IMG/VR virus record: IMGVR_UViG_3300037851_000284
Location: 155,055 to 219,054 of that record
Reading direction: 5' to 3' (one strand)
DNA from: a virus
Lineage: Duplodnaviria; Caudoviricetes
DNA: 64,000 nt
Shown here: piece by piece, positions 1 to 64,000 of the stretch
How the letters are laid out: the number at the start of each line of letters is the position of its first letter
Numbering within the stretch: position 1 is the first letter of the stretch
Translations under genes and position numbers: made by a program
Notes under the pieces: model-generated
The model's database searches: none
The model's input: only the letters and a program-made list of their open reading frames with translations
Told to the model about the DNA's origin: nothing

Positions 1-3000
1 ATTTCCTATCCAATTGTGATGAACCAAAGCTTGGTATACTTGTAGTATAGTTAGAATATATAAGGTTCGGCTTTGTTTTCCACTCATTTAACAACGGGTT
101 AGAATTACTATAAGAGTTCTTTAAGATATTATTTATTATATTACTACGTTGTTTTTTATCATTCATTTTGTTTAATCGTATAAATGCTTCTTTTGAGAAG
201 GAAGCATTAACGGTGTCCAAAGGAACCCGTCTATCAAGTTCTAAATCAGATAGTATTCCGTTATGATTTCCATTAATATCAGAACCTAAATCAACAAACC
301 CGTCTAGAGGATTTAATGAATTAGACATTTGGTTTGGTCTAAAAAAATTAGCAGCTAGAAATACTGCCGCTCCTATAGCTCCAAATTTTCCAGTAGTTTT
401 AGTAAAATTAATTGCTCTAGGATATTCTCTTAGAATCCTTGATCCAAAGCTTTCTGCTGCCTCATTAAAATTAATGTTTTCATAAGGCTCGCCTATTTTA
501 AGTTTATCTAATATACTAATAGCTTTATTCAGTTCTGTTTGTTCACTAATCCAAGCCTTTGATTCTCCCTTTGTTCCAAACTTTTGATGATATTTTATTA
601 TTCCTTCAGTTAATAGTTGATGAGCCTTATCTCTTTCTTCGTTTGTTTCAAAATAATCAGATAAGATATCCTTTAACGCTAAACGTGTCTCTGGATTTTT
701 ATTATATGGATTTGTTAATGCTGCTACTGCTAAAGAAATTCTCTTAATTTTATCGACTCCGTGCTTAATCATGCTAATTGGTAGTTGTTCCATTCCAGCC
801 AATCCAGTAGTTAATGATGTTCCTATAAACTTATTTAAAGTAAGAGTGTTATTTTTAGATAAGCTATCCATCTGCATTATTTGTCTACCTCTGGTTTCTA
901 ATATATTTGTGAATATACCAACTGCTCTTTTAGAAACAGACATCAAGGCTGATTCGTCCACCATCTTTTTAACTATATCATTAGTAACTACACTTGGATC
1001 CCTAGTTGAAATTTTTTCAACCATATCTATTAGATTTCTAAAGTTTCCTTTAATAGCATCTTCTGCGTCTTGACTTCCTAGTTCTACGGTTTTCTCGCTA
1101 ATTCTTCCCGTTTCTCTATCAAAATATCCAACTCTAGCTTTTGAATTTTCAAAACCAATAATTTTTCTTTGTTCACTTATAGCATCTCGAACCGTTTTAA
1201 ATTTACCGTTCTCTTTTATCTTAGTATTTAATATATCAATAAATGACCTGTTAACAGATTCGTGTAAGTTTAACAATTCTTTTTCTGTATTAAAAGCATG
1301 TACCACTCCAAACATTTGGTCTCCGTCAACGTCTCCTCCAACCAACTTCCAATATTCTGCAGCAACTGCTATTCTATTAATATCCATTCCAAAATAACTT
1401 GCTATTTCTTTAGGAACAACATTGAATCTAGCTGTTAAAAAAGGATTGGTTCCAGAAGGAGTATAAGGAGGACGAGTAATAAAACCAGTAAATTTTCTAT
1501 GCATCCATGCTCTATTTTTAATTTCAGAACCGAACACATTACTTATTCTATCATAAAAATTTTTGGTTTGGAGAAATTCAGATTCTTTAACATCAAATTC
1601 GAACTTTTTAAAAGTTTCTTCATGAACCATAACATCATGTAGTGAAAAGTCATTAACTACGTTTCTAGTCCACTTATCTAGAAACTCTGCGTGCTTTCCT
1701 TTAAATCCTCTTGCTCCCCAACCTTCAGAATCCATAATATCTTTAAGTCTTAAATATAAAGAATTAGCATCTTGAGCAGAAGCAGCAAACCCTTGAGGAA
1801 GATGGAGGTCTGTTTCAGAATTATATACATGCCTTAGTAAATATGTAAGATATTGTTTTTTAAGGAAATCTACAGATTCGCCAACAACCTTAGAATCTTC
1901 TTTTTTCATATTTTTTTCTGCCATCATATATGCAAGAAGAACATCATCCATTAATTTAGTACTTCTGGTAGAAAATCCAAAAGCTGTTCCCTTTTTATTC
2001 TCCTTAGATACTAAGTTAATAACATTTTCGTGATGAGCAGGAGCTTCCATTAAAAGATATTTTAATTTAACAGTCTTATTAGTTTTATCAACTTCTGCTA
2101 CAAAACTATCTTTCTTTTTCTTTAGTTTATCAAAGATATTTAATACTTCATCCGTAGATGGCAATTCGTCTTTTGTGGCAATTTGATGTAACAAGCTCTC
2201 TATATCTAGAGTTATTGTATTACCTAATTTAGGATTAACTGATAATGCAAACACTCCTTTCTTTTGAGCTAACATAGCTCTTTGTTGCGCCGATTCTAAA
2301 GACATAATAGTTCTGTTCTTGGGATCTATTACGGCTTTAGCAAAATTATCATTCTCCATATCATCAATTATTTCTCCAGCAACCTTTAACTTTTCTTCTT
2401 CAGAATTCTCATTAATAATATCAGATACTTTTTCAATTAATTCATTTTTTTCATCGTCTCCAAAATTATATCTTTTAAGTGCTTCTAACGATAATCCTTT
2501 TTTAATATCTAATATATCATCTATCTCCTCCAGACTTAACGTTTTCATTGTGCCAATATTAATCATTTTTAACTGGAGTCGCCTAAAGGATCTAATAGCA
2601 TCTCCAAGTTTACCAGATATTCTATGTGCTCTAGCCATTTCTATTATCTTTAAAGAAGTAGTATCTAATGCTCCCAGATGGGCTTTTTGTAATATATTTC
2701 TTCTTACTTTTATACGCGCGGGTCTAGCTTCAGTCCCATTCATTATAGCATAAAAACTAAATCTATCAGGATGTTCTATTCCTATATCCCATTTTCCTCT
2801 ACCTTTATATTTCTGTCTTGCCTCAAATAACATAGGAACTAATTTACCTGTTCTAATAGCTTCTAAATCCGGTAAGATTAATTCATTATAGAAAGTATTA
2901 TCGAAAGCTTTGTCCTTAAAAACGGCGCTAGCCAATCTAGCTGATTTGTTTTCGTCTTTAGATATTTCTTCAAGATAATTATTATATATGTTGCGTATGT

Positions 3001-6000
3001 TCTTTTTAGCGTTTTCTACTCCACCTAAAGCATTATAATAATTTTCTGCCCTTTCTGTCGTCCAAACTTGTCCAGTATCGATCATGAAAGATCTTAATTC
3101 TTCAGTAGTTAGAGAAACGTTTCCAAAGAATTTATGAGCAGCATTAATCAAATTAACATCAGTAACGTTAGGAAACGAGCCAAGATGCGACGACCGATGT
3201 ATAGGTATTTTGGTTATATCATGTATATCGGAATTCATCTTTGCCGCCCAATATTTAAGCTTTTGTTCGGCTACTACTTGTTCTTGAATAGTACCGTTTT
3301 CCATTACATTCAGCAAGTGGTCAAATCCCTTCATAACAGTAATGGTTTTCATTGGTCCAACATAACCCTTCTCTAGAAACTGGGCTGGACCAAATCCCTG
3401 CACTCCACCATACATTTTTTCTCGGGTAATCATATCCATGAATACAGATACTGCTTTACCACTAAGTCCTTTACCAACCATTGATACCCTATCTTTATCC
3501 GTGATAACATATTTGATATCAGCCATCATTTTAATAGAACCAGCACTATCATTCCAGATATTTAATTTAGTAATTCTTCCATTAACAGGAGCATTAAAAC
3601 TAATTTTTCCCAAATCTCCTCTCGAAGCCATATACTTTGTTCCCTTTGGAATTTTTGTAAGTCCTTCGTTTTCCTGTATAACTTCATAAGCCGCATAGTC
3701 ATAATCGTCCTTGGTTAGAGCACTACCTTTTTTACTTTTAATTACTCTTAACTTTTCTTTAATCTTTCCCTCAAGTTTAAGAACTTGATAATTAAAACTA
3801 GGATCCTCGGCCCTAGAAGAAACATCAGAAAGATTAACTCCTATATCAGTATGCTCAAGATTAACATCTTTAAATATTTCAGAAGTAAGATGATGTCCTC
3901 CTTCTTGGCTTCCAAAGTTAGAAATAGTTGAAAAATATTTTACCATAACTGTATTACTAAATAAATGAGTCATAGCATCTGCGTCTCTGCCAAAACTCAT
4001 AAAGTCTAATTCTCCTCTAGATATCCATGGAGGGATAATCTTACGGGCATATTTTCTTAACACGAGAGGATCTAATCTTTCATTCATGGATTTGCTATGT
4101 AGACCAGCGACTACAGCAGAAGTTCCCATCATAAATTGGTTAGCTTGTTTTGCTGGAGGATAATCTGGAATGGGTAAAAAATGTCTAGTAGTAAATATAG
4201 AGAAAGCATATTTAGCCGCTTGACCAGAAGATAATGCTGTAGAAGAAGGAATAAATCCAAATAAGTTTGTCATTTCTATATCTCTAGCATCTTTTATTTG
4301 GTCGTCAAACGACTTAAATGCGTGATAAGAATTATATTTATATTCTAACTCTTCATATGCCGAATCAAATTGTTTTTTTCCTTTATGATATTTTTCCAAT
4401 TCGTGACCTAATAATAAATGTAATAACATACTGTCGGTTCCAGCATCGTGAGCAAATAGAGTTTTGTCATTATTTAATTTTTTTAATAAGGCAGTACTAA
4501 CCACTAAATTACTTTGTGGTCTACCTCTCAAAGTATTTATTGCTTCTATAATATTATTACTTGTTTCAAAATTATGAGCAGATAAACCTTTTTCTTTCAT
4601 CATTAGCTTTAATAAATTAGTTTGAGACAATGACTCTACTCCACCAACCACTACTCTATTAATTTCTACAATTCCATGAACGTCTATATGACTAATATTA
4701 GCATATTTTTTAAGTTTGCTAAAACCGATGGGGTCCTTAGATTCTAAAATTTCAAGCATTTTGAAATCGTAATAGGTTCCGAATTTAGAAGTAAGATATA
4801 TAGGTTTGTCAGGATTTTCTTCAACAACCCTGATTATTTTTTCTACCAAATGTCTTGCGATATCGTTGTTATCTTTAAAATCTCTTCCCTGAGTTTTTGT
4901 TAACGATTTTATTTTTTCTCCCCATTTGTTAATAATATCTTCTGGGGATCTACCTCTTAATTCATTTTTTTCTTGAGCACTAAGATATGTATCTCTTATC
5001 CATTCTGCCTGCTCCATATCAAATGGAAGCTCTTTCATTTTATCAACACCGTGACTGCTAAAAAACTTTTGCATATCATGTAAAGTTACTTTTCCAGTAG
5101 AACTAATATCTGCCACTGAAAATCCAGCTTGAGTTATTTGTGTATGAGCGTCAGTTATTTGAACATTGGGACCAGCTTTCTTATTAGAAATAGTTTCTAA
5201 GTCCACACTTATTACCAGAGCCCCATCAGTTAATCGAGCTAGTCTTTTGAATCCTTGTAAGTCTTTTAGGTTATTACCCCATTTTAATTTATTAGATACT
5301 CGCTCATCCCTATAATAAAACATTCCTTGTTTTATTGGGTCTCTATTAGTTGTTTCGATTCTACTAGCAACCTCAAGAGTATCTCTCATTATAAAATTAA
5401 ACCTACTAAAAGCATGTTCTGGGTTATATTTAAAATCACTAGATAGATTGCTTTTTATATACCTAATCAAATTTCTTATAGTAGCCTGTGTCATATTCAT
5501 ATAAGGCATTTTTTTATTTATAGGCGCAGGGTCAGGAATCTTAACATCATATTTTTGAACTCCATATGGAGATGTTGCTGGTAATATTCCATATTGAGCC
5601 AAAGGAATATTTAAAACTTTTTCTTTCCCTCGAGCAACGTGTTTTGCTGAAAATCTCAAATAATATCTGGGACTCTCCTTAGGACCATCTTGAATTATAG
5701 CTAAACTATGAGATTCAAATCCATTATCTTCGGTAGCTATTTCTTCCAATGCTGCCATTAAACTTTTAATATCATTGGTATAATCAAATTCTCCTAATAA
5801 CTTAAATTCTGGCGTAATTGGAATAAATTTCCTACTATATAGAGATGAAGATGTTACTGGTTTTCTTTTTAGTTCTTCGTTTGATAATACGGTTTTAACT
5901 TTATATTTATTTATTTTCCCAATATAGCGAAGATTAGCTCCTATATTTCTATTGGTTTCTCTAATATTTGTATAAAGCATTAACTGTTTTGTTATTTCAG

Positions 6001-6745
6001 GAGTAATAGAAAATAGCTTACTGGTAGTATTATAAGCCACTATATTATGATTATAATTTGCTTTAAAAGAGGTTAATCTTCTAATATACATATCTGCTAA
6101 ATCAGGATCTTCTCGAGTATATAAATCAATTAGTTTATTTAATTTGATACCGTCTTTATCGGGGTCATTTAATAGTTGTAATTCTTTTCCGTGTCCTTCG
6201 CTTATATACGGATTATGTAAAAAATAATTCTCCAGAATATCTTTTCTTATTTCAAATAACATACTATCTTTATTCATTTTAATAATAGATAAGTATGCTT
6301 TAGGGTCATTAACTTCTCCAATGTTTGAAAAAGTTATATCGTCTTTCATTTTAGATAATATATCGTCTTCTATAGTAGATATTTGATTTAATTTATTAGT
6401 TCTTAAAGTATTGCCAATCCCTCCTTCTGGATAGGCATTTCGAGCCGGAGAAATTTTTTCGATCACTCTATCTATCTCGGTTTCAGGTTGGAATGACCTA
6501 AAAGGTAAATCTAATGTAGCATTAGGTCCAAGAATTCTTTTTTGAGAATCAATACGTTTATAATCTTCTCTTTCGATTATTCTTTTTGCGTTACTATCAT
6601 GAATCCGGTTTATAATATCTTTAGCTGGCCCCTTCATTTTATGAGCAGCAAACACGAGACCAGACAATACTCCAACTTTTAATAATGTTCGAGTAAACCA
6701 CCCTTCGTTCTTATCATTTTTATTATCTGGATAATATTGGTTCAT
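1..6745 (-). CDS. Giant single-chain two-barrel (beta+beta'-like) RNA polymerase with N-terminal DEDDh exonuclease domain; probably virion-associated; 3' end outside the window
   Basis: Not in the ORF track. ATG at 6745 lies 2 nt after the stop of the 2819-aa gene (MNQYYPDNKNDKNEGWF...). All lines I translated in this frame were open, and the track lists no minus ORF here, as expected for an ORF running off the edge. Beta-like motifs: HFLPIPDYPPAKQANQFMMG (~4125-4185), NTVMVKYFS..GSQEGGHHLTSE (~3870-3955), SFNAPVNGRITKLNIW, ITDKDRVSMVGKGLSGKAV (~3450-3505). Beta'-like motifs: TRNVVNDFSLHDVMVHEETF, FITRPP, GGDVDGDQM (1313-1339). Confidence 0.88.
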   Translation of the reverse strand, partial: MNQYYPDNKNDKNEGWFTRTLLKVGVLSGLVFAAHKMKGPAKDIINRIHDSNAKRIIEREDYKRIDSQKRILGPNATLDLPFRSFQPETEIDRVIEKISPARNAYPEGGIGNTLRTNKLNQISTIEDDILSKMKDDITFSNIGEVNDPKAYLSIIKMNKDSMLFEIRKDILENYFLHNPYISEGHGKELQLLNDPDKDGIKLNKLIDLYTREDPDLADMYIRRLTSFKANYNHNIVAYNTTSKLFSITPEITKQLMLYTNIRETNRNIGANLRYIGKINKYKVKTVLSNEELKRKPVTSSSLYSRKFIPITPEFKLLGEFDYTNDIKSLMAALEEIATEDNGFESHSLAIIQDGPKESPRYYLRFSAKHVARGKEKVLNIPLAQYGILPATSPYGVQKYDVKIPDPAPINKKMPYMNMTQATIRNLIRYIKSNLSSDFKYNPEHAFSRFNFIMRDTLEVASRIETTNRDPIKQGMFYYRDERVSNKLKWGNNLKDLQGFKRLARLTDGALVISVDLETISNKKAGPNVQITDAHTQITQAGFSVADISSTGKVTLHDMQKFFSSHGVDKMKELPFDMEQAEWIRDTYLSAQEKNELRGRSPEDIINKWGEKIKSLTKTQGRDFKDNNDIARHLVEKIIRVVEENPDKPIYLTSKFGTYYDFKMLEILESKDPIGFSKLKKYANISHIDVHGIVEINRVVVGGVESLSQTNLLKLMMKEKGLSAHNFETSNNIIEAINTLRGRPQSNLVVSTALLKKLNNDKTLFAHDAGTDSMLLHLLLGHELEKYHKGKKQFDSAYEELEYKYNSYHAFKSFDDQIKDARDIEMTNLFGFIPSSTALSSGQAAKYAFSIFTTRHFLPIPDYPPAKQANQFMMGTSAVVAGLHSKSMNERLDPLVLRKYARKIIPPWISRGELDFMSFGRDADAMTHLFSNTVMVKYFSTISNFGSQEGGHHLTSEIFKDVNLEHTDIGVNLSDVSSRAEDPSFNYQVLKLEGKIKEKLRVIKSKKGSALTKDDYDYAAYEVIQENEGLTKIPKGTKYMASRGDLGKISFNAPVNGRITKLNIWNDSAGSIKMMADIKYVITDKDRVSMVGKGLSGKAVSVFMDMITREKMYGGVQGFGPAQFLEKGYVGPMKTITVMKGFDHLLNVMENGTIQEQVVAEQKLKYWAAKMNSDIHDITKIPIHRSSHLGSFPNVTDVNLINAAHKFFGNVSLTTEELRSFMIDTGQVWTTERAENYYNALGGVENAKKNIRNIYNNYLEEISKDENKSARLASAVFKDKAFDNTFYNELILPDLEAIRTGKLVPMLFEARQKYKGRGKWDIGIEHPDRFSFYAIMNGTEARPARIKVRRNILQKAHLGALDTTSLKIIEMARAHRISGKLGDAIRSFRRLQLKMINIGTMKTLSLEEIDDILDIKKGLSLEALKRYNFGDDEKNELIEKVSDIINENSEEEKLKVAGEIIDDMENDNFAKAVIDPKNRTIMSLESAQQRAMLAQKKGVFALSVNPKLGNTITLDIESLLHQIATKDELPSTDEVLNIFDKLKKKKDSFVAEVDKTNKTVKLKYLLMEAPAHHENVINLVSKENKKGTAFGFSTRSTKLMDDVLLAYMMAEKNMKKEDSKVVGESVDFLKKQYLTYLLRHVYNSETDLHLPQGFAASAQDANSLYLRLKDIMDSEGWGARGFKGKHAEFLDKWTRNVVNDFSLHDVMVHEETFKKFEFDVKESEFLQTKNFYDRISNVFGSEIKNRAWMHRKFTGFITRPPYTPSGTNPFLTARFNVVPKEIASYFGMDINRIAVAAEYWKLVGGDVDGDQMFGVVHAFNTEKELLNLHESVNRSFIDILNTKIKENGKFKTVRDAISEQRKIIGFENSKARVGYFDRETGRISEKTVELGSQDAEDAIKGNFRNLIDMVEKISTRDPSVVTNDIVKKMVDESALMSVSKRAVGIFTNILETRGRQIMQMDSLSKNNTLTLNKFIGTSLTTGLAGMEQLPISMIKHGVDKIKRISLAVAALTNPYNKNPETRLALKDILSDYFETNEERDKAHQLLTEGIIKYHQKFGTKGESKAWISEQTELNKAISILDKLKIGEPYENINFNEAAESFGSRILREYPRAINFTKTTGKFGAIGAAVFLAANFFRPNQMSNSLNPLDGFVDLGSDINGNHNGILSDLELDRRVPLDTVNASFSKEAFIRLNKMNDKKQRSNIINNILKNSYSNSNPLLNEWKTKPNLIYSNYTTSIPSFGSSQLDRK

Positions 6746-6747
6746 AT

Positions 6748-9700
6748 TTATAACCCGTATTTTTCTCTTCTATTAAGAGCGTTAAAAATAGTTCTAGACC
6801 TATCTCTCCTTATTAGTATATCGATCTGGTTGTGTTCGTCTGAGTTATTATTTATATATACTTGGACAGACGATTTAATTCCGTCCTTACTAAACAGATT
6901 ATTAATCGCTCCTCTGATTCCGGCCTGATTAATATTTGGGCTAGGAGGAGAATAATTATTTAATTTTTCTATATTAGCTGCTTTTATATCCATGTTACTT
7001 TCTTGTAAACGCAACATCTGTTCGTTCCAACCCAAACCAAATTCAAATTGATCGAATCCTTGTTCTTGAACAGTCTTTAATTTTATATCATCTAATGGAA
7101 CACTAGGATCCAGCACGCTTCTATCAAATGCGTATTTTGGTCTTCCCGCTGCTATTTCTTCGCTACTTCTTTGTATATAGTTTTTAGTGGCATCCTTACT
7201 ATCATTTTTTGACCATTGATGTTTTAATGCATTAGCTAAATCGTCAGGAATATATTTTAAAATTTCCTCTCGTTTTTTAGGGTCTCTTGTATTTAAGAAT
7301 GATTCTATATATGGTTTCTCGAATGGAGTGGTAGCCCTAAATAAATTAGCGACAGTAGCTCCTTTTCCTCCTTGATTAAACGCTGTTAATGTAGCTTCTT
7401 TTTGTTGTAAGTATTCTTGTTGAGTTAATCCGGTAGACAATTGAGCTAACATGTCATTTCTTTCAAATTTGGCTGCATCAAAGTAAGACATAATCTCTCT
7501 TTTTTCCTTTATTGATGCAGGAATATAAGTAGAATTAGTCATAAATCTGTATAATCCATGACCCGTACCATAAATAGCTCCCGCTCCAACTCCAACAATA
7601 GCGCCTAAAGGTCCGCCTAAAATTAAACCTCCCATACCATAAGATAATGCTCCAGCAAACGGGTCAGTTTTAGCAGCAAGACCCCTAGAATATGGTTCCA
7701 ACCATCCTCTTATTGGTTCATCCCAAGGTTTATATTCCTTTCCATATAATCTGGTCATTTTATAATGTTCTAACGGGTCTTTAGCAGCAAATAATTTATT
7801 TACTATAAAAGTATTAGTATTAGTAAACCGTTCCCACAAGGCACCTATCATTCTTTCTGGCAAACTATATTCTGCTGCTGCTTTTATATCTTCATTAATA
7901 GACTGTATGTTGGCGGTGTTTTCAGGATGTAATACTTTTCCTTTAAATCGATTCGGGTATAGTTCGTAAGATCTAATCCTAGCTTGTTTTATTTTAAGAG
8001 CACTATGATATTTTTCTAAATCGTCTTTATTCAACACTCCATATTTAATTTGAGTATCAACTATCTTTTTTGCTTCTTTATATTCAAGACTATTTGGAGC
8101 TACATCAGCCAATATTTTCAATCTATCAACCCAAGAATAACTGAATCCTAAAGTATCAGCTACTCCTTCTTCCATCATAGTAGCAGCAATTTTTCTTGCT
8201 TCATATAATTTTTTGACATCTTCTTCCCATCTACTTTTACTATAAGGTATATCAAAAGTCTTAACTTGAGAAGGATTTTCTCTATTAACATATAATAACG
8301 TTCCTCGTTTCATATTAAGCATACGTAAATAAAAATTAAGCTGCGAATAATGTTCTGATTTAGGAGCATCTAATACTGCGAATGCTTCGTCGTTAATAGT
8401 TTTAATTTCTAATGCTCTTCTTCCTCTACCTCCATAACCATCTCTAATAATAGCATCAACGTGACCAGTAATGTCGTTCTTTACATCTTGAACAAAAGCT
8501 TCGGCTTGTATTAACATTCCTTCAGACGCTAAGGTTCGTTGTACAGATTCGTGAAATGCTGTTCCTTTTTCCAATATATTGTATGATTCTAATTGAGTCG
8601 GAGGAATTAATCCAGTAAAATATTGGACTATATTTTGCGTTGTTCCTCCAATCATGGAATTATGTACTAATGCAAAAGGAACACAATAATTATGATTATT
8701 TTCAATCGTTAAATCGTACACTTTACCAATATATTTCTTTTTAGAAATAGATTTAATTTTATAAGGTATAAATCCTTTATAAATTAAAACATTAAGTTGT
8801 TCATTATTTTTATCAAATCCAAAAATATTAGATAATACATTTGCTTGATTATCATATAATCTAATATCGTATCTTTGAGTGGATGAAATTATTCTATCTT
8901 CTTTAATAAATTGAACATCTTTTCCTTTTCTATAACATAGTCCTGGTCGAAATCCTAAAGAACATAATAATTTAAATATACTAAATGATAGATTTTCTAT
9001 ACAAGTAGCTACACCTATTTCTGAACCAGATTTTTTATTACTTTTTTTAATATACCAACCATCTCCAGCGAAATAACCAGATAATAAAGCATTAATATTT
9101 TTATTACCAATGTTATAAATTTCTTTAGGAAGATGTTTATTTTTTGCTTTTCCGCATAAAGATTCTAAAATATCTCTCAATATAGTTGAATTTGAAGTAA
9201 CTCTTGCACTATTATTAGTAATTAAAATAGTAGTAGAAGAATGAAATAATTTTTCTGTTATATTTTTAATAAAAGTATGATATTCTATTTCATTAGAATG
9301 AAATGAAAATGTAGTTTGACTAGAAGATAGAGATCCTTCTGCTAAATAAAATCCAATTAATTTCATTAATTCTGAAGTAATATTTAAGTATCTATCATAT
9401 CTTTTTATTCCGTTACTATATACTCCATTTTTTTTAAATGTATATTTATTATATATTTTTAATAATTCAAATAAATCTATACTTTTAATATTGTTTGTAA
9501 TTTTAATAATTGGAGTAACTAAATAATCTCCAGATTCTAAATCTTTAGCTTTATTTTCAGTTATACTATAGTCTGATTCTTTACAATATTTTAATGCGTT
9601 TTTATTTTTACATTCAAAACAACATCTTTTAGATTTTGGTTCATTTGGATAATATTTACATTTATTAGTTTTTATTGAAAAAATATCATGATTATCTGTG

Positions 9701-12700
9701 ACATTAATATTATATTTTTTATTAATTCCAACCAATTCTATATCTAATATTTCTCCATCAAAATCTTTTTCGTGTAATGCTAAAATTTTCTGATAAGTTC
9801 CATCGTTAGTTAATGAGTCTTTAGCGGTAATAATAGGAACTAATCCTTTAGATGTATCAATCAAAGTGTCTGGAGTAAAACAAGCTCTAGCAGGTAACGT
9901 TCTCTTTACGTTTGTATGAGTGCTAAGATATGCATCTCCAGGAAGTCTCAGTTCTCCCCTAAGAATCTTTTCGTATGGGTCTCCTTTTAAAAAGTGAGCT
10001 GGTAACCAGTTAGGCATCCTGTTTGGTATCGGATTTAAACCATACTGTCTATAATTTGGTTTTTCTATTAATCTTCTTAGTGGCTCGGTTAATATACCCA
10101 TACCGCCGAGGTTTAAATCTGTGTAGCTTCTACTAAAAGATGCTATTCTACCGGCTGTTTGTAATGTTGGTACTACAGTATTTTCTCCAAATATTCTATT
10201 AGTTATTGTTCCGGCCAAGAATCCTTTTAATCCGGCAAAGTTTTGTATATCATATAAGAAGTCTTCTGCTGCGGATTCAGACCAGTTCCTATTATTCATT
10301 AGGCTAATTTTTCCAAAATTATTAGCCATTCCTGCTGTAGTATTTCCAGGTCCTCCGTTGGGATTCATTAATGCCATTCCTTCTGGAATAGTAGGAGGTC
10401 TTATAGCAAAAGGATATGGGTCTCCTGGAGTTCCCCCTCTAACAGAAGAACCACCCTCTAGAAACTCTTGATGCATAGTCTTTGGAGGTTTTAATATTCT
10501 ACCAACCGTAGAAGATAAGATTTTGCCAACTCCAGGAAACTCGTCAAAAATACCTCCAGTAATCGGGTAAGGTCTAGTAAAATAATGTGAGTTGTGATAT
10601 GATGCTAAAATTCCAAGAAAAGAGTGAGACTTTTCTATTTTAACATCTATAACATTACCAGAAAATTTAGTAAAATTTATCTCTTTAATTTTAACATAAA
10701 TATAGTTATCATCAATAAAATACCATTTTGGAGACTTTATTTGTTTATTAATTTTAAATCCGATATATGATCTTAAATCATTAATATTATTACCATAAAC
10801 AAATAATAAATGTTGATCTGCTTCATTTTCTTTTTTAGATTTAATATATGAGTATGTTGGTATAAATCCAAGCGAAAATAAAATACTTCTTATTTGAAAA
10901 ATTAAATTTTGTGAAACAGAAATACAAGATATTGAACAATCATTAGATTGATCAGATCCGTTTCCTCTAAAATATCCAATTATTAACTCTTTTAATAAAA
11001 TAGAAGAAGAATAATATATTTCATCTGGGATGTGTTTATCATAACAAGAACTTCCAAAAGAACTTTTAAAAAATCTAGCTAATATCGAATTTGAACAAAT
11101 AATTCTAAATTTATTTCCATCTTGATGCGTTGTGCACTCTATCTTAAACAAAGATTTTATAATCGAAATTACATCATTATGATATTCTGTTTCTTTAGAA
11201 TGAAAATCAAAAACAACAGTTCTATCTCCACAGTATCCTTCCGCTAAATAATACCCAAATAATCTCCATAATAATCTATTTCTAATTATTTGTTTTGGAA
11301 TATTTTTATTATTATGTTTTGTTTGATTGTGAATACTAACATAACCAGAATTTGATTTTTCTTTAATTTTAATTCTAGGATAAACCAAAAAATCATTTTT
11401 TTCTAATTCATCTGCTCTAACCCATTCTGGTATATAATTTTTCTTATATTTACACCTTTTGCATTTTATCCAAGTTTTATTAAAACAAGGAGTTTTTCTA
11501 TTTTTTCTATGAAAACAAATAGAGGATTTAATTGCTAAATATCGGTGTTCTCTAGTAGTTTTATTATCAATATTAGATAAGGCAGTTTTAATAGAAATTA
11601 TATTTTCATCAATATGTTTAATCCATTTTTCTAAAACTTTTTGTTTTGTTCCATTGTGTGTTAAAATAGTATCACCAACATTTAAATCTTTAATTTGTAT
11701 AACTTCACTATTTTCTTTTAATATAAGAGTATCTTCTACTACACAACGCTCCATATAATACGGATCTAATATATCGCCAACGTTAAATCCAAGAAGCGGA
11801 AGAGGCTCGTGTATTAATCGTCTGAAAGCAGACCCATATAAAGTGTCAGTTTCTTTCCATCTTGATTTAGCTCTTACATACCAGTTTGGAGAATATCCTA
11901 CTACATTACTGCCTTCCCATGGAGTTCCTCCAAGCAACCAAGTGGGAGATTTCATTATAGGAACTTCTTTTCTCCCAGAGTATTCTTCTTTTAATTCCTC
12001 ATAAGATTTTGTAAGATTGGGAAGATATGGACTAGCCAGCCTATTAACTAATGCTCCACCAATAGCATATCTAGCAACTCTTAAAGGAGGAGATTTTGAC
12101 ATTAATCCGAGTACACTACCAAACATCATTCCAGGAATAGACGATTCAGAGAAAGGAGCTAACCCATGAAGATATTTCATGGTACCAGTAACACCAGTAA
12201 TATCTGCTACTCGTGCTCCAAATAAACGCGCTTTGGCTATATTATCAGCAGCTAGACCTGTTATTCCTTCTTCTAATGAGGTTTCATCAAATAGTGGGTT
12301 AGATGCAGTTATAGTATCAAGTATTCTATATGCTCCGAATACCGCAGCTGTTGTACCAACCACTCTTCCTATATATTTCAGATTTCCAGTCCACCCATGA
12401 TTTTCCATATAATATTTTTTAAATGGTAACCATTCCGCCATCATGTCCGTGGTTCGTTCGGTGGCTTTTAAGGCAAAGTCTCCAAGTATTTCTAGTCCTT
12501 TATCTGGAAGAGACACAAACGGATGAGGGTCAGTAGCAAACTTTATTCTACTAAAGGTTTTTTCTTGTGATAATTCTATGCTCGATTTAATTATATCATT
12601 ATTAGAAATAAAATTAATTAACTCGTTAGTAATATCCCATTTATTCTGCTTAGCTCTGTCTCTAACGTTATCTAGTATTAATTTTGTTCCATCAGAAGAA

Positions 12701-15207
12701 AAATCCAAACCTTTTATTAATTTATCTTCTCTTATAATAGGAGATAGCTTTGCGTGTAATAATAGAGCATCTTTTTCAGATCGGGTAATTAAATTTTTTC
12801 TATACCATTCTTCAGCTAGATTTAATAAAGGATGCGGTTTGTTTTTATCTGATTTTTTTAGAAAATCTTTATTAAAAACGTCCTCTATAACATTAGTTCT
12901 AGCTACATCATATGATGTCATTTCGGAGAAATGACCAAGCCGTTGTATTACATTATGATGTTTTGCTTTTTCAGGATATGCTTTAATATCTTCTATTGAT
13001 CTTATAACGTCTTTATTAGCAATTTCTCCTTTAGCGTGTAGAGCAGAAATTTTATCAATGAATGTTTGATCGTCCCATATATAAGATAACGGATTATCAT
13101 CTATATCAACTGCTTTAGCGGCTATCGACATAGCATCTCTAGACCTACCTACACGCGAAAGTATTTGGGAAGTGCGACCATAAATAGTATCAATAATAGA
13201 TAACGCTTTACCCATCATGCGAGTATCGTGTTTTCCAAGCGGGTCATCGAATATACTATTAAACTCTAATCTATAATCTTTAGAAGTAGAAAATCTAGAT
13301 TCTATTTTTCTAAATAATTTTTCAGCTGCTGCAGGCAAACCAAGTTTGGCTCTATCTAAAAAGTGTAGCCATTTATTATTTATTATTTTACCATGGTCTA
13401 GTTCTTCAATTAATTTATTATATTCTGCAGTACCAAGTTCGTCTTTTAAATGTTTTAAGCGATTAATAGTAATACTTTTTAATTCATGAGATTTATCATA
13501 TCCCGTTTTGTGTGAGAAATATAAGCTTCTATGAGTATCTACTTGGTGAACTGTAGCTCCGTCAAATATAGACCATTTTCCGCCTTTGGTATAAATATAT
13601 AATCTATTTCCATCTTGGTCTCCTACATCAGCAACGGAACTATAGTTTTTATCATTAAATCTAAATTCGGGTCTATTTCTGGTACCAAAGTAATCAGGAG
13701 AATCAGCAACCCAACGATGAGTATTAGTAAGGTCTGCTAAACTAAAAGTTGATTTAATAAAAGGAGCGCGAACTTGATATGTTAAGATAGGAGATAGTGC
13801 TTTTTTAACTAAGTGGATGGGGTCTAAGAAATTTAAATCAACTCTACCACCTATTATTCTAGGATTTTTCCAATCTTTATATATATTATGTCCTACTGTC
13901 ATATTAAGGATATTATCCATTAATTGATCAGCATCACTTTTTACATATTTTTGCTTAAGATTTCCTAAAACATCATTAATAACATCCTTTTTTAATACGT
14001 CTTTTAATAAAACAGGCTGAAGTACTTTACCGAATATTTTCTGTAAAATAGAGGTTCTGTCTTTATGTTTATGTATTTCTGAATAAAAAGTATCCTTTAA
14101 TTGAGCACCATCTAATGGTATCTTCTTAAGTCCTTTATATTCAGCCTCTTTTCTTGTCCATTCCTGAAATTCATAAAAAGTGTTTAATCCAGCATATTTA
14201 ACAGTAGAAGTAGGACTGGTCTTTGGTTTATTAAGGGCGGCTTTAGCTTCATCTACAGCCGTTTTAAGGAAGCCAAATACCTTTTGGGTACGCTGTCCAA
14301 ATGATATATTAGGTGCCTTCCTTGCCTCTCTAACGGCTTCTGGTAGGGTATATAGAGAATCTTGTAAACTTCTAAAGGCTTCACTTACGTTTTTACCAAA
14401 ATGTAGGCCTTTTTTAATAGAAGAATCGACAAACTCACTTTCGTGTTTAGTTAATAAACCTTGAAATCTATTATCTAATCTATTATCAGAGAATCTAGAT
14501 GCCCAATTTAATACCTTTTTACCGAATTCTCCTTGGAAAGTCTTTTGAACTGTTCTGAATCCTGCAGAACCAATAGCTCCAACTATAGGACCAGCCGCAC
14601 CAAAAGTCATACCGGCTATAGTACTATATCCCAACCACTTACCAAAATTAGATATCTTTCCAGGAACGTCATACCATTCCTTCTTCTCAAGTCCCATATC
14701 TCTAGTAAAACCAAGCATTTGGTCTACACCATAAGCTACAGCCATACCAGAAAGAACATTACGTTTCCATACTCCAGCAACAGATGCTATAAAAGTAGCA
14801 GGGTTTTTAAAAGCAGTTTGTAATCTTTTTATACCATATCCAGACTCACCTTTCATTCCCTCTAGAAGTTTTCTTCTTTCTTGACCGGCCTTGTAAACTG
14901 ATGATTCAGTAATTGTTCTTTTTATGGGAGAGGTATAAGCCTTTATATTTCTATAAGTTGTTATGGTTTTATCTGCTAAATTCTTTCTTATGCCTGTAGT
15001 GGAACCAGCAGACCAAGATTTTAAAGTAGATTTAGAGAAGCCTATTAAACGGCGAGTTACTATAGACCCAGCTATATTTAGAGCAAAAGCTGTCCCCATT
15101 AACTTTAGAGTGGAACCAATTTCCATTCTAGGAGCAACATTACTCTCGGGTTGATAATAATTTTCATTATCATTATCAAGAGGATTATAGTAAGTATTTT
15201 GAGCCAT
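6748..15207 (-). CDS. Giant tail/virion protein in the tape-measure position, with two inteins and a C-terminal PD-(D/E)xK nuclease domain
   Basis: 2819 aa, directly after the tail chaperone-like genes. Long Gly/Ala-rich amphipathic stretches, two Hint+LAGLIDADG inserts, and nuclease motifs GTAFHESVQ...GHVDAII...LEIKT...SQLNFYL (~8230-8580). About 2026 aa after removing the inteins. Confidence 0.7.
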   Translation of the reverse strand: MAQNTYYNPLDNDNENYYQPESNVAPRMEIGSTLKLMGTAFALNIAGSIVTRRLIGFSKSTLKSWSAGSTTGIRKNLADKTITTYRNIKAYTSPIKRTITESSVYKAGQERRKLLEGMKGESGYGIKRLQTAFKNPATFIASVAGVWKRNVLSGMAVAYGVDQMLGFTRDMGLEKKEWYDVPGKISNFGKWLGYSTIAGMTFGAAGPIVGAIGSAGFRTVQKTFQGEFGKKVLNWASRFSDNRLDNRFQGLLTKHESEFVDSSIKKGLHFGKNVSEAFRSLQDSLYTLPEAVREARKAPNISFGQRTQKVFGFLKTAVDEAKAALNKPKTSPTSTVKYAGLNTFYEFQEWTRKEAEYKGLKKIPLDGAQLKDTFYSEIHKHKDRTSILQKIFGKVLQPVLLKDVLKKDVINDVLGNLKQKYVKSDADQLMDNILNMTVGHNIYKDWKNPRIIGGRVDLNFLDPIHLVKKALSPILTYQVRAPFIKSTFSLADLTNTHRWVADSPDYFGTRNRPEFRFNDKNYSSVADVGDQDGNRLYIYTKGGKWSIFDGATVHQVDTHRSLYFSHKTGYDKSHELKSITINRLKHLKDELGTAEYNKLIEELDHGKIINNKWLHFLDRAKLGLPAAAEKLFRKIESRFSTSKDYRLEFNSIFDDPLGKHDTRMMGKALSIIDTIYGRTSQILSRVGRSRDAMSIAAKAVDIDDNPLSYIWDDQTFIDKISALHAKGEIANKDVIRSIEDIKAYPEKAKHHNVIQRLGHFSEMTSYDVARTNVIEDVFNKDFLKKSDKNKPHPLLNLAEEWYRKNLITRSEKDALLLHAKLSPIIREDKLIKGLDFSSDGTKLILDNVRDRAKQNKWDITNELINFISNNDIIKSSIELSQEKTFSRIKFATDPHPFVSLPDKGLEILGDFALKATERTTDMMAEWLPFKKYYMENHGWTGNLKYIGRVVGTTAAVFGAYRILDTITASNPLFDETSLEEGITGLAADNIAKARLFGARVADITGVTGTMKYLHGLAPFSESSIPGMMFGSVLGLMSKSPPLRVARYAIGGALVNRLASPYLPNLTKSYEELKEEYSGRKEVPIMKSPTWLLGGTPWEGSNVVGYSPNWYVRAKSRWKETDTLYGSAFRRLIHEPLPLLGFNVGDILDPYYMERCVVEDTLILKENSEVIQIKDLNVGDTILTHNGTKQKVLEKWIKHIDENIISIKTALSNIDNKTTREHRYLAIKSSICFHRKNRKTPCFNKTWIKCKRCKYKKNYIPEWVRADELEKNDFLVYPRIKIKEKSNSGYVSIHNQTKHNNKNIPKQIIRNRLLWRLFGYYLAEGYCGDRTVVFDFHSKETEYHNDVISIIKSLFKIECTTHQDGNKFRIICSNSILARFFKSSFGSSCYDKHIPDEIYYSSSILLKELIIGYFRGNGSDQSNDCSISCISVSQNLIFQIRSILFSLGFIPTYSYIKSKKENEADQHLLFVYGNNINDLRSYIGFKINKQIKSPKWYFIDDNYIYVKIKEINFTKFSGNVIDVKIEKSHSFLGILASYHNSHYFTRPYPITGGIFDEFPGVGKILSSTVGRILKPPKTMHQEFLEGGSSVRGGTPGDPYPFAIRPPTIPEGMALMNPNGGPGNTTAGMANNFGKISLMNNRNWSESAAEDFLYDIQNFAGLKGFLAGTITNRIFGENTVVPTLQTAGRIASFSRSYTDLNLGGMGILTEPLRRLIEKPNYRQYGLNPIPNRMPNWLPAHFLKGDPYEKILRGELRLPGDAYLSTHTNVKRTLPARACFTPDTLIDTSKGLVPIITAKDSLTNDGTYQKILALHEKDFDGEILDIELVGINKKYNINVTDNHDIFSIKTNKCKYYPNEPKSKRCCFECKNKNALKYCKESDYSITENKAKDLESGDYLVTPIIKITNNIKSIDLFELLKIYNKYTFKKNGVYSNGIKRYDRYLNITSELMKLIGFYLAEGSLSSSQTTFSFHSNEIEYHTFIKNITEKLFHSSTTILITNNSARVTSNSTILRDILESLCGKAKNKHLPKEIYNIGNKNINALLSGYFAGDGWYIKKSNKKSGSEIGVATCIENLSFSIFKLLCSLGFRPGLCYRKGKDVQFIKEDRIISSTQRYDIRLYDNQANVLSNIFGFDKNNEQLNVLIYKGFIPYKIKSISKKKYIGKVYDLTIENNHNYCVPFALVHNSMIGGTTQNIVQYFTGLIPPTQLESYNILEKGTAFHESVQRTLASEGMLIQAEAFVQDVKNDITGHVDAIIRDGYGGRGRRALEIKTINDEAFAVLDAPKSEHYSQLNFYLRMLNMKRGTLLYVNRENPSQVKTFDIPYSKSRWEEDVKKLYEARKIAATMMEEGVADTLGFSYSWVDRLKILADVAPNSLEYKEAKKIVDTQIKYGVLNKDDLEKYHSALKIKQARIRSYELYPNRFKGKVLHPENTANIQSINEDIKAAAEYSLPERMIGALWERFTNTNTFIVNKLFAAKDPLEHYKMTRLYGKEYKPWDEPIRGWLEPYSRGLAAKTDPFAGALSYGMGGLILGGPLGAIVGVGAGAIYGTGHGLYRFMTNSTYIPASIKEKREIMSYFDAAKFERNDMLAQLSTGLTQQEYLQQKEATLTAFNQGGKGATVANLFRATTPFEKPYIESFLNTRDPKKREEILKYIPDDLANALKHQWSKNDSKDATKNYIQRSSEEIAAGRPKYAFDRSVLDPSVPLDDIKLKTVQEQGFDQFEFGLGWNEQMLRLQESNMDIKAANIEKLNNYSPPSPNINQAGIRGAINNLFSKDGIKSSVQVYINNNSDEHNQIDILIRRDRSRTIFNALNRREKYGL
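8659..9882 (-). mobile_element. Intein 2 (408 aa, LAGLIDADG) in the 2819-aa protein
   Basis: Junctions LPARA|CFTPDTLI ... FALVHN|SMIGG. Block B VTDNHDIF; LAGLIDADG blocks LIGFYLAEG and LLSGYFAGDG. Confidence 0.93.
10591..11745 (-). mobile_element. Intein 1 (385 aa, LAGLIDADG) in the 2819-aa protein
   Basis: Junctions YYMER|CVVEDTLI ... ILASYHN|SHYF. Block B TTREHRYL; LAGLIDADG-like blocks LFGYYLAEG and IIGYFRGNG (second has N in place of D). Confidence 0.93.
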
Positions 15208-15755
15208 TATTTAGGGATACCTAGGTGAGCGCTTATTTTATTCATTTTTTCCTGTAGACTTTTACCTTCATCAGGAAGTTTGTTTGTATTTATAAGTCCG
15301 TGTTTTTTACCAATATCAAAAATCTGTTTACCAGTTATATATTCACATAAACAAACTAATTCTAGAAGGTCTTTAATATTTAACTTTAATAATTCAGTAA
15401 AAGATTGTCCAGGAAGATAAGTTAATATATTTTTAATAGCAATCATCGCATCATCTTTCTTTAAACTCTCCCTAAATTCGTTTATAGTAATTTCGAAAAG
15501 TTGAGATGATTCTAATAATCCATTTATTCGTTTAAGTACATCTTCGCCTATTTTCATTCTTACAACGAAGGGAACCTTATCTGGATCTAATTGATATATA
15601 ACTTGTCTACCAGCTATATCATATTTAACCCCCTCATTTTTAATATTAGATAAAAAACTATATTCTAAAGTATTAAGGTCTCTATAATAAACTTCTGTTT
15701 TCTTTTTATCTATCACACACGAAATTTTATAAAGCTTTGTATTTCTTGTAAACAT
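15207..15755 (-). CDS. Putative tail assembly chaperone-like protein
   Basis: 182 aa between the small chaperone-like gene and the giant tail gene. YYRDLNTLEY resembles the YFRTLTREDY motif of its neighbour. Confidence 0.5.
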   Translation of the reverse strand: MFTRNTKLYKISCVIDKKKTEVYYRDLNTLEYSFLSNIKNEGVKYDIAGRQVIYQLDPDKVPFVVRMKIGEDVLKRINGLLESSQLFEITINEFRESLKKDDAMIAIKNILTYLPGQSFTELLKLNIKDLLELVCLCEYITGKQIFDIGKKHGLINTNKLPDEGKSLQEKMNKISAHLGIPK

Positions 15756-15769
15756 AAACCTCCAAAATT

Positions 15770-15806
15770 AAAAAAGACCAAGAGGCTCTAAGCCCTTGGC
15801 CTCTTT
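15770..15806 (-). terminator. Rho-independent terminator
   Basis: Minus strand GGCCAAGGGC-ttaga-GCCTCTTGGTC followed by a T run. Confidence 0.7.
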
Positions 15807-15826
15807 AAACATTATTTTATAAAGAC

Positions 15827-16126
15827 TTATACTTCTTCTATATCACCTATTTCAAATCCAGAAGCTAACATTATCTTTTCAGCTAGAACCGTGGATATTC
15901 CGGCTTTATTCTTAAGCTCTGCAGGATCTAAAGGAGATAGTACACATTTCCTTACTACTTCTATATCGTGGTCAAAAGCCCTAGGATCACTAGCTTGGAT
16001 AGCCAGTATATCCATATAATCTTCTCTGGTAAGAGTTCTAAAATAAAAATCTTTACCCAAAAGATTCATACGATATACGTAAGTATACTTGTCTTTCCAC
16101 TCTTTTACTTGTTCTTGAATTTCCAT
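15827..16126 (-). CDS. Putative tail assembly chaperone
   Basis: 99-aa acidic protein with a YFRTLTREDY...CVLSP...AGISTVLAEKIMLASGF pattern; position between the tube-like genes and the tape-measure-like gene. Confidence 0.55.
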   Translation of the reverse strand: MEIQEQVKEWKDKYTYVYRMNLLGKDFYFRTLTREDYMDILAIQASDPRAFDHDIEVVRKCVLSPLDPAELKNKAGISTVLAEKIMLASGFEIGDIEEV

Positions 16127-16178
16127 AAAAACTCCCTTTTTGTTAAAATTTAGCCGTTATTGGCTATTCTTAGTATAG

Positions 16179-18488
16179 TTATTCGGACCAAATATTCTTA
16201 GGATATTGAGTCTCTTTAGCAGCTTGATAATCCTGATTTAGTTTATAAATATTTGGAGTACTTTCAGGTGTAGTATAGTTTTTATTAGTTTGCATTTTTA
16301 ACGTTTCTACCATCTCGTCCCTAGGTAAATTTTTTATTTTAGGAGGGACATAAGGAGGATTAGGTTTTACTTCGTTTCCATAGTTATACCCATATGGAGT
16401 AGGTGTTGTGTTTCTATATCCTATTCCTAGATTTCTTCTTATAGTTTTTTCAAACATTACAGGAGAATAAAACTTTTTCTCCGATTGTAAGTGATAGTGG
16501 TCGTTTATATAATCTACGCGTGTACCAATTTCAATCTTTTGTCCCACTTTTAAATTTTTCGTATATGAACTAGGAATATGAGCGTATCTTACTACACCTT
16601 GATTAGTTCTAATGCTAAATGATTCTTTCCCTATTGAATAAACTTCTCCCCCAAAAGCAGCAGGAGCATAACCTGCTGTTTTTGTTATATTATTCTTTTT
16701 TATTATATTACTTATATCTGCGAAAACATAATTACTTTTTCCAGCACTCAATGGATGTTCATCAGCCCTAGTAAAGTGAGTAATAGTTGTTCCAGTAATA
16801 GCAACTCCAGTTTCTGAACCATCGCTGGTCATATCTGATGCTTTTGGAACAATATTCTTTTTCTCTGTATTGGCTATTTGTTCTACTTGTTTTAAAGCTT
16901 CAGCTTCATTTCTAGCCTCTGCTGAGTTTTCTTCAAATATAGAAAGAGAATAATTTGGTGCGGGTTCTTGTTTAGTTTCTACTTCTTTAATCTTATTTTT
17001 TTCTCTTTCTTTAGGAGTTAAAGATTCCTGCTTAGGAGCGCTAGGTGGTTTTCCCCAGAATAAATCTTCTCTAGATAATAGGTTGGTTGCTTTAAATCCT
17101 GTTCTGGTAGGAGATATTACTTTAAATGTGTATGTATCTGGGATTCTTTGTTCTAATATCATGGTAATTTTTTCATCAGGAATAGTAGTATTACCATTTA
17201 AATTACCAAAAGTAGTAGCGACTATGAGTTGAGAATACCTTGATAGGTTTACAGGATCTGTATCAGTTACTTTAGCATTTATTACATTCTCAACAAAAGA
17301 ACTTAATTGGTCTATAAATGGAGTGACTTTATTATAAGAAAAAGATAATTTACTAATAACTTTATTCAAAGGTTTCCAGCCATTGTTACGTAAGAAAGAT
17401 GCCTCAGTAGCAACAGTAACATAAGTTCCTTGTTTATCATCTAGGAAGTTCTCAAGTTTTTCTATATCTTCATATTTTGATAATTTACTATCTGTTCTGA
17501 CAGAAAGTTTAACTGGATTTAATCTTATTACACTATTTGAGCTTGTAATACTATCATTTATATCCCTAGCTATAAAAGTGTACATTTCTCCAATGGGGTC
17601 TCCAGTTGGGGCAACTATTAAACTATTACTGGTAAAATGAACATCGTTTAATATTATTACTGTATGTTCCGCCCTATAATCATTAATATCTCCAAAGGTT
17701 AACATTATATTTAATACATTAGCATAACTTCTACCTTTAGCTGTTATTATACCACCGTTAGTTTCATGATAATCAAACTCGTCGGCTCTTTTAATCTTAT
17801 TCAAAAGAGTAAGCTGCTTACCATTCTGGTCTCCCCATATACTATCTTCTAATATTTCGGCAAAATCCTCAAAATCTCTATTCTCACGATCAAAACCCAT
17901 ATCTTGACTCAAACTGGTAGAAATCTTTTTACTAGATAATATTTGTTCTATAGTTTGACCTTGTCGTATAAAGTTTGGTGTTCCATCAAGATTATAAACC
18001 GCTTCAACTTTAGTACCATCTTCGTTTATAGTAGTTAATCCAGGAACGAACTCTTGTTTATCTTGCAGCTCATCAGAATAAGATTTTAACTTTCTCTGAA
18101 CTGCTTCAGCTTTATTTTTCCTTTGAGAATCTATAAGAGCTTGAATTATATTTAAATAACCAGTTTCTTTAAAGGCAATAGCTAGATTACCTTCTACTAT
18201 TACCTGTCCCTTAGCTATAGCATCAAAGTTCTGAGAAGCATACCCATAAATAGGAACTTTAGATTGAGTAACATTATATTGGATAGTAATTATATCATCC
18301 ACCCAGACATCACCAAAAAATATCTTACAGTCAGTTCCTGCAAAATAATCATACGGATAAGTTTGATAGTTATCTCTAAATGCCGTTGCTGAAGTAAATG
18401 GGTCTTTAGATGAACCGGAAAAACTCTTAGCCTGTTTTTCCTGCATTGCGGTCTTAGTCTGCCTTAATTGATTTTGTAAGTCTACCAT
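16179..18488 (-). CDS. Tail-tube-like/baseplate hub protein with C-terminal M23-like peptidase region
   Basis: N-terminus YFAGTDCKIFF...TQSKVPIYGYAS...GQVIVEGNL parallels the tube protein. C-terminus AAFGGEV...RYAHI...KVGQKI...DHYHLQ fits the M23/LytM pattern. Confidence 0.6.
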   Translation of the reverse strand: MVDLQNQLRQTKTAMQEKQAKSFSGSSKDPFTSATAFRDNYQTYPYDYFAGTDCKIFFGDVWVDDIITIQYNVTQSKVPIYGYASQNFDAIAKGQVIVEGNLAIAFKETGYLNIIQALIDSQRKNKAEAVQRKLKSYSDELQDKQEFVPGLTTINEDGTKVEAVYNLDGTPNFIRQGQTIEQILSSKKISTSLSQDMGFDRENRDFEDFAEILEDSIWGDQNGKQLTLLNKIKRADEFDYHETNGGIITAKGRSYANVLNIMLTFGDINDYRAEHTVIILNDVHFTSNSLIVAPTGDPIGEMYTFIARDINDSITSSNSVIRLNPVKLSVRTDSKLSKYEDIEKLENFLDDKQGTYVTVATEASFLRNNGWKPLNKVISKLSFSYNKVTPFIDQLSSFVENVINAKVTDTDPVNLSRYSQLIVATTFGNLNGNTTIPDEKITMILEQRIPDTYTFKVISPTRTGFKATNLLSREDLFWGKPPSAPKQESLTPKEREKNKIKEVETKQEPAPNYSLSIFEENSAEARNEAEALKQVEQIANTEKKNIVPKASDMTSDGSETGVAITGTTITHFTRADEHPLSAGKSNYVFADISNIIKKNNITKTAGYAPAAFGGEVYSIGKESFSIRTNQGVVRYAHIPSSYTKNLKVGQKIEIGTRVDYINDHYHLQSEKKFYSPVMFEKTIRRNLGIGYRNTTPTPYGYNYGNEVKPNPPYVPPKIKNLPRDEMVETLKMQTNKNYTTPESTPNIYKLNQDYQAAKETQYPKNIWSE

Positions 18489-19579
18489 TCTCTAGTAGTT
18501 GTTCCTATTGGTGTGTTTACAGCATGACTTATATAATCATTTACACTGGTAGCAACCCCATTATCAAGACTTCCCTGAGCATTCCAACCAGTCAAAGTTC
18601 TTTGTTTAATCTCTATTTGGTTATTAATGGATTCTAATTCTTTATATAATCCTGTTAGTATTTTTAATTGTTTATCTTTCTCTCTCTTTAAATCTTCTCT
18701 TGAAACATAATCTTTACCATTAGCTAATCTATTTAGCCATTCCGATGCATAAAAAGTAAACGCTCCAGCCACTGCTCTTTTATTAGTTTCTTTATCTATC
18801 TCAGCTATAATAGTTTCACAATCAGTAATATCTTGTTGAACTTTCTTTTGATAATCCATAAGAGCAGAAAATTGATTATCAATAAATAATCCTTTAACTT
18901 GTCTTTCAAACATCATATCTTTAAATTCCGCAATATCTTTATAAGCTATCATCTGGTCCATATCTTTAGCCACATATTGCATAGTACATTCACTATATAA
19001 ATCGTTAATACTATGGACTTGACCCTCATCTAGAAATTCTACACCATATAGTCTGGTAATTGAACGATGACCATATTCATTTTGAAATAATAGTATTAAA
19101 TCAATAGGAGGTAGTTGGTCGGGTAAAGGAGAAGTGGTCCTATCCGAAGGATTCTTAATATAATTTAATTCTTTTATAACATCATAAAGTGGGGCTCTAT
19201 CAAACACGATAAATATCATACTTCCCGCAATTGTTCTTGGACCAGCAGTATATCCTTTTGCGTGGGAACGACCTAAAACCCTTACAGCTGATTTTTCCCT
19301 ATGAATAGAGTGAGATATAGTTTCTAGATTACCTAGAACTATAAGTTTATTATTAAGCTGAGCTATTACTGTACAGTCGCTGCCACTATAAGAAGTATTA
19401 GATTTACTAAAATCTATTAAAGGGTCAGCATCAAAAGGATTAGCCTCGGTAGGACCAAGGGACCCTCCAAGATAAGGTTGGGTAGAACCTAACAAATTAG
19501 TTTTAACTTGTTGGACCACGTCTTTAACAAATGGGTCTTTTTTTAATTTATTAACTTGTTTATCTAACCACGTTGACAT
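18482..19579 (-). CDS. Tail tube paralogue (tube initiator-like) with C-terminal coiled coil
   Basis: SYSGSDC...IHREKSAVRVLG...IAGSMIFIVFDR...PDQLPPIDL...NEYG...YGVEFLDEG...MQYVAK aligns by eye with the spliced tube (REKAPIYVLG, HAGSLIFTNFDR, SDQLPPFTI, NEYG, GVELINEG, MTFVAR). Confidence 0.75.
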   Translation of the reverse strand: MSTWLDKQVNKLKKDPFVKDVVQQVKTNLLGSTQPYLGGSLGPTEANPFDADPLIDFSKSNTSYSGSDCTVIAQLNNKLIVLGNLETISHSIHREKSAVRVLGRSHAKGYTAGPRTIAGSMIFIVFDRAPLYDVIKELNYIKNPSDRTTSPLPDQLPPIDLILLFQNEYGHRSITRLYGVEFLDEGQVHSINDLYSECTMQYVAKDMDQMIAYKDIAEFKDMMFERQVKGLFIDNQFSALMDYQKKVQQDITDCETIIAEIDKETNKRAVAGAFTFYASEWLNRLANGKDYVSREDLKREKDKQLKILTGLYKELESINNQIEIKQRTLTGWNAQGSLDNGVATSVNDYISHAVNTPIGTTTREW

Positions 19580-19590
19580 AATTTTTAGGT

Positions 19591-19620
19591 ATAAAGCCCT
19601 TGTTTTATTAAGGGCTTTAT
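19591..19620 (-). terminator. Terminator-like inverted repeat after tail tube exon 3
   Basis: ATAAAGCCCT-10 nt-AGGGCTTTAT perfect 10-bp stem just after the stop at 19626. Confidence 0.65.
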
Positions 19621-19625
19621 TTTAA

Positions 19626-22351
19626 TTAAGCATTAAAAGGCAAACTTTGTGCAAGTTGAGCCTGTTGTATGGCGGTTAAGTTATTCATCTGAGTAAGAAC
19701 ATCAGCCTTAACATTAATATTTCCGCCTAGTTGAGAAATAGGTCTCCATCCAAGTATTGCGCGAGCTACGAATGTCCAATTATGTTAGCTTAATATTACT
19801 ATTAAGATCGGACTGTGTCTTCACCTTTTGTTTACAAGAATGGCAGATTCTGCTTTTATCGTGCAATAGAGAATAAATATTATTACATATATCACACTTT
19901 CTTCTACCATAATTTTCTTGATTTCTATTTTTTAACCAATTTTCAAAAACTTCTTTTTTACGAGAAAGATAAAAAGCGTTATTATCATACATATACCAAA
20001 ATATAGATAGGCTTTCTAAGTGACTATATTGTAATCTATAACATTCTTCGTGATTATAAATTTTAGGTATTATTCCAAGCTCTTCTTTTAGTATATTACC
20101 AAAAGATTGTAAATTTTCTTTTAATTTATTTACTATTTGAACCTGCAACCAAGACCCGCTTTTATCGTTTCTTAAACTTATACATCCGTCTCCATCAAAG
20201 TAACCCCTAGTAAAATACTTAAAATATTTCTTATCTATAGTAGGAAAAATATTCATGTATGTTTTATTAGGAATAATTCCTAAAGATAAAAAATTTTGTA
20301 CTAAATTGTTTGATGTTTTTTGAATATAAAAATATTTATTTTCATATTGTGAGACAGAAGTGTCTAATTTTAGAATTTTTTGAATCCATTCTATTAAATC
20401 CTTATCTTTTGATTGCCATCTTATTCTTAAAGTGGATTTATTATAATCTACACAACCATCAGCATAAGTGTAACCAAGCAAATAATAGAAATCTTCTTTT
20501 GTGCAATTAAGGGTACTACATACAGTCTCTGAGGGGAGTTTACCGTCATTTTGACATTCTCTTCCCTGCGAATTATCCATTTGGATTTTCTCGCATATAG
20601 TAGTATTTTTCATTAAAAGTTTCCTTTTAAGCAGACAACGATTCTATCTGAGTTTCACTGACAATGTCGTCGATCGATACTCCAGCTCCTTCATTAATTA
20701 ACTCAACTCCTAGAAGATGCATAGCAGAAATATTACCATACTCATTCATAGAGGTTAGTGTAATTGTAAAGGGCGGAAGTTGATCGGAATAGTTTGCGAT
20801 ACTTTTTTGTGATCCAAGTGCTCCCAAACTATCTAGATGTTCTTTATGTTCTTTTCCCAATAACAAACTTCTTCCACCAGCAGGAATATCTGTAGATTTA
20901 GCATAATACTTGTATCTATCAGACGGTCCAGAATTACTGGCGCTATAGGTTCCTTGCATGATATCATACAAGGCATGTCTATCGAAGTTTGTAAAGATCA
21001 AGGATCCAGCATGGCCTCTTTTGCCTCTGCCAAACGAAACAGCGTCAACAGATCCTAATACATAAATTGGCATTTGTAAATTAACCTTTGTTAATTAACA
21101 ATGGACTATACCATCACCCATTTCTGGGGTCCAGCGTTTAGTCTCTGCAAGCGAATCTGATTTCTCAGTCTTGCTCTCAGGCTCCTTGTTAGATGAACTA
21201 ACAACTTGGCTGATTTGAGCTGGATTAATTTTTCCAGGAGTTTCCCCACTGGCAAGCGCCAACTTTCTCGTAAGATTAAAACAATTAGAATAATACATAA
21301 AATTAAAAATCTTTTTAATATCCTCTTTCGAAGAATATCTAATTCTATAACAATTAACAGATCCTTTATTGTGAATAGATGGATTTTTTTTGCTACATCC
21401 GATCTTTTCCAATTTTTTTTCTAAATCACTTATAAAATTAATATTTCCAAGAAATTGATATGTCTTTTTTGAATTATCTTGATAAAAAGAACCGTCTCCA
21501 TCAAAATAACCACGAATTAGATCACGTAAAAATTCTTCTGGAACTTCCGGTAATCTTGCTCTAGCACTTTTATTTGGAATGACTCCTTTTATAATTATAT
21601 CATTTACCATTTTTTTATTATGGATATATAAAGCGCAAGAATTGCGTGTTTTTTTAATACAAATAGGATTTTCACAATCCATTAATTTCTTAATATTAAA
21701 TAAATGATTATAATCTTTCATTGATAATTCACACGAAATTCTATTTAGATGTGGTTCCACGCATCCATCTGCAAGAAAAAAACCAATCACATAAGCTGAT
21801 TCCTTTGTCCAATTTTCAAAAAAATTGAAATTAATATTATAATTTCCGCATTTTCTTTGATATCCCAATTTTCTTGCTTGAACTTTAATTGCTTCTCTTG
21901 TTCTATTTGGTAATAATTTCCAAATATTTGGGTTACAAGAATAATTATCTTTAATAATTTTATTCTCTTTTGCAGTCCATAGTTCTCTAGAATCTAATTG
22001 TAATTTACTAGCCTTATGTCCTATTGCGTTATAAGACAAATTTAATTTATTTGCTATTTCCTTATATGATAATTTATTATAATTATCTTTAAGAAAATCA
22101 ATTTTATATTTATCCCATTTTCTTGGAGAACAATTTCGTGTTATTTTTTCCATATTATTCTAACTCTTTTAAAATTAATGAGTTATCGCTTTTTCTCTTG
22201 TAGTAGAGAAACTTATACCATTCAAATTTCCGATTAGAATACCGTCAATGGTAGCGACGATATCTGTACCAGCAGAGGAATTATAAGATTGTCTTATACC
22301 CTCGGTTGCAGCTTCAACTGTTTGATAGTTGGCTGGGTTATTACTACCCAT
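19626..22351 (-). CDS. Major tail tube protein encoded in three exons (22351-22187, 21070-20646, 19776-19626); 246 aa after splicing
   Basis: GGAGG RBS then ATG at 22351. Exons sum to 165+425+151 = 741 nt and join in frame: ...TTREKA|PIYVLG...VSETQ(AT|G)TFVARAILG...FNA*. Follows the sheath gene and is collinear with the 365-aa paralogue. Confidence 0.88.
19777..20645 (-). mobile_element. Group I intron (869 nt) in the tail tube gene, endonuclease looping out at P8
   Basis: 5' exon ends in U with P1 CAGAU/GUCUG (U.G pair at the splice site; 20650-20646 / 20636-20632). P4 UGCGA/UCGCA, P5 AUCCA/UGGAU, R element CUCAGAGACUGUAUG (20533-20519), S element AAGACACAGUCC (19821-19810), P9 CUUAAUA/UAUUAAG, terminal G at 19777. 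Confidence 0.92.
19780..20613 (-). CDS. Intron-encoded LAGLIDADG homing endonuclease
   Basis: Motifs YLLGYTYADG and FTRGYFDGDG; C-terminal CDIC...CHSC zinc-finger pattern; the ORF overlaps the intron core. Confidence 0.9.
   Translation of the reverse strand: MKNTTICEKIQMDNSQGRECQNDGKLPSETVCSTLNCTKEDFYYLLGYTYADGCVDYNKSTLRIRWQSKDKDLIEWIQKILKLDTSVSQYENKYFYIQKTSNNLVQNFLSLGIIPNKTYMNIFPTIDKKYFKYFTRGYFDGDGCISLRNDKSGSWLQVQIVNKLKENLQSFGNILKEELGIIPKIYNHEECYRLQYSHLESLSIFWYMYDNNAFYLSRKKEVFENWLKNRNQENYGRRKCDICNNIYSLLHDKSRICHSCKQKVKTQSDLNSNIKLT
21071..22186 (-). mobile_element. Group I intron (~1.1 kb) in the tail tube gene; 5' boundary uncertain (22186 or 22180)
   Basis: Core lies at the 3' end: P3 GGCGCUU/AAACGCU, Q-like AAAUCAGCC, R CAGAGACUAAACG (21147-21135), S GAUGGUAUAGUCC (21115-21103), terminal G at 21071 before CCA ATT TAT (PIY). 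No clean U.G P1 was found. Confidence 0.82.
21095..22153 (-). CDS. Intron-encoded LAGLIDADG homing endonuclease with two N-terminal Myb/HTH-like repeats
   Basis: Motifs YVIGFFLADG and LIRGYFDGDG; two repeats of the form W...(L/I)KDNY...AI..(K/Q)A.KL. The last ~60 codons overlap the intron catalytic core. Confidence 0.9.
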   Translation of the reverse strand: MEKITRNCSPRKWDKYKIDFLKDNYNKLSYKEIANKLNLSYNAIGHKASKLQLDSRELWTAKENKIIKDNYSCNPNIWKLLPNRTREAIKVQARKLGYQRKCGNYNINFNFFENWTKESAYVIGFFLADGCVEPHLNRISCELSMKDYNHLFNIKKLMDCENPICIKKTRNSCALYIHNKKMVNDIIIKGVIPNKSARARLPEVPEEFLRDLIRGYFDGDGSFYQDNSKKTYQFLGNINFISDLEKKLEKIGCSKKNPSIHNKGSVNCYRIRYSSKEDIKKIFNFMYYSNCFNLTRKLALASGETPGKINPAQISQVVSSSNKEPESKTEKSDSLAETKRWTPEMGDGIVHC

Positions 22352-22374
22352 GGATTCCTCCAAGGTTAAAATAA

Positions 22375-22402
22375 TAGGCGAGGAGATATTTCTCCCCGCC
22401 TA
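22375..22402 (-). terminator. Hairpin between the sheath and tube genes
   Basis: TAGGCGGGGAGA-aata-TCTCCTCGCCTA followed by TTATTTT on the minus strand. Confidence 0.6.
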
Positions 22403-22418
22403 GATATCCAACTAGCGA

Positions 22419-25184
22419 TTATCTAGTTGGGAGATTCTTACGTAGTTTTACTGTGGTTCTAATCTTTTTAATCGTAAAGATAGGAACCAGTATTAAATCT
22501 ACTTCTATGATTCCCAGTACTTGCTGGTTAGGAGTAGATGAGATGGAGAAATCAAAACCTCTAAGACCAGACATACTCATAAGAGTATTAGATATCAACT
22601 GTTCTAGAGATGCTCTGACTTCAACACTATTTGGCTGACCAATAAAGGTTTCTGCTATAGCATAAACTCTATCAGAAGCCGCAGCTGTAATACTATACGT
22701 ACTCCAGTTTACGAAATCGCTTCCAATAGGCGCAGCAGTTACGTCCTCTATAATAACTGGGTCTTTACCAATCCTAGTTTTCATAGTTACGTATCTTGCC
22801 GCATTTAGCGCCTCGTACTGTGATGTACTCAACGAATATCTAAGAGCTTGAATACCGTTAATAGATTTATTCGTTGGAGATATATCATAAGGCATTGATG
22901 CTATCATACCAGCATAGGCAGCCTGACCATTAGCAACATAAGGACGACCTCTACCGACATTCAAGAATACTGGTTCAAAAGCAGCAATAGATATAAATTT
23001 ACTCTGGATTAGAGACATTATATTTGCGGTTCTGTTTGGATCTTTTAGGTCTTTAACAGTTGCTTTTGTTACCCATTTATCTTTATGGGCTTGAGTTACT
23101 TCGTCCATCGGTGTTACAGCTAGTATTGCGTGAGGCTGAATATTATTTATAGATAGATCTTCCATAAAATCATTAAGATCTGAATAATAATCTGCTGGAA
23201 TTGTTTCCTTTAGACCAGTAATAGGATTAAATCTTTCAGAGAGTTCATCTATAAATGCGCTCATTGGTACCCATATATTAGCTCCATAGTTACGAAGTCT
23301 ATCATAACATGTTACCAATTCTTCTTTACGTTGACGAGGAGTTAGAACGTTTCCGTTAGTACCTCCACTCAGAGATTTGGCAGCAGTAGTAATATTTGGG
23401 AATGTTGGAAGATAAGTATACCTAAATCTTATATAGGTCTTTGCTGTGTTTGTAAGTACACCAGCATTAGGTCCAGGTAATAGTTTAGGGTCATCAAACA
23501 TTATCTTTCCATTAGCGGCATCACTGACTGTTAAATTACTTCCAAGTTCATATTCTGTTCTTGTTCCATAATTTACTGTCATATTAAATGCTGGAGGAGT
23601 ATTAAATATAATCTCCTGACCTCTTACAAAGTAATCACTTAATGTAGTAGATGATGTTAATGCGTTAAGATTTTCCTTCTCAGTTAAAAATCCTTTAACT
23701 GTATTAGCTGTGATTCTGACATAAACTCCTTCTCTAATAACGTTTCCTGAAGTTACTATGCTTTGCATAATAGGACTATTTGCAAAAGAATCCGGTCCAA
23801 TTTTAAATATTGCCACACCAGATGTATATTCAGATAAATAAATACCTGATATACCATTATAAGGAAGACTCTGCCAGAAATCATTAGGATCATCTGTAAG
23901 ACAGACTTGAACATCAATTTTACCAGAAGGTCTTACTGAAACTCCATCGATAGTTCTAGTAGCGATACCAGAACAGGTAGCTCTAGCTCGTCCAGAGAAA
24001 CTACTCGTTCCGTTTCCAGAATAGTTGGCATATGTAGTAGTAATTAAACCGCTTATATATTTATCAGCTATTCCACTATTAACTAATTCTTCGTTATCGC
24101 AAATACATAGAGGAACAGTTATTCTTAGCGAGTTTGTTGCTACACCAGCACTAAAATAACCACCAGATCTGGTAGGTCCGCCTTCACCAGTTCCACCATC
24201 CATAAAAGCAGCATTAAGATTATAAATATATTCAGATTTTACAGTTCCCGACGGGTCTTGTATATATTCTGAGTCGCTATTATAATCGTAAAGAGCTTGG
24301 ATAGTGTTCCAGCAAGCGGGAGCCTTACCGTCTAGAGGCATGTGTTTTAGTTTATTTACAGCTTTACCAGCACATTGAATCTGTTCATATTCTGAAATAC
24401 TTACCGATTCAACGGTGTCGATTTCTATAATATCATTAGCAGCAGAAGTAATTCCGCGAATAGGAGTAGGAATCATATAACCGGTAGTTGTTATATAACC
24501 ATTAGCTATTAGTTCTCCTAGATCTACTTCAACGAATTCCGTGGTGTTTGTTACACCAGTACTATTACCACTTATACATACTTCATAGTCTGCTAGAAGT
24601 CCTGAATAGGTGGCCTTTAAAATAGTATTTAAATTTGAATCAGCATTTATTGCGTCTACCAGTTCAGCAACATTATGTGCAACGACGTTAGGATTTGTTG
24701 GTTTTTCAGTATCAATACTAAATGTAGAAGTAGTTCCAGTTTTTGGATTATAAATAGCAACATCTCTATTTTCATCATAACTGATACTAACACCATTATA
24801 TATGGAACCAGGATTTAAAGCTTCTAGTTTCATAGAAGTAGTGTTTCCGCCATATTCGGTATCTTCACCGCTGCCAGTAGTTTCTTCTATTTCTAACTTA
24901 GCAGTTTCGCCATTACCAAGACGAACTCCTACCACTGTAGGGTGCCCACCTTGTACATCCCAACATTCGAAGATTCCACGAACTAGATCTCCAGCACCAA
25001 GCCTACCCCATACATATTCAGCATCTTCAGGTTTTTCAATCTGAATAGGCTCGTACATAGGACCATCTTCAGCTGTTCCTAATATTACGACCCGCTTATT
25101 TCTTTGTATAGGATTGGGTGATACGTTGAGACCATAATCTTGGATATATGTAGCTGGAGAAGGTAGATTAATTTCCTTAGCCAT
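22419..25184 (-). CDS. Tail sheath protein (enlarged, with central insertion)
   Basis: 921 aa. N-terminal VVILGTAEDGPMYEPIQI and WGRLGAGDLVRG; C-terminal NGQAAYAG...PTNKSI...LNAARYVT...GIIEVDLILVP typical of contractile sheaths. Confidence 0.9.
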   Translation of the reverse strand: MAKEINLPSPATYIQDYGLNVSPNPIQRNKRVVILGTAEDGPMYEPIQIEKPEDAEYVWGRLGAGDLVRGIFECWDVQGGHPTVVGVRLGNGETAKLEIEETTGSGEDTEYGGNTTSMKLEALNPGSIYNGVSISYDENRDVAIYNPKTGTTSTFSIDTEKPTNPNVVAHNVAELVDAINADSNLNTILKATYSGLLADYEVCISGNSTGVTNTTEFVEVDLGELIANGYITTTGYMIPTPIRGITSAANDIIEIDTVESVSISEYEQIQCAGKAVNKLKHMPLDGKAPACWNTIQALYDYNSDSEYIQDPSGTVKSEYIYNLNAAFMDGGTGEGGPTRSGGYFSAGVATNSLRITVPLCICDNEELVNSGIADKYISGLITTTYANYSGNGTSSFSGRARATCSGIATRTIDGVSVRPSGKIDVQVCLTDDPNDFWQSLPYNGISGIYLSEYTSGVAIFKIGPDSFANSPIMQSIVTSGNVIREGVYVRITANTVKGFLTEKENLNALTSSTTLSDYFVRGQEIIFNTPPAFNMTVNYGTRTEYELGSNLTVSDAANGKIMFDDPKLLPGPNAGVLTNTAKTYIRFRYTYLPTFPNITTAAKSLSGGTNGNVLTPRQRKEELVTCYDRLRNYGANIWVPMSAFIDELSERFNPITGLKETIPADYYSDLNDFMEDLSINNIQPHAILAVTPMDEVTQAHKDKWVTKATVKDLKDPNRTANIMSLIQSKFISIAAFEPVFLNVGRGRPYVANGQAAYAGMIASMPYDISPTNKSINGIQALRYSLSTSQYEALNAARYVTMKTRIGKDPVIIEDVTAAPIGSDFVNWSTYSITAAASDRVYAIAETFIGQPNSVEVRASLEQLISNTLMSMSGLRGFDFSISSTPNQQVLGIIEVDLILVPIFTIKKIRTTVKLRKNLPTR

Positions 25185-25188
25185 TTAT

Positions 25189-26148
25189 TTATCCTCCGAG
25201 TTGGTTTCTTTGAATCCATTTTTTGATTAATTTATCATATTGGGATTCTATATTAAAATCTGTAGAAACAATAGGTTCCTGCAGATTTTGAACATTAATA
25301 TTTAATGTAATCTGTTTGATAGGTCCAATAAAAATTGGTCTAACTCTTTCGGTTCTTATATAGTATAGTACCGATCGGACATGATAATTATTCTTCATTT
25401 CCAATAGAGTATTATCCCTGACCCGTCTATCAAAGTACATATTAACTATACCGGCCTCTCTAAACATACCAATATAGTTATCCATATACTCTTCTAGAAA
25501 CCATTCGGTCAGTCTTTCGGCTTCATAGTTAGATTTACTCCATATATTATATTGGACTAAATTATCAAATACTTGAGCTTTCATTTTCATATATCCGTAT
25601 TTTTCGGATATATCTCTTATTAAGGTTTCGCTAACTCCTATAAGTCTTTTTCTTCCCTCGGAACCATAATAAGCAATAAACTCTCGGTGTCTACCTTTTA
25701 ATTCTCTAGTTCCTCTAAAAGGATCATCTTGAGACACCGTTCCAGGTTCTTGTCTAACTACACCCCAAGTTATTGCGTTTTGGATAGTTAGAGGAGACGC
25801 CTTATATTCAGTTGGTCTATTTTTAGGTAATAAAAACTCAGGAAAATCAGGGGAAAAGAATATACCTTTTTCTTGGATGCTTCTATCAATACTGAACCCT
25901 GATATTGAATAAACTGGAGTTATCGCATTTATTAAGTTGTTCTCGGTGCGACAAGGAGCCATTATTTCCAGTGATTTAGACATCATATCATGCATATCGC
26001 AGATAGTATTAATTTTACCAACTGAACGTAGTCTTGGTGGGTATTGGTTATATACCATCTCAAATTGAATAGGTTCAGTATTTGAGTTTTCCATTACAAC
26101 AAATCTAAAATCTGGAGCAGCCTTAGATGGATTTGGAGAAACTATCAT
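25189..26148 (-). CDS. Putative tail completion/terminator protein
   Basis: Position directly upstream of the sheath; DNLVQYNIWSKSNYEAERLTEWF pattern. Assignment is mostly by synteny. Confidence 0.5.
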   Translation of the reverse strand: MIVSPNPSKAAPDFRFVVMENSNTEPIQFEMVYNQYPPRLRSVGKINTICDMHDMMSKSLEIMAPCRTENNLINAITPVYSISGFSIDRSIQEKGIFFSPDFPEFLLPKNRPTEYKASPLTIQNAITWGVVRQEPGTVSQDDPFRGTRELKGRHREFIAYYGSEGRKRLIGVSETLIRDISEKYGYMKMKAQVFDNLVQYNIWSKSNYEAERLTEWFLEEYMDNYIGMFREAGIVNMYFDRRVRDNTLLEMKNNYHVRSVLYYIRTERVRPIFIGPIKQITLNINVQNLQEPIVSTDFNIESQYDKLIKKWIQRNQLGG

Positions 26149-26717
26149 TAATAACTCATTTCGTCATATTGGCAACTTGTTATGTAATACTGAACATTAC
26201 CGTTCTCTAGACGGTAATCGTGTACTCTTTTAACTTGGTAGCGGTCTTTGTATAAAAGACTAGTATTTAAGGTTGGTGTTTTTGCGTGGTCGTCCCAGAC
26301 TAACTCAAATATGTGGTCTCCAATAGCCGGAACCACAGTATATTCAAAATAATATATATATTTATCACTAATATCGAGACCAACTTTAGTAGGATCTAGA
26401 GGTAATCCAGACCTATCGGTCGGTAGCCTTCTTGTTCTTAATAGAGTATCAGTATATTTAAATGCTGGTCCTCCAACACCTTCTTGAGTTCTCTCGCTAT
26501 ATTGAAGGGATTTCTGAGACCTATCGTATCGTCTATATACAACCCAGTGGCCTTTAGGAACACGCATCGGAAAACTTTCTTTACCATATAATAACCAATG
26601 CATTTCTAAACGTAAATCAATTCCTTCGCCTTGGGTTGATACTTCTCTATATACAGAACCGGCAATATAATTATCGACTGTTTTTACATCAGTGCTAAGA
26701 GTAGGATACCAATTCAT
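26148..26717 (-). CDS. Putative neck / head-closure protein
   Basis: 189 aa, beta-rich, between the connector-like and completion-like genes. Confidence 0.45.
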   Translation of the reverse strand: MNWYPTLSTDVKTVDNYIAGSVYREVSTQGEGIDLRLEMHWLLYGKESFPMRVPKGHWVVYRRYDRSQKSLQYSERTQEGVGGPAFKYTDTLLRTRRLPTDRSGLPLDPTKVGLDISDKYIYYFEYTVVPAIGDHIFELVWDDHAKTPTLNTSLLYKDRYQVKRVHDYRLENGNVQYYITSCQYDEMSY

Positions 26718-27448
26718 TAAATACCTCTATACCACCATGTTCCTGGAGTATAATTATTACCATAAGGTATCACGGGTCTAACAATTCTGTTATATGCGTC
26801 TTCCCTAACTGGATGAGCATAACCCTTTGATATATCATAATATGCCTTAACAGTAACAGACATATTTTTAAACATTCTCATTGATTCGTTCCAGCAAGTA
26901 TATAAGTCGGATAATCTCTTAGGGTCTATATTATTAGACCCTCCGCCGCTACCTCCATACTTAATTGTCATATCACCAAGAGTTTTTAATTGATTAGCTG
27001 AGTCTCCAGACATCTGTTGTGTAACCCGCATAATAGATAATACATCATAAGCAGTTTTACACTCAACATATCTTCTTATATTCTTAGGAACATCTTGCCA
27101 GTCACATCCCCAATAATCATAAGCTATATTTAATCCATTACTCATATTATATAGATCAACTGCGTCTATTGAGTTTTTATGAATCATTCTCCAAATTGTA
27201 TCATCTATTATACTTTCGGCTAATGGTCCGATTTGGAGTTTAATTCTATTCGCTGTGCTAAATTGTGGACAATATACGCTTGTGAACCAAAATTCATATG
27301 GTTCTTCCATAATATCTGTGGCTCCAGAAGGAGGTATAACTCCAGATATTCCTTGGCTTAATAAAATAGTATATTGTCTATTATTTATAATATCTGTTGT
27401 AGGATAGATATATAAAACGTTCCCGCTAATAGCAGTTGTAAAATCCAT
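26717..27448 (-). CDS. Putative head-tail connector with N-terminal Ig-like segment
   Basis: N-terminal YIYPT..IINNRQYTILLSQGI...EFWFTS Ig-like pattern, then a helical domain ending in KTLGDMTIKYG. Confidence 0.5.
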   Translation of the reverse strand: MDFTTAISGNVLYIYPTTDIINNRQYTILLSQGISGVIPPSGATDIMEEPYEFWFTSVYCPQFSTANRIKLQIGPLAESIIDDTIWRMIHKNSIDAVDLYNMSNGLNIAYDYWGCDWQDVPKNIRRYVECKTAYDVLSIMRVTQQMSGDSANQLKTLGDMTIKYGGSGGGSNNIDPKRLSDLYTCWNESMRMFKNMSVTVKAYYDISKGYAHPVREDAYNRIVRPVIPYGNNYTPGTWWYRGI

Positions 27449-27483
27449 GTAAATTCTCCGTTTTTAATTAGTATAGTGTTAAA

Positions 27484-28734
27484 TTACGATATAAATATTC
27501 GTCTTTTTGGTAGCAATCGACCAGGAGCAGTATAAATACCACTTACTCTATTAGGAGCAGTATAAATACCACTTACTCTATTAGGAGCAGTATAACCCAT
27601 ACTCTCCCAATAAAAACCAGCAAATTTACCACCAGCAGTTAAATAAGTTATATATACTCCAGTATGGCTAACTTCGGCTCCAGTTGCAGATGCTTCTCCG
27701 TATGATACAAAATTTATATTACGTGCGCTATGCTCATAATTACATCCGGTATAAATATTATTAGACCCAGTTGTAAAATTGATAATTTTAGTAGAATGAG
27801 AGAATACTGTGTTGACTAAGACTTCGTGACTTCCTAAGGAAAACAATAAATTTATTTTTGTATGACTATAATTAGCACCTATAGATACAGTACTAGTTTT
27901 TGGAACAAATTCAAAAAATTTAGTATTATGCGAATAACTTACTCCGATATCCGCCGTGTGTGTTTTAGTAGAAAAATTAATTATTTTAGTATCGTGAGAA
28001 TAATTAATTCCTGTACTAATAGTATGTGTTTTAGTAGAAAAATTAATAAAATTAGTTTCAGGAGATACACTAGCGCCTATAGATACAGTACTATTATTGC
28101 TAACAAAATTATAAAAAGTTACTAATCCAGTGTAATTAACTCCTGCTGGAGCCACTCCAGACTCTATTCCTGAATTATTAGCTCCCTCCCAAATACATGT
28201 AGAATCAGCGTATACTGTTCCTCCTATAAAATTAATATCTCTAAAATTACAATAAGATACATATACGTTGCCGATTAGAGAAATATTTATATTGACCTGT
28301 ATTCCAGAAGTATCACTATAAAACATAGCGAGACCACTAGAAACCCCATTCCACTCTCCAGAATTATATGAATCTATATACCAATACTTAGTAGTAGAAA
28401 ACTCGTTTTCTGCTCCAGAAAAGTTTATTATACCAGAAATATGTTCAGTTTCTAGAACATCAGCATAACTATTTTCTGGAGTAAAATTTATATATTGCGA
28501 TTGATGAAGAACATTGGAGCCAGTACAAATTTGGTGGGTTCTACTTAAAAAATAAACATAAGTAGTAGTTTGTGTAAAATTACTTCCTGTGGAAGCAGAG
28601 TGTGCTTTTGAATTGAAATTTAGATAATGAACTATTCCAGTATAATTAACGCCAGAACCAGTAGCAGCATTAGTATTTTGCCATGCTCCTTGTTCGAGAG
28701 GCTGCCATGCTCCTTGTGATAAGCAATTAGCCAT
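27484..28734 (-). CDS. Repeat-rich virion protein
   Basis: 416 aa; two GVNYTG modules, ~22-aa INF(S/T)..TH...G.NYSH repeats, C-terminal (TAPNRVSGIY)x2. Confidence 0.6.
   Translation of the reverse strand: MANCLSQGAWQPLEQGAWQNTNAATGSGVNYTGIVHYLNFNSKAHSASTGSNFTQTTTYVYFLSRTHQICTGSNVLHQSQYINFTPENSYADVLETEHISGIINFSGAENEFSTTKYWYIDSYNSGEWNGVSSGLAMFYSDTSGIQVNINISLIGNVYVSYCNFRDINFIGGTVYADSTCIWEGANNSGIESGVAPAGVNYTGLVTFYNFVSNNSTVSIGASVSPETNFINFSTKTHTISTGINYSHDTKIINFSTKTHTADIGVSYSHNTKFFEFVPKTSTVSIGANYSHTKINLLFSLGSHEVLVNTVFSHSTKIINFTTGSNNIYTGCNYEHSARNINFVSYGEASATGAEVSHTGVYITYLTAGGKFAGFYWESMGYTAPNRVSGIYTAPNRVSGIYTAPGRLLPKRRIFIS
27523..27595. repeat. 30-bp tandem repeat (2 full copies + 13 bp)
   Basis: AGGAGCAGTATAAATACCACTTACTCTATT at 27523 and 27553, partial copy at 27583; in frame within the CDS. 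Confidence 0.95.
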
Positions 28735-29747
28735 TAACCTACTCCTAAGGCTATACTCATTCCATTATCTATACAAGGAGAACTTGTAGAAAGAGATAAA
28801 TTACCTGACGAAGAAAATAGAGGGTCTCCAGAAGAATTTAGGTAATCTTTAAATATAGTTGTTGTTTCAACTCCGCTCCACATAACAGTATTTCGAATAT
28901 TATCTCCATGATTTTTCCAATAGAAATTGTTATCTGTTTTAGTTGTAAAATAAAAACCAGAATCACACGCATCAACGACGTTATTTATAAAAATCCAAGT
29001 ATTATCTGTTGTTCCATTAACTGCATATCCGCAAGATAAGAATGTGTTATTCATGACAAGACCGAGGTTATCAGCGGTAGTATTAATAGCTTGATAACAA
29101 TTATTAAAAGAAGAAAATAATATTTGGTCGCTTGCTGAACACTTTATAGCGATTGATGTAGTATGTACACAGTCATGAAAATAACAAAAAATAATTCTAC
29201 AAGTGGATCCGATAGACACACCACAATTGAAAAATGCAGAAAATTCACAATTTATAGCTGAACAGTAGTTACCCAAATTTAAAACGTATCTGCCAGCATT
29301 AGTAGTATTATCTTGGTCGAATTTACAATTCTCAAATAAACAGTTGGTTCCTGCACCAACAACATTAGCAGCGGAACCTTGAAAATATATATTTCTAACT
29401 AAATAATAATCTCCTAAAGTAATTGAAAACGTAACACAATCAAAAAATGGTCGATCTCCAGCACTTGTTGCCCAATCAGAATAAGTTATATTACCACTAA
29501 CATTTGTTGTATTCCCTTTAACTCCGATAATAGAAATAGGCGCTAGCGCACCGGCATCTCTAGCTGAACAATCATAAGAACTATCCAAAGTATAAGTACC
29601 GCTGGCAACAAAATAGACATAACCAGCATTACCGCTACTTTCAATATGGGATTCGAAATCAGCTTCGCTAAAAGCATTAGTCCAATCAAGACCAGTACGA
29701 GTTCCAGCCCCCGAAGGAGTAACATGAAAATATCCTGAAATAGCCAT
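28734..29747 (-). CDS. Right-handed beta-helix (pectin-lyase-like) virion protein
   Basis: Repeated NC.F..C / NNTF / NNVV rungs; C-terminal DPLF...LSLS.SSPCIDNG motif. Confidence 0.65.
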   Translation of the reverse strand: MAISGYFHVTPSGAGTRTGLDWTNAFSEADFESHIESSGNAGYVYFVASGTYTLDSSYDCSARDAGALAPISIIGVKGNTTNVSGNITYSDWATSAGDRPFFDCVTFSITLGDYYLVRNIYFQGSAANVVGAGTNCLFENCKFDQDNTTNAGRYVLNLGNYCSAINCEFSAFFNCGVSIGSTCRIIFCYFHDCVHTTSIAIKCSASDQILFSSFNNCYQAINTTADNLGLVMNNTFLSCGYAVNGTTDNTWIFINNVVDACDSGFYFTTKTDNNFYWKNHGDNIRNTVMWSGVETTTIFKDYLNSSGDPLFSSSGNLSLSTSSPCIDNGMSIALGVG

Positions 29748-29760
29748 ATTAAGTCCTTAA

Positions 29761-30192
29761 TTAGGCTTGACGGCTTCTGAATAAACCACTACTATCTATA
29801 GTTATTTTAAAATCAGTTCCTGTATTAGCTGTTTTATCTGTAGTAAAATCAATTATATAAATATATTTATTAACTCCAGACAGAGTATCAACAAAAGCAC
29901 AATATCTAGCAGGACCAATATTTCCTCCAGACGCAGTCCATGTGATATCTCCGCAATCATAGATTGTATGATTATTTACCGCATCTAAGGATACTGTTTT
30001 ATCAGTAACAGACTTATTTAGTTGCGTATAACCATAAGCAGTTGATAATTCGTTAGTTGAACTATAATTTTCAGAAGTAGCTGAAAAACTAGCACTAGAA
30101 TTATATAAACAAGCCACTACGGTATTATTAGTCCAGTCCAAGAATCCAGACCCTAATCTTAATTGAGCGCTATTAGTTATAATATCTGCCAT
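29761..30192 (-). CDS. Small virion structural protein
   Basis: 143 aa, ELST..GYT...DCGDITWTASGGNIGPARY...IIDF; lies among the decoration genes. Confidence 0.5.
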   Translation of the reverse strand: MADIITNSAQLRLGSGFLDWTNNTVVACLYNSSASFSATSENYSSTNELSTAYGYTQLNKSVTDKTVSLDAVNNHTIYDCGDITWTASGGNIGPARYCAFVDTLSGVNKYIYIIDFTTDKTANTGTDFKITIDSSGLFRSRQA

Positions 30193-30204
30193 AAAATTTT
30201 TTCC

Positions 30205-31461
30205 TTATCTCCATTTTAATTTACCCCTATTTTTGATTCTAGGTGTATTGTTATGTCCATTTAATTTAACTATACAGGTATAACCTTGAGTAGTTAGAAT
30301 TATTGAATTGTTGTTTCCAACAATTTTAGAATTAGTATCGTATATTACAGAATCTCTTACATATATAGTATCATTAAATCTAACTGTGTCGGTTGACGAT
30401 ACTCTTATCCAAGTACAATTTATAGAACCGGATTGAGTATAGCTATTAGATATTGTTATATTCGTAATATTAGAATCTATTCCATTCCAGCCTTTTAATC
30501 TTGCCGCCATTACCCATAATGCTTTACCTAGTCTTAAACAACCTGCTTCTGATATATGACAGTCGCCATTTCCACCATCATAAGTTCCTTTATTATCAGA
30601 ATGAATAGTAGGATAGGTATGCTTTGTTCCATTGTGGTCCGTCCAACCGTCAGAATCTATATATTGTGACCCAGAATTATTATAGGATAATATATCACAA
30701 TAATCAAAAAGGTGTCTATTATTTGAATCTGCAGCAACATAAGCTTTTATATACTGATGTTTTAAGTACCTTTGATATCCATTTTCATCATCAGTATGAT
30801 TATCTGCTGGTCCCGTAGTAAATACTACCTTTGTTGTAGGATGAGACGTCCTATAATTTTCTGTAGCGTCTAGATAACTTTGCATACATATAGAATTATT
30901 AGTTAATAAAGAATCTGCGCTGTTTAATCCCCAGATTAAATCTCCTTGAGGTCCGCCTTCTGAAGACCCAGCCCATCTAACCCAGTTCACAGAATCTATT
31001 ATTCCGCCAGGGTTATTATGCCAAGTCATGTCCCAACACCAACCAAACATAAATACGTCTATGTTATTAGTGCTATCCATTTTTGATAAATGATTATTCA
31101 TTACTGCAATGGCGCTAGAATTTGTATACCAGTCCTCTTCTCCTCCTGTAGCAGTCCATCCTGTACCATTCCAAAAGGTTCTTACTCCACGAACATATTG
31201 ATTAGTGTTAATTATCGGTTCTCCTGTCCAGACAATACTATCTTTATATTTAGAATCTAAATCATACATTAACGATAATCCATACATATACCCTCGTCCA
31301 TGAGATTCTCCTGGTATATTAATCATCATAGTTTTTACGCTATCAATATATCTATCAGGAATTTTATTATAAGTACTAACTGAACTGTGGTCGATAGTAA
31401 AGCTAAAACTTAGAATTACTAAAGATAATATTAATATGAAGTTTTTAATACATTTTATCAT
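30205..31461 (-). CDS. SGNH-hydrolase-like protein with an N-terminal signal peptide
   Basis: MIKCIKNFILILSLVILSFSF leader; block I-like PGESHG and block V-like GDCHISEAG; short beta-rich C-tail. Confidence 0.55.
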   Translation of the reverse strand: MIKCIKNFILILSLVILSFSFTIDHSSVSTYNKIPDRYIDSVKTMMINIPGESHGRGYMYGLSLMYDLDSKYKDSIVWTGEPIINTNQYVRGVRTFWNGTGWTATGGEEDWYTNSSAIAVMNNHLSKMDSTNNIDVFMFGWCWDMTWHNNPGGIIDSVNWVRWAGSSEGGPQGDLIWGLNSADSLLTNNSICMQSYLDATENYRTSHPTTKVVFTTGPADNHTDDENGYQRYLKHQYIKAYVAADSNNRHLFDYCDILSYNNSGSQYIDSDGWTDHNGTKHTYPTIHSDNKGTYDGGNGDCHISEAGCLRLGKALWVMAARLKGWNGIDSNITNITISNSYTQSGSINCTWIRVSSTDTVRFNDTIYVRDSVIYDTNSKIVGNNNSIILTTQGYTCIVKLNGHNNTPRIKNRGKLKWR

Positions 31462-32066
31462 AATACTGTTTCTTCAGTTAAATTAATATATTGAGAAATA
31501 TCTCCAGAACTGGTTGATATATTTCCAGTAAAGAACACTTGAATAGTAGAACCAGAAATGTTAGGAGTTTGATTTTTTGGTATAGTTTTATAAACTTTAA
31601 ATTCTGTTATATCATCTTCTTCAAAATCTCGAATACCGGAAAGTACTACAGAATATACTCCTGTAGCAATTCCGCTGGGAGCACCAGCCACTCCAGAAGC
31701 ATCATAATATCCAGTACCAGTGATAAAATTATAACTATAAGTTTCTAGAACCTCTGATTTATCTTTGGCTATTACGCTGTTAGGCGTCGAATAGACATAC
31801 ACTGTATATTCAGTATTAGGTAGGAAATATATAGTTGGTACGAACATCATTCCAGACGTAACACCACTTAAGTTTACGCCCGATGCCCAAATTGGAGCTA
31901 AAGACCCGACTACACTTGAGAAACTATAGCTATCATTAACACTCATTACATCCCATTTTACGGATGTTGGTTCTATTGGCTGGTTAAAATAAACTTTAAC
32001 TTTCTCATTACGAAATACGCCGCTCTGATAAATTGTTGGCGTGTGTGATATTACTCTTAAGCTCAT
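31458..32066 (-). CDS. Ig-like (SbsA/Big_5-type) domain protein
   Basis: VISHTP...V.RNEKVKVYFNQPIEPTSV...FLPNTEYTV...YSYNFITG, followed by the start of a second repeat. Confidence 0.7.
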   Translation of the reverse strand: MSLRVISHTPTIYQSGVFRNEKVKVYFNQPIEPTSVKWDVMSVNDSYSFSSVVGSLAPIWASGVNLSGVTSGMMFVPTIYFLPNTEYTVYVYSTPNSVIAKDKSEVLETYSYNFITGTGYYDASGVAGAPSGIATGVYSVVLSGIRDFEEDDITEFKVYKTIPKNQTPNISGSTIQVFFTGNISTSSGDISQYINLTEETVL

Positions 32067-32073
32067 TATGGTC

Positions 32074-33855
32074 CTATCTATAAACTTTTAATATTATAAA
32101 TAAATTATCGTCTTGTCTATCAGTGTGACGTCTTGGGTGAGCTATAGCTCCTCCAAAGTTTATACCGTAGTTATTACCTCTATCAACGCTTGTACCGTCA
32201 GAAGCATCTATTTCGACACCTAAATTATTAATATCTTTATAATCAGTATATCTAGTAATAGTATTAATTGGAGCATAGAATGTGGTCTGGAATCCATCTG
32301 AACTAGACCTAAATAATATCTGACTACTAAGTCCGCCACCCCACCAATCTTGAGCAGTATAAGTATTAAACCTATACGTCTTACCTGCCTCAAAAGTTTG
32401 AGTAGTATTTCCGCCAATAGTTAGTCTAGATAATGTTCCGCTTCCAACCCAGGTTCCATTGTTATATATTTTAGTATAAGGAAAGTCTCGGCCATTAGTC
32501 GTAATAGTATGAGTCTGTCCACTTAAATTTAAAGTCATTCCAGAATTATTAAGAGTAACTCCAGAACCAAAGGTTAAGTCTTTACCAATAGTATAAATAC
32601 CGGAAGAACTAAACCTACCTGAGGTAGTTATATAACACCCAGAAGTTATAGATATATCTAGCCCAGAACTATTAACCGAAGACCCATTATATATACCAAG
32701 ATTTCCAGATATAACAGGAGTATCTACAAAGAATCCGGTGGCTAAGGGCGAATTACCAGAGAAATTAAGATCAGCAAACGCTTTATTAGAGCTGGTAATA
32801 TTAACATTAGCAGTCGGATTAATATTAACCCTACTAGAACCTGCGTTTACCGTATGATTGCTCCCGAAAGCCCAGTTGCCAGTGCATGTCCATTGAGAGG
32901 TTTGGAGATTAATGGTCTGAGTAGCTGATGCGCTATTATGCGTCGCGTCAAGCAACGTAATAGACACAACAGAAGAACCATACGATGCGGTAAACGACGA
33001 TGTATTAGTAGACGACCCGTGTCTGTATGTGCCTGCTGTGATGTTGTAATTATTCGTGTTCAAGACAGTCGCAGAACCAGTAACGTTCCCAGCGTAAAAA
33101 TATAAACTCGATGTGCCATGATTAATGTTTCCCGAAAGGGAGTACGTGACTGGCATGTTATTGCTGGCAGTGTAGTAAGAAAAACTCCCAGTACCGGAAT
33201 AGGTATACGCGGGAATTGTTATAGTAATCCCACCTCCAACATTCGGATATATTGGCATGTTAGCGGAACCGTTCCACGTCACTCCCGTACCAACAGAAAA
33301 AATTGTCATCGACCCTGTCGGTATAAAAGAAACAGCCCTATTAACAGTAAATGTGCTGTTATTACCGAGCGTCAAGAGCGTTGCCGTGCCTGTTAATGCT
33401 GAACCGGCAGCCCCATTGCTTGTGACCGTGCCATTAATCGTCCAACTTTTAAAAGTACCGCCCTTATCATCATCCATTGTTATAGTATCTGTACTCGCGT
33501 CTCCAAGGGTAATGGCACAGCTTGATGCAGTAACTGTTCCCAATGTACTTCCAAGATGCAATGTTGTTCCGAAACCACGAATAATAATACCAGAGCCATA
33601 GTTCCTATTTCCAGTACCATCATCCATAAAATTACCATTAATATAAAAAGCGTAGCCAGTGGCTGTAATAGCGCCAGCGTAAGTTCCTGAAACTATTAGT
33701 CCAGAACAATCTACATTTTGATCGACTATACAATTATATGCGTTGCCGGAGAACATAGCAGTCTCGTCGCCTGTCGGAACGTGACTAAGGCTCCAGTTAC
33801 TCGCTATACTAAACCAACTACCCGAAGTTGCTACCCAGTTATTGTTAGTGGCCAT
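32074..33855 (-). CDS. Beta-helix/adhesin-like fibre or spike protein
   Basis: 593 aa rich in Gly/Ser/Thr/Asn; N-terminal WV.TSGSW....NWSLSHVP motif. Confidence 0.6.
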   Translation of the reverse strand: MATNNNWVATSGSWFSIASNWSLSHVPTGDETAMFSGNAYNCIVDQNVDCSGLIVSGTYAGAITATGYAFYINGNFMDDGTGNRNYGSGIIIRGFGTTLHLGSTLGTVTASSCAITLGDASTDTITMDDDKGGTFKSWTINGTVTSNGAAGSALTGTATLLTLGNNSTFTVNRAVSFIPTGSMTIFSVGTGVTWNGSANMPIYPNVGGGITITIPAYTYSGTGSFSYYTASNNMPVTYSLSGNINHGTSSLYFYAGNVTGSATVLNTNNYNITAGTYRHGSSTNTSSFTASYGSSVVSITLLDATHNSASATQTINLQTSQWTCTGNWAFGSNHTVNAGSSRVNINPTANVNITSSNKAFADLNFSGNSPLATGFFVDTPVISGNLGIYNGSSVNSSGLDISITSGCYITTSGRFSSSGIYTIGKDLTFGSGVTLNNSGMTLNLSGQTHTITTNGRDFPYTKIYNNGTWVGSGTLSRLTIGGNTTQTFEAGKTYRFNTYTAQDWWGGGLSSQILFRSSSDGFQTTFYAPINTITRYTDYKDINNLGVEIDASDGTSVDRGNNYGINFGGAIAHPRRHTDRQDDNLFIILKVYR

Positions 33856-33871
33856 TTATTACCTTTAAAAA

Positions 33872-34576
33872 TTAATCTTCGTTTCTTCTTATAGAACTAA
33901 GTCCAGGACCAAATTCCCTTAATTTTCTCTTAATAAGATCTAGAACTTCCAACCTTGGTCTATTTAAAGGGTTATAACCCTTCTGTTCATAGTCATATAA
34001 ATCTATAAGGTTCTTCTTAGATGCTTCGCTCATAGGAGAACCTAATATAAATTCTTTTAGCTTGGAAAAATTAAGGCCTTGTAGTTTCTTGAACATTTCC
34101 TTGTTCTTACCAACAAATATTCTATCTCCACTTACATCGTTCTTAAAATCGCTATCGTTAGTTGCTTTAGGAACGAATGTTGAAGGAGGCTTGTTTGGGT
34201 CTGCTGCTACTAGAATACCATATTTATAGGCGGTCAAAATTCCTGATAATTTATTGGGGTCTATAGTACTTGTATCTACATACCAAGGCAGGTCGCTATT
34301 AACTTTACCGTAGTCTACAAAGTCATTATTCTTATGCTCGTCTAGAGGCACTTCTGTAGCAAGAGCTCTATATTTGGGCTCGCCCTCTCGATTAAGATAT
34401 TCTTCTAATTTTATTTCTCTTCCAACAAACTTTTTGCTAATTGAAAACAATCTTACACCGGAAGAATTCTCTCCTTGGTCATCAAACCACATTGCGCCTT
34501 TTTCCAATCTCAAATATCTTGGTAATTTAAAATCTTTATTAACTTTCTTCTCTTCTTTAATAATTTTCTTATTCAT
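33872..34576 (-). CDS. Hypothetical protein downstream of the major capsid gene
   Basis: 234-aa ORF with a GGAG RBS; no motif recognised. Confidence 0.6.
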   Translation of the reverse strand: MNKKIIKEEKKVNKDFKLPRYLRLEKGAMWFDDQGENSSGVRLFSISKKFVGREIKLEEYLNREGEPKYRALATEVPLDEHKNNDFVDYGKVNSDLPWYVDTSTIDPNKLSGILTAYKYGILVAADPNKPPSTFVPKATNDSDFKNDVSGDRIFVGKNKEMFKKLQGLNFSKLKEFILGSPMSEASKKNLIDLYDYEQKGYNPLNRPRLEVLDLIKRKLREFGPGLSSIRRNED

Positions 34577-34614
34577 AAAACTCCCTTTTAGTTTTAAAAA
34601 TTTCTTTTCTTAAT

Positions 34615-34651
34615 TAAAAAGGGCAAGGGCTTTTGAGGCCAACTTGCCCTT
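34615..34651 (-). terminator. Terminator after the major capsid gene
   Basis: AAAGGGCAAG-ttggcctcaaaagcc-CTTGCCCTTT followed by T residues. Confidence 0.75.
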
Positions 34652-34674
34652 TATTTATGTTCTCAATCCTTAGA

Positions 34675-36003
34675 TTATAGCGAAGGACTTGGAGCTGTAT
34701 AGCCACTAGGTACTGTATCAGTAGGATAAGTAGATAGCGTCTGACTGTTAACATTATCGAAGTTGTAATTCTTAGCAATCGATATGTTAATAGCTTTTGC
34801 TATAGCTTTACCTTGTTCTAGGCATGCCATTCCATAAGCTTCTCTAAGTTTTATGTTGAGTATGTCTCTCTCTGGGTCTGTCCATCTGTCTGTTCTTACC
34901 TGTTCACTCTGTCCGATTACAGCACAATTGCTGCTATCGCACATGATAACGTTAGTAGCACAGCCAGTATCCATTCTCTCGACGCCTCTGGACCCGTATA
35001 CAAATGGAACCATTGGAGTTACGATTACTTGGATAGGTGATGGTAAATAAGAAGGTCTTACATTCCACATTGCCCCAAGAGGATTCAATGTTTGTGTCCA
35101 AGCATTTGGTCCTTTAGGTACATTTCCTGCAGTCTCTTCTTTTCCAGTTCCGCCTGTTCTTAGACCATATCCACCAAAACCTGTGCCCCAATTAGGAGCC
35201 ATTTTTCCACCCTGAACTTGGGCTATAGTAGATGCTGATAGAACTACTTCTCTCATCTCTGTGTCTGTGGCAAAAATTTTCCAAGCAAGAGGATGTAGAA
35301 GCATAGTGTCTGGAGAGAAACCTCTATTTAATAGATACGCATAGAGTTCAAATACGTCGTCTACAGTCATAGAACCATTGCTGGACCCAGCTATATTTCG
35401 ACCGGTAGTTGCTCCTGCATATGCCGAAGTCGGAGAAGCGTTATCAAATACTTTGTATCCCATTTCGTTGATAAGTTTCATTCCTATTCGTTCTTTGCAA
35501 CGTGCCATAGCTTTACCTGCAGCACGTAGCCAAACATTAACTACATCAAACTGATTCTGTTGAACCACTTCTTCAGTAAGAGATATTTTAATACCATACT
35601 TATCAGTTGTAAGAGCTATCATATCTCCGCTATCTAGGTCCAACATTCTTTCCGGATATTCTCCGGCTTGTCCTACTCTTCCAGCTTCCATAGCACCAAG
35701 AGCGCCTATTTGAATACGCGATCCTTGTTCAATAGCAATCTGTTGGAATAGTCTGTCTATGATAAAAAGATTAGGTTCGATTGCTTCTCTTACAACTGTT
35801 TCCACAGTCTGAGGAACGAATCTCATTAAATCTTCTTTAGTTACGAGGTCTTTCAACTCGAACTTTACTATGTCGCCAGTCTTATCATCTAGAAGTCTTC
35901 CGCGATTCATGAATGCTTCGTATACATTCGTGTATTTTATGCGGTCTTCTTTCTTAGGATAATATTCGGCAGCGACTTGGTCTTTAATTGTCATGTAAGG
36001 CAT
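34675..36003 (-). CDS. Major capsid protein (HK97-fold)
   Basis: 442 aa; ETVVREAIEP, V.QAGEYPE, KYGIKISLTEEVV...FDVV, DT.LLHPLAW, KLREAYG; last gene of the protease-accessory-capsid block, followed by a strong terminator. Confidence 0.88.
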   Translation of the reverse strand: MPYMTIKDQVAAEYYPKKEDRIKYTNVYEAFMNRGRLLDDKTGDIVKFELKDLVTKEDLMRFVPQTVETVVREAIEPNLFIIDRLFQQIAIEQGSRIQIGALGAMEAGRVGQAGEYPERMLDLDSGDMIALTTDKYGIKISLTEEVVQQNQFDVVNVWLRAAGKAMARCKERIGMKLINEMGYKVFDNASPTSAYAGATTGRNIAGSSNGSMTVDDVFELYAYLLNRGFSPDTMLLHPLAWKIFATDTEMREVVLSASTIAQVQGGKMAPNWGTGFGGYGLRTGGTGKEETAGNVPKGPNAWTQTLNPLGAMWNVRPSYLPSPIQVIVTPMVPFVYGSRGVERMDTGCATNVIMCDSSNCAVIGQSEQVRTDRWTDPERDILNIKLREAYGMACLEQGKAIAKAINISIAKNYNFDNVNSQTLSTYPTDTVPSGYTAPSPSL

Positions 36004-36018
36004 AATTAGTTTTCTCCT

Positions 36019-37197
36019 TTATGATACATGCAACTGGATTCTTGCCAGTCCGAATACCCCAGAACGAATTCCGTTGTATATTGCTTCAATCGTGGGAGCT
36101 GTTCCAGTACCAAGATACAAGGTATAATAAACGAAGTCGAAAAGGTTCTTTAGCATACCACCAGTTTGGGTACCAGGCATGCCCGATCTTGGGTATGTTA
36201 GAACATCATCTAGGTCGTCTTTAGGAAATCTTGAATCTAGAGCAATGAGTTTTCCTACTGTTTGAGCAGTTTGAATAGGATTTAGTGTTGAAGTCAAGGA
36301 ACCAGATACTAGAGCGTTGGATCCTGTATATAATGAAGTCCATACTCCGGACTGCATAACATAGTTACCTTGAATATCAGATGTTACAAAAGCTCCAGGT
36401 CTTACTGTGTAAGCCGAAGAAGAACTGTCAAAAGATAAATAAGTGAACTGCTTATTTAGAGTTCTCCACTGTCCCCAAGTATTTACACTTGCGTTAGTCG
36501 GAATTCTAAAAGTAGCAGCATCGCCTGTTGATTTATTATCAACAAAAGGAACTTCTACATACCAGTCAGTAAGGAAATGATATCCTTGTTCGTGCATCTG
36601 ATAGTTTAAATATCTTCCACGAATATCCTGATAAATGTCTGTGAAAGCAACACCTATCGGTATATTTCCTGGAAAAGTTACTGATCCACTAGCCGTAGCT
36701 GTGGCTCCGCCAACTGCTACAGTCTTAGTTCCAGCTGTAACGTCGTCTGCGGAATAATACGTTGTAATGTCACCAGATCCACCATTTGCTGGTACTAATA
36801 GTCCACAAATATGATCATCATACCCGAAGTATGAAGTATCTAATTTAGCTTCGATATTTGCACCAGTTCCTGTTCCCATATAGTCTCCAGAATTTCCAAT
36901 ATTTAGGAATCCTGAGTTCTGAGGTATTAATCCAGAAGCCTGCGTCGATACGAGCCCATTATAAGCACTAACGATACGGCCTTTAAGAATTACTACCCAG
37001 TCTTCAGTATTGGTATCCTGAAATTGAACAGGCAGGTATCTATAAGGAGCCATATACTCAGCTGGTCTAACACCTTCAGATTGCTCAAATCTCCAATTTC
37101 TTAGATTTGATTGAGCATACTTTGTAGGTCTAGTGCGAGTATCTTGCTTCTGAATAGTACCCAAATTTAATGATAGACGGTCATTGGAAATAGTCAT
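36019..37197 (-). CDS. Capsid accessory/decoration protein
   Basis: 392 aa between protease and MCP; NIPIGVAFTDIYQ, YVEVPF, PGAFVTSD..GNY, QTVGKLI pattern. Confidence 0.6.
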   Translation of the reverse strand: MTISNDRLSLNLGTIQKQDTRTRPTKYAQSNLRNWRFEQSEGVRPAEYMAPYRYLPVQFQDTNTEDWVVILKGRIVSAYNGLVSTQASGLIPQNSGFLNIGNSGDYMGTGTGANIEAKLDTSYFGYDDHICGLLVPANGGSGDITTYYSADDVTAGTKTVAVGGATATASGSVTFPGNIPIGVAFTDIYQDIRGRYLNYQMHEQGYHFLTDWYVEVPFVDNKSTGDAATFRIPTNASVNTWGQWRTLNKQFTYLSFDSSSSAYTVRPGAFVTSDIQGNYVMQSGVWTSLYTGSNALVSGSLTSTLNPIQTAQTVGKLIALDSRFPKDDLDDVLTYPRSGMPGTQTGGMLKNLFDFVYYTLYLGTGTAPTIEAIYNGIRSGVFGLARIQLHVS

Positions 37198-37199
37198 TG

Positions 37200-38723
37200 T
37201 TAATCCTCCGTTGAACTTCTATCTCTGTCGAAAAGACTGAATTTATCCTCTGTCTTTTCTGGGTTATCTGGAACCTTTGGTGGTTCCAAATTTTTGTCTG
37301 TCTGAATAGTTGTATTAACAACTTTCTTATCAGAATCTGTTATTGTTGTCGATTTATTTCTTAAATCTTCAAGAGTATCAACCAAACTTTCAATTGATCT
37401 CTTAGAATATTTATCGGTAAGAGATTGTCTCTCTTCATTATTATTATCGGTCATTTTAAGGTCAACTATGTTACCAATCACGGCATCTCTTAACTTTTTA
37501 GTTAAAATAGCATGCTCGTCTAGATATCTATTTATCTCTTCTTCTTTTTGAGTAGATATAGTTGCGGCATCAGAAATAGCCTTGTTAAGTTCTTCAATTT
37601 TCTTGGTATTAGCAGATATTGCGTCAGCGTTGGCTTTCTTAATATCCTCTAAATCCTTTTGAAGTTTTATAACAAGATCTCTAAGCTCCTCTTTCTTCAT
37701 TTTATCAATATCAGGGGTAGCTTGATCAGTAGTAGTCTTATTCTGATCCATTTGATCGGTATCATTAGCGTCTGGAAGATCTGCGTCTGGATTTTCCTTA
37801 AAGAATGTTTCCAATTCAACTCTCTGTTCTGGCGTCCAATCATCGTCTATGCCCATCAAGAGAATATCAGGATTTTCAGTAAGTTCGTCCTTTGTAGGAC
37901 CAATACCATATCTTTTACCTTTTCTATAAAGACATGCCTTAATCTTAGCCTTAGTTGCATCTGAAAATTTTGAACGATTCAGAAGTCTTAGACCAGCAGT
38001 TACATGAGCTTTATCGTGAGCAGGAAAAGACCTTCCAGGACCGCAAAATGCGCTTTCAGATAGTTTATTTCTCGCCTCAGTACTAAGTTTGGCGTCTGTC
38101 TGTGTTGCCATGCAATCCTCCAATTTTAACTCTGCTAAAAGAGATTTCCGGTTATCTAGAAAGTTCTGGTATGGAACCCATCCATTACCAAAATTTATTT
38201 CTTCTATACCGGCGTACTCATCTGCAGGTTCGTTAACAAAAGAATCTTCTACGTATTCTATCTCATCAATAACCCAATGAATCAGGTCGCCTTTATCGTT
38301 ATAAGATCCTTTTTTATGATCACAAAGACCTTCTTCCGTAATAACCTGTCCGCATTCGCTGCAAATTACCTTAGATGATTTAGATCCCACGGATACGGTA
38401 TTAAATCTGCCATCTAATATCTTTTCTATGGAGTCTTTATCTGTTATTCTTGCGGTAAGTCTTACGTAATTGGGAGGTTCGTTGAAAGAAGATTTTTGGT
38501 TCTTTATTATTTCATAATTTATAACTCTTCCGATAGGAGAAGAATTTTTATCATGTCCAACTAATTGAGGTTTATTATAAGGAGTAGTCCATGTTGGAGA
38601 TCCTTTTTTAATAGCTTTTTCTGTATATTTTACTGCGTTCCTATTTATAAAAGGTTCAAAATGGGTAGCCTTAATTTTAATATCTATTGAGTCAGGTATG
38701 TTTTTCATCGAGTCGATTTTCAC
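37200..38723 (-). CDS. Prohead protease fused to scaffold
   Basis: KPQLVGHD...PIGRV, RFNTVSVG, EDSFVNEPAD protease motifs; C-terminal coiled coil. Confidence 0.82.
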   Translation of the reverse strand: MKIDSMKNIPDSIDIKIKATHFEPFINRNAVKYTEKAIKKGSPTWTTPYNKPQLVGHDKNSSPIGRVINYEIIKNQKSSFNEPPNYVRLTARITDKDSIEKILDGRFNTVSVGSKSSKVICSECGQVITEEGLCDHKKGSYNDKGDLIHWVIDEIEYVEDSFVNEPADEYAGIEEINFGNGWVPYQNFLDNRKSLLAELKLEDCMATQTDAKLSTEARNKLSESAFCGPGRSFPAHDKAHVTAGLRLLNRSKFSDATKAKIKACLYRKGKRYGIGPTKDELTENPDILLMGIDDDWTPEQRVELETFFKENPDADLPDANDTDQMDQNKTTTDQATPDIDKMKKEELRDLVIKLQKDLEDIKKANADAISANTKKIEELNKAISDAATISTQKEEEINRYLDEHAILTKKLRDAVIGNIVDLKMTDNNNEERQSLTDKYSKRSIESLVDTLEDLRNKSTTITDSDKKVVNTTIQTDKNLEPPKVPDNPEKTEDKFSLFDRDRSSTED

Positions 38724-40836
38724 TTACGGAACATTTACATTGATATCCAAAAGGAGGTATTTTCGAATAATCCAAGTTGGATAAATCTATATTAACGTCA
38801 GAATGCTTATCACAATTTTCTGACGTAATTAGTATAGTCTTAACATCTAATGACTTATATACCAAAATTTTAGCCAGATTACAAATCCGGTCAGATTGTT
38901 CATCTAAAAACTTCTTGGTTTGTGAACTAAATAAGTCCAATCTTTCACTGTCTTCAAGTATTCTAGATGCTCTATCTACTTTATCCTCAATAAGTAAGAA
39001 GAGTCCTGAAAAATATTTATCTATTATGCTTCTATCTAAATTAACGCTATCAATATGATAAAAGTTCTTGATAGTATTTATAGTATAATCCAATTCATCA
39101 CTAAATTGTTGTTCTATATCTGTTTCTAATGATTTGGAGAAAGAGTCTTTATTAAAAAGACTTAATCCGTCAAAAATGTTATCAGCGGAGTTTTTAACGT
39201 ATTTAGGTCTTGTCGCCTTACCGTGCTGATTGGCTGGAGCTACTTTATTACTAGTAGACTTAGCGGCCTTTGAAGGACCTATAACTTTATGGTGTATCTT
39301 AGTAATAGAATGGCCACCGGTTCCAGGTTTAGGTAGGGCTTGTGTCGCTCCTGCTTTCTCTCCACCAGCAGAAGGAGCAGGTTTCATCTTAGCTAATTTA
39401 ATCTGTGTATCAGCGTTTAGTTGAGCAACTTCCATTTGTAGTTTTCTAGTTGCGTCTATTTTTGGGATATCAACTAATCTTAAGAATGTATCATTATCCT
39501 TTATATTATTATCATAATCCATTTCGTTTCTGGATTCTGTTCTTGTAATAAGATTATTCTGCCATTTAGCTATTATATGAGTTTCATATTTTATTTGAGT
39601 TTCAATATCTATTTCTGGGAATTTTAATTCTGCTTCGTCGTCTATATCCTTGAATCCACCATCTAATAAGAATTCTTTAAATAATTCTGTTTCAGCTTTA
39701 GTCTTAATTATATTCTGAAAAGATTTAGTAGTGGTTTGCATTGCCAAGTCAGATACTTGGGCCGTGTTTCTGTTACTACTATCACTCTCTCCCATAGCTA
39801 CTGGAGACACAGCAAGACCAGCAAATATTCTCTTTTTAAAATGTTCTACATATTTAATAATATCTATAGTAGAATTAGCATTAGCTGGAACAGATATATC
39901 GTGGTGTCCAGGAACAACTAACATACCATAAGCTGGCATATTAGCAACAGATACGCTTACTTCAGCTACTTCTCCTGGAGCAGCCGGTATATCTTTATTA
40001 CCAACCTTATATAAATATAAAGGAATACTATATTGAAACCCTAATATTTCAATCTCTTCTTCTAATTTTCTAAGAGCTCGAACGTCATCTAGAATAGGTA
40101 TAATATTAGACATACCAGTAAGGGTTCCAGGAATCCTATTATAAGCAAAGTGTATTACATCTCTCTCGTCCCACTCCCTCATTTCTCCCCTGATTTCCTG
40201 TTTATAAGTGGTTATCTCTCCGTCGTTATTTAATCCAATTTGCATAGTGGACGCATCTGCTACAAATAGTCCTACTATAGGGTTTAGATTTTTACCATAT
40301 ATTCTAATAGGTTTACCAAATTTACTCGTTTTATCTCCGCGCACTTTTATAACATACGCGTTTCCATATGTAACTAATTGCGTAGCAATTAGAGTCAATA
40401 AATCTCTAAATGATACACCTGTAAAATTTTGTATCTCTTTGAGTCTTCTATATATATGTTTTTGTATTTTATCGTTACGCGAATTGATTTCAACCCAGTT
40501 TTTTAGTATCTGTTCTACGTATATATTAACATATCGTCTTAAAATTCCGTCTAACTGGATGGCGTTGGCTAAGATAGGAAGATCGTATTCTGAAGGAGCA
40601 TAAGAAACGTTTCGTCTATTAATCTGTGTTTTAAATACTCTGGTAATATGAACAGGGCCATAGAATTTAGCAGTCGGATCTTCTATATCTCTTTTATCTA
40701 TTATCTTACCGGTGGCTGTAATATTCTGATCGTCCTTTAGAGTTTCATTTTGAGGATATTCTATTGCTTTTTTAAACGGCTGTGAAAAAATTTTGAATAA
40801 ATTCATTAAATCCTTGACCTTATATCTAAAATCCAA
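38692..40836 (-). CDS. Portal protein (start probably MNLFK near 40806)
   Basis: QLVTYGNAYV, DVIHFAY...GTLTGMS, AGLAVSP..MG, AELKFPEID; lies between terminase and protease. Confidence 0.85.
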   Translation of the reverse strand: MDFRYKVKDLMNLFKIFSQPFKKAIEYPQNETLKDDQNITATGKIIDKRDIEDPTAKFYGPVHITRVFKTQINRRNVSYAPSEYDLPILANAIQLDGILRRYVNIYVEQILKNWVEINSRNDKIQKHIYRRLKEIQNFTGVSFRDLLTLIATQLVTYGNAYVIKVRGDKTSKFGKPIRIYGKNLNPIVGLFVADASTMQIGLNNDGEITTYKQEIRGEMREWDERDVIHFAYNRIPGTLTGMSNIIPILDDVRALRKLEEEIEILGFQYSIPLYLYKVGNKDIPAAPGEVAEVSVSVANMPAYGMLVVPGHHDISVPANANSTIDIIKYVEHFKKRIFAGLAVSPVAMGESDSSNRNTAQVSDLAMQTTTKSFQNIIKTKAETELFKEFLLDGGFKDIDDEAELKFPEIDIETQIKYETHIIAKWQNNLITRTESRNEMDYDNNIKDNDTFLRLVDIPKIDATRKLQMEVAQLNADTQIKLAKMKPAPSAGGEKAGATQALPKPGTGGHSITKIHHKVIGPSKAAKSTSNKVAPANQHGKATRPKYVKNSADNIFDGLSLFNKDSFSKSLETDIEQQFSDELDYTINTIKNFYHIDSVNLDRSIIDKYFSGLFLLIEDKVDRASRILEDSERLDLFSSQTKKFLDEQSDRICNLAKILVYKSLDVKTILITSENCDKHSDVNIDLSNLDYSKIPPFGYQCKCSVSENRLDEKHT

Positions 40837-42035
40837 CGAAGGGTTTCTTCCGCAGTTGGAGTATTAGCACATCTATCTGTTATGTTTGAAGTGCTTGATG
40901 TTACTACTGTTCCTTGTATATGATCTTCAGAAGTTCCTCGGGTAATAGTATTATCTATTACATCATAAGGAATATTATATTCGTTGTGGATAAAATCTCT
41001 CAAAAAGCTATTAGATAACTTCGGTATCCATGATCCGTTATCTGATACCGTCTTATCTTTATCTATTAGGATAGTACCATCAGATCCAATTATGTAACCC
41101 TGATACTCTTTAGGGTCTGTTTTTGTATCTTCCGGAGTCACAACATCATCTACGGTAGCAGTTCTAGGCTTATATACTTGAGGAGTCTTATTAGCCTGAG
41201 TATCTGGACTAACTGCTGGTTTAAATTCATAATCCACGCAAAGGTCAAAATTTATTGTGGCTCTCTTTAGTTTTATAAATAAGTCTCTTAACCAATATAA
41301 GAACTCTAGATCCTTAGCTAATGCTGGGAGTTGTACTCCTACTTTTAATTGTTTATTTAGGCCACCTATATGACCTTTAATTTTTTCAAATATTTCAGAT
41401 AAGAGACCATGATCGTGGAAATATTTTTTAAATATATTAAGCATTTGTTGTAAAGGCAAACACTTAGACCAAGTTCTTTCCTTGTCTATATTTAACCATT
41501 CTAAAATAACTTTAATCAAAGAATTTCTTAAGGCGAAACAGGTTTCTTGTAATAATAATAAAATTACCCCTAAAATAGCAATAGATATCTCTTTAAGAAG
41601 GTCTGGTATAAAAAACACAATCTTTTGCATATCTTCCTTAAGAAAGATTATCATAAAATCCAGATATGCTATAAGACTGTCTAGAAATTTAGCAAACCCT
41701 GTGTCGGCTATAGAAAGTTGTGGTTTAATATGTAAATCTGGGTGTTGTACTATATATGCCGCCCATATTCCTTGTATAAGACAGCATAGAACTTGAGGAT
41801 CATCAAGCCATGATATTAGCACAGAGATCATATCGTTAGCCATGGCTTTTAATATTGGTTTGTCTATATTTTTATCATACTCTGATAATAACATTATCCT
41901 TTTTCTTAACTCCTGAGCAGGGGTTCCAGTTGTAAGATTAAGAATAGAAGGATTCTCTATCTTATCAAATAGATTCTTTACTCCAGTAGAAAATTGGTCT
42001 ACATCAAGTTGAGAATTAGGATTTTTTTGTTCCAT
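40806..42035 (-). CDS. Hypothetical protein
   Basis: 409-aa helical ORF between terminase and portal. Confidence 0.65.
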   Translation of the reverse strand: MEQKNPNSQLDVDQFSTGVKNLFDKIENPSILNLTTGTPAQELRKRIMLLSEYDKNIDKPILKAMANDMISVLISWLDDPQVLCCLIQGIWAAYIVQHPDLHIKPQLSIADTGFAKFLDSLIAYLDFMIIFLKEDMQKIVFFIPDLLKEISIAILGVILLLLQETCFALRNSLIKVILEWLNIDKERTWSKCLPLQQMLNIFKKYFHDHGLLSEIFEKIKGHIGGLNKQLKVGVQLPALAKDLEFLYWLRDLFIKLKRATINFDLCVDYEFKPAVSPDTQANKTPQVYKPRTATVDDVVTPEDTKTDPKEYQGYIIGSDGTILIDKDKTVSDNGSWIPKLSNSFLRDFIHNEYNIPYDVIDNTITRGTSEDHIQGTVVTSSTSNITDRCANTPTAEETLRWILDIRSRI

Positions 42036-42261
42036 TTTTCTTTCCTGCTTCGGTAATCTTATCTACATCAGGATTATTATATCTAAAAGCATAAATACTA
42101 TCTTTATGCTCTTCTGTTTTTTTCTTAAATTCTTTAGTTCTGTCATCATCCACTAATACGCGACATTGAAACTTTTCAAATTCTAAAACTTCTCTCATCT
42201 TTTTAACTTGAGGAAGCATTAGTAGCGCACCAGCTATATAACCGTTCTTTTTAACGAACAT
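42016..42261 (-). CDS. Hypothetical protein
   Basis: 81-aa ORF overlapping both neighbours. Confidence 0.5.
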   Translation of the reverse strand: MFVKKNGYIAGALLMLPQVKKMREVLEFEKFQCRVLVDDDRTKEFKKKTEEHKDSIYAFRYNNPDVDKITEAGKKNGTKKS

Positions 42262-43456
42262 TATTGAGCCCTTTGTTAATTAAATTCTTGTATGTGCTAC
42301 CTATTCCAGGAGCAGTAAGCGCATCGCTCATTACGGCTTGCAATACTACTTGAGCAGCCTTAGCGCATTCAGGACTACAACCTAATCCTTTAGTCGTCTG
42401 GTCTTCTCCTTTAAAATCGTTAGAATTAACACAAGGAGGATTATCTCCTATATCGGTAAATATATCAGCGAGAGAAATTCCAACGTCTTTACCTATACCC
42501 TTCGGAGGACCTTCGTTATCTTCTCCGCAATCTATATCAGAATTAGTACAATTTAAGTTTAATTCCTTAGCCGGAGTGTATCTGGAATAAAATTTCCTTG
42601 GTACAGTACATAATAGAAACATTTTAAGTTTTTCAATAATTTTGTGTACAGGACCATTCTTTTCTATATGACTTTTCTTTTTTCTTTTAAATGGAACCTT
42701 TTGAAAGAAACAGAATAACGTATCAATAGGTATGGCAACAATTAATTTCAAAGGATTTAATATTACCATCTCGACCACAAATTTGGGCCAAAATTGATTC
42801 CACCATAACATAAGAATAATTTCCTGCATCATTCTTAATAAACTCTGGTTATGATTTTCTGTTATCTTATTGGATTGAATTTCTATAGGTTCTTCCACTG
42901 GAACTACTTTTATATCGGGCGTTTTAAGTTTTTTAGCAAGTCCAGCTGTTATTTCGTTACATTCCAACCAATCTCCATGAACTGTTCCATCTCCTATAAG
43001 AGCGGTTAACACAGGATCTTGTCCCATAGAAATAATAGGAAGGTAATCCATTATAGACATGGCATTATCTAGAACATCTTTAGTTATAATCCCATTCGTT
43101 GCGCCCAGTCTATTTGCTGCTTCAGCTATAGTTCCATTAGCTGGAGGAATAGCCATGTCTTTTAAATGCTCATCTATTAGGTCTTCTACTTGTTCAACCA
43201 ATCCTTCCGTTTCTGTAATGCTGTCTATTATTTTATTTAATTCGTCTTCTACTTGTCTTTGGGTTACAGGTTCTTGAGTTAGACCTTGATTAGAATCGGA
43301 TGGAACTTCTGGTCGCGTTTCTGATTGTGAGTACGCAGATGTTTGGGTGGGTTTTAATACGTGCTTAATTCTACCCAATACTTTTAATTGTTCAAGAACC
43401 TCGACAGGGATCTCTTGGTCAACAAAATCTGTTATATTAAAATGCTTGTCGGCCAT
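42251..43456 (-). CDS. Hypothetical protein
   Basis: 401-aa ORF with a hydrophobic Trp-rich middle segment and several C-terminal Cys. Confidence 0.65.
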   Translation of the reverse strand: MADKHFNITDFVDQEIPVEVLEQLKVLGRIKHVLKPTQTSAYSQSETRPEVPSDSNQGLTQEPVTQRQVEDELNKIIDSITETEGLVEQVEDLIDEHLKDMAIPPANGTIAEAANRLGATNGIITKDVLDNAMSIMDYLPIISMGQDPVLTALIGDGTVHGDWLECNEITAGLAKKLKTPDIKVVPVEEPIEIQSNKITENHNQSLLRMMQEIILMLWWNQFWPKFVVEMVILNPLKLIVAIPIDTLFCFFQKVPFKRKKKSHIEKNGPVHKIIEKLKMFLLCTVPRKFYSRYTPAKELNLNCTNSDIDCGEDNEGPPKGIGKDVGISLADIFTDIGDNPPCVNSNDFKGEDQTTKGLGCSPECAKAAQVVLQAVMSDALTAPGIGSTYKNLINKGLNNVR

Positions 43457-45275
43457 TGGATAGTCCTCTATCTAAGGATCTTCCTGTGGAAGGGATAAAT
43501 CCTCTATGTGGTTTTCTAACAGATTGGGGTTTTTCTGGGTCTCTTATGGGAGTATTATAAGTATTTCCCATTTTTCCAAATTTTATAGGAACTGGACTAT
43601 TGGCAAATGTTGGTCTCTTAGGATAAGCATATGCTCTAGGGTCTGGAAAACTCATTATTGGATAGGACACCCTACTATTTAATAATTGACCAAATTTCTG
43701 TTGAAAACCATATATTGCAAGATTGAATGCGTCTAGAATATGGTCTGGTCCTTCATATGCATATTCTCCTCTTGTAGTGATTCCTTTAACTAGATAACTT
43801 CTCATTTGACCAACTAGTCTAGATTGCGAATCTTCTTCTTTTGGAAGAATCATCATTCCTTCTTCAAGACTGATTACTGAGAAATTTACCATCAATGTTT
43901 TATTACGTTTCTTTACAGTCTGTCTTAATATATGATCATAGTGTTCAACCACAGCACCAGAATCTACTACAACAAGTTTTTGAGAAAGATTTAGATGAGG
44001 ATTAGACCTACCAAATAGAGTTAGTTCTTCTATATTAGTGTCCCCTGCTCCGTAATCGACGTATATATAATCTATTCTAAAATGTGATGCCAATCTTATA
44101 ATCTCTTGCCTAGTAAGCCTTTGGGTGGCCTCTTTGGATTTGATTCCTCTTCTATAGAATAGTCTATATTTACCAGTAAAATCGACGCTTACATCTTGTT
44201 TTTTAACATCATCGTAATACGTTACTGCTGTTGGAGTTGTACAATATTCAACTAATACAACTTGACCTCCATTAAGATAACTATTCCAATCAACTCCTAA
44301 AATATACTTATGTTCTGGGTGTTGCATAAATCCAGGATCAAATAAGTCAGGGTCACTAACATTAATAGCTCGACCATATTTAAACAGACACCTATTTATA
44401 AAATGATGTTTAAATACTCCTCCGAATTCTTCTCCGAACTCAGCTCCATATTCTCTTTCAAATATGGAACTACTGGTACTATTTTTAACCTGAAACTCAG
44501 AACTGTCTGATATTGGTATCCCTTTTTCTTTTGCCTTCTCAATACTTAACCAGTTATCGTTATCTGGGTGCCATGATTGTACATGCGAATGATACCATCC
44601 AATTTCTTTTGCCGTTGTAGCCCATTTGTAAAACTGTTCTCTTTTTCCACTAGGAGTACTGCAGACTCTAAGTCTTACATCGTGGTGGGTTGTTGTAATA
44701 GGAAATATAACTTGTTCAATTATTTCTCCTGGAATATGGTCCATTTCATCTATAAAAATCATATCAGCAGAAAGTCCTCTCAAACTAGTTCCTTGGTTTG
44801 ATGAACTTATACCAATCGTATATCCTTCTATAGTACTTCCAGGACTATCACCTTGACCTTTAAATTCTATTAGATGAACATCAGATGTTCGAACTTTAAT
44901 AACTTGTTCCATTAGTAAAGGTGAATCGCCAATTAACTGAACAAACGTATTCCATAGTTCATCAACTTGAGATTCATAAGGACAGAATACTAATATCCTA
45001 AACGGTTTCATCTTATCAGATTTTTCTTCTATCATTCTCACTAAAGGATAAGCTTGTGCCCACCATAGACAGTCTGCGTCAAAAGTTACACTCTTACCAG
45101 ATCTTCTACCCCATCTAGTAATAATATTTTTATATTGTCTAGTTTTAGTTAAAATATCCCTTTGATAGGACCTTAACTTTAATGGTTTCTCCCTATCTCG
45201 AGGGTCTTTAAGATAACTCTCGCACCATAAGACCGGATCTTGGAATGTTTTTAAAATACTCTTATTTATATCCAT
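43437..45275 (-). CDS. terL: Terminase large subunit
   Basis: Walker A RWGRRSGKS, Walker B IFIDEMD, coupling motif CSTP, nuclease ILGVDWN and DHILDA. Confidence 0.95.
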   Translation of the reverse strand: MDINKSILKTFQDPVLWCESYLKDPRDREKPLKLRSYQRDILTKTRQYKNIITRWGRRSGKSVTFDADCLWWAQAYPLVRMIEEKSDKMKPFRILVFCPYESQVDELWNTFVQLIGDSPLLMEQVIKVRTSDVHLIEFKGQGDSPGSTIEGYTIGISSSNQGTSLRGLSADMIFIDEMDHIPGEIIEQVIFPITTTHHDVRLRVCSTPSGKREQFYKWATTAKEIGWYHSHVQSWHPDNDNWLSIEKAKEKGIPISDSSEFQVKNSTSSSIFEREYGAEFGEEFGGVFKHHFINRCLFKYGRAINVSDPDLFDPGFMQHPEHKYILGVDWNSYLNGGQVVLVEYCTTPTAVTYYDDVKKQDVSVDFTGKYRLFYRRGIKSKEATQRLTRQEIIRLASHFRIDYIYVDYGAGDTNIEELTLFGRSNPHLNLSQKLVVVDSGAVVEHYDHILRQTVKKRNKTLMVNFSVISLEEGMMILPKEEDSQSRLVGQMRSYLVKGITTRGEYAYEGPDHILDAFNLAIYGFQQKFGQLLNSRVSYPIMSFPDPRAYAYPKRPTFANSPVPIKFGKMGNTYNTPIRDPEKPQSVRKPHRGFIPSTGRSLDRGLSNGRQAF

Positions 45276-45409
45276 ATATTTATTCTTTGGATAACATCTG
45301 TACTACAATTAAATTCTTTGGATATTTTATATAAAGATAATGTAGAAACTTTTAATAGTTCTATTACTTCAATTTCTTGTAATTTATTTAAGATTTTATT
45401 ATTAGGCAT
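45266..45409 (-). CDS. 47-aa helix-turn-helix mini-protein overlapping the terL start
   Basis: Manual translation MPNNKILNKLQEIEVIELLKVSTLSLYKISKEFNCSTDVIQRINIWI*; fills the gap exactly; below the track size cut-off. Confidence 0.6.
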   Translation of the reverse strand: MPNNKILNKLQEIEVIELLKVSTLSLYKISKEFNCSTDVIQRINIWI

Positions 45410-45411
45410 AA

Positions 45412-46320
45412 TTAAGAATAATATAAACTTTCCTGACCAAGAGCGCTACGACCATTAATGTATGCTTTGGATATTGCTTGTATAGCTCTTTGTCTCTCCG
45501 TGGCTGCCCCATAACTTAAATAACTAGCTTGTAATTTACCTCCCATTTCAGGCATAAATCTCTGTTGATATTCTGTAGCTAAGTTATTAAGAGCATTAAA
45601 ACCAGCCTGAGCTAATGGACCAGCTACATCCAAAGCAAATAATGCTATTCCTACTCCAGTTCCTATTTTAGAAGCCCGTAAACCCCATCTCGTAAGAGCA
45701 GCATATTTTACTTTTCTTGTTATTCCGTGCTGAATAGGAATCTCAGTAGAAGTACCATACATAGTAGGAAAAGAATAAGTGGATTCTTTTATTCCCTTTT
45801 GAGCATTAGTCCAAGCCTTTTTTATAAATTGTCTTTCGTATTTTCCTTCTTTTCCAGCAAGACTTGGATCAAAAGCTCCCCTATAAACATATAGTCCGCG
45901 TTTTAAGCTTGTTTTAAATTGTTTTTTTGTAGCTGGAACTGCGTAACTAGCTTGAATATGTTCTGTTAAAATTCTATGTTCCTTACCAAGAGGACCCAAC
46001 CTCCATAATGCTCCAGGAATTCTAGATGGTTTAAATGTGGTTCTTACGCTTGCTATTTCTTCAAATCCTCCATAGAAACTTTTTGTTCTAATCTTAAATG
46101 GTTCTTTATATATTATTTTACTAAATTCCTTTTGCCATACTGCTTTCTTAGTTTCAAATGGAGTCCATATACCTTTAGTTTTACTATATGTTCCAGGCCA
46201 ATAAGCATAAGGATACAAATAAGTCGTAGGATTCAGTGACATCTTTGCCACTTCTCCGACCATTTGTCCGATAGTCTGTTGTTTTTCCTGTGAATATGGG
46301 TCGTAGTTTATATCAGGCAT
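45412..46320 (-). CDS. Hypothetical basic protein with a hydrophobic helix
   Basis: 302 aa, Lys-rich, IGTGVGIALFALDVAG segment. Confidence 0.6.
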   Translation of the reverse strand: MPDINYDPYSQEKQQTIGQMVGEVAKMSLNPTTYLYPYAYWPGTYSKTKGIWTPFETKKAVWQKEFSKIIYKEPFKIRTKSFYGGFEEIASVRTTFKPSRIPGALWRLGPLGKEHRILTEHIQASYAVPATKKQFKTSLKRGLYVYRGAFDPSLAGKEGKYERQFIKKAWTNAQKGIKESTYSFPTMYGTSTEIPIQHGITRKVKYAALTRWGLRASKIGTGVGIALFALDVAGPLAQAGFNALNNLATEYQQRFMPEMGGKLQASYLSYGAATERQRAIQAISKAYINGRSALGQESLYYS

Positions 46321-46868
46321 TAGTTATGTTTTCCCATTATAACCGGATTTGGTAAGGACGTTAAAGAAGATTTATATCTTCCTCCAACTGGAACTCTAGT
46401 TTTACTGAGAACACCATTAGAAAGAGACATTCTTTCCATTACTTCTACAAACTTTCCGGTTCCAGCCATTTTTAATCCCATGGTAATCATAGCTCCAAGT
46501 AATCCTTTCCCTTTGGCTAATCTTTTAACCATAGGAGAAGAATTAATAGGCCTAGGAATAGATTTATTTATATATCTTTTTATAAAACTTCTTTTTCTAG
46601 GTTTCATCGTAAGATGAGCGTTTGATACCTCGACTGCGGTTCTTTTATTAGTTTGGTCTCTTAGCCAGCCTTGTTGCATCAAATTTAAGGCATCGTCAGG
46701 AGATTCTGCAAGTCTGAATACCCTATTCCTAGAAGCTTGTCTTCTATCCGTAATATAGTTCTCTTTTCCTCCAGTTGTCCATTTATAAAATGACCCATAA
46801 TTGGACAATTTAGGAGCGGTTGGAGTTAGAGGTTTCACCCAATAAGATTTTTTTTCAGTAATATTCAT
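46320..46868 (-). CDS. Hypothetical basic protein
   Basis: 182 aa, stop/start coupled to its neighbours. Confidence 0.55.
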   Translation of the reverse strand: MNITEKKSYWVKPLTPTAPKLSNYGSFYKWTTGGKENYITDRRQASRNRVFRLAESPDDALNLMQQGWLRDQTNKRTAVEVSNAHLTMKPRKRSFIKRYINKSIPRPINSSPMVKRLAKGKGLLGAMITMGLKMAGTGKFVEVMERMSLSNGVLSKTRVPVGGRYKSSLTSLPNPVIMGKHN

Positions 46869-46869
46869 T

Positions 46870-47466
46870 TTAATATCTATTATGTCTTATTGCGTTTTTA
46901 TTCAAGAATAACGCGGCGTTTCTATTAATAATGTTAGAAACGTTAGTAATAGTTCCTTTTCTTACACTAGAATAATACGGTGTAATGACTTTGCTGGCTG
47001 TTTTCAATAAATTAACCGGAGAACCAAAGTCTGTTAGCGTTTCCTCCATTAAGTCATATCCTCTATCATATTTTTTAGGTATTGGTGTAGGAGTATAACC
47101 ACCAACGGCTTTTTCTATCAAAGAGAGAGCTATCATTCCGCCAATTGAAAACATAGATTTTTTAAACCATTTATTTTTAAATAGTTTAGTAAGGTTTTCT
47201 CCGGCTTTAGCTCCTTCAAATAATTTTCTAGCCTTATTAGATATAGTAGAAACATTTAAATTATTAGCTAAGGCGGGCTTGCTCTCTTTAATAGCATTAT
47301 CCCTAAATTCCTTGAAACTTTTATTAGGAGTATTATCTAAATTTTTAGGAACGGTATTAGCATTAGCAATAAAATGTCTAGTGGAAGATAAAGAACCAAT
47401 TTGTTCACAAGTTACTTTGCTTAATAATTTATTTAAGTTTTTTTGATAACTAGTCTTCTTCGACAT
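46870..47466 (-). CDS. Hypothetical basic protein
   Basis: 198 aa with one hydrophobic segment (MFSIGGMIALSLI). Confidence 0.55.
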   Translation of the reverse strand: MSKKTSYQKNLNKLLSKVTCEQIGSLSSTRHFIANANTVPKNLDNTPNKSFKEFRDNAIKESKPALANNLNVSTISNKARKLFEGAKAGENLTKLFKNKWFKKSMFSIGGMIALSLIEKAVGGYTPTPIPKKYDRGYDLMEETLTDFGSPVNLLKTASKVITPYYSSVRKGTITNVSNIINRNAALFLNKNAIRHNRY

Positions 47467-48103
47467 TAGATGCGGCCTCTCTTATCATTTGTTCGACAGA
47501 TTTACTGTCGTTTTGCATTCCATATTTCTTCTTAGCTCTACGGGATGCCACGAACGCATCTATTATACTATGTTTTAATTTTTTAAGCTCTATTTTTGCT
47601 TCTATATTAGGAGATAACTCTTGTCTTGTTACTACTGACTGTTGACCGAGTTTTTGTTCCACGGTTTGCGTTAACAGACCATCTTTAAGGGCACCACTAG
47701 ACCTCATGTCTAACAGTTTAGCATCTATAAGATCCCAAAGCAATTCCATCTCAATCGGATTGTTTCTATCTATATCTAGGGTTTTAATAATGTCGCATTC
47801 CATTTCTAAAACAACTTTCTTCTCAATTGGGCACGCTGCTCCTATCGGAGCTATCTCGTTCTTAAATAGCACGCATATTTCCTTATAAATACAATTTTCT
47901 GTACATTTCATTAACATCGTATTTACGGAAACACTAGCTGTAGCTAATTCTAAATTCTTGGATATACCAGCCAGCTTTTCTTTATTGTTTAGCAATAAAG
48001 GAGCGAATTCTGGTGGATACACTTGTAATAACGCAAATATATCCGGATGGTCTTTCTCTAGAATAGCTAATTCTTGGCTATTGGTTAGATCTCGTAAATT
48101 CAT
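47450..48103 (-). CDS. Hypothetical Cys-cluster protein (possible terminase small subunit)
   Basis: C-x3-C-x4-C...C cluster and helical C-terminus; function inferred only from being upstream of terL. Confidence 0.35.
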   Translation of the reverse strand: MNLRDLTNSQELAILEKDHPDIFALLQVYPPEFAPLLLNNKEKLAGISKNLELATASVSVNTMLMKCTENCIYKEICVLFKNEIAPIGAACPIEKKVVLEMECDIIKTLDIDRNNPIEMELLWDLIDAKLLDMRSSGALKDGLLTQTVEQKLGQQSVVTRQELSPNIEAKIELKKLKHSIIDAFVASRRAKKKYGMQNDSKSVEQMIREAASNVEED

Positions 48104-48127
48104 AAAACCTCCCTTAGGTTTATTTAG

Positions 48128-48709
48128 TTAAACGTCTTTTTCTCCAATTAATTGATCAATTTCCTTAATAAAATCATCTTCTAATTTCTTTATTTCCGTG
48201 TCTATTCTAATTTTGGTATTTTTTGCGTTATTATAAATATCTTTAATGATAGGCGGGACTTTTATATCAGCGGTATTAAGCATGCTAGTTAACGTATCTA
48301 TACGTTCAGAAACATATCTGTCATAATCTGCGGGATTCATATCCACAAAACCATTCTCTTTATAAGAACGTCTTATCTCGTCTTTAACACTAGGATGGAT
48401 TTCTTTTTTTGTCAAAATTTCTATTTCCATTAACTTATGCTCAGCAAATACCATCTGTTGTCGTAGGATACTAGTCTGTTTTGTGTTATATAATACTTCA
48501 AAGGCGGTTCTCTTAGCCATTAACAACTTAATACAATCGGAACAAGACCTTACTTTTGGCGGTTTAGGTTGTCCAAAAGTAAATTTCTTCTCCTTCCAAT
48601 TAATACCAATATTCCCAACCACAGAAATAACTACAAGCGCCAGTAATATAGCAATGACTATTAGATGAAGATAAGGAATTGCTAAAATAGCAGTACAAAT
48701 AGAGGACAT
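48128..48709 (-). CDS. Membrane-anchored coiled-coil protein
   Basis: N-terminal hydrophobic helix, CSDC motif, helical remainder. Confidence 0.55.
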   Translation of the reverse strand: MSSICTAILAIPYLHLIVIAILLALVVISVVGNIGINWKEKKFTFGQPKPPKVRSCSDCIKLLMAKRTAFEVLYNTKQTSILRQQMVFAEHKLMEIEILTKKEIHPSVKDEIRRSYKENGFVDMNPADYDRYVSERIDTLTSMLNTADIKVPPIIKDIYNNAKNTKIRIDTEIKKLEDDFIKEIDQLIGEKDV

Positions 48710-48721
48710 AATAATCCTCCT

Positions 48722-49075
48722 TTATCTGAAACGCCAAGGCGTCTCGTAAGCAAATATTCCAGTTCTAGTCCTATCTGTAGTCATATAAGACCCCATATCT
48801 CCGCTAGTAACGTAATTTATAATAACTCCGTAATTAGACAAGAAATTAGAAGTAGTTATATACACATCTTCATTTGACTTAAAACTAATATTTACTGGTA
48901 CGCTATCATTAAATGTGTAAGCTCCAGTTAAAGCGCCACTGATGGTTACAGATGCTAAAGTAAGAGTACCACTCACTGGAACATCAAATATGATATTTTG
49001 TACATTCATATTCAGTCCAGGACGGCCATCCCACCTACCACTGGCGTTAACTCCTCGTAAAACTAATGACTCCAT
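48722..49075 (-). CDS. Hypothetical beta-rich protein
   Basis: 117-aa ORF, coupled to the upstream gene. Confidence 0.55.
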   Translation of the reverse strand: MESLVLRGVNASGRWDGRPGLNMNVQNIIFDVPVSGTLTLASVTISGALTGAYTFNDSVPVNISFKSNEDVYITTSNFLSNYGVIINYVTSGDMGSYMTTDRTRTGIFAYETPWRFR

Positions 49076-49077
49076 TA

Positions 49078-49566
49078 TTATGCTCCTTCAATCTTTTTTA
49101 TAACATAGTCTTTAAATATAGGTTCGTCATATCTAAAGATTATTAACTTAAAGTTATTTTTTCTTGCAAGTCTTGCTTTTCTTTTATCTCTTTTAACTTG
49201 AAGTAAAAAATCAGACCTATCTTTATGAAAAACAGGATGTTGCTGATAGTGCTGATTTCCATTGTATTCTATTAAAAATTTTTTAGATTTGATTAAAATA
49301 TCATACTCGTATAAGACATTTTTATTAGAAAGAGCCCACATTGGATGAAAAGATGTTATTACATTAGATTTTCCATAATACTGCTCTATTAACTTTGTAA
49401 GTCTTATCTCCGTTTTATGATATTCTGCCTGATTGTACCTGCTGCCTGCTGTTCTCTTCTTAAGTCTAAAACCATTAATATCTTTATCCCATTTATATAG
49501 TTTTGAATGGGTTACACATAGTTTTTTTTGGGCAGGAAAGCCGCATATTAGACAAGTACTTGTCAC
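49078..49566 (-). CDS. Vsr/DUF559-like endonuclease with N-terminal CxxC (start probably GTG at 49566)
   Basis: CLICG...C..H; YEYDILI...LIEYNGNQHY...DKRK...FKLIIFRY. Confidence 0.7.
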   Translation of the reverse strand: MTSTCLICGFPAQKKLCVTHSKLYKWDKDINGFRLKKRTAGSRYNQAEYHKTEIRLTKLIEQYYGKSNVITSFHPMWALSNKNVLYEYDILIKSKKFLIEYNGNQHYQQHPVFHKDRSDFLLQVKRDKRKARLARKNNFKLIIFRYDEPIFKDYVIKKIEGA

Positions 49567-49584
49567 GAACTTAGTATAGTACCA

Positions 49585-49738
49585 TAAAATAAAAAGCGCC
49601 CCAGAACAGGGCGCTTCGAGGAGAAAGATTGGTGCGGAAAGGGAGGTTTTATGCACCAAGAGCTGCGTAACAGCCCTTTATTTTTAGCATAAGCCCTCCA
49701 GAAAAACGGTGCTCACTTTCTTCCGACCAAATTCTTAT
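49585..49738 (-). ncRNA. Candidate ~150-nt structured non-coding RNA
   Basis: TTGATC-16-TATAAT (49772-49745) upstream; stems UUGGUCGGAA/UUCCGCACCAA, GGAGG..UUAUG/CAUAA..CCUCC and AGGGCUG/CAGCUCU; ends in terminator GAAGCGCCC/GGGCGCTTTTT. Confidence 0.5.
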
Positions 49739-49881
49739 TTTACTATTATAGATCCATTCTTCTTAGGATCAAATTTTTTTGGAGGAGGAGCTGGTTGTTC
49801 AAAAGGTTTAACCTTCTCATCATAGCCGTGTCCTCTAAAAATTTGACCACTTTTTATTACAATAGGTTTAGATTTTGCCAT
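49735..49881 (-). CDS. 48-aa basic/Pro-rich peptide
   Basis: Manual translation MAKSKPIVIKSGQIFRGHGYDEKVKPFEQPAPPPKKFDPKKNGSIIVK*; ATG overlaps the upstream TAA. Confidence 0.55.
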   Translation of the reverse strand: MAKSKPIVIKSGQIFRGHGYDEKVKPFEQPAPPPKKFDPKKNGSIIVK

Positions 49882-50333
49882 TAGCCCTCCAGCTTAATAC
49901 CAAAGTCGGTTATCTTGTCCATAAGAGATTCTTTAGTTCTAGCTAACAGCTTATCTCTATCAGGACACTGTAGTTTATTATCAGTACAATGCTTAATTAT
50001 TGCGTCTACTAACTTAACATTCTCTGTTAATGCTACTTGTCCAAGATACTGAACCACTTGGTCGTTCTGTTTAATCTTCTGACCAATACCTTTAATATAA
50101 TTCGTGTCTGAGGTACCAAAAGATTTTCTCTCTACGGTGCCGTTATCATTCATCTGTTCGTATGCAACGTACACGCCACCTTTATATATATCTCCGCTAA
50201 TGGCACCTTTAAACGGAGCATTAGCACCCATAGATATACTAACCACTTTATTATTCTTAGTGATATCCTTACCGTCTACTTTCAAAGTAGTTCCAGTAAG
50301 AGTTCCATCAGTCGTTATAATTATTTCAGCCAT
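49881..50333 (-). CDS. Hypothetical protein
   Basis: 150-aa ORF with a GAGG RBS. Confidence 0.6.
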   Translation of the reverse strand: MAEIIITTDGTLTGTTLKVDGKDITKNNKVVSISMGANAPFKGAISGDIYKGGVYVAYEQMNDNGTVERKSFGTSDTNYIKGIGQKIKQNDQVVQYLGQVALTENVKLVDAIIKHCTDNKLQCPDRDKLLARTKESLMDKITDFGIKLEG

Positions 50334-50427
50334 TATATTCCTCTCATTACTTGTCTAAAAAATAGATTAACCATAGCAAAAGCCAAGGCTTTAGCTAAAG
50401 TTATTAGTATATACTTATATATATAGT

Positions 50428-50637
50428 TCATTTTATATTCTCCATGTTTATGAAAGATTCGTCACTCAACTCGTCCCAACCTTGAGTCTCTAGATCATCC
50501 CTCGACTTCACTTTTTTAGGTAATTTCTTAAAACTGCCTTTACCTTGGGATTTTTCTTGTTCTTTAGCCCATCTCTTAGCCATTTTTGGCTTATTCTTGA
50601 ACATCCATCGAATTTGTTGTTTAGATTTGAAAGGCAT
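50428..50637 (-). CDS. Small basic phage protein (MPFKSK.Q.RWM type)
   Basis: N-terminal MPFKSKQQIRWMFKNKPKMAKRWAKE pattern, recalled from small phage hypothetical proteins. Confidence 0.55.
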   Translation of the reverse strand: MPFKSKQQIRWMFKNKPKMAKRWAKEQEKSQGKGSFKKLPKKVKSRDDLETQGWDELSDESFINMENIK

Positions 50638-51152
50638 TATTTAACTCCGGTACTCCCAAGACCTCCACCACGGTCTAATCCAGGAAGTTCTTGTACTACA
50701 TCGATATCTACTTGTAGAATAGGGCTAATTATAAGCTGGGCAATTCTTTCATTTAGCTTTACTATCTGGTTCTTTCTAGATAAATTAATTAATATTATGC
50801 ATAACTCGTCTTTATATTCTGGGTCTATCGTTCCTGGAGTGTTTAATACAGTTAGACCATTATTAAGCGCCAACCCACTTCTAGGACGAACCTGAATCTC
50901 ATAACCAATGCCTACAGTAACCTTAAGACCAGTACCTATTAGTACTCTATCATGACTGGATAGTTCTATACTGTGATCAATTACAAATTTCTTGAGGGGT
51001 TCTCCTTCAAAACTTCTCTCAAAGTTGCTATCGTGATTCTGAAAGTATTTCTTAAAACTATATCCGTATACATCAAATCCTGCATCAGTAGGATTCTTTT
51101 TCTCAGGCAATTTTACGTCAGGATATAGTTTTACTACTTTTAATGTTTCCAT
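50637..51152 (-). CDS. dut: dUTP diphosphatase (trimeric)
   Basis: Motifs AGFDV, VRPRSGLA, GTIDPEYK, ERIAQLI, RGGGLGSTG. Confidence 0.95.
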   Translation of the reverse strand: METLKVVKLYPDVKLPEKKNPTDAGFDVYGYSFKKYFQNHDSNFERSFEGEPLKKFVIDHSIELSSHDRVLIGTGLKVTVGIGYEIQVRPRSGLALNNGLTVLNTPGTIDPEYKDELCIILINLSRKNQIVKLNERIAQLIISPILQVDIDVVQELPGLDRGGGLGSTGVK

Positions 51153-51315
51153 TTCTTTCTCCTATTATCTATGTGTTAATCTTGCTATCCAATGTTGTAT
51201 TCTTTGAATAATAATCGCTAATAATTTAGGCACTCTAAATAAATCTTTTCCTTTTGGAGTTACTAAAGTGCCATCGTCTTTAACTCCCATTAGTCCTATA
51301 AACATATAATCTCCT

Positions 51316-54135
51316 TTATTTAATATCGCAGCCTTCCTTACTTGAACAAGCATAAGTTTTAGCCACTTCGGTCTTATCTCCAGCTATTTTCTCATATTCT
51401 CCCAATACCGTAAAGTCTAGTTTAGGAAACTTTTTAATAAGTCTCTCGTATTTCTCTTCTGTAATTTCTTCATACGGAGCTAATTCATACTTATGGTCGT
51501 TTATGGGTAAGAAACTTATGCCGACTATCTCATCAAAATGGTCATATACCCAAGCTCCTATCTTAATCCACTCATCCCTTCTAACATAAACTGTGTTAGA
51601 TACATTATGAGTACTCCAGTTCTTCTGGACTTTTAAGTACCAATTAAGCTGGTCCATACTGCTCCAATTATGAGTAGTGATAGCCTTATCAGGAGCTTTA
51701 ATAGGGAATTCTACTACCATAGTAGTAGCATTATCTTCAGTCTGACCAACTTCGGGCTTATAATCTATTCCTTGGTCTTTCATTAGATGAAATAGAGGAT
51801 CTGAACTAGATATTCTATATCTTCTTATATAAAATTTACTATATCTAGGATGACAACCAGAGGAACTATCCACTACTTGACTTACGGTTCCGCTAGGCTT
51901 AGTACAAGTATAAGCTTTTGGAACAGAGACTTTTAATATCTCCGAAGCATGCTTTGCTACCTTAATTACAACCTTTTTTAACTGTTGTAATATCTTTTCG
52001 GATAATATTTCATGATTATCCAACTGACCGGTAAGACTGACTCCTATTAATCTTTCTTCTTCGCAATTTTTCTTCCATTCTGGTCTTAAGAATGGAAAAT
52101 GAGTAAAGGTCCCTTGAATGACTCCTAGCCATGTTGCTGTAGTCACCTTCTCAACTAAGTCTCCTATGTCGTCGTCCTCTCGTATGACAGCTTCTGAAAG
52201 GTTACACATCTGATACGGTCTTAAAATAATTTCACTACAAGGGTTGAATCTCATGTCTTTTGTGAACTTACGATCCTTACAAATACTATCTAGATTACTG
52301 ACATTTATAATTCCCCTCTCTCCAGACCCAGATTCAGCGAGAGCGCTCCATTCTTTAAGGAAAGTAATAGTATCCGGCTTCTCTTTATAAGCGACGCTAT
52401 TATTAGCCATAAATCTATGCGGAGGAATAGGAAAGTCTTTAGCGTGCCTCATTAATTCATCCTCTAGGTCACTAAAGGATATCATGGCGCTCCTTCGAGT
52501 TCCGCCGACTACCACTACTTCAGCAACTTTACAACAAACGTCATGACATTCTAGAGACGTTAACTTCCTACCTTTAGCATTTAATATAATATCCTTTGAA
52601 AACTCCATTAGTGCCTCAAGAGGTTCAGGTCCACTAGACCTACCTCCCATGGTCTTCAACGGCGCACCATATGGTCTTAGACGACTATAATCAAATCTTA
52701 CATCTTCTCCATTAAACCACGTTTCAAGACCAAATTGGAAAGCTTTAGCCCATCCTTCTCGGGAGTCCTCTATTATATAGTCATCTCTTCTTTGTGACGT
52801 AGGGTGCTTAACTACTGGCAGATATTTAATATTCTCTTGTTCTACTGAAAAACCAGCTCCAGTACCACACATAAGAATATATAGTAATTCGCTGAATGAT
52901 CTAATACTATTTATCGGTAGATAACTGCAATTTCCAGTGGTTAGACCAAAATCTAACACAAAACTGTGGTCGTCTTCTACTTCAAGACACCACACTTTTT
53001 CGTTGGTTTCTTTGTGAGCAGGATATGTTAAACTTTCTACAACAAATCTCATATTATCAGAAGTTATTAAAGAATTATTTATATGAAATTTAATAGTTTT
53101 TGGTCTGATTCCATAATTAGTAACCTGTCCTGTTAAATCTTCTTCTCTAATAATATATTGTCCAACCGAACCAAATACTTTTCTAATAAACTCAATATGG
53201 TCTTCTTCTGAAGATTGAATAGATTTATATTTTCTATTTTCTTTACCCCAGTTATTATTCTTTTCTCCATCAGCAGAAAGATAACCATCAACAAATGCTC
53301 TGGTTAATTTTATACCGTCGATAGTAATATCTGGACACGTTTTTAAATAAGAACCAGTATAAACAAATATATCTCCATTTAAAGATAAATTAGTAGAAGT
53401 TTTAAACCCTACTTCTTCAAAACGACTTTGATAAGATTGTGCATCTTTTCCACATAGTCTAACCATCGAATATTTATATTCGTTTTTATATTTAACTTTG
53501 GTTCCATTACCATAAACATATCCATAACACCAATAAATTTTTTCTCCTGGAGTCGCAGAATCAAAGTCAAAATTAGAATATATATCTGATGCAGCCAATA
53601 AAGAGTCTCCACAATTTAGATTAGTAGTAGACTCTTTGTTTGCTTTAATCCATCTATGGTTTTTAGTTGCGCGAACAGAATATTTAGATTTTCCTCTATG
53701 AAAAACAATAGTTTGTAATTCTTGTTCTCCATAATCTTTAACTATAGCTTTTTTCCAATTACCTTCGTGGGTTAATACTGTAATTTCGTCACCATATTTA
53801 AAATCTTCAAAAGATTTAACTCCTTCAGAAGTAATAAATTTAGTTTCTTTTCCAAAACAGTTATATAAACATACGTTATCCTTCTTAGCGGCGGTACCCG
53901 CAGTTGCGACCAGTCTCATAGAAGGCATAACATTAAAACTAGTCATACCTTCCTCTATAGAAGTCCAGACCTTATTAGGTATTCTATCAGCATGTCTAGT
54001 TTCAGTCTTAAGAAAATTAATAACTCTATCAACTACTTCCTTCCAGTTTTCTCTTCTATTCTGGTCAGGAAGCCAACGACAATACGATCTTAACGCAACA
54101 AATTCACTAGCAACACTTGGGTATTTAATAGGCAT
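51316..54135 (-). CDS. nrdJ: Class II (adenosylcobalamin-dependent) monomeric ribonucleotide reductase with intein
   Basis: MPSMR...YNC, GGTRRSAMI, FNPCSEI...CNLSE, KPSGTVSQ, C-terminal CSSKEGC; no small-subunit gene adjacent. Confidence 0.92.
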   Translation of the reverse strand: MPIKYPSVASEFVALRSYCRWLPDQNRRENWKEVVDRVINFLKTETRHADRIPNKVWTSIEEGMTSFNVMPSMRLVATAGTAAKKDNVCLYNCFGKETKFITSEGVKSFEDFKYGDEITVLTHEGNWKKAIVKDYGEQELQTIVFHRGKSKYSVRATKNHRWIKANKESTTNLNCGDSLLAASDIYSNFDFDSATPGEKIYWCYGYVYGNGTKVKYKNEYKYSMVRLCGKDAQSYQSRFEEVGFKTSTNLSLNGDIFVYTGSYLKTCPDITIDGIKLTRAFVDGYLSADGEKNNNWGKENRKYKSIQSSEEDHIEFIRKVFGSVGQYIIREEDLTGQVTNYGIRPKTIKFHINNSLITSDNMRFVVESLTYPAHKETNEKVWCLEVEDDHSFVLDFGLTTGNCSYLPINSIRSFSELLYILMCGTGAGFSVEQENIKYLPVVKHPTSQRRDDYIIEDSREGWAKAFQFGLETWFNGEDVRFDYSRLRPYGAPLKTMGGRSSGPEPLEALMEFSKDIILNAKGRKLTSLECHDVCCKVAEVVVVGGTRRSAMISFSDLEDELMRHAKDFPIPPHRFMANNSVAYKEKPDTITFLKEWSALAESGSGERGIINVSNLDSICKDRKFTKDMRFNPCSEIILRPYQMCNLSEAVIREDDDIGDLVEKVTTATWLGVIQGTFTHFPFLRPEWKKNCEEERLIGVSLTGQLDNHEILSEKILQQLKKVVIKVAKHASEILKVSVPKAYTCTKPSGTVSQVVDSSSGCHPRYSKFYIRRYRISSSDPLFHLMKDQGIDYKPEVGQTEDNATTMVVEFPIKAPDKAITTHNWSSMDQLNWYLKVQKNWSTHNVSNTVYVRRDEWIKIGAWVYDHFDEIVGISFLPINDHKYELAPYEEITEEKYERLIKKFPKLDFTVLGEYEKIAGDKTEVAKTYACSSKEGCDIK
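52930..53859 (-). mobile_element. Intein (310 aa) in NrdJ
   Basis: Junctions VCLYN|CFGKETKF ... FGLTTGN|CSYLP; block B ATKNHRW; LAGLIDADG-like CYGYVYGNG and FVDGYLSADG. Confidence 0.93.
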
Positions 54136-54171
54136 TTCTTTCTCCTCAGAAAGGAATAAAACTAATATACA

Positions 54172-54200
54172 AATATAATATATTTCATCAAAAAAGTCAA
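54172..54200 (-). promoter_or_regulatory. Sigma70-type promoter upstream of nrdJ
   Basis: TTGACT-17-TATATT; near-identical context to the promoter at 56014-56042. Confidence 0.7.
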
Positions 54201-54390
54201 GTTATTTCTTCTTTTTCTTATTCTTATTTTTCTTACTTTTTGTTATAGTTTCTGCTTGTTCTCTCTGGTTTTTATGTGTCTTTCTCATCTCCTGTTTAGT
54301 AATTACAGGAAGATCGCTGCTAATAACTAGGTCCTTCAAATCATCACTCATAATTATCTCCTTTATAAGGGAGGCTTACCCTCCCTCATA

Positions 54391-54603
54391 TTAAATGCTT
54401 TTTATTAACAACTCAACAGCTGCTACAAGAGCATCATATAGTTTAGTAACTATCTCTTCTTGTACTTCTCCAGCCACTGGTAATGTTACGGATTTCATTA
54501 TCTTATTAATTACATCCGCTTTCTGTTGCTTCAATTCCTCTAATATCAGGTTTGTTATTACCTTCTTCAGAGGGGCCGTCAAAAACTTCATTACTTTGTT
54601 CAT
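54391..54603 (-). CDS. 70-aa amphipathic protein
   Basis: GGAGG RBS then ATG at 54603 (MNKVMKFLTAP...). Confidence 0.55.
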   Translation of the reverse strand: MNKVMKFLTAPLKKVITNLILEELKQQKADVINKIMKSVTLPVAGEVQEEIVTKLYDALVAAVELLIKSI

Positions 54604-55015
54604 TTGGGTCCTCCAAGTTATATATACTTCTAGCATGAGCCATCATGGATTTAAACTCACCGTAACTCATACGATTAGTATCTGCCGGAAAGGTCTTATT
54701 AACTACAATACTGTTAGTAAGACATTCACACAACGCTACTTCCAATGGTAATCTCGTGCTGTCTTTGCTATAATATCCTTTAAATCCTCTTCCATAACAA
54801 CGGCGGCACCCCGCCTTTGGTTTTGAAAATATAGTAAGGTCATCATCTGATATCTTAACCTTATGAGCATCTATAAACTTCTCTTTTTCCTTCTTCTTAA
54901 TATCATCCCAATCGGCCTGTATATCCATCTTATCATCTATTCTAGATGCATCATTATCGCGGGTTAGACCAAGAGAATAACCAGAACCGGTAATAATACT
55001 AGGATTATATGTCAT
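54506..55015 (-). CDS. Hypothetical protein with a DnaJ-like Cys motif
   Basis: CRRCYGRG...CEC. Confidence 0.6.
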   Translation of the reverse strand: MTYNPSIITGSGYSLGLTRDNDASRIDDKMDIQADWDDIKKKEKEKFIDAHKVKISDDDLTIFSKPKAGCRRCYGRGFKGYYSKDSTRLPLEVALCECLTNSIVVNKTFPADTNRMSYGEFKSMMAHARSIYNLEDPNEQSNEVFDGPSEEGNNKPDIRGIEATESGCN

Positions 55016-55323
55016 CTTTTCCTTACCTTTCTTCTTTTTCTTAAAAATTTTTTACTTTCCTCACTTATAATTACCAAATTAGGAACAAATCCTTCGGTTA
55101 GCACAAATTCACATAAATTATAAATATCGTTAAAGCACAAGTCTCTTCTCGTTTCATTACTAAACCAAGCAGGAGCAGAAGTTATATCAACCGCATATTC
55201 TGATAAAAATAAAACCTCTTCCGCTCTACTAGATATGACTCCAGAACCGGTAATTACGACTTTACTATTATCCGGCTTGGAGGCAGGTACAGAATATGGT
55301 CTATCTCTTAATAAAATACTCAT
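55012..55323 (-). CDS. Hypothetical protein
   Basis: 103 aa, ATGA-coupled, basic C-terminus. Confidence 0.55.
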   Translation of the reverse strand: MSILLRDRPYSVPASKPDNSKVVITGSGVISSRAEEVLFLSEYAVDITSAPAWFSNETRRDLCFNDIYNLCEFVLTEGFVPNLVIISEESKKFLRKRRKVRKR

Positions 55324-55931
55324 TAATAATCCTCATCATAAGTATCAATAGGAAGGTCTATTCTTATACTTCTCTCTCTTATTGGAAAATTACCATTAAA
55401 AGCGCTAGCCAAGGTAATAATACTATTACTTAAATCACATGTAGCATTACCTCCAAGAGTGAGACTATTAGCTGTAATACTTATATTATTACCAGCTATT
55501 AATCTAATATTACTATTATCAGTAATAGTAATATCATGTGCATTTACGTCTATATCCATATTACATATCCCATCACCATCTATAATCACGTTTTCATTAT
55601 ATCTAGGAACATGGTTTAGACTCCAATTACTGATATTACTCCAATAACTATTATAATTACCAGTCCACCTATTATTAATATATCTTTCTGTACTATAATT
55701 CCAACTACCAGACAAAGTCCAAAAAGCTGTAGATGTATTCCTATTAATATAACCACTAGTTGCTACATCTACAGATGGAGTGGTCAAGCGAGGAATAGTA
55801 AACGACTCCCTAATAACAGAAATGGGAGGAACTGATAAAGTAGCGCCGCTTGAAAGCTTATCTTCCTTCTTCTCCGGCTCACATTTATCTCTCAATAAAA
55901 TTCCCATTACTTCTTCCTCCAAGGGAACCAT
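55323..55931 (-). CDS. Hypothetical protein carrying a W.G...W....NWS..HVP adhesin-type motif
   Basis: RWTGNYNSYWSNISNWSLNHVP followed by beta-helix-like rungs. Confidence 0.55.
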   Translation of the reverse strand: MVPLEEEVMGILLRDKCEPEKKEDKLSSGATLSVPPISVIRESFTIPRLTTPSVDVATSGYINRNTSTAFWTLSGSWNYSTERYINNRWTGNYNSYWSNISNWSLNHVPRYNENVIIDGDGICNMDIDVNAHDITITDNSNIRLIAGNNISITANSLTLGGNATCDLSNSIITLASAFNGNFPIRERSIRIDLPIDTYDEDY

Positions 55932-56013
55932 CTCATATAAATATACAATAATATTTTAATTATAAACTGGTGTAAAACCTTCATGACTTCTCCTCTAGAA
56001 GTGTAGGTATATA

Positions 56014-56042
56014 AATATAATATATTACCGATAAAAAGTCAA
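56014..56042 (-). promoter_or_regulatory. Sigma70-type promoter driving the leftward block
   Basis: TTGACT-17-TATATT, within CTTGACTTTTT...AATATATTATATTT. Confidence 0.7.
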
Positions 56043-56318
56043 GAAAAATTTTATAAAAAGGCCTTCGCGCGTAAATTTTCTATAAAAATTCTATAAAACA
56101 ATGATATACAATATTTTCCTTAGATTTTTCCTAAAATAAGCGTTTTTTATAAAAATTTTGGCGGAATTTGGTTTAGTGATAAAATAGCTGAAAAAGAGTG
56201 TTTATTAGAGAAAAAGGGTATGAGTACGAGGTATCTTTATTTCATGAAATTTGAAATTTAGAAAGTTACGAGGTCACTGGGGTCATTTTATATCACTTAA
56301 CCTTTTTCAAGGAGGTCT

Positions 56319-56393
56319 TATGTATTGGTTGATTCTTTTTGCTTTTGTGGCTTGTTTTGTGTTATATATTAAGTTTTTTGTTACTATACGTTA
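56319..56393 (+). CDS. 24-aa hydrophobic peptide
   Basis: AGGAGG RBS; MYWLILFAFVACFVLYIKFFVTIR*. Confidence 0.5.
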
Positions 56394-56731
56394 GTAACAA
56401 GTATTAAAGTGTTATGTTAGCCCAATATACAGGGATATGTATATATTAACTAATTATTAATCTTATTATTAGGAGGATCATCATGTATACAGTAAAACTT
56501 GTTGGTCGTTTGCTTATTGTTAGTAACAGCAACGGTATGGTTGGACGTATGCGCAAATATACATCTAGACAGATGGCTATTAATAAGTTCTTTATTATAG
56601 CTGAGTATCTAGATAATAAGGGACTCTTATCCAGTGCTTCATGTATTGAGGCATAGTACTATATAGTCGGCCTTAGTATGCAAGGCACGCATACATTACC
56701 ATAATAACTCGTAGTTATATAGGAGGTTAGT

Positions 56732-56926
56732 ATGTCTAAGTATCTTGTACACTGTGATGGTTGTGGTATGCCTACTGTTGTTGATAGCCCTTATAATTTC
56801 ACTTGTACTAATTGTGGTTATCAGACATGCACTATTGATGAGAAACCTACACCTGTTATCGGCAAAGAACTTGCTGATTTCTGGGAAGATGTCTGGCTTA
56901 ATGGTTCCGACAAAGTCCAGGAGTAG
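56732..56926 (+). CDS. Zinc-ribbon mini-protein
   Basis: GGAGG RBS; CDGC...CTNC. Confidence 0.65.
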   Translation: MSKYLVHCDGCGMPTVVDSPYNFTCTNCGYQTCTIDEKPTPVIGKELADFWEDVWLNGSDKVQE

Positions 56927-56932
56927 AGTCAT

Positions 56933-56975
56933 CGTAAGTTTATGATAGTTCTTACGTTAAAAGAAAAACTATCGT
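56933..56975 (+). promoter_or_regulatory. H-type pseudoknot motif, copy 1 (leader of the 450-aa gene)
   Basis: S1 CGTAAG(56933-38)/CTTACG(56951-56); S2 ATGATAGTT(56942-50)/AACTATCGT(56967-75). Confidence 0.6.
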
Positions 56976-57002
56976 TGCGATAAAAACTTTATAGGAGGTT
57001 TT

Positions 57003-58355
57003 ATGTATAAGGCTAATATCGCTTTGATTAAGGCGGCCATCCTAGATTGGATGGAAAACAAGATGTTCTCAGCGGGTGTAACTCGTTGGGATACTGATGC
57101 TTTTGAGCCAATTACTTTCAGGGTCAAGAAGTATTTTGATCCTGAGTTGGGCTGCGTGGTTAGCATGGCTCGCAACGCGTGTTGTAACCGTCTTGAGGAA
57201 GCAGGATTGTACATGGATGACGATCCTGTAACCGAACACGTCAGATTTGTTTCGAATGACCCTAAAGATTATTTCGAAACAGAAGCTTATCTAGACTCTT
57301 GGCATTGGTATGTGTGTCCTAAGTGCCACGAGAAGTATTCAGAAGAGGAAGTAATGGCTGATAACAGGTATAATCACGATTATACTCATTACAACAAAAT
57401 TGAGGCAGCAACGGATTTAAACGCACCTCATGGTTGGGATGAGATGGGTGAACCTATACCTGTTGATGAAGACCACGACCCAAGAATACACGTTGGTTAT
57501 AATACATTCAAGGAGGAAATTAACAACGATGAAGGCGATATTGTTGTTAATGAAAGCAATTATATCGACGGGTATGACCGGACGCCTTGTGAAGAACACA
57601 CAAGACTTAGCAAAGGTGTGTATCGCTTATTGCATGGCTGGCTTATGTTTCATAGGCCTGATTATGCGAAGAGGGTTATTAAGAAGATGTGGGATGCCTT
57701 GGAATATAACAAAGTATCACCACAAAGGATGTTAGAGTTATGTGACATATTCAAAGACAAGGGATGGTCTAGGATACGCGGAGAGTTTGCAAGGTCCAAG
57801 GAGAAGATAAACATGAAAGAAGTAGAAAAGGAGGTATTGCGTTATATGGCATTCGGTGCTTGGAATAGGCCTAAGCCTGTTACAAAGAAGAGCATCGTTA
57901 AGAAGAGCAACATATCTAGAAGGAGGTATAACAGACGGATTATATGGAAGTGGATGAATATTACTGGTATTTATAATACTAGCAAGATTCTGAAACTGTT
58001 GAGAAAACTTGATTCTATGGGGCCTAAAAAGCCCCATTCTAAGGTTTTCTGTATCCACACGTATCCTGCTACTGCTTCTATGCGTGAGGGTATTGTAATC
58101 ATGGCATCGTGGGATGGTAAGTTCCATGACCATGGCTCTAAATACATACTCGGTAATGACCATATTGATAAGTATGTAAAAGAGATTAAAAGCAGTGCTA
58201 TTAAAGCCGGATATACCATTATTGAGAAGAATATCTCGGTAGAGGTATACCGTAAGTATGCTTCTAGACCCTTATATAAGGTTGTGCGTAACCTTATATA
58301 TGCTGGTAAATATTGGGAGTCTGTTAAGTCTTCTGAATTTGCGTGCTTGCTTTAA
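57003..58355 (+). CDS. Hypothetical early protein with a CPKC motif
   Basis: 450 aa; GGAGG RBS; acidic middle, basic C-terminal half. Confidence 0.7.
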   Translation: MYKANIALIKAAILDWMENKMFSAGVTRWDTDAFEPITFRVKKYFDPELGCVVSMARNACCNRLEEAGLYMDDDPVTEHVRFVSNDPKDYFETEAYLDSWHWYVCPKCHEKYSEEEVMADNRYNHDYTHYNKIEAATDLNAPHGWDEMGEPIPVDEDHDPRIHVGYNTFKEEINNDEGDIVVNESNYIDGYDRTPCEEHTRLSKGVYRLLHGWLMFHRPDYAKRVIKKMWDALEYNKVSPQRMLELCDIFKDKGWSRIRGEFARSKEKINMKEVEKEVLRYMAFGAWNRPKPVTKKSIVKKSNISRRRYNRRIIWKWMNITGIYNTSKILKLLRKLDSMGPKKPHSKVFCIHTYPATASMREGIVIMASWDGKFHDHGSKYILGNDHIDKYVKEIKSSAIKAGYTIIEKNISVEVYRKYASRPLYKVVRNLIYAGKYWESVKSSEFACLL

Positions 58356-58363
58356 TCTGATAT

Positions 58364-58406
58364 CGTAAGTTCGTGTAGGACTCTTACGTTAAATACAAAG
58401 TCCTAC
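58364..58406 (+). promoter_or_regulatory. H-type pseudoknot motif, copy 2 (leader of the PcfJ-like gene)
   Basis: S1 CGTAAG(58364-69)/CTTACG(58383-88); S2 GTAGGACT(58375-82)/AGTCCTAC(58399-406). Confidence 0.65.
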
Positions 58407-58439
58407 TTTTATTATTTATATTATTTATAGGAGGTTTCT

Positions 58440-59696
58440 ATGCGTACATTTGTATTTAAACTGTTTGTTAAAGGAATGTTTCCTTTTACTCTGGTGTTTG
58501 ATAAGATGGGATTATTATTAATATCCAACTCAAAGAAGTTTGTTGATAGAGTTTCACGCAGTACGGAACATAATGAATTATATTGGAGCGAGTGGAATAT
58601 AATCACGCTTCGTTACATATTCAGTAATGCCTTCACTTTTCCAAAGAAGGCAAAACTCGCAGGACTAACTGGAAAATATAGGAATCTAAAGATTCAAAAC
58701 GAGATAAAAAGGAGAATGAAACTTGTATACATTCAGTTCTTCTCAGAGCTTGATATGCTCGGAGTCCAGAAAAGATTACGTCTTAATGAAGAAAATATGT
58801 TTGATCTAATGATACATATTCTAAATGGTAGTATTCCCTACCCTAAAGACTTAATGAAATATCCGGCAGGATATGCAAAAAATCTTGTATTACATCCTAT
58901 GGACTGTTTTAGTAATAGTCTAAAGAAATGTAAATATCCAATTAAAATATATAATACAAATTCGTATTGGCACCAACTATGCCAATCAAAATGGAGTTGG
59001 TTAATGTATGTTCTATTAGAAGAACGTGTACAATATGTTGGAGAAGATTGTATTAAAAATGCATATAAAATGTTAATTAAAATGGGAAAGAACGAATTAA
59101 CTTTTCTTAAGAAGAAAGGAGTTATACAAGATATAATGGCCTGTCACCGCAATACTAAGCTTGTGTATCATTACATGATGGATTATTGGTTTAATATATC
59201 ACATGAAGAACTGATAACTTGTATATATAATAGAAGTATTATAGAAAATATCTCTCGTGCGATTAAATGGCATAAGGAATGTGAACTAATAAAAGAACGT
59301 GAGTATGATTATCCTATGCCTAGAAATGAATGTCCTGATGAATTAGAACAGTATAGAATTAAGACTAGAATTGATATGATTATGGCAGGGCGAGAGAATC
59401 ATCATTGTATTGGAGGATATGCTGATCCTCATAGTCCTTATATATTCTTAATCAAAGGCTCGGTTTGTGCCCAGTTAGTTAAGACTACATCTTCTGTGTA
59501 TGTTAACAACGAAGATATACCAGTATTAAGTATAAGACAATGTTACGATGCTTGTAACAAAGAAACACCTGAACAACAGAAGTTTGTTAAAAAGATAAAC
59601 TCTATATTAGATAAGGAGGCACAAAAAACAGCAGAAAAGTGGAATAAGGGTTGGAGACCAAATCGTATTGATGAAGGACAAACAATGAACTTTTAA
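58440..59696 (+). CDS. PcfJ-like domain protein
   Basis: C-terminal YRIKTRIDMIMAGRENHHCIGGY...IRQCYDACN matches the PcfJ pattern (L..EG..m.HCVg.Y...Q..g..N). Confidence 0.65.
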   Translation: MRTFVFKLFVKGMFPFTLVFDKMGLLLISNSKKFVDRVSRSTEHNELYWSEWNIITLRYIFSNAFTFPKKAKLAGLTGKYRNLKIQNEIKRRMKLVYIQFFSELDMLGVQKRLRLNEENMFDLMIHILNGSIPYPKDLMKYPAGYAKNLVLHPMDCFSNSLKKCKYPIKIYNTNSYWHQLCQSKWSWLMYVLLEERVQYVGEDCIKNAYKMLIKMGKNELTFLKKKGVIQDIMACHRNTKLVYHYMMDYWFNISHEELITCIYNRSIIENISRAIKWHKECELIKEREYDYPMPRNECPDELEQYRIKTRIDMIMAGRENHHCIGGYADPHSPYIFLIKGSVCAQLVKTTSSVYVNNEDIPVLSIRQCYDACNKETPEQQKFVKKINSILDKEAQKTAEKWNKGWRPNRIDEGQTMNF

Positions 59697-59981
59697 TAGG
59701 AGGTCCATTATAGCAAAATGCGAATTATGACTGTAAAAGAGTAACCTCTGATACAGGATATGATAGAAATGTATCCGTTGGCCGAATCATTGTCCAAAAT
59801 TACAGTATCAGAGAATACTTCGTGCGACTCCGAAGTTGATAGTAAAAGGAGAAAAGAAAAAGAAGAATTCTGTCCGATAACTGAATTAAACTTCCTATGG
59901 GTGGTGGCTATAGTTTCCTGACTACAACTTACCAACCCTAAGCCACCACTTAATTATATAGGAAACAACACAGGAGGAATA

Positions 59982-60272
59982 ATGAACACCATACTCACCG
60001 CAGACGGTCTGTTTAAAGCAGTAATGATAGATGAATGGCCATCATTAGCAGCAGTCGTTGATTTTGGCATTGAAAAACAGAAAGAGTACGAAGCATATTA
60101 CTATCCAATACGCAAAGGAGAGATAACACTGAAACAACTACGTGATAATGTTGGTAATGGTCCCGCACTAACAAAGCTGTTACAGGCAGCCCCATCGAAT
60201 CCTCACAAAGATATAACGATATCAACATTTTACGACGAAATGAGGATTACCAAGAATAAATGCTCTAGATAA
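59982..60272 (+). CDS. Hypothetical protein
   Basis: AGGAGG RBS; 96 aa. Confidence 0.6.
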   Translation: MNTILTADGLFKAVMIDEWPSLAAVVDFGIEKQKEYEAYYYPIRKGEITLKQLRDNVGNGPALTKLLQAAPSNPHKDITISTFYDEMRITKNKCSR

Positions 60273-60522
60273 AATCTGGTTATCCTTTCTCCCTCACATT
60301 GGTGGACAGTACGAGCATCATCGTCCTTACGTATTAAGAGAATGTTCTCAGATTATCGTTCATATTGGTAACGCCATTCGGCGGCATCCTTATAATAAAC
60401 TTACTCTCAATAGGAGGTCTATCATGCGGTTCTATGGCTGGTGGTTTTGCAAAAACATGTGCAAAGTGGTCTAAAAAGACCAGCAAAGAAATATAACACA
60501 CCCATTCCAAAGAGGTAACATT

Positions 60523-60726
60523 ATGTCTAATCCTTGTGATACTAGCATATGTACTCCCTCAAAATGCAGGGATAATGATTGTCCTAGTCTTCAAGCATAT
60601 CTAGATGAACAATCATTGATGAAGGCTGCCGAAGAAGAAGCCAGAAGAAGGGGTGCTAATCAATATGTTAATGAAGGCTGGCTATCTAGATATATTAACA
60701 CTCGTCATCAACATCAGAAGAATTAA
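60523..60726 (+). CDS. Small Cys-rich protein
   Basis: GAGG RBS; C-x4-C-x4-C-x4-C N-terminus. Confidence 0.55.
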   Translation: MSNPCDTSICTPSKCRDNDCPSLQAYLDEQSLMKAAEEEARRRGANQYVNEGWLSRYINTRHQHQKN

Positions 60727-61055
60727 TCTGATAAGTGTTATTAATATTAACATAGGAGGACTCGTGACATTCGTCATCAAGGGACACAGCGTTAAAGCAG
60801 CTCCGCTCAGCGAGTTACTGAGCAAAGTCACAGTATCAGACAAGACTCCGGATATGTTCAAAATGCTTGCTAACTACCAAACAAAATCAAAACTGGTAGT
60901 GAAAAAGAGCAAGAGGAATAAGTCCGATAAGTGATTTTAACCTCCTATAAAAAGGGTGGGATTTCTAGACGAATAGAGTCCCACCCACGAAAACAAAGGC
61001 TCTGTACATCGAATGATTACAGGGTCTAGTATATAACTCACTATCCAGAAAGGGG

Positions 61056-61490
61056 TTGTGTATGAAATCAACACAGCTCGATCTCAATGGTATCTTCGCC
61101 AGTGTCGTGGAAGCTGCTCAGCAGGACGCAGAAAACGCAGTGAAACTGGCCAAGGCAGTTGATGAGGCACGCAAGGCCCACAAAGCAGCAATTGACCACA
61201 ACGAGGAACAGTCCCGTTTGGCCAACATAGCTGTCTCCCGTATTCAGAGCGAACTCAACCGCGTCATGATCGACGCTCGCAAGGCCGAGAAAGAGCAGTA
61301 TGAGAAAACCATGAAAGACCTCGGTATGAATACCGAACTATTCCCTCTTGAGACAGTGGAAACGATTCTCGACAAGAAGCTGCTCACTCCCGCAGTCTCA
61401 AGCGTCGGCGCAGTTGCTGGCAAAATCGCCAACATCAGTAAGGGCATCAGCAGCCGGTTCATGTCCGGTTTCAAAGCATCCGTAAGCTAG
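61056..61490 (+). CDS. Coiled-coil protein with atypically high GC (start likely ATG at 61062)
   Basis: 144 aa, Ala/Glu/Lys-rich; the 60-nt line at 61081 has 32/60 G+C by hand count. Confidence 0.7.
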   Translation: MCMKSTQLDLNGIFASVVEAAQQDAENAVKLAKAVDEARKAHKAAIDHNEEQSRLANIAVSRIQSELNRVMIDARKAEKEQYEKTMKDLGMNTELFPLETVETILDKKLLTPAVSSVGAVAGKIANISKGISSRFMSGFKASVS

Positions 61491-61529
61491 GCTCCTTACC
61501 CCAATCGGGGATTCCTGCCTAGCCATCAT

Positions 61530-61578
61530 AGGCCCAAGACCCATAATCGCTGCGCGCGAAGAGGACTTGGGCCTTTTT
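61530..61578 (+). terminator. Terminator after the GC-rich gene
   Basis: AGGCCCAAG...CTTGGGCCT followed by a T run. Confidence 0.7.
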
Positions 61579-61671
61579 TACTTATAGAGGAGGCTATCAG
61601 ATGAGTACCATATTAACGCTTATCGAAGACTTGTTAAATGGCATTCTAGATATCATCAAAGGAGATCAATC

Positions 61672-62058
61672 ATGATATGGATACTGGCAATTGGTGCAAT
61701 TATAGCCATAATCAACGTTATATTAACATATAACGAGTTAATGCCCTTCTTCAAGGCATTGAAACAATTAAATTATTATTCAACAACATACCCCACCATC
61801 AGAAACCGCATGGCATATCCAATACGGTTTATAAGTATATTACCAAAAGCCTTCCCGTTAGTTCTAGATATAATAATAGCAATAATGTCAGGTAGTATCG
61901 GATTATCAGGTGGTGTATATGGAGCCCTGATTGGCCTATCAATAGGCTTTACAGCAAGCATTCTAGTTAAAATCCACCGTCGTTTTATATCCCCAAGAAT
62001 AAAAACGGAAGAAGGAAGCTGGAGACATCACACCACTAATGGTATACAGGCCAAGTAA
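61672..62058 (+). CDS. Membrane protein
   Basis: GGAG RBS; three hydrophobic segments. Confidence 0.65.
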   Translation: MIWILAIGAIIAIINVILTYNELMPFFKALKQLNYYSTTYPTIRNRMAYPIRFISILPKAFPLVLDIIIAIMSGSIGLSGGVYGALIGLSIGFTASILVKIHRRFISPRIKTEEGSWRHHTTNGIQAK

Positions 62059-62786
62059 TAAAATATCTCAATCCGGCCTATGTAATATTTTCTGTAAGTG
62101 ATTGATTTATATATAAATCTTTTTTAAGGGTTTATTATCTGTCAATCTCTTCACGTGGAAATATATACCATATATAGTATTTTCCCCCTTGAGGGGGATT
62201 AAGGGGGTGTTATATATTCACTTTCTCCCTCTTTCTTTTACCCGTCCTTTATTAAAGAAACGAGTCCCTATATGCAGGAAGACATAAACAATAAGAAAAG
62301 CTGGCTACCAGCTATAAAAAAGTATGCGAAAAAGAAAACACGAAAAAAGGTAAGTAAAGGTAAGTAATTGATTAAAAAACAAATACCCAAAGGAGGATAT
62401 ATGTATCTTATCATTGGCTGTTATATATTATATATAGTAGCAGTAATAGTAGCATTATCATTTATGATAAATGCTACTAGAAGAGAAATACCAAAGAAAG
62501 ATGATAAGTGACTGATTTTACTAGGTACATAATACAAATATAACATAAATGTATTATATATCTTCTAGATACCTAAATAATTAATATTAATGAAGCGTAC
62601 CGATGGATAGTTACTTTCTGTAGAAAGTAAGCAAAGACATATTAGAAAGGATTAATAGTGTTATAATTATAGTTTTATATGGTTACCATCCTATTAACCC
62701 CTGAAAAGGGGAGGAGAGGGAAAGAAAGAGAAAATATATCCGATTAACTGAATTATATATCATTTAATATCATCAAAGGAGTATGT

Positions 62787-63089
62787 ATGAAGTTTTCAAC
62801 TCTCGGTCTTCTCATTATTATGTTTTTCTGTCTTTGTAACCCCTTATCACAGGAATCAATGGTTGCAATCTCAATGAAAGATTCAGTCGATCATTGGGAC
62901 TATACCATGATTCTTGCAAATGACCAGGAAATTGCAAGAATTACAATTACAAACCCTGATACTGTATTATCAGTTCAACAGGGCATAAGACTCAAAGCAA
63001 TACCCATTATATATCCCAACAAAAAGGGTGTACAAGAAGATTTGGTCATTGAAAACGACACAGTATGGCAAATATTATATTTCAAGTGA
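62787..63089 (+). CDS. Signal-peptide/membrane-anchored protein
   Basis: GGAG RBS; MKFSTLGLLIIMFFCLC leader. Confidence 0.55.
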   Translation: MKFSTLGLLIIMFFCLCNPLSQESMVAISMKDSVDHWDYTMILANDQEIARITITNPDTVLSVQQGIRLKAIPIIYPNKKGVQEDLVIENDTVWQILYFK

Positions 63090-63096
63090 GTCAATT

Positions 63097-63255
63097 ATGA
63101 AAACATGGCAATGTATTAAATGCGGTACAGGAGGTCTAAAAATTCCAGATTGTCCTTATTGCAAGGACAAGAATCTAGGCTTTCAAGAAGAAGAATCAAT
63201 ACTACAAGAGCCGGATAACTTGTATTCCGGCGAAATAAACATAATGGGCTATTAA
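63097..63255 (+). CDS. Zinc-ribbon mini-protein
   Basis: MKTWQCIKCG....DCPYCK. Confidence 0.6.
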   Translation: MKTWQCIKCGTGGLKIPDCPYCKDKNLGFQEEESILQEPDNLYSGEINIMGY

Positions 63256-63275
63256 GCCCATAGATCGGATATTTT

Positions 63276-63731
63276 ATGACTCCGCGTGACCTCATTCTTG
63301 TTTTGAATGATGGATTCCTGAGAGGAACCATATCTCCGAAGGATGCAGCAAACCGTGCATTTGAGGCATTTTCAAGAGTATCCAAAGAACACATTGACCA
63401 GTCAATCAGCAATGGAGTAACATCAATAAAAGAAACAGAAAACGAGATCGAAACCCTTGTAAAAAAAGTAGCGGAAGTAAGAGGGATACTCGATGACCAA
63501 TATCGGCTATTGTTCTATAACATTCTCAAAACAGTCATGGAGGACGATTACTATCAATTGCTTCCAAGCACAGAACATGCAACTGAAATACTCAAAGAAC
63601 ACAAGAAAGTATACCAAAACCGGCTCATATATATCACCAATAACCCACAGGTTATACAACCGACGGGAGAACGATCCGAATTGGCTGAGAAGATAGCCGC
63701 TCTAGATGTTGCAATATCACGATTGGAATAA
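63276..63731 (+). CDS. Hypothetical helical protein
   Basis: 151-aa ORF. Confidence 0.6.
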   Translation: MTPRDLILVLNDGFLRGTISPKDAANRAFEAFSRVSKEHIDQSISNGVTSIKETENEIETLVKKVAEVRGILDDQYRLLFYNILKTVMEDDYYQLLPSTEHATEILKEHKKVYQNRLIYITNNPQVIQPTGERSELAEKIAALDVAISRLE

Positions 63732-64000
63732 CTCCTTTCTTTATTCAATTTAATGCTGTTTTATAATTTATAAGGAGTTTAATGAAAATAAGCCTGAATG
63801 AGATAATCGATGCTGTGTATAAAAGTGACCTATCAGTAGATAGAGAACTGTTTACCGAAGCACTAAGACACGGCTATACTCATAAAGATGTTCTAGACGT
63901 ACTCAGTCAAAAGGACAGCAAAAAAGAGAATTCATCTGATCAATGAATGTGAGGGTTTAATCAAATATTGTTTCCCTCACACAAACCTAATCAAAAAAAT

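Follow-up and report, generated by a model that had tools for sequence, protein, structure and literature searches.

Predicted DEDDh exonuclease domain fused ahead of an RNA-polymerase-like core in a giant tail-module protein of an uncultured phage

An uncultured 219-kb phage encodes among its tail genes a giant protein of 2,250 aa (P0002), in which a domain that is very probably an intact DEDDh exonuclease, with predicted activity, precedes a putative RNA-polymerase-like core. Both parts are of known kinds, namely DEDDh exonucleases and virion-delivered two-barrel RNA polymerases (RNAPs); their obligatory fusion is the new element among the papers searched. The complete reading, which combines the DEDDh domain, delivery with the virion and the editing mechanism favoured below, is proposed tentatively and is judged to fall a little short of an even chance.

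The window is the whole stretch of DNA that was analysed, 64,000 nucleotides from positions 155,055 to 219,054 of IMG/VR record IMGVR_UViG_3300037851_000284. The following features of the giant gene were used (window coordinates, strand, description).

2..6745, minus: giant gene; 2,248 codons lie inside the window, whereas the final 2 codons plus the stop codon fall outside it, past the window start
6644..6700, minus: N-terminal hydrophobic helix, aa 16-34 (hydropathy scan)
4343..5221, minus: putative DEDDh (DnaQ/RNase T-type) 3'-5' exonuclease domain, aa ~509-801 (predicted fold)
5195..5203, minus: ExoI motif D515-L-E517 on strand beta1 (model residues 11-21), invariant in 32/32 sequences
5045..5059, minus: S-S-H-G-V, aa 563-567, counterpart of epsilon HGI (H66-G-I) in the motif map against E. 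coli DnaQ
4820..5017, minus: helical insertion 1, aa ~577-642, exceeding the epsilon equivalent by ~58 aa (model helices 79-144; DnaQ spacing)
4754-4789, minus: SKFGTYYDFKML, aa 653-664, the ExoII-like motif of the original prediction
4754..4786, minus: ExoII motif KFGTYYDFKML, aa 654-664, with the catalytic D660 at nt 4766-4768
4679-4690, minus: HIDV, aa 686-689, also listed in the original prediction
4682..4684, minus: D688, sixth of the invariant residues, located where beta5 ends and equivalent to D129 of epsilon and D150 of RNase T
4466..4588, minus: insertion 2 (~43 aa), aa ~720-760, between the S705-L706 helix and ExoIII (model; DnaQ comparison)
4421-4456, minus: FAHDAGTDSMLL, aa 764-775, the ExoIII-like motif of the original prediction
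4433..4450, minus: ExoIII motif H766-D-A-G-T-D771 (H-x4-D), opening the last long helix, H766 and D771 invariant
1466..1474, minus: R1758-P-P1760, an R-x-P motif 47 aa upstream of DxDGD (compare beta' NRAPT...NADFDGD), P1760 invariant
1319..1333, minus: D1805-V-D-G-D1809, metal-binding motif of a beta'-type double-psi barrel, its three Asp invariant in 30/30 sequences
341..397, minus: C-terminal Gly/Ala-rich hydrophobic segment, aa 2117-2135 (hydropathy scan)

A 60-aa ORF on the plus strand (4318-4500), inside the exonuclease domain, was taken as a chance frame because the conserved 2,250-aa reading frame runs on the opposite strand.

Residues 499-802 were modelled with AF2 (AlphaFold) on the basis of 32 homologues, resulting in a pLDDT of 91.2 and a pTM of 0.90. 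An earlier model built from 3 sequences reached a pLDDT of 52.6 and was left out of the fold searches. The elements of the model follow the order beta1-beta2-beta3-helices-beta4-helix-beta5-helices, an RNase H-like alpha/beta arrangement. The best 50 Foldseek matches in the PDB were all DEDDh enzymes (RNase T, TREX1/2, ExoI) at a probability of 1.0 and an E-value of ~1e-4, and the viral and AFDB structure libraries likewise gave DEDDh exonucleases. Comparison with VIA gave Z scores of 12-13.8 at an rmsd of 2.8-3.5 A over 164-192 aligned residues, with PolC exo, Cas2-DnaQ, DinG exo, ExoI, 3'hExo, ERI2, TREX2 and epsilon as neighbours; 172 of the 174 residues of epsilon (1j53) were covered. The RNase H-like fold expected from the original prediction was thus obtained, and it is of the DnaQ type by AF2, Foldseek and VIA. 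The predicted interval (4420-5230) holds the domain, the model extending its boundary slightly, to aa ~509-801 (nt 4343-5221). Among the structural neighbours, DNA-specific and RNA-specific enzymes tied on their VIA Z scores, and therefore the fold gives no preference between RNA and DNA.

From the end-points of the VIA alignments (model residue 12 on epsilon 7, model 286 on epsilon 180, model 10 on ExoI 8) it follows that D515 and E517 (model D17 and E19) fall on epsilon D12 and E14, and that H766 and D771 (model H268 and D273) fall on H162 and D167. On this basis, the catalytic acidic residues and the histidine may converge in one site. D660 (model residue 162) opens the helix 162-172, which follows strand beta4 (151-155).

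All motifs named in the original prediction were found in one minus-strand ORF at the places given there, with VISVDLETIS at aa 511-520 (nt 5186-5215), and the ExoI positions were exact (D515 at 5201-5203, E517 at 5195-5197). In a family alignment of 32 sequences with 17-43% identity and 304 columns, only six columns were invariant: D515, E517, D660, D688, H766 and D771. By sequence comparison, five of these are the catalytic residues of DEDDh enzymes, and the sixth, D688, matches an Asp on beta5 that is also present in epsilon and RNase T. The identification as a DEDDh/DnaQ-like exonuclease is borne out by the fold match, which is specific to DEDDh enzymes, and by the motif residues being the sole invariant positions. 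The chance that the five residues picked from one sequence would all lie among 6 of 304 invariant columns is ~3e-10; together with the invariant columns themselves and the predicted fold, this argues that the motif resemblance is more than chance.

The order of the motifs is colinear with E. coli DnaQ and RNase T in a motif-by-motif map. Around D660, K654 and G656 are each kept in 31/32 sequences, giving an ExoII family consensus of KNGxxFDLxxL as against HNAAFDIGFM in epsilon. ExoIII H766 and D771 were paired with RNase T H181 and D186 by hhalign. The ExoIII motif of 23/32 relatives reads H-x5-D, one residue more than the canonical H-x4-D. Secondary motifs of the family are present as well (SxHGV, IDx on beta5 and SL..L), S563 and H565 each being found in 29 of the 32 sequences.

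For the domain in this protein, none of the sequence-profile methods gave a significant match. Pfam and PHROGs scans of the whole protein and of the domain gave nothing relevant. The profile search against RNase_T (PF00929) proposed with the original prediction came out negative, with no match for the protein at E-values up to 10 and none anywhere in the phage record; the domain was therefore filed at the level of the DEDD superfamily and not as a PF00929 member. Pfam RNase_H_2 (PF13482) was matched by two of the 32 family members, at a best E-value of 1.7e-4. Searches of the PDB by sequence and by profile returned no exonuclease match. With hhalign, the family profile aligned to single E. coli RNase T or DnaQ sequences over ExoIII alone or non-significantly; after both insertions had been cut out, the alignments were colinear over all motifs and still non-significant (P 0.1-0.3). 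The failure of Pfam, PHROGs and PDB sequence recognition is probably due to the two helical insertions. The language-model neighbours of the domain were all DEDD families, arenavirus NP among them.

The part downstream of the exonuclease appears RNA-polymerase-like from its motifs and from weak profile matches. A DxDxD motif lies ~1,290 residues downstream of the exonuclease, with a variant range of DxD[GASN]D in newly found family members, and R1758 is conserved in at least 90% of 30 sequences. The best 10 profile matches in the PDB were all beta' at NADFDGD, but at E ~2; E. coli RpoC 442-470 was aligned by hhalign with P = 0.0015. The Pfam RNAP and RdRP models PF00623, PF00562 and PF05183 had no match in the phage record at E-values up to 10. 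PF00940 matched neither in the record nor in control genomes, so that its silence carries no information. Language-model neighbours of the polymerase parts were weak (RdRP 0.83 at rank 80, LPD38 0.80). The proposed arrangement, an exonuclease N-terminal to an RNAP-like core in one polypeptide, is supported in that the DEDDh fold lies upstream and the invariant DxDGD downstream.

An exhaustive HMM search with the domain against 1.8 billion representatives yielded 33 proteins. Thirty-one of these were members of the giant family: 29 measured 2,234-2,481 aa, and two entries were shorter, at 1,679 and 1,874 aa. The remaining two proteins were a 158-aa fragment and a repeat protein; no full-length stand-alone or differently fused homologue was found by HMM searches of this set. 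A search with the C-terminal third returned the same architecture exclusively. The best-conserved stretch of the family follows directly after the Gly/Ala-rich segment at aa 2117-2135, and the 8 IMG/VR loci that were retrieved with the conserved C-terminal tail alone all contained the domain (8/8). All 36 full-length relatives and these 8 loci have 2,230-2,510 aa, with the domain at ~490-890 and DxDxD downstream, and the domain position is constant in the 36 full-length proteins, the two shorter entries and the 8 extra loci, down to 17% identity. The survey for co-occurrence suggested earlier therefore showed exonuclease and DxDxD together in every full-length relative found. Because every full-length relative carries both, the exonuclease is, as judged from these comparisons, a fixed module of the giant protein and not an optional add-on. 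GenBank phage records gave no match by tblastn with the domain, the whole protein or two divergent relatives.

The gene is placed in the tail module and not in the replication module. Gene order is sheath, tube, small ORFs, a 2,819-aa giant (tape-measure-like) and the exonuclease-polymerase gene, after which relatives have a 59-aa ORF, a 2,342-aa hub-like giant and Baseplate_J. The exonuclease-polymerase gene is thus located between the tape-measure-like giant and the baseplate hub. Besides a tail sheath gene, the phage carries a gene for a family B DNA polymerase of its own. Its record has the class 'linear', and no end repeats were found.

Editing of 3' ends in cis with the polymerase is favoured over processing of DNA ends, as a preference held at less than even confidence. 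The protein would travel inside the virion and enter the cell together with the DNA, comparable to the tape-measure-fused virion RNAP of P23-45. The exonuclease would remove nucleotides from 3' ends by two-metal-ion hydrolysis with H766 as general base and, as a separate editing site in cis, would cut back nascent RNA at its 3' end after misincorporation or backtracking. Such trimming could let a minimal single-chain polymerase restart with neither a trigger loop nor Gre factors to help it. In Pol A, B and C, the characterised polymerase-fused DEDD domains act as editors of the nascent 3' end, and among DNA polymerases a separate exonuclease editing site is the usual design. For YonO, a single-chain two-barrel RNAP, transcript hydrolysis is undetectable and fidelity is lower (PMC5467207). 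The editing role is favoured because of these two points, the missing transcript hydrolysis of YonO and the 3'-end editing by polymerase-fused DEDD domains.

Some points speak against this reading as a whole. High fidelity may be unneeded for early transcripts, the ExoIII motif is H-x5-D in most relatives, and we know of no DNA-dependent RNAP that uses a separate editing nuclease.

Processing of DNA ends at entry is possible though rather unlikely. The exonuclease would then attack 3' ends of DNA where the entry channel opens. Resection or blunting of the leading genome end might give the sigma-less polymerase a place to load, or might protect that end from end-dependent nucleases of the host; alternatively, the enzyme might start to degrade host DNA. 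DNA exonucleases predominate among the top VIA neighbours (PolC exo, Cas2-DnaQ, DinG exo, ExoI, epsilon, TREX), and the N-terminal hydrophobic helix and the exonuclease placed before the polymerase suit a membrane-anchored machine that meets the DNA end first, as in the model for P23-45 (PMC10770324). However, a 3'-5' exonuclease would leave a 5' overhang, and an RNAP reading that strand 3' to 5' would run outward to the end; template preparation is therefore not straightforward. The 'linear' record without detected end repeats also weighs against this role, and strict co-inheritance with the polymerase is just as compatible with coupling. An improbable reading takes the exonuclease as an independent delivered effector, a cargo uncoupled from the polymerase that would degrade host nucleic acids or defence molecules (host mRNA, retron or abortive-infection nucleic acids, oligonucleotide signals). 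Several enzymatic modules are common in virion-delivered giant proteins. Arenavirus NP, a DEDDh fold serving immune evasion, is among the language-model neighbours of the domain, and the LPD38 'large polyvalent protein' domain is a weak neighbour of the middle region (0.80, a lead only). Cargo effector modules vary between relatives; here the position of the domain is constant in all of them, and the 1.8 billion representatives held no stand-alone or differently fused homologue.

It is very improbable that the two-barrel core synthesises DNA or extends DNA primers, with the DEDDh domain as a classical proofreader in parallel to archaeal PolD. A polymerase together with a 3'-5' exonuclease is the hallmark of DNA polymerase architecture, and the equivalent of beta' N458, a residue two positions before the first Asp that helps recognise ribose, is Gly in the family consensus. 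Against DNA synthesis, the R of R-x-P is kept, the phage has the family B DNA polymerase mentioned above, and the gene belongs to the tail module. Moreover, the Asp residues of DxDxD are all invariant, which is RNAP-like, as compared with the PolD consensus NxDGD (PMC7708050). Least probable of all, and hardly credible, is a degenerate or purely structural RNase H-like fold or a chance motif resemblance: no curated sequence model recognises the domain in this protein, but the catalytic residues are the sole invariant positions across 32 divergent sequences and the confident fold match is specific to DEDDh enzymes.

Cellular RNAPs edit transcripts with their own active site and Gre/TFIIS factors. 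The invariant separate exonuclease beside a minimal RNAP is a directly testable case. If editing is true, it could show that transcription has acquired proofreading in the style of DNA polymerases; if end-processing is true, it could reveal how the end of an incoming genome is made ready by an injected polymerase that works without sigma. It is doubtful, though worth stating, that this might be the first DNA-dependent RNAP with a dedicated second editing active site, which would replace the trigger loop and Gre/TFIIS-assisted cleavage; a polymerase/exonuclease architecture in the manner of DNA polymerases would then have arisen independently in a transcriptase and be injected by way of a contractile tail. 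In a conserved 2,250-aa gene of the structural module, two predicted enzymes escape standard annotation (Pfam, PHROGs). The family is found in uncultured phages, on contigs of up to ~230 kb, and bears on the reading of giants in the tape-measure slot.

The original prediction knew of no exonuclease fusion on phage two-barrel RNAPs. Literature searches agree: no such paper was found, and an exonuclease-polymerase fusion was described in none of the papers searched. With the epsilon/RNase T group of DEDDh enzymes (DnaQ epsilon, RNase T, ExoI, PolC exo, Cas2-DnaQ, TREX1/2) the phage domain shares the fold, the order of elements and the D-x-E, D and H-x4-D motifs, as well as HG(I/V), (I/V)D on beta5 and SL..L, and essentially the whole reference domains are covered. 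It differs from this group by an identity of merely 8-18%, by the two helical insertions and by H-x5-D in most relatives. It is embedded at ~509-801 of a tail-module protein, unlike the DNA polymerase, helicase, Cas2 or stand-alone hosts of the others.

YonO of SPbeta and gp66 of the crAss-like phage phi14:2 resemble the polymerase part as single chains with both barrels, DxDGD and very low similarity to cellular RNAPs; the barrels of the present protein are assigned by motif. To our knowledge neither YonO nor phi14:2 gp66 has a fused exonuclease, and none was found on RNAPs of this type in literature searches.

In gp96 of Thermus phage P23-45, a virion two-barrel RNAP is fused to the tape measure (Chaban et al., Nat Commun 2024, PMC10770324). 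Like the present protein, gp96 is a giant of the tail module that has a DxDGD core and hydrophobic segments typical of tape-measure/ejection proteins, and the location in the tail module next to the tape-measure position is as for the gp96 type. Both proteins presumably enter the cell before or with the DNA and transcribe the first genes. No sequence similarity to gp96 was detected by PDB sequence and profile searches, and the text of the gp96 paper mentions no nuclease or exonuclease (PMC10770324). gp96 belongs to a siphovirus and is a tape measure of 5,002 aa with its polymerase N-terminal (PMC10770324), whereas here the polymerase falls within the C-terminal two-thirds of an independent protein of 2,250 aa, which is encoded beside a tape-measure-like giant by a phage that has a tail sheath.

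A 3'-5' exonuclease is likewise physically tied to a polymerase in the DEDD domains of Pol I, Pol B and PolC, in coronavirus nsp14 ExoN with nsp12, and in DP1-DP2 of PolD. In PolD, a two-barrel core works with a dedicated exonuclease (PMC7708050), although DP1 is an Mre11-like phosphodiesterase and not a DEDDh enzyme. Those editing pairs replicate genomes, whereas the partner of the present exonuclease, which retains all three Asp of the a-motif, resembles a transcriptase.

The DEDDh interval lies within one long open reading frame on the minus strand (window 2-6745), which extends two codons past the start of the window and encodes a protein of 2,250 aa in full (P0002) in the 219-kb viral record. 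The original prediction had placed a DEDDh (DnaQ-like) 3'-5' exonuclease domain ahead of a phage RNA polymerase (RNAP), with four motifs in one frame, and all four were recovered from P0002:

aa 511-520, minus strand: VISVDLETIS (ExoI); D515, nt 5201-5203; E517, nt 5195-5197
aa 653-664, minus strand: SKFGTYYDFKML (ExoII)
aa 686-689, minus strand: HIDV
aa 764-775, minus strand: FAHDAGTDSMLL (ExoIII)

The domain was aligned for 32 members of a family of giant proteins sharing the exonuclease domain and a downstream DxDxD motif (17-43% identity to P0002). Exactly six columns were invariant in this alignment: D515, E517, D660, D688, H766 and D771. Five of these are the catalytic residues picked beforehand from the single sequence (chance ~3e-10). 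A full-length alignment of 30 proteins left only 20 invariant columns, among them the six exonuclease residues and D1805, D1807 and D1809 of a DxDGD motif; the strictly conserved acidic residues of P0002 thus fall into two sets. Judged from the family, the intact and strictly conserved catalytic set points to a predicted active 3'-5' exonuclease that would use two metals, with His serving as the general base. ExoIII of P0002 has the canonical H-x4-D spacing. This is kept in only 9/32 members, those closest to the phage of P0002; the other 23 have H-x5-D (consensus AHxSPxxD), in which the catalytic His and Asp lie one residue further apart.

Structure prediction was performed with AlphaFold for residues 499-802. 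A model from three sequences was poor (pLDDT 52.6), and the 32-sequence alignment gave pLDDT 91.2 and pTM 0.90, with the element order beta1-beta2-beta3, helices, beta4, helix, beta5, helices. Foldseek returned 60 PDB matches at E <= 0.001, the best 50 all being RNase T, TREX1, TREX2 or ExoI (probability 1.0). VIA-align matched the PolC exonuclease domain, the Cas2-fused DnaQ domain, the DinG exonuclease, ExoI, 3'hExo, ERI2, TREX2 and E. coli epsilon (Z 12-13.8, rmsd 2.8-3.5 A, 164-192 residues aligned), and BFVD and AlphaFold DB clusters returned DEDDh exonucleases of phage and cellular origin as well as the exonuclease domains of polymerases. The predicted fold is thus that of DEDDh enzymes, as originally proposed. 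For epsilon (1j53), 172/174 residues were aligned, from model residue 12 on chain residue 7 to model residue 286 on chain residue 180. From these end-points, model D17/E19 (D515/E517) would fall on epsilon D12/E14 and H268/D273 (H766/D771) on H162/D167; the ExoI offsets agree with this placement. On this placement, the catalytic residues of P0002 would converge in one site of the model. A motif map, with E. coli DnaQ and RNase T read from the E. coli genome record, was colinear:

Motif equivalences of P0002 with epsilon and RNase T
P0002 DLET: epsilon DTET
P0002 SHGV: epsilon VHGI
P0002 KFGTYYDFKML: epsilon HNAAFDIGFM
P0002 D688: epsilon D129, RNase T D150
P0002 S705-L706: epsilon S144-L145
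P0002 H766...D771: epsilon H162...D167

Motif spacings match those of the reference except in two stretches, both helical in the model: from HGV to beta4 there are ~58 additional residues, and ahead of ExoIII ~43. These two insertions are probably why HMMs miss the domain. No part of P0002 was recognised in Pfam, PHROGs or PDB sequence searches, and the Pfam RNase_T model matched nowhere in the 219-kb record; hhalign to single sequences with the insertions removed was colinear and still non-significant. Pfam RNase_H_2 was reached by 2/32 relatives (E 1.7e-4), and all language-model neighbours bearing a family name belonged to DEDD families.

An exhaustive HMM search with a 3-sequence domain profile against 1.84 billion representatives matched 33 proteins and no full-length stand-alone exonuclease. 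One giant-protein family accounted for 31 matches, all with the domain at ~residues 450-890; 29 measure 2,234-2,481 aa, and the family also includes two shorter, probably truncated entries (1,679 and 1,874 aa). The remaining two matches were a 158-aa fragment and an apparently spurious repeat protein. The last 560 residues, used as a query, matched 18 proteins of 2,238-2,451 aa, and all six new ones carry the exonuclease domain. With the conserved C-terminal tail alone, eight loci were recovered from IMG/VR, plus one MAG contig, each with an open frame of 2,281-2,506 aa and the exonuclease domain at ~490-850; DxD[GA]D was present in 7/8 IMG/VR loci and the MAG contig. Every relative recovered through the C-terminal part therefore carries the exonuclease, and these surveys yielded neither a relative lacking it nor a stand-alone version. 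Queries with three family members found no relative among GenBank phage records.

The MAG contig, identical in length and range to one of the IMG/VR loci, is the same contig. This 92.9-kb contig, which encodes a 2,281-aa family member, appears both as a viral genome in IMG/VR (L006, IMGVR_UViG_3300035208_001008) and within a 'Candidatus Omnitrophota' MAG (L005, JALNZI010000006.1). Binning probably assigned a phage contig to the MAG, so its presence there is unreliable as host evidence.

The fusion partner appears to be a two-barrel RNAP, on a weaker basis than the exonuclease assignment. D-x-D-G-D is invariant in the 30-protein alignment, with R-x-P 47 residues upstream. In a PDB profile search the ten best matches all fell on NADFDGD of beta', although E was no better than ~2, and hhalign against E. 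coli RpoC 442-470 gave P = 0.0015. Curated RNAP models had no match in the genome, and no Pfam-detectable RNAP (multisubunit, RdRP-type or T7-type) was found anywhere in the 219,054-bp record. Should P0002 be the sole RNAP of the phage, its middle and late genes would have to be transcribed by the host polymerase or by one that escaped recognition. Beta' N458, which precedes the first NADFDGD Asp by two residues, helps cellular RNAPs to read the ribose. The equivalent position is Gly in P0002 and the family consensus (aa 1803-1804, window ~1334-1339, minus strand), which may bear on sugar selectivity.

The window (~33% GC) covers structural and replication genes of the phage, including those for tail sheath, major head protein, portal, terminase and ribonucleotide reductase. 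Along the coding strand, the sheath gene is followed by the tube region, small ORFs, a 2,819-aa giant that carries inteins, and the P0002 gene; one relative has the same order, followed by a 59-aa ORF, a 2,342-aa giant and Baseplate_J. The 2,819-aa giant occupies the tape-measure slot. Pfam matched no PD-(D/E)xK nuclease in it at E <= 0.01, and it contains intein elements:

within 6748-15207, minus strand: Pfam Intein_splicing, E 4.7e-18
within 6748-15207, minus strand: Pfam LAGLIDADG_3, E 1.2e-9
within 6748-15207, minus strand: Pfam Hint_2, Pfam match

P0002 itself has two hydrophobic segments:

aa 16-34, window 6644-6700, minus strand: N-terminal hydrophobic helix
aa 2117-2135, window 341-397, minus strand: C-terminal Gly/Ala-rich hydrophobic segment

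The best-conserved stretch of the whole family, FFRPNQ..NPLD.F.DLG...ASFSK, follows the latter. Both segments and this stretch would suit a membrane-inserting ejection protein.

Functional coupling is favoured because the exonuclease was never found apart from the polymerase, even at 17% identity; that it is an independent delivered effector seems unlikely. We tentatively favour an exonuclease coupled to the polymerase, whose site would act on the nascent 3' end for editing or for rescue from arrest. Intrinsic transcript cleavage is undetectable in the related single-chain RNAP YonO (PMC5467207). Processing of DNA 3' ends as the genome enters is possible, if rather doubtful, and the structural neighbours from VIA-align do not settle RNA versus DNA preference. 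Proofreading of DNA synthesis by the two-barrel core is very improbable; the same phage encodes a family B DNA polymerase (G000:C1:69508-70146, in the viral record).

In the literature searched, no account was found of a two-barrel RNAP carrying a fused DEDDh domain, in agreement with the original prediction; the fusion is new to that literature and both parts are of known kinds. The P0002 family keeps all three Asp of DxDGD, like RNAPs; in PolD the consensus is NxDGD (PMC7708050). For the virion RNAP of P23-45, fused to the tape measure, a location at the entry pore and transcription of pre-early genes have been proposed in a paper whose text makes no mention of a nuclease (PMC10770324). P0002 resembles this enzyme in its tail-module position and in the hydrophobic segments at both ends.

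Follow-up and report, generated by a model that had tools for sequence, protein, structure and literature searches.

A giant intein-bearing protein with a predicted nuclease domain in the tape-measure slot of an uncultured 219-kb phage

In the stretch of 64,000 nucleotides analysed here (the window), the tail-gene block holds a giant gene in the position of a tape measure. This raises the question of whether its product sets tail length or is an enzyme-bearing protein delivered by the virion.

Layout of the giant gene and its two inteins

The giant gene (P0001; 6748..15207, minus strand) is a single ORF encoding a precursor of 2,819 aa, homologous to gp145 of Bacillus phage 0305phi8-36, and is separated by a 2-nt gap from the next gene (ATG at 6745), both as described in a first-pass annotation made from the sequence alone. 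Removal of both inteins in silico gave a predicted spliced product of 2,026 aa, which was also the length anticipated there. On the minus strand, the ORF comprises an N-extein (aa 1-1154; 11746..15207) that is mostly helical, little conserved over roughly the first 950 residues and compact in the AlphaFold model, a middle extein (aa 1540-1775; 9883..10590) forming a highly conserved block of unassigned role, and, after the second intein, the main part of a PD-(D/E)xK nuclease domain (aa 2184-2350; 8158..8658) followed by a conserved, helical C-terminal region (aa 2351-2819; 6748..8157). The long Gly/Ala-rich hydrophobic helices reported earlier were located in four segments (aa 34-50, 195-217, 1022-1037 and 2519-2552), the first being an N-terminal hydrophobic helix (15058-15108, minus strand) and the last a Gly-zipper helix within the C-terminal region (7552-7653, minus strand). 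Megablast of the giant gene against phage records returned zero matches, Pfam (run on five extein segments) and NCBIfam (run on the exteins) gave no match, and HExxH, P-loop and other simple motifs looked for in P0001 were absent, leaving no metallopeptidase.

Judged by their sequence, both inserts are class-1 inteins with a LAGLIDADG homing endonuclease, and they are predicted to splice. Intein 1 (385 aa; 10591..11745, minus strand; GC 0.229) extends from C1155 to HN1539 with S1540 as the +1 residue and TREH in block B, and intein 2 (408 aa; 8659..9882, minus strand; GC 0.220) from C1776 to HN2183 with S2184 as the +1 residue and TDNH in block B; the two are 32% identical to each other. Pfam matched Intein_splicing (E=4.7e-18) and LAGLIDADG_3 (E=1.2e-9). 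When 89 homologues were aligned with MAFFT, the inserts came to exactly 385 and 408 aa against the intein-free sequences, with precise boundaries, and the intein-free homologues (about 2,040 aa) cleanly lacked both elements. Splicing blocks, Pfam matches and precise absence from homologues agree on the two inteins that had been claimed, and the predicted junctions (MER-SHY and ARA-SMI) were recovered in the sequence. Both inteins are situated inside the most conserved blocks of the protein, as expected from the earlier suggestion that they occupy constrained segments.

Intein 1 carries a 4-Cys cluster (aa 1230-1252) and LAGLIDADG motifs at aa 1316-1324 and 1409-1418, of which motif 1 keeps its E and motif 2 has N where four allelic inteins have D; because of this N the endonuclease may be disabled, the splicing blocks being intact despite it. 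In intein 2 (motifs at aa 1950-1958 and 2042-2051) the acidic residues, E and D, are both retained. Allelic inteins were present at site 1 in four other members and at site 2 in two others, and the +1 residue at site 1 is S or T in the five carriers and K in most other members. As an intein hot-spot, the gp145 family has inteins at no fewer than 11 sites, and a large insertion is present in 81 of 220 members. The giant gene is among the densest intein targets that we know of in a structural gene. The precursor is predicted to work only after both class-1 inteins have left and, since intein 2 divides the predicted nuclease near its start, folding of the nuclease would depend on splicing.

The predicted nuclease domain

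A Cas4/RecB-like nuclease had been proposed from motifs read directly after intein 2. Depending on the alignment, the nuclease fold begins in the last 7-45 residues of the middle extein, and the motifs GTAFHE (aa 2215), GHVDAII (aa 2248), LEIKT (aa 2266) and SQLNFYL (aa 2288) follow in the main part of the domain, contributing D2251 of motif II (8455-8457), E2267-x-K2269 of motif III (8401-8409) and Q2289xxxY2293 (8329-8343), all on the minus strand. These motifs exceed chance, since aa 2209-2340 match phrog_1706 (Cas4-like) with E=9.6e-19. Foldseek found Cas4 SSO0001 (4ic1; E=7.9e-5) and lambda exonuclease (E=9.4e-4), and VIA-align superposed the predicted nuclease on LHK-Exo (3syy; Z=13.1, rmsd 3.7, 162 aa) and Cas4 SSO0001 (4ic1; Z=13.1, rmsd 3.3, 148 aa). 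On profile and model evidence, the domain is thus a PD-(D/E)xK nuclease of lambda-exonuclease/Cas4 type with intact motifs and predicted activity. The likeness to lambda exonuclease, LHK-Exo and Cas4 SSO0001 is one of fold (Z 11-13), and motifs II, III and QxxxY align residue for residue with those of Cas4 SSO0001; unlike these enzymes, the domain is embedded in 2,026 aa instead of being free-standing, and is split by an intein near its start. Cas4 proper (DUF83) was ruled out, because it requires four Fe-S cysteines and the exteins, having no cysteine at all, cannot hold an iron-sulphur cluster. The original label was consequently right as to fold and motifs and too specific if read as Cas4 proper.

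Among the 89 nearest homologues, 84-88 keep the catalytic residues (D2251 in 88, E2267 in 85, K2269 in 87, and Q2289 and Y2293 in 86 each), so that the conservation on which the annotation had made its proposal depend was observed. In the wider family, D...(D/E)xK is kept in 144 of 197 alignable members; the 53 that deviate include distant subclades in which the acidic residue of (D/E)xK is replaced, in many by K, Q or N, with the domain itself retained. Because of these replacements the domain may also be structural or DNA-binding, and the fold could in principle have been retained throughout for binding DNA ends or solely for structure, without cutting DNA. We regard this as very unlikely for the protein studied here, since its own clade and that of the Bacillus phages keep the metal-binding and catalytic residues as well as QxxxY all at >=95%, and part of the 53 deviants are alignment errors around inteins.

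The gp145 family and the neighbouring genes

Colinear with 0305phi8-36 gp145 in six blocks across aa 1044-2730, the predicted spliced product belongs with it to a group of giant virion proteins, the gp145 family, which amounts to 2,991 clusters at 50% identity and is covered by no Pfam or NCBIfam model; Pfam also gave no match on five distant relatives. Presence in virions had been named earlier as decisive, and a GenBank note on 0305phi8-36 records that gp145, the homologue from a cultured phage, was detected in virions by mass spectrometry. The homology extends over the conserved half of 1,100 aa and takes in the nuclease motifs, which read D, DIK and QQLNFY in gp145; gp145, like the exteins of the giant protein, contains no cysteine. 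In contrast to the giant protein with its two inteins, gp145 is intein-free, carries an insertion of about 75 aa within the nuclease domain that the giant protein does not have, and has a shorter N-terminal part that cannot be aligned. Its record reads 'virion structural protein', with no nuclease annotated and no function assigned. Cultured relatives include 0305phi8-36, KLEB27-3, WH1 and Edson. In KLEB27-3 the family gene appears to be split by a 211-aa ORF, in the region of which neither a Pfam match nor an Rfam intron was found.

Upstream, the stop of a 182-aa ORF (15207..15755, minus strand; no family match) overlaps the start of the giant gene, and in six of the close relatives, too, an ORF of 175-185 aa directly adjoins the family gene at its start. 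The 182-aa product may be a dedicated partner or chaperone of the giant protein. A 99-aa ORF (15827..16126, minus strand) is homologous to a domain common to 0305phi8-36 gp143 and gp144 (E=8e-14 and 1.6e-8), proteins named 'hypothetical tail chaperonin' (PMC2147016), which bears out the description of the giant gene as lying downstream of chaperone-like genes. Downstream lies a second giant gene (2..6745, minus strand; 2,250 aa, running past the window edge) with DVDGD at aa 1805. The order of chaperone-like ORFs, giant gene, second giant gene and a hub-like 2,349-aa gene matches that in 0305phi8-36, KLEB27-3 and two metagenomic contigs, and in 0305phi8-36 the whole series of sheath, tube, chaperone-like genes, gp145-family gene, second giant and hub is equal. 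The tape-measure slot is thus occupied jointly by the two giant genes. Of 26 examined uncultured-phage loci with a full-size family member, 25 have a second giant gene downstream of it, with a small ORF intervening in three, and 20 of those 25 second giants have a DxDGD motif. BLAST among the window neighbour, 0305phi8-36 gp146, KLEB27-3 gp034 and a metagenomic second giant detected no similarity, and jackhmmer started from the second giant reached the close clade only; for this reason the homology of the second giants rests only on position, DxDGD and absence of cysteine.

Cysteine is missing from the exteins (0 in 2,026 aa) and from the neighbour (0 in 2,250 aa), compared with 1.3% genome-wide. 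The median is 0 in 66 intein-free homologues, the second giants (n=24) have 0-4 each, and gp145 and gp146 of 0305phi8-36 have 0 each. Both giants of the window also have a hydrophobic helix at the N-terminus. The lack of cysteine in both is consistent with exit through the tail in a partly unfolded state. The first-pass annotation had suggested that the giant protein and the adjacent RNAP-exonuclease gene form an injected, channel-building module; the pairing is upheld by its recurrence in 25 of 26 loci, the shared absence of cysteine and the shared hydrophobic helix, whereas channel building and injection are steps that we can propose only conditionally.

Possible roles: ruler, capsid protein or delivered partner of a polymerase

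A contractile-tailed phage requires a tape measure, and since no other candidate was seen in the interval from the chaperone genes to the hub, the ruler may yet prove to be the giant protein or the product of the neighbouring gene. The giant protein could itself be a true tape measure, extended in the tail tube and setting tail length, with the nuclease merely as cargo and the neighbour as a purely injected polymerase. Its gene comes directly after the chaperone-like genes, coupled to the 182-aa ORF by the stop/start overlap, and it has hydrophobic Gly-zipper helices as in many tape measures (PMC10770324). Hardies et al. assigned the ruler role in 0305phi8-36 to gp146, the product of the gene after gp145 and labelled 'hypothetical tape measure' there, by its fit to tail length (PMC2147016), which speaks against a ruler function of the family protein; that assignment is itself weakened by the polymerase-type DxDGD in the neighbour of most relatives. 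Both halves of the giant protein were predicted by AlphaFold to be compact (pLDDT 79; pTM 0.77 and 0.79), with helices mostly of 10-40 residues plus beta domains, in models that represent the free protein and not its in-tail state. The family fold is accordingly predicted, on these models, to be compact and multi-domain, which argues against an extended ruler, as does the fact that the giant protein is much better conserved than its neighbour, unusual for a ruler. Pfam, PHROG and NCBIfam gave no tape-measure match for the giant protein, which is weak evidence because tape measures diverge quickly. We consider a true tape measure possible but doubtful; the earlier description as a protein in tape-measure position thus stands for the slot between chaperone-like genes and baseplate hub, and not for tape-measure identity, and the giant protein probably fills that slot without being a classical coiled-coil ruler.

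Fold searches pointed to no known structural class beyond the nuclease. For the N-terminal half, the best matches in PDB (Foldseek), AFDB clusters, Atlas and VIA wide (E=0.02, Z=5.3) were at noise level for a helical protein, and no known fold was detected in the N-extein. The C-terminal half yielded the nuclease domain only against PDB structures; its other domains entered that search as parts of a 1,084-aa model, in which a known fold may be missed. Used as profiles against PDB sequences, the central (A3) and C-terminal (A4) blocks gave nothing below E=0.28, and an ESM Atlas feature search with the central block gave no usable match. The best whole-length fold matches were entries named 'Large polyvalent protein associated domain-containing protein'. 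The giant protein resembles polyvalent proteins (PMC5512222) in concept, as a large protein of several domains that would travel with the invading DNA; it differs from them in that no Pfam LPD or metallopeptidase domain was found in it or in five relatives, and Iyer et al. (2017; PMC5512222) make no mention of the gp145 family, tape measures, Cas4 or inteins.

A precedent for fusion of an enzyme to a tape is gp96 of Thermus phage P23-45 (PMC10770324), in which a virion RNA polymerase is fused to the tape measure protein; it is likewise a giant tail-slot protein with membrane segments and a nucleic-acid enzyme, presumed to be delivered during infection. P23-45, however, is a siphovirus in which one protein of 5,002 aa fills the slot, whereas the slot here holds two genes; the enzyme of gp96 is a polymerase and that of the giant protein a predicted nuclease without a metallopeptidase, and no sequence homology was found between the two. 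A literature search on tape measure, Cas4 and jumbo phage together returned nothing relevant.

The best explanation, to which we give a probability of roughly 0.55 on the combined evidence, is that the spliced giant protein is a virion-delivered, nuclease-bearing partner of a virion RNA polymerase. It would be built into the virion with the aid of the upstream small proteins and leave through the tail at infection, partly unfolded; its hydrophobic helices would act at the cell envelope, after which the protein would refold, and the nuclease would act on DNA ends in the cell, either those of the entering phage genome or host DNA, beside the co-delivered polymerase. Delivery might instead start from the head, the giant protein being an internal capsid ejection protein outside the tail lumen, comparable to the core proteins of T7 or the virion polymerase of N4, whose gene lies in the tail block only by chance. 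A compact fold of about 230 kDa is too big to sit folded in the tail tube, and a cysteine-free protein with hydrophobic helices is what would be expected of one that crosses the envelope; nevertheless, the conserved, tight placement between tail-chaperone-like genes and hub, the translational coupling to the upstream small ORF and the fact that no head-module gene was seen nearby make a capsid origin improbable. Returning to the preferred reading of a tail-delivered partner, an extended version, which we offer as speculation with a low chance of being correct in full, is that a large clade of jumbo contractile-tailed phages has no conventional ruler, the slot being taken by a cysteine-free enzyme pair threaded through the tail. 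The giant protein would clear the way at the envelope and its nuclease would resect the incoming genome end, giving single-stranded DNA that the co-delivered exonuclease-RNA polymerase could use as template or handle and so coupling DNA entry to first transcription.

The first minutes of an infection are decided by phage proteins that accompany the DNA into the cell, and to our knowledge few such delivered proteins are known for jumbo contractile-tailed phages. The predicted nuclease had previously been unannotated in the only studied member of a family of about 3,000 clusters for which no model exists. That a giant RNA-polymerase-like gene is fixed beside the family gene, and that both products are cysteine-free, points to a two-protein delivered enzyme set, and this pairing casts doubt on the tape-measure assignment made for 0305phi8-36 in 2007. 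The intein-dense gene is, in addition, a useful marker for exchange among co-infecting jumbo phages.

The giant gene and its relatives

The giant gene is one ORF of 2,819 aa (window 6748-15207, minus strand), located in a genome assembled as a single contig of 219,054 bp, of which the window comprises bases 155055-219054. All its neighbours lie on the same strand, and the genes are arranged, as transcribed, in the order tail sheath (22419-25184, minus strand), tube-like pieces matching phrog_9206 and interrupted by two phrog_4645 endonuclease ORFs (16179-22153, minus strand), a 99-aa ORF homologous to a domain common to gp143 and gp144 of Bacillus phage 0305phi8-36 (E = 8e-14), a 182-aa ORF whose stop overlaps the giant gene start, the giant gene, a 2,250-aa gene (2-6745, minus strand; separated by a 2-nt gap), a hub-like 2,349-aa gene (L003 11813-18862, equal to genome 147812-154861) and a Baseplate_J gene. 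The 2,349-aa protein, the third giant, matched phrog_20474 ('endolysin', the hub type of gp147 from Bacillus phage 0305phi8-36). The location proposed in the first-pass annotation, a tape-measure position after chaperone-like genes, was borne out. The 71 nt separating the 99-aa and 182-aa ORFs contain a hairpin of 14 pairs followed by a T-run (15771-15806, minus strand), which could reduce expression of the giant genes compared with that of the sheath and tube genes; hairpin and T-run sites of this kind were not above chance in number across the region.

Searches of phage records (tblastn) found the exteins in Bacillus phages 0305phi8-36 (ORF145), KLEB27-3, WH1 and Edson, and in Moorella phage MTATph1. 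The 0305phi8-36 protein, gp145, is colinear with the giant protein in six blocks (aa 1044-2730), nuclease motifs included, the alignment passing straight over both intein sites, and A7KUR9, which we take to be gp145 itself, was among the best fold matches over the whole length in BFVD and the AlphaFold DB. Other best matches bore the name 'Large polyvalent protein associated domain-containing protein'; the family is not mentioned in the polyvalent-protein paper. gp145 is a virion protein by mass spectrometry (GenBank record), and its gene follows two 'hypothetical tail chaperonin' genes and precedes gp146 ('hypothetical tape measure') and the hub gp147; the chaperonin genes have been noted to be separated by one gene from the tape measure gene (PMC2147016). 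A profile of the conserved half retrieved 2,991 cluster representatives at E ≤ 0.001, 1,199 of them at E ≤ 1e-30, while no Pfam or NCBIfam model matched the family. In KLEB27-3 the family gene (L002 9292-16445) appears to be divided into two ORFs: a 211-aa ORF separates gp031 (1,340 aa) from gp033 (677 aa), and neither a Pfam match nor an Rfam intron was found at this locus.

Two inteins in conserved segments

The giant protein matched the Pfam models Intein_splicing (E = 4.7e-18) and LAGLIDADG_3 (E = 1.2e-9), and its two inteins run from C1155 to HN1539 (followed by S1540) and from C1776 to HN2183 (followed by S2184). When the best 89 homologues were aligned with MAFFT, comparison with intein-free members (about 2,040 aa) showed inserts of exactly 385 and 408 aa precisely at these boundaries, and the computed spliced product is 2,026 aa. 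The ORF, both inteins and the nuclease motifs had been read correctly from the sequence in every detail, and both inteins fall in the best-conserved blocks, as had been anticipated for functionally constrained segments. Of the other members, four have an allelic intein at site 1 and two have one at site 2. The +1 residue at site 1 was Ser or Thr in 5 of 5 carriers, with Lys in 67 of the 89 sequences overall, and at site 2 Ser is native (84 of 89). The two inteins are paralogues (32% identity, E = 3e-32) with a GC content of 0.22-0.23, against 0.34-0.39 for the exteins, and no others of their type were found within the genome.

The precursor has 22 cysteines, all inside the inteins. In both inteins a conserved, zinc-finger-like cluster of four cysteines separates the endonuclease domain from the N-terminal splicing region (11452-11520 and 9583-9663, respectively, minus strand). 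In intein 2 both LAGLIDADG motifs retain their acidic residue. In intein 1, whose splicing blocks are intact, the second motif reads GYFRGNG (10954-10983, minus strand), with Asn where the four allelic inteins, from other phages, have Asp, and its homing endonuclease may because of this substitution be inactive or a nickase only. Across the family, 81 of 220 members had one or more large insertions within the conserved half, those with an HN[CST] junction clustering at 11 or more sites, and the longest members attained 4,392-4,920 aa; the family is an intein hot-spot.

A nuclease domain split by intein 2

The nuclease domain proposed earlier was recovered by both profile and fold comparison. 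Residues 2209-2340 matched phrog_1706 (Cas4-like, E = 9.6e-19), and also phrog_2506 (exonuclease) and phrog_1990 (Cas4-domain exonuclease), and in a weak phmmer match (E = 0.15) GHVD, LEIKT and QLNFY aligned residue for residue with Cas4 SSO0001 (4ic1). An AlphaFold model of aa 958-2041 of P0003, an intein-free homologue 74% identical to the C-extein (pLDDT 79, pTM 0.79), matched SSO0001 (E = 7.9e-5), lambda exonuclease, LHK-Exo, MGME1, Dna2 and AdnAB by Foldseek, with VIA-align giving Z = 13.1 both to LHK-Exo (rmsd 3.7, 162 aa) and to SSO0001 (rmsd 3.3, 148 aa). The structural alignments start 7 to 45 residues ahead of the intein 2 site; intein 2 therefore splits the fold, and the domain can form only after splicing. 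The exteins contain no cysteine, so the iron-sulphur cluster of Cas4 is absent, which rules out Cas4 proper, and the domain is best named lambda-exonuclease/RecB-like.

Lack of conservation of the nuclease motifs in homologues had been named as an outcome that would refute the first-pass reading; the motifs proved to be conserved. Of the 89 closest homologues, 83 to 88 retained each key residue: H2219 (83), E2236 (84), D2241 (87), D2251 (88), E2267 (85), K2269 (87), Q2289 (86) and Y2293 (86). Of the 220 members collected, 197 could be aligned, and D...(D/E)xK was kept in 144, a few apparent deviants being alignment errors near inteins. In several distant subclades (P0085, P0110, P0118, P0131 and others) the domain is retained with the acidic residue of (D/E)xK replaced by K, Q or N and the Q of QxxxY by E, and these nucleases may be inactivated or rewired. 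Judged from this pattern of retention and replacement, catalysis is likely in the clades of the giant gene and of the Bacillus phages, and not universal across the family.

The second giant gene and the role of the pair

A second giant (1,242-3,023 aa) followed the family gene in 25 of the 26 IMG/VR loci with a full-size family member (L005-L042), with a small ORF intervening in three. At 20 loci it carried a D-x-D-[GA]-D motif, in 15 of these at 75-85% of the protein length; an estimate from residue frequencies gives about 0.06 such motifs per protein by chance. The motif also occurs in the 2,250-aa neighbour (DVDGD, aa 1805), in KLEB27-3 gp034 and in a 198-kb metagenomic contig. BLAST and jackhmmer linked the distant second giants neither to each other nor to gp146.

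Cysteine is absent from the 2,026-aa exteins and from the 2,250-aa neighbour, against 1.3% genome-wide, while the sheath has 9 and the hub-like 2,349-aa protein 11. The median was 0 in intein-free homologues (n = 66), second giants had 0-4 (n = 24), and gp145 and gp146 have none. At most loci the N-terminus of each giant is a short polar stretch, after which comes a Gly/Ala-rich hydrophobic helix (15058-15108 in the giant gene and 6640-6700 in its neighbour, minus strand), an arrangement that may be a shared signal for assembly or membrane insertion. Cysteine scarcity and this helix tie the two together as a pair, and with the conserved gene order they uphold the suggested link to the neighbouring gene. 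Proteins that pass through envelopes in an unfolded state, or that act outside the cytoplasm, typically avoid cysteine, and such avoidance here fits delivery through the tail. The closest precedent is gp96 of Thermus phage P23-45, in which a tape measure and a virion RNA polymerase are fused; its authors envisage a protein that is metastable within the tail tube and is injected into the envelope (PMC10770324).

The giant protein could itself be a tape measure, given its position in the tail block, the overlap of its start with the 182-aa ORF, its Gly-rich hydrophobic helices (aa 34-50, 195-217, 1022-1037 and 2519-2552) and the lack of another candidate between chaperones and hub. However, AlphaFold models of the N half (pLDDT 79, pTM 0.77) and C half (pTM 0.79) are compact, with numerous short helices as well as beta domains, the sequence is far more strongly conserved than that of the neighbouring giant, and no tape-measure family in Pfam, PHROG or NCBIfam was matched. 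The protein may build a channel. Most likely, it is delivered from the virion as a nuclease-bearing partner of the neighbouring putative virion polymerase, and its nuclease can form only after intein 2 has spliced out.

What the first reader, a model, noticed from the sequence alone, without database searches (positions are those of the whole stretch)
19626..22351. Major tail tube gene interrupted by two self-splicing group I introns
Seen: the track's 62-aa and 148-aa ORFs plus an unlisted 49-codon piece are exons. Joined, they give 741 nt in frame, collinear with the uninterrupted paralogue next door. Both intervening sequences have group I R/S (P7) elements, a terminal G and LAGLIDADG ORFs with both motifs intact; intron 2 has a textbook U.G P1. 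Known: phage group I introns are mostly reported in DNA/nucleotide-metabolism genes (td, nrdB, nrdD, DNA polymerase), with fewer in late genes. Two in one of the most abundant structural genes makes tail assembly depend on double splicing, and automated annotation would miss the gene.
Basis: partly seen in the sequence, partly recalled or inferred. Interest (0 to 1): 0.82.

Follow-up and report, generated by a model that had tools for sequence, protein, structure and literature searches.

The report
Phage tail-tube gene with two introns
The tail-tube gene of an uncultured 219-kb freshwater phage is cut into three pieces by two mobile group I introns, each carrying a homing-endonuclease gene; this is a real but already known kind of element, with one unusual splice-site detail.

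Summary
Confirmed. On the minus strand, exons 22351-22187, 21070-20646 and 19776-19626 join to 741 nt (246 aa). The product matches more than 100 uninterrupted ~240-aa homologues exactly across both joins. It is the homologue of the tail-tube protein gp140 of Bacillus phage 0305phi8-36 and lies directly after the sheath gene.

Both inserts (1116 and 869 nt) are group I introns with intact double-motif LAGLIDADG genes. The window gives only partial RF00028 matches (26 and 41 bits, below the 50-bit gathering score) because the ORFs split the cores. Relatives carry the same introns at the same sites. Eight members of family 1 and four of family 2 show many compensatory pair changes. An ORF-less member of family 2 scores 72 bits.

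No RNA data were listed, so splicing is inferred. Precedents exist: Twort orf142 (tail tube, three introns), a Bacillus cereus-group prophage tube gene, and earlier finds of this scan in other genomes. This is therefore a new member of a known kind.

Two extras:
- Family 1 never has the canonical U.G pair at its 5' splice site. The pair covaries as G:C, A:U or U:A.
- The gene is an intron hot spot. One relative has five group I introns in 243 codons.

The parts
22187..22351 (-). Exon 1 of the tail-tube gene (55 codons, ATG at 22351, GGAGG Shine-Dalgarno a few bases upstream)
   Evidence: It matches residues 1-55 of intronless homologues and PHROG 9206 positions 14-54.
21071..22186 (-). Intron 1, 1116 nt, group I. 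The exon-1 frame stops 3 codons inside it. The last base is G (omega-G, 21071).
21095..22153 (-). Intron-1 homing-endonuclease gene, 352 aa. N-terminal helix-turn-helix repeats are followed by a double-motif LAGLIDADG domain. The ORF starts in loop L1 and reads through the whole ribozyme core to P9.
   Evidence: PF14528 39.2 bits and phrog_4645 E 1e-49. Thirteen orthologues of 55-71% identity exist; each of the eight looked up (DNA held for seven) lies after the sheath gene between tube-gene pieces.
21254..21262 (-). Intron-1 internal guide sequence UUGG|CGCUU. CGCUU pairs with the exon-1 end AAGCG (P1). UUGG pairs with the exon-2 start CCAA (P10).
   Evidence: The pairing covaries in 8 family members.
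21088..21252 (-). Intron-1 ribozyme core. P2 21252-21234 (GAAA loop). P3 21224-21219 with 21135-21130. P5 21204-21186. P6/P6a 21176-21149. P7 21143-21139 with 21108-21104. P8 21128-21117 (GAAA loop). P9 21101-21088.
   Evidence: RF00028 26.3 bits. RNAalifold on 6 family members gives 43 pairs, 17 with compensatory double changes. Coordinates.
20646..21070 (-). Exon 2 (425 nt, residues 56-197 with the first two bases of the Met197 codon)
   Evidence: PHROG 9206 positions 55-154, E 2e-23.
19777..20645 (-). Intron 2, 869 nt, group I. The exon-2 frame stops 6 codons inside it. The last base is G (19777).
20504..20650 (-). Intron-2 5' half of the ribozyme. P1 20650-20644 with the guide sequence 20638-20632 (U.G at the cut). 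P2 20630-20613 (GAAA loop). P3 5' strand 20605-20600. P4 20595-20590 with 20572-20567. P5 20586-20575. P6/P6a 20566-20534. P7 5' strand 20527-20523. P3 3' strand 20519-20514. P8 5' strand 20512-20504.
   Evidence: RF00028 40.8 bits, E 2.1e-9. Coordinates. Covariation.
19780..20613 (-). Intron-2 homing-endonuclease gene, 277 aa. It has a double-motif LAGLIDADG domain and a C-terminal CxxC...CxxC motif. The body lies in loop L8. The frame begins just after P2 and ends 3 nt before the 3' splice site.
   Evidence: PF14528 60.6 bits and phrog_4645 E 2.5e-42. It is 29% identical to the intron-1 enzyme.
19777..19830 (-). Intron-2 3' part of the ribozyme. P8 3' strand 19830-19824. P7 3' strand 19815-19811. 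P9 hairpin 19806-19789. Omega-G 19777.
   Evidence: This stretch is nearly identical in the ORF-less relatives L003, L075 and L076.
19626..19776 (-). Exon 3 (last base of the Met197 codon, 49 codons, stop at 19628-19626). It has no in-frame start codon of its own.
   Evidence: It matches residues 198-246 of intronless homologues.
22375..22402 (-). Terminator-like hairpin between the sheath gene and the tube gene
19591..19620 (.). Palindromic terminator-like hairpin just after exon 3
22419..25184 (-). Context: tail sheath gene (921 aa), immediately upstream
   Evidence: PHROG tail-sheath families 16991, 279 and 10244.
18482..19579 (-). Context: uninterrupted tail-tube paralogue (365 aa), immediately downstream
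   Evidence: phrog_9206 E 3.4e-31. The order sheath, tube, tube paralogue is the same as 0305phi8-36 gp139, gp140, gp141.

Best explanation
The gene after the tail sheath gene encodes the major tail-tube protein of a ~219-kb myovirus-like phage distantly related to Bacillus phage 0305phi8-36. Two mobile group I introns interrupt it.

The primary transcript must fold into two ribozymes that remove 1116 and 869 nt and join three exons into a 741-nt reading frame.

- Intron 1 sits between the Ala55 and Pro56 codons. Its guide sequence UUGGCGCUU pairs across both exon ends. Its endonuclease ORF starts in the P1 loop, and its compact core lies at the 3' end.
- Intron 2 sits inside the Met197 codon (AU|G). 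It has a canonical U.G P1, and its endonuclease ORF is inserted in the P8 loop.

Each intron encodes a double-motif LAGLIDADG homing endonuclease. This enzyme presumably cuts intronless alleles of the very conserved target sites and spreads the intron during co-infection.

Shown here: exon structure, homology, ribozyme secondary structure with covariation, intact endonuclease genes, and presence/absence polymorphism among relatives. Inferred: splicing itself, endonuclease activity and homing.
For: - Spliced product. It is collinear with and up to 88% identical (over exon 2) to more than 100 uninterrupted homologues. Both junction peptides are reproduced. A PHROG profile runs continuously across join 1.
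- Purifying selection on all three exons. Against the intronless L023, 209 of 243 residues are identical, and 123 of those use a different codon. Exon 3 has no start codon of its own.
- RF00028 matches. 40.8 bits for intron 2 and 26.3 bits for intron 1. The ORF-less homologue of intron 2 at the identical site in L003 scores 72.4 bits, above the gathering score.
- Intron-1 family. The same site is occupied in WIN, L068, L073-L076, L082 and L083. RNAalifold on six of them recovers P2, P3, P5, P6, P6a, P8 and P10, with 17 of 43 pairs showing compensatory double changes. P1 pairs covary with the exon.
- Intron-2 family. WIN, L003, L075 and L076 give 13 of 43 pairs with compensatory changes. P7 changes from GACUG/CAGUC to GACUU/AAGUC.
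- Endonucleases. PF14528 is above its cut-off, and both motifs are present in each ORF.
- Polymorphism. There are 43 distinct intronless alleles at site 1 and 40 at site 2, against intron-bearing ones.
- Tube identity. The best hit in 0305phi8-36 is gp140, a virion protein confirmed by mass spectrometry and annotated tail tube, with the same gene order. A homologue in KLEB27-3 is annotated tail tube protein. In the structure search of a model of the intronless homologue P0002, nearly all of the 50 best chains are tail tube, Hcp or related tail and injection-system proteins (Z 3.6-5.5).
Against: - No RNA evidence. No RNA run holds the stretch, so neither splicing nor its efficiency is shown.
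- Neither intron reaches Rfam's gathering score in the window.
- Intron 1 has G, not U, before the 5' splice site. This pair is called conserved and required in the Tetrahymena ribozyme (PMC1891724).
- The fold evidence for 'tube' rests on a low-confidence model (pLDDT 61) with modest Z scores.
Confidence: 0.9

Rival explanations
1. Both inserts are group I introns, but intron 1 is not an efficient self-splicer. Lacking the U.G wobble at its 5' splice site, it would depend on a protein helper (for example its own LAGLIDADG protein acting as a maturase) or would splice slowly, which would throttle tube production.
For: The pair at the cut is G:C in the window. In all 8 family members it is never U.G. 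Replacing U.G by C-G in Tetrahymena raises P1 undocking about 80-fold (PMC1891724).
Against: Eight diverged phages keep this intron in an essential, strongly conserved gene, with an intact core and covarying P1. Splicing must therefore be good enough in vivo. Nothing here tests any maturase role.
Confidence: 0.15
2. The interrupted gene is a dead or dying pseudogene broken by endonuclease-gene insertions, and the uninterrupted paralogue next door builds the tube.
For: An intact paralogue lies immediately downstream. No expression data exist.
Against: All three exons are free of stops and frameshifts. They show abundant synonymous but few amino-acid changes against intronless alleles. The ribozyme helices are maintained by compensatory changes. 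0305phi8-36 has both gp140 (tail tube) and gp141 (tube paralogue) in its virion, so the paralogue is not a replacement.
Confidence: 0.03
3. The gene is split by free-standing endonuclease genes, and the tube protein is made as separate polypeptides that assemble after translation, as in some T4-like split genes. Alternatively, the inserts are inteins.
For: Exon 2 happens to be preceded by an in-frame ATG made of the last three intron bases. Inteins with LAGLIDADG domains do occur in this genome and in the paralogue of a relative.
Against: Exon 3 has no in-frame start codon. The exon frames hit stops 3 and 6 codons into the inserts, and insert 2 is not a multiple of three, so these are not inteins. 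No Hint or intein domain was found in the two ORFs. Conserved, covarying ribozyme structure would be unexplained.
Confidence: 0.02

Closest known systems
Staphylococcus phage Twort orf142 (tail-tube gene) with three group I introns (Landthaler & Shub 1999, as cited in PMC11878797)
   Same: The host gene is a myovirus tail-tube gene. It is interrupted by several group I introns, so virion assembly depends on multiple splicing events.
   Different: The phage lineage is unrelated (a freshwater relative of 0305phi8-36). Both window introns carry LAGLIDADG genes. Intron 1 lacks the U.G pair. Splicing is untested here, whereas Twort's was shown experimentally.
Group I intron in the tail-tube gene of Bacillus weihenstephanensis KBAB4 / B. 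cereus B4264 prophages (PMC2504315)
   Same: A group I intron lies in a phage tail-tube gene. The exon frame meets a stop codon within the first bases of the intron, a feature that paper describes as typical.
   Different: That case has a single intron in a temperate phage. It is a different tube protein family.
Multi-intron DNA polymerase and terminase genes of Bastillevirinae (PMC11878797)
   Same: Two or three group I introns sit in one conserved phage gene. Endonuclease ORFs in long loops break Rfam matches into partial hits, exactly as here.
   Different: Those lie in DNA-metabolism or packaging genes and mostly carry HNH enzymes. That paper found none in structural genes of the subfamily.
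Group I introns with a C.G pair at the 5' splice site (Hur & Waring 1995, title as listed in the reference list of PMC6468297; paper itself not held)
   Same: They are natural exceptions to the U.G rule at the cleavage site.
   Different: In the family found here the position is not fixed as C.G. It takes G:C, A:U, U:A and C.A in different members, tracking the third base of an Ala codon.

Membership tests
Group I intron (Rfam RF00028) | Score at or above the family's gathering threshold (50 bits) | tested here: not met
   The window gives 0 hits at gathering and the whole genome gives 0. Narrow searches give 26.3 bits for intron 1 and 40.8 bits for intron 2. The shortfall is explained by the ORF insertions: the ORF-less homologue of intron 2 in L003 scores 72.4 bits.
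Group I intron (Rfam RF00028) | Conserved core helices P3-P8, including the P3/P7 pseudoknot, supported by covariation | tested here: met
   Family 1: 17 of 43 predicted pairs have compensatory double changes, and P3 has 4 of 6 pairs with double changes. Family 2: 13 of 43 pairs, and P7 changes G-C to U-A.
Group I intron (Rfam RF00028) | P1 formed by the 5' exon end and an internal guide sequence | tested here: met
   Intron 1: AAGCG pairs with CGCUU, and positions -1 and -4 covary in relatives. Intron 2: CAGAU pairs with GUCUG.
Group I intron (Rfam RF00028) | U.G wobble pair at the 5' cleavage site | tested here: inconclusive
   The result is split between the two introns. Intron 2 meets it (U20646 with G). 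Intron 1 does not: the pair is G:C in the window, and G:C, A:U, U:A or C.A in 8 family members.
Group I intron (Rfam RF00028) | Terminal guanosine (omega-G) before the 3' splice site | tested here: met
   G at 21071 and at 19777. It is invariant in all family members.
Group I intron (Rfam RF00028) | Guanosine-dependent splicing that yields ligated exons | not testable with these tools
   No RNA run was listed. DNA contigs show no intron-free form.
LAGLIDADG homing endonuclease | LAGLIDADG domain above the Pfam cut-off, with two motifs each ending in an acidic residue | tested here: met
   PF14528 scores 39.2 and 60.6 bits against a cut-off of 22.5. The motifs FFLADGCV and GYFDGDGSF (ORF 1), and GYTYADGCV and GYFDGDGCI (ORF 2), were read.
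LAGLIDADG homing endonuclease | Site-specific cleavage of the intronless allele, and homing | not testable with these tools
   Only indirect support exists: the same sites are empty in 43 and 40 distinct alleles and occupied in others.
Myovirus tail-tube protein (0305phi8-36 gp140 family) | Sequence homology to a virion-verified tube protein, and position directly after the sheath gene | tested here: met
   tblastn hits fall in gp140 of 0305phi8-36, the 'tail tube protein' of KLEB27-3 and a virion structural protein of WH1. The sheath gene is upstream.
Myovirus tail-tube protein (0305phi8-36 gp140 family) | Tail-tube / Hcp fold | tested here: inconclusive
   The model of homologue P0002 has pLDDT 61. 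Foldseek gives no match with E <= 0.001. VIA gives Z 3.6-5.5, but nearly all of the top 50 chains are tube, Hcp or related tail and injection-system proteins.

The most novel reading that the evidence does not exclude
Intron 1 may belong to a group I intron family that has given up the near-universal U.G wobble at the 5' cleavage site.

In eight diverged members the last exon base is G, A, U or C. This is the free third position of an Ala codon. The guide-sequence partner changes with it (C, U, A, and A for C), so the cut is made next to an ordinary Watson-Crick pair.

If these ribozymes splice efficiently, they select the 5' splice site by something other than the wobble receptor. That something could be, for example, the contiguous P1/P10 pairing across both exon ends.

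The same phage lineage also shows extreme intron packing. One relative carries five group I introns in a 243-codon tube gene. Other relatives have a 14-nt micro-exon.
Probability: 0.55. Interest if true: 0.6.

Novelty: new member of a known kind. Interest (0 to 1): 0.42.

Why it matters
- Annotation. Gene callers split this major virion gene into fragments (58, 148 and 0 aa called), so the tube protein is missed in this phage and many of its relatives.
- Biology. It adds a well-documented case of homing-endonuclease introns colonising the most conserved stretches of a late structural gene. The lineage has at least nine insertion sites and up to five introns per gene.
- RNA enzymology. The intron-1 family offers a natural test of how essential the U.G wobble at the 5' splice site really is.

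Tried and rejected
- Rfam at gathering on the window, a broad E-value search of 19500-22450 and RF00028 on the whole genome found no intron match. Only narrow searches found the cores.
- Megablast against phage records gave no match.
- A PDB sequence-profile search gave nothing relevant. Foldseek against PDB gave only weak rows.
- RNA evidence: none was listed by either run search. Laying contigs of four freshwater DNA runs showed the intron-bearing allele in X1 and X2 and fragments in X3 and X4. There were no joints, so no intron-free variant was seen.
- Exact-pattern scans for more family members found only L003's contig for intron 2. They found nothing for intron 1 in viral or genome contigs.
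- My Nei-Gojobori dN/dS script gave saturated or undefined dS and possibly a wrong CDS start. I discarded it in favour of the simple count.
- Other splice positions for intron 1 were considered. A U-ending 5' exon (after 22185) breaks the frame or inserts a residue, and the U is not conserved in relatives. Shifting both sites one base upstream (GC|G...U|G) gives the same mRNA in the window, but it needs a non-G last intron base. It would also make all intron-bearing alleles use GCG, which is rare (2 of 43) in intronless alleles. It is judged less likely, not excluded.
- Intein and group II readings were rejected (in-frame stops, no Hint or reverse-transcriptase domains, RF00028 hits).
- The Hur & Waring 1995 paper could not be read.
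- The intron subgroup was not assigned. Both introns lack P7.1/P7.2 between P3' and P8, so they do not look like the IA type, but no classifier was available.
Full report
**Setting.** The window is the last 64 kb of a single 219,054-bp virus record. CheckV estimates the record at 95% complete. The DNA is found in freshwater metagenome runs. All genes around the finding lie on the minus strand. The order is tail sheath (22419-25184, PHROG tail-sheath families), the split gene, a 365-aa paralogue (18482-19579), and a 769-aa protein whose N-terminus weakly matches the same PHROG family.

**Observation.**
- Exons 22351-22187, 21070-20646 and 19776-19626 measure 165, 425 and 151 nt. They join to 741 nt and 246 codons.
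- A search with exon 2 found 627 relatives. Most are about 240 aa and uninterrupted, and they are up to 88% identical.
- Their sequences read TREKAPIYV(M/L)GS and ETQMTFVAR straight through the two joins.
- PHROG 9206 aligns at positions 14-54 in exon 1 and 55-154 in exon 2.
- Against the intronless allele L023, 209 of 243 aligned residues are identical, and 123 of those are encoded by a different codon. This pattern holds in each exon separately: 26/47, 71/122 and 26/40. All three pieces are therefore under purifying selection as one protein.
- Exon 3 has no in-frame start codon.

**What the gene is.**
- tblastn places exon 2 in gp140 of Bacillus phage 0305phi8-36, a 'tail tube protein' of KLEB27-3 and a virion structural protein of WH1.
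- In the 0305phi8-36 record, gp139 is the sheath. gp140 is a major structural protein found in virions by mass spectrometry and noted as tail tube. gp141 is noted as a tail-tube paralogue. This is the same order as in the window.
- An AlphaFold model of the intronless homologue P0002 is poor (pLDDT 61), and Foldseek gives no significant match.
- The exhaustive VIA search returns, almost exclusively, tail-tube, Hcp and contractile-injection-system tube chains (Z 3.6-5.5).
- I accept 'major tail tube' on homology and synteny. The fold evidence is consistent but weak.

**Intron 2 (20645-19777, 869 nt).**
- A narrow Rfam search gives RF00028 at 40.8 bits, E 2.1e-9. The match covers P1 to the 5' strand of P7.
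- P1 is CAGAU|AG paired with UUGUCUG, with U.G at the cut. P2 has a GAAA loop. P7 is GACUG/CAGUC. A P9 hairpin and a terminal G follow.
- The 277-aa LAGLIDADG ORF lies in the P8 loop. Its frame starts just after P2 and stops 3 nt before the 3' splice site.
- Relatives carry the same intron at the identical position, inside the Met codon (AU|G), without any ORF. These are L003/L071 (RF00028 72.4 bits, above gathering), L075 and L076.
- Aligning these with the window's intron minus its L8 insert, RNAalifold recovers P1, P3, P4, P6, P6a, P8 and P9. Thirteen of 43 pairs show compensatory double changes, and P7 changes G-C to U-A in L003.

**Intron 1 (22186-21071, 1116 nt).**
- RF00028 matches the 3' part at 26.3 bits, E 5.6e-5.
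- The 352-aa ORF (HTH repeats plus a double LAGLIDADG domain) has 13 orthologues of 55-71% identity. Every one whose contig I could inspect sits after the sheath gene, between tube-gene pieces. In the seven whose DNA could be read, the insert lies between the codons for Ala55 and Pro56.
- The alignment of six cores (A2) folds into P2, P3, P5, P6, P6a, P8 and P10. Seventeen of 43 pairs have compensatory double changes.
- The guide sequence UUGG|CGCUU (21262-21254) is complementary to the ligated exons AAGCG|CCAA. The ORF therefore begins in the P1 loop and reads through the whole core.

**The odd detail.**
- The base before the 5' splice site of intron 1 is G, not U. It pairs with C.
- Across eight family members the pair is G:C (2), A:U (4), U:A (1) and C.A (1). 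It is never U.G. Position -4 also covaries.
- The terminal G is invariant.
- The one-base-shifted alternative would need a non-G last intron base. It would also force GCG in every intron-bearing allele, although intronless alleles use A 19, T 17, C 5 and G 2 at that position. I therefore favour the splice site as given, without excluding the alternative.
- The U.G pair is described as conserved and required in Tetrahymena. Replacing it with C-G raises P1 undocking about 80-fold (PMC1891724).
- A precedent for C.G exists by title only (Hur & Waring 1995, seen; the paper is not held).

**Wider picture.**
- Mapping exons in relatives shows insertions after residues 53, 55, 57, 61, 71-73, 80, 155, 192 and 197.
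- L003 (a 92.8-kb contig) has five RF00028 hits above gathering inside one 243-codon tube gene. Its internal exons are about 24, 36 and 21 nt.
- L075 and L076 have a 14-nt exon between two introns.
- The sample is biased, because the scans used peptide patterns that span two of the sites. Most alleles found are intronless.

**Limits.** No RNA run was listed, so splicing is inferred. DNA contigs from four runs show the intron-bearing allele (≥99% identical in X2) and no intron-free joint.

**Comparison and verdict.**
- Group I introns in tail-tube genes are established. Twort orf142 has three introns and encodes the tail tube (PMC11878797). A Bacillus cereus-group prophage tail-tube gene has one. 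The same paper notes that early in-frame stops inside the intron are typical (PMC2504315). The window shows that feature too.
- This scan has already recorded such introns in other genomes.
- The finding is real and well supported, but it is a new member of a known kind.
- The non-wobble cleavage site of the intron-1 family and the intron density of this gene family are the parts worth a specialist's attention.

Noticed in passing
window 6748-15207 (-): A 2819-aa ORF contains intein sequence in frame: Intein_splicing 65.9 bits (two stretches), a LAGLIDADG_3 domain near residues 1407-1483, and a weak Hint_2 match near 1155-1203. The genome search found two LAGLIDADG hits in this frame. This is probably one or two inteins in a giant virion or tail protein.
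   Followed up: partly
window 20846-20854: There is a 9-nt tandem duplication (KEHKEH against KEH) in exon 2. It is present in the window and absent from the near-identical contig L001 and from run X2. A C/T difference at 22037 goes with it.
   Followed up: partly
L003 2988-4543 (IMGVR_UViG_3300035208_001008; same contig as L070, GCA_023229385.1): Five ORF-less group I introns, all above the RF00028 gathering score, lie in one 243-codon tail-tube gene with internal exons of about 24, 36 and 21 nt. A free-standing Endonuclease_7 gene lies between the sheath and tube genes. A frame change near the 3' end of the tube gene is also seen in an independent assembly (L071).
   Followed up: partly
L075 about 5490-6612 and L076 about 5894-7019: Two adjacent introns are separated by a 14-nt exon (ACCGAAACGCAGAT). 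The first carries a LAGLIDADG gene. The second is the ORF-less relative of the window's intron 2.
   Followed up: partly
L004 2886-4000: Two introns flank an exon of about 27-30 nt encoding KRGHAGSLI. The first carries a 259-aa LAGLIDADG ORF. The second is ORF-less (RF00028 66.7 bits).
   Followed up: partly
L010 5051-6250: The tube paralogue of this relative carries a 400-aa in-frame insert that starts with Cys and holds a LAGLIDADG-like motif. It is probably an intein. A further relative has a 765-aa paralogue with Hint, Intein_splicing and LAGLIDADG hits.
   Followed up: no
window 16179-18488 (-): The N-terminus of this 769-aa protein weakly matches the same PHROG family as the tube gene (phrog_9206, E 7.4e-5). 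It is a possible third tube-like paralogue, as with gp142 in the 0305phi8-36 gene order.
   Followed up: no
L072 1408-2418: A different group I intron lies 8 nt downstream of the window's site 1, inside the Ile57 codon. It has a canonical U.G P1 (CUCCCAU with GUGGGAG) and an unrelated 278-aa LAGLIDADG gene.
   Followed up: partly

Follow-up and report, generated by a model that had tools for sequence, protein, structure and literature searches.

Sequence comparison gives good support to the view that two short elements in the putative early region of a large phage genome are H-type pseudoknots of the sense strand, and that they would represent a new family of structured RNAs of a known general kind. 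The role that appears most probable to us, at roughly 45%, is that of an intercistronic boundary pseudoknot, which would serve as a barrier to mRNA decay and as an insulator placed before a strong ribosome-binding site.

Two pseudoknots in the rightward gene arm

The window, i.e. the whole stretch of DNA analysed here, makes up the final 64 kb of an IMG/VR phage record of 219,054 bp (33% G+C). Its genes are directed leftward up to position ~55931 and rightward from ~56300, and the rightward arm, which is plausibly the early one, runs past the contig end into the contig start. Both knots sit 0.6-2.1 kb into this arm, amid small orphan genes. Judged by its terminase, the nearest cultured relative is Bacillus phage 0305phi8-36, with 28% identity, and a blastn comparison with cultured phages gave no match. 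From the strong GGAGG sites, the host would be expected to rely on Shine-Dalgarno pairing. The sequence L235 is identical to the window and contributes no independent sequence.

Copy 1 of the pseudoknot occupies positions 56933-56975 of the plus strand. Its first stem (S1) is formed by 56933-56938 and 56951-56956, and its second stem (S2), of 9 bp with one U.G pair, by 56942-56950 and 56967-56975; L1 corresponds to 56939-56941, L3 to 56957-56966, and L2 has a length of 0. Written in the order S1/L1/S2/L2/S1'/L3/S2', which is used for every parse below, this copy reads CGTAAG ttt ATGATAGTT - CTTACG ttaaaagaaa AACTATCGT. Copy 2 occupies positions 58364-58406, also of the plus strand, with S1 at 58364-58369 and 58383-58388, L1 at 58370-58374, an S2 of 8 bp at 58375-58382 and 58399-58406, L2 of 0 and L3 at 58389-58398, and it reads CGTAAG ttcgt GTAGGACT - CTTACG ttaaatacaa AGTCCTAC. 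The two copies share an identical S1 of 6 bp, the zero-length L2 and an L3 of 10 nt, and have different, fully paired S2 sequences; in this respect the preliminary description of this DNA was exact, both in sequence and in coordinates. For each copy, none of 200 shuffled sequences was as good.

Both knots lie between a stop codon and a ribosome-binding site. Copy 1 begins 6 nt after the stop codon of an ORF coding for a Cys-rich protein of 64 aa (56732-56926, plus strand), and copy 2 begins 8 nt after the stop codon upstream of it. From the end of the knot to GGAGG there are 18 nt in copy 1 and 24 nt in copy 2, so that the 25-35 nt given earlier can be taken as an approximation; the ATG is found 27 and 33 nt after the end of the knot, or 70 and 76 nt after its start, respectively. 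The linker that follows copy 1 (56976-57002, plus strand) carries the ribosome-binding site of gene A, TATAGGAGGTT, at 56990-57000, and a AAACTTTAT box at 56984-56992 of the same strand that resembles the T7 "epsilon" enhancer; we take this box and its variant TTAACTTTA to be comparable to the "epsilon" enhancer of T7 gene 10. The linker motif of copy 1 recurs in junctions of the relatives L241, L242 and L257, described below. Copy 2 is followed by a U/A-rich linker (58407-58439, plus strand) with the TATAGGAGGTT ribosome-binding site of gene B at 58426-58436, and the unstructured AU tract that had been noticed after this copy is indeed present. The location of the knot about 70 nt before the ATG and the AU tract of copy 2 would suit a protein-bound operator too.

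Gene A (57003-58355, plus strand) is a conserved orphan early gene whose product has 450 aa, and the constant neighbour of the knots in the relatives. Its product had no match in Pfam, PHROG or PDB and no usable match in the Atlas, and its AlphaFold model, with a pLDDT of 53, was too low in quality for a fold search. Gene B (58440-59696, plus strand) encodes a protein of 418 aa with a weakly PcfJ-like C-terminus, and it is not conserved at this location in the relatives. In L241 and L245, B-like ORFs precede A, and in the window B follows it, the gene order around A being shuffled.

At the preceding junction there is a third interleaved repeat (56670-56694, plus strand), in which GCCTT/AAGGC is combined with GTATGC/GCATAC. 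It is sterically doubtful that this repeat forms a true pseudoknot, since its L3 would have just 2-3 nt, and its membership in the family is uncertain.

It must be taken into account that, in this AT-rich genome, interleaved helices are not rare. The generic topology with S1 of at least 6 bp and S2 of at least 8 bp was found 10 times, as against 12.5 in dinucleotide shuffles, and one lone arrangement of this type would carry little weight here. The significance of the window copies comes from the common frame (S1, L2 of 0 and L3 of 10 nt) combined with an S2 that differs between them and yet is paired, and from the relatives. By our own estimate, the joint chance of the shared frame and of a different paired S2 in both copies is about 5e-7. 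A search for CGTAAG-N5-25-CTTACG gave two occurrences in the window, with spacings of N12 and N13, versus 0.04 expected, and has no third copy anywhere in the 219-kb genome. Genes A and B are not paralogues, so that gene duplication does not account for the repeat.

A fold limited to nested pairs picks S2 and is unable to display the knot. According to a rough energy calculation, the knot gains 3.5-5 kcal/mol over the best nested alternative, and a similar advantage was obtained for two of the pseudoknots in the tmRNA of this phage. This tmRNA (G000, 20981-21330) also served as a positive control, in which our scanner found four out of four pseudoknots. The tmRNA pseudoknots have the same topology as the elements described here and similar sizes, but they belong to a stable non-coding RNA and not to an mRNA junction, and the two are unrelated in sequence. 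No Rfam family, preQ1, SAM-II, pistol and fluoride among them, gave a match at the gathering score in the window, nor on the elements at E<=10 within positions 56850-58500. A scan of IMG/VR with the exact S1 plus TTAAA gave 29 matches, none with a paired S2, which corresponds to the chance level.

Relatives and covariation of both stems

Word-based searches with proteins A and B and with the products of a 202-aa and a 128-aa ORF returned either nothing or a single phage, L033/L116, and this is the sole related phage that such protein searches and the motif scans provided; its ribonucleotide reductase (RNR) is 88% identical. When the S2 of copy 1, one A short, served as query, 116 matches were obtained, which are chance hairpins apart from the L033 phage. 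L033 encodes a highly divergent orthologue of A, and 11 nt past the stop codon of this gene there is an element of the same topology (4179-4147, minus strand), which reads CTAG ttta AGATAGTT - CTAG tcaaa AACTATCT. This element has the S2 of copy 1 and the 5' flank of copy 2, while its S1 is two bp shorter and its L3 has 5 nt; its position is that of copy 2, and its S1 and L3 are of the type seen in the other phages. With these mixed features, L033 therefore bridges the window copies and the remaining relatives. A TTTATGTCTGAT motif of L033 was considered as a shared promoter and rejected, being absent from the window.

The RNA played no part in finding the remaining relatives: 1.84 billion proteins were searched with a profile made from A and its L033 orthologue. 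Fifteen family members were obtained, and their contigs were fetched; A-family proteins are absent from cultured phages. All contigs but one have the same layout, in which a divergent region precedes a handful of small ORFs and the A-family gene, followed by junctions of 65-150 nt; the exception is L243, a tight operon with no spacers and no element. For the preliminary description, a lack of conservation in related phages would have spoken against the motif; the contigs show the opposite: they contain about 13 more elements, in at least nine lineages of uncultured phages. Two features are invariant across the family, namely an adjoining A-family gene and, 5-22 nt before the element, a stop codon. 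Both window copies and the 13 elements of the relatives have interleaved S1 and S2 helices near a stop codon, beside A, on the sense strand. The family is restricted to one small clade of large phages, all uncultured.

Most of these elements can be read directly against each other. Contig L241 has two, at 2060-2087 (L241a, CCAG t TGGCAG gt CTGG tcaaa CTGCTA) and at 2536-2564 (L241b, CCAG t TGGCAG at CTGA gaaaaa CTGCCA, with one mismatch in S1), as does L242, at 2464-2492 (L242a, CTAG t TGCTAG at CTAG ttaaaa CTAGTA) and at 2802-2830 (L242b, CTAG tt GGCAG at CTAG tataaaa CTGCC). The L244a element (5439-5465) reads CCAG tt GGCAG gt CTGG tcaaa CTGCC, that of L257 (3773-3799) CCAG tt GGTAG gt CTGG tcaaa CTGCC, and that of L247, upstream of A (L247u, 2930-2959), CCAG t TAGTAGAT - CTGG taaaa ATCTACTA. 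In L245 the element (1988-2013) is cut by the contig end and reads CCAG t TAGATGCT - CTGG tcaaa AGCA. Other stems are found in L246 (L246u, 333-363; AAGGT gta GTCTAC t ACCTT aaagt GTAGAC) and in L259 (L259d, 3470-3503; AGTC att TAAGGGTT g GACT ataact AACCCTTA). A second subtype, with S1 CTCT/AGAG and L3 tagc, is present at L247d (4269-4296) and L259u (2437-2463) with differing, paired S2, and again at the first L244 junction, where L3 is taat.

Across the family, S1 has 4-6 bp, L1 has 1-5 nt and starts with U, S2 has 5-9 bp, L2 has 0-2 nt and L3, usually A-rich, has 4-10 nt, the whole element measuring 27-43 nt. About half of the elements are followed by a U/A-rich linker, a AAACUUUAU-type enhancer-like box and the strong GGAGG of the next gene. 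In five of the junctions that were fully read, the next ATG is 27-40 nt after the knot, reached through a U/A-rich linker, a AAACTTTAT or TTAACTTTA box and GGAGG. A U-tract comes after about half of the elements, an arrangement that would suit an attenuator too. The knots had been described as leaders of the two largest early genes, which is only partly right: among the relatives the downstream gene varies and can be 85-150 nt away (L033, L244a, L241b and L259d), with other junction motifs in between.

Covariation is seen in both stems. Six S1 sequences and over ten S2 sequences can be distinguished, and each is complementary to its partner apart from the S1 mismatch of L241b already mentioned. 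In a MAFFT alignment of seven relatives, in which the L242a row is one column out of register and lowers the count, 88.6% of the cells are paired, a share that falls to 17-43% on sliding the partner. At one S1 pair, four sequences have C-G and the other three U-A, and three core pairs of S2 are changed on both sides. None of 500 shuffles reached the covariation score of this alignment. In a second alignment, of the window copies with L033, 100% of the cells are paired and four S2 pairs are changed on both sides. Moreover, when S1 strands were swapped among six elements, each standing for one S1 type, 4 bp or more were formed only with the own loop, a result reached by just 1 of 720 permutations. 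The length of L3 also follows that of S1, with an L3 of 10 nt where S1 has 6 bp and of 4-7 nt where it has 4-5 bp; this would be expected if L3 has to span the S1 groove.

The strand can be assigned as well. The G.U pairs in copy 1, L241a, L242a and L257 become A.C mismatches on the opposite strand, and the reverse complement would need a loop of 1-5 nt to cross a helix of 8-9 bp; therefore the fold is one of the sense RNA. Of the 57 junctions in the early arms of these phages, 15 have the topology at p<=0.05 on the sense strand, versus 6 in the reverse complement. Taken individually, the short versions of the relatives (S1 of 4 bp, S2 of 5-6 bp) are weak against shuffles, with p values of 0.02-0.2, and some CTAG-rich junctions of L242 permit alternative pairings. 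With compensatory changes in S1 and S2, G.U pairs on the sense strand and no counterpart in Rfam, the earlier proposal of a new RNA motif that acts in cis and whose stems covary has held and is strengthened.

The search by covariance model that had been suggested succeeded in part. A model built from the relatives retrieved the truncated L245 copy independently, with 28 bits, but it retrieved neither window copy nor anything else; therefore the assignment of the window copies to the family depends on their topology, their position and the bridge that L033 provides. They appear to be a divergent, enlarged subtype tied to the family through L033.

Possible functions at the cistron border

In the reading that we favour, the knot would act in cis on a polycistronic early mRNA, as a compact structure right behind the terminating ribosome. 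The message would be cleaved in the AU-rich linker, and the knot would bar exonucleolytic decay from the flanking cistron and would also prevent upstream sequence from pairing with the next initiation region. In this way, expression and stability could be set independently for gene A and its neighbours. The whole junction cassette is reused beside different genes, which may favour gene shuffling. We propose this boundary role because a stop codon is always found 5-22 nt upstream, because the genes downstream are not homologous between phages, being the orphan A, the PcfJ-like B or unrelated small ORFs, and because canonical terminators exist separately. These GC-rich terminators with U7 tails are located elsewhere in the same operons, after a conserved gene of 142 aa (window positions 61531-61579), with equivalents in L241, L242, L244 and L259.

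RNase III sites between the early genes of T7 and SP82 are intercistronic processing and stability elements, and an intercistronic expression element has been described in plastids (PMC2230500). The likeness lies in a structured RNA at cistron borders of a polycistronic early transcript, which is believed to yield stable units that can each be translated separately. However, those sites are long imperfect hairpins or protein-binding sites, whereas the elements described here are H-type knots of 27-43 nt.

A possible though doubtful alternative is a translational operator bound by protein, as in T4 gene 32, in which an early protein, possibly A, would recognise the knot, occlude the downstream AU-rich ribosome-binding region or spread across it, and so repress the following cistron. 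The operator of gene 32 contains an H-type knot about 40-70 nt before the start codon, followed up to the ribosome-binding site by an unstructured A+U tract of UUAA(A) repeats (PMC3014915). In T4, T2 and RB69 it is, like our elements, an H-type knot of a phage mRNA with coaxial stems, about 70 nt before the start (PMC3014915), and the distances of 70 and 76 nt from knot start to ATG in the window compare well with 67 nt in T4 (PMC3014915). In addition, copy 2 has the unstructured tract, and gene A always accompanies the elements, being directly downstream of one in the window, L247 and L246. On the other hand, copy 1 and several relatives have no such tract, the downstream genes differ between phages, and in L033, L244 and L241b the next start is 85-150 nt away. 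The analogy with gene 32 that had been drawn at first does not extend to the regulated gene: none of the genes downstream of the knots codes for a single-stranded DNA-binding protein (SSB), and the SSB gene of this phage (PF00436) begins just beyond the window end, about 5.6 kb downstream of the knots. Furthermore, S1, S2 and L3 vary so widely that little would be left for sequence-specific recognition, and no RNA-binding domain can be recognised in protein A. The knots do not resemble the gene 32 operator in sequence either; tied to an upstream stop codon and to gene A, they occur in one or two copies per genome at different junctions.

It is unlikely that the knot works as a leaky terminator or attenuator sensitive to translation, in which S2 and the U-tract would end some transcripts, and a ribosome that stops 5-14 nt upstream would cover S1, weaken the knot and allow the polymerase to continue. 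Intrinsic terminators have a GC-rich stem, a loop of 3-8 nt and a U-run directly after the stem. The elements recall them in placing a hairpin just past a stop codon, and in copy 2, L241b, L242a, L242b and L247d a U-rich run comes right after S2; the short and fairly constant distance from the stop codon would put S1 at the edge of the terminating ribosome. But the U-tract is absent from copy 1, L033, L244a, L246u and L259d, the stems are short, weak and AU-rich with loops of 9-16 nt, and a terminator scan called none of them. The same operons use the genuine GC-rich terminators for this purpose elsewhere, and the space before the next gene is too small for a new promoter.

We regard as quite improbable that the S2 hairpin alone is functional, as a 3' stabiliser or in processing, and that S1 is incidental or a palindromic site for a binding protein. 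The invariance of S1 between the window copies would fit this idea, as would its length of just 4 bp in most relatives, where CTAG is self-complementary and repeated. Against it stand the swap test, in which each of the six S1 types paired with its own loop, the exchange of C-G for U-A within S1, and the association of the longest L3 with the longest S1. The presence of S1 accounts, too, for the unusually large loops of S2.

Still less credible is an element acting as DNA, either a promoter for a phage RNA polymerase or the boundary of a recombination or regulatory cassette. N4-type promoters for the virion RNA polymerase are DNA hairpins with a stem of 5-7 bp, a 3-nt loop and conserved bases, read by a T7-like single-subunit polymerase. 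The knots differ from them in their loops of 9-16 nt, interleaved helices and G.U pairing that is possible on the sense strand only, and the analogy with N4 that had been put forward would concern another type of polymerase. A structured promoter, also considered earlier, agrees poorly with compensatory changes and sense-strand G.U pairs, which indicate RNA, and with the presence of one or two copies per genome; in IMG/VR the exact motif is found at the chance level and without S2. Reuse of the cassette by different genes and the shuffled order around A have a precedent in the promoter-early stem-loop (PeSL) cassettes of T4-type phages, located between early ORFs in plastic regions where genes are shuffled (PMC2839356, PMC4122927), in which a terminator stem-loop precedes an early, sigma-70-like promoter. 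Like these, the elements are short conserved regulatory cassettes reused beside different ORFan genes. Unlike them, they covary as pseudoknots and not as a simple terminator hairpin, they are few per genome, and no sigma-70 promoter consensus was called in or after them, the 18-24 nt before the Shine-Dalgarno sequence leaving no space for one.

A riboswitch for a small ligand, of the preQ1-I or SAM-II pseudoknot type, is hardly tenable: like preQ1-I, our elements are compact H-type knots with an A-rich L3, which could lie in the minor groove of S1, but they have no Rfam match even at E<=10, no conserved ligand pocket or invariant core, a Shine-Dalgarno sequence that lies outside the knot and is not sequestered, and orphan instead of metabolic genes as neighbours, and the lengths of S1 and L3 and almost every position vary, which makes the ligand sensor of the preliminary description unlikely.

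Other identities were examined and discarded. Stimulators of readthrough or frameshifting are knots placed 5-9 nt after a slippery site or a leaky stop codon; the spacers observed here have 5-22 nt, there is no slippery heptamer, and readthrough would add 18 and 25 codons up to a second stop without producing a fusion. The pistol ribozyme, which we take to have a similar P1 followed by UUAAAUA, was discarded as there is no Rfam match and no P2 or P3, and a type III toxin-antitoxin system (ToxI-like) because the elements are not tandem repeats. A relation to integron-like hairpins in another part of this genome was discarded too, as that part contains tRNA-like T-loop repeats and no counterpart of the motif.

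Significance for phage early operons

The cis-acting structured RNAs of phage early operons have barely been charted beyond T4 and T7, and according to a review the knot of gene 32 is perhaps the sole viral pseudoknot known for translational autoregulation (PMC3014915). It is conceivable, as a tentative extension, that the knot and the orphan protein A together make up a control module of RNA and protein, or one that senses the ribosome, carried between phages as a mobile junction cassette. If this were true, it would constitute a new class of post-transcriptional switch at the borders of early cistrons. An element of 27-43 nt is easily made, and offers an object for studying how polycistronic early mRNA is partitioned and stabilised; it could double as a compact insulator part.

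Sequence motifs at gene junctions

An unusually strong ribosome-binding site, TATAGGAGGTT, is common to three consecutive genes, the one encoding the 64-aa Cys-rich ORF (site at 56718-56728), gene A (56990-57000) and gene B (58426-58436). In the whole genome TATAGGAGG occurs only four times on the plus strand. The gene 3' of the pseudoknot has a AAACTTTAT or TTAACTTTA box just before its GGAGG, in the window at 56984-56992 and in the loci of three related uncultured phages (L241, ~2105; L242, ~2843; L257, ~3818). This box resembles the "epsilon" translational enhancer of T7 gene 10.

The motif CTCCCTCA(A) is recurrent across the phage clade and lies close behind stop codons. In the window it is located at 60289-60296, just after a stop codon; in the relatives L033, L244 and L259 it is immediately 3' of the pseudoknot, and in L241, L242 and L247 it is at the start of other junctions. 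Since its RNA form is complementary to GGAG/GAGG, this motif is a candidate junction signal and could act in an anti-Shine-Dalgarno-like manner.

A second junction motif takes the general form TTATGTCTGA(T), also occurs in the variant forms TTTGTCCGA and AATCTGATA, and is often positioned ~10-75 nt upstream of a ribosome-binding site. Eight copies are present on the minus strand of L033 (~2040-4075), four in the window (58355-58362, 60727-60734, 60923-60930 and 62739-62746) and others in L247 and L259-L261; the exact L033 form was not found in the window. This motif may represent a phage polymerase promoter; alternatively, it may mark a processing site.

Intergenic regions and gene order

Long early intergenic regions of the window and of L033 share a conserved hairpin, GTTACTTT-loop-AAAGTAAGCAAA (window 62610-62636; L033 ~4040-4015 and 3085-3060, minus strand). 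The intergenic region that separates the two divergent transcription arms (55932-56320) contains TTCTATAAAA and TTTATAAAAA repeats at 56050-56155, which could be promoter or origin signals. Another hairpin, with an 18-nt loop, is found at 63949-63980 in the leader of the SSB gene (PF00436). A Logan contig places this gene first beyond the window end, just past 64000, and therefore the break in the contig of the virus record falls at its start.

Part of gene B (58440-59696) is homologous, with 31% identity, to small ORFs of two relatives (L241, 146-556; L245, 95-454). These ORFs are located upstream of gene A, and therefore the gene order around A has been shuffled.

tmRNA and putative tRNA genes

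The phage itself encodes a tmRNA, outside the window, at positions 20981-21330 of the whole-genome record G000:C1 (locus L118, 82-431; Rfam RF00023, 74.8 bits), with a tag reading frame that terminates in ...AEYAYQLAA. ARAGORN made no call for this gene; its four pseudoknots were all recovered by the topology scanner, our search for interleaved two-stem layouts. Also outside the window, T-loop-like GGTTCAAATCC sequences are repeated at G000:C1 ~10.7-28.3 kb. These repeats point to a putative cluster of tRNA genes on the rightward arm, which also carries the early-junction pseudoknots.
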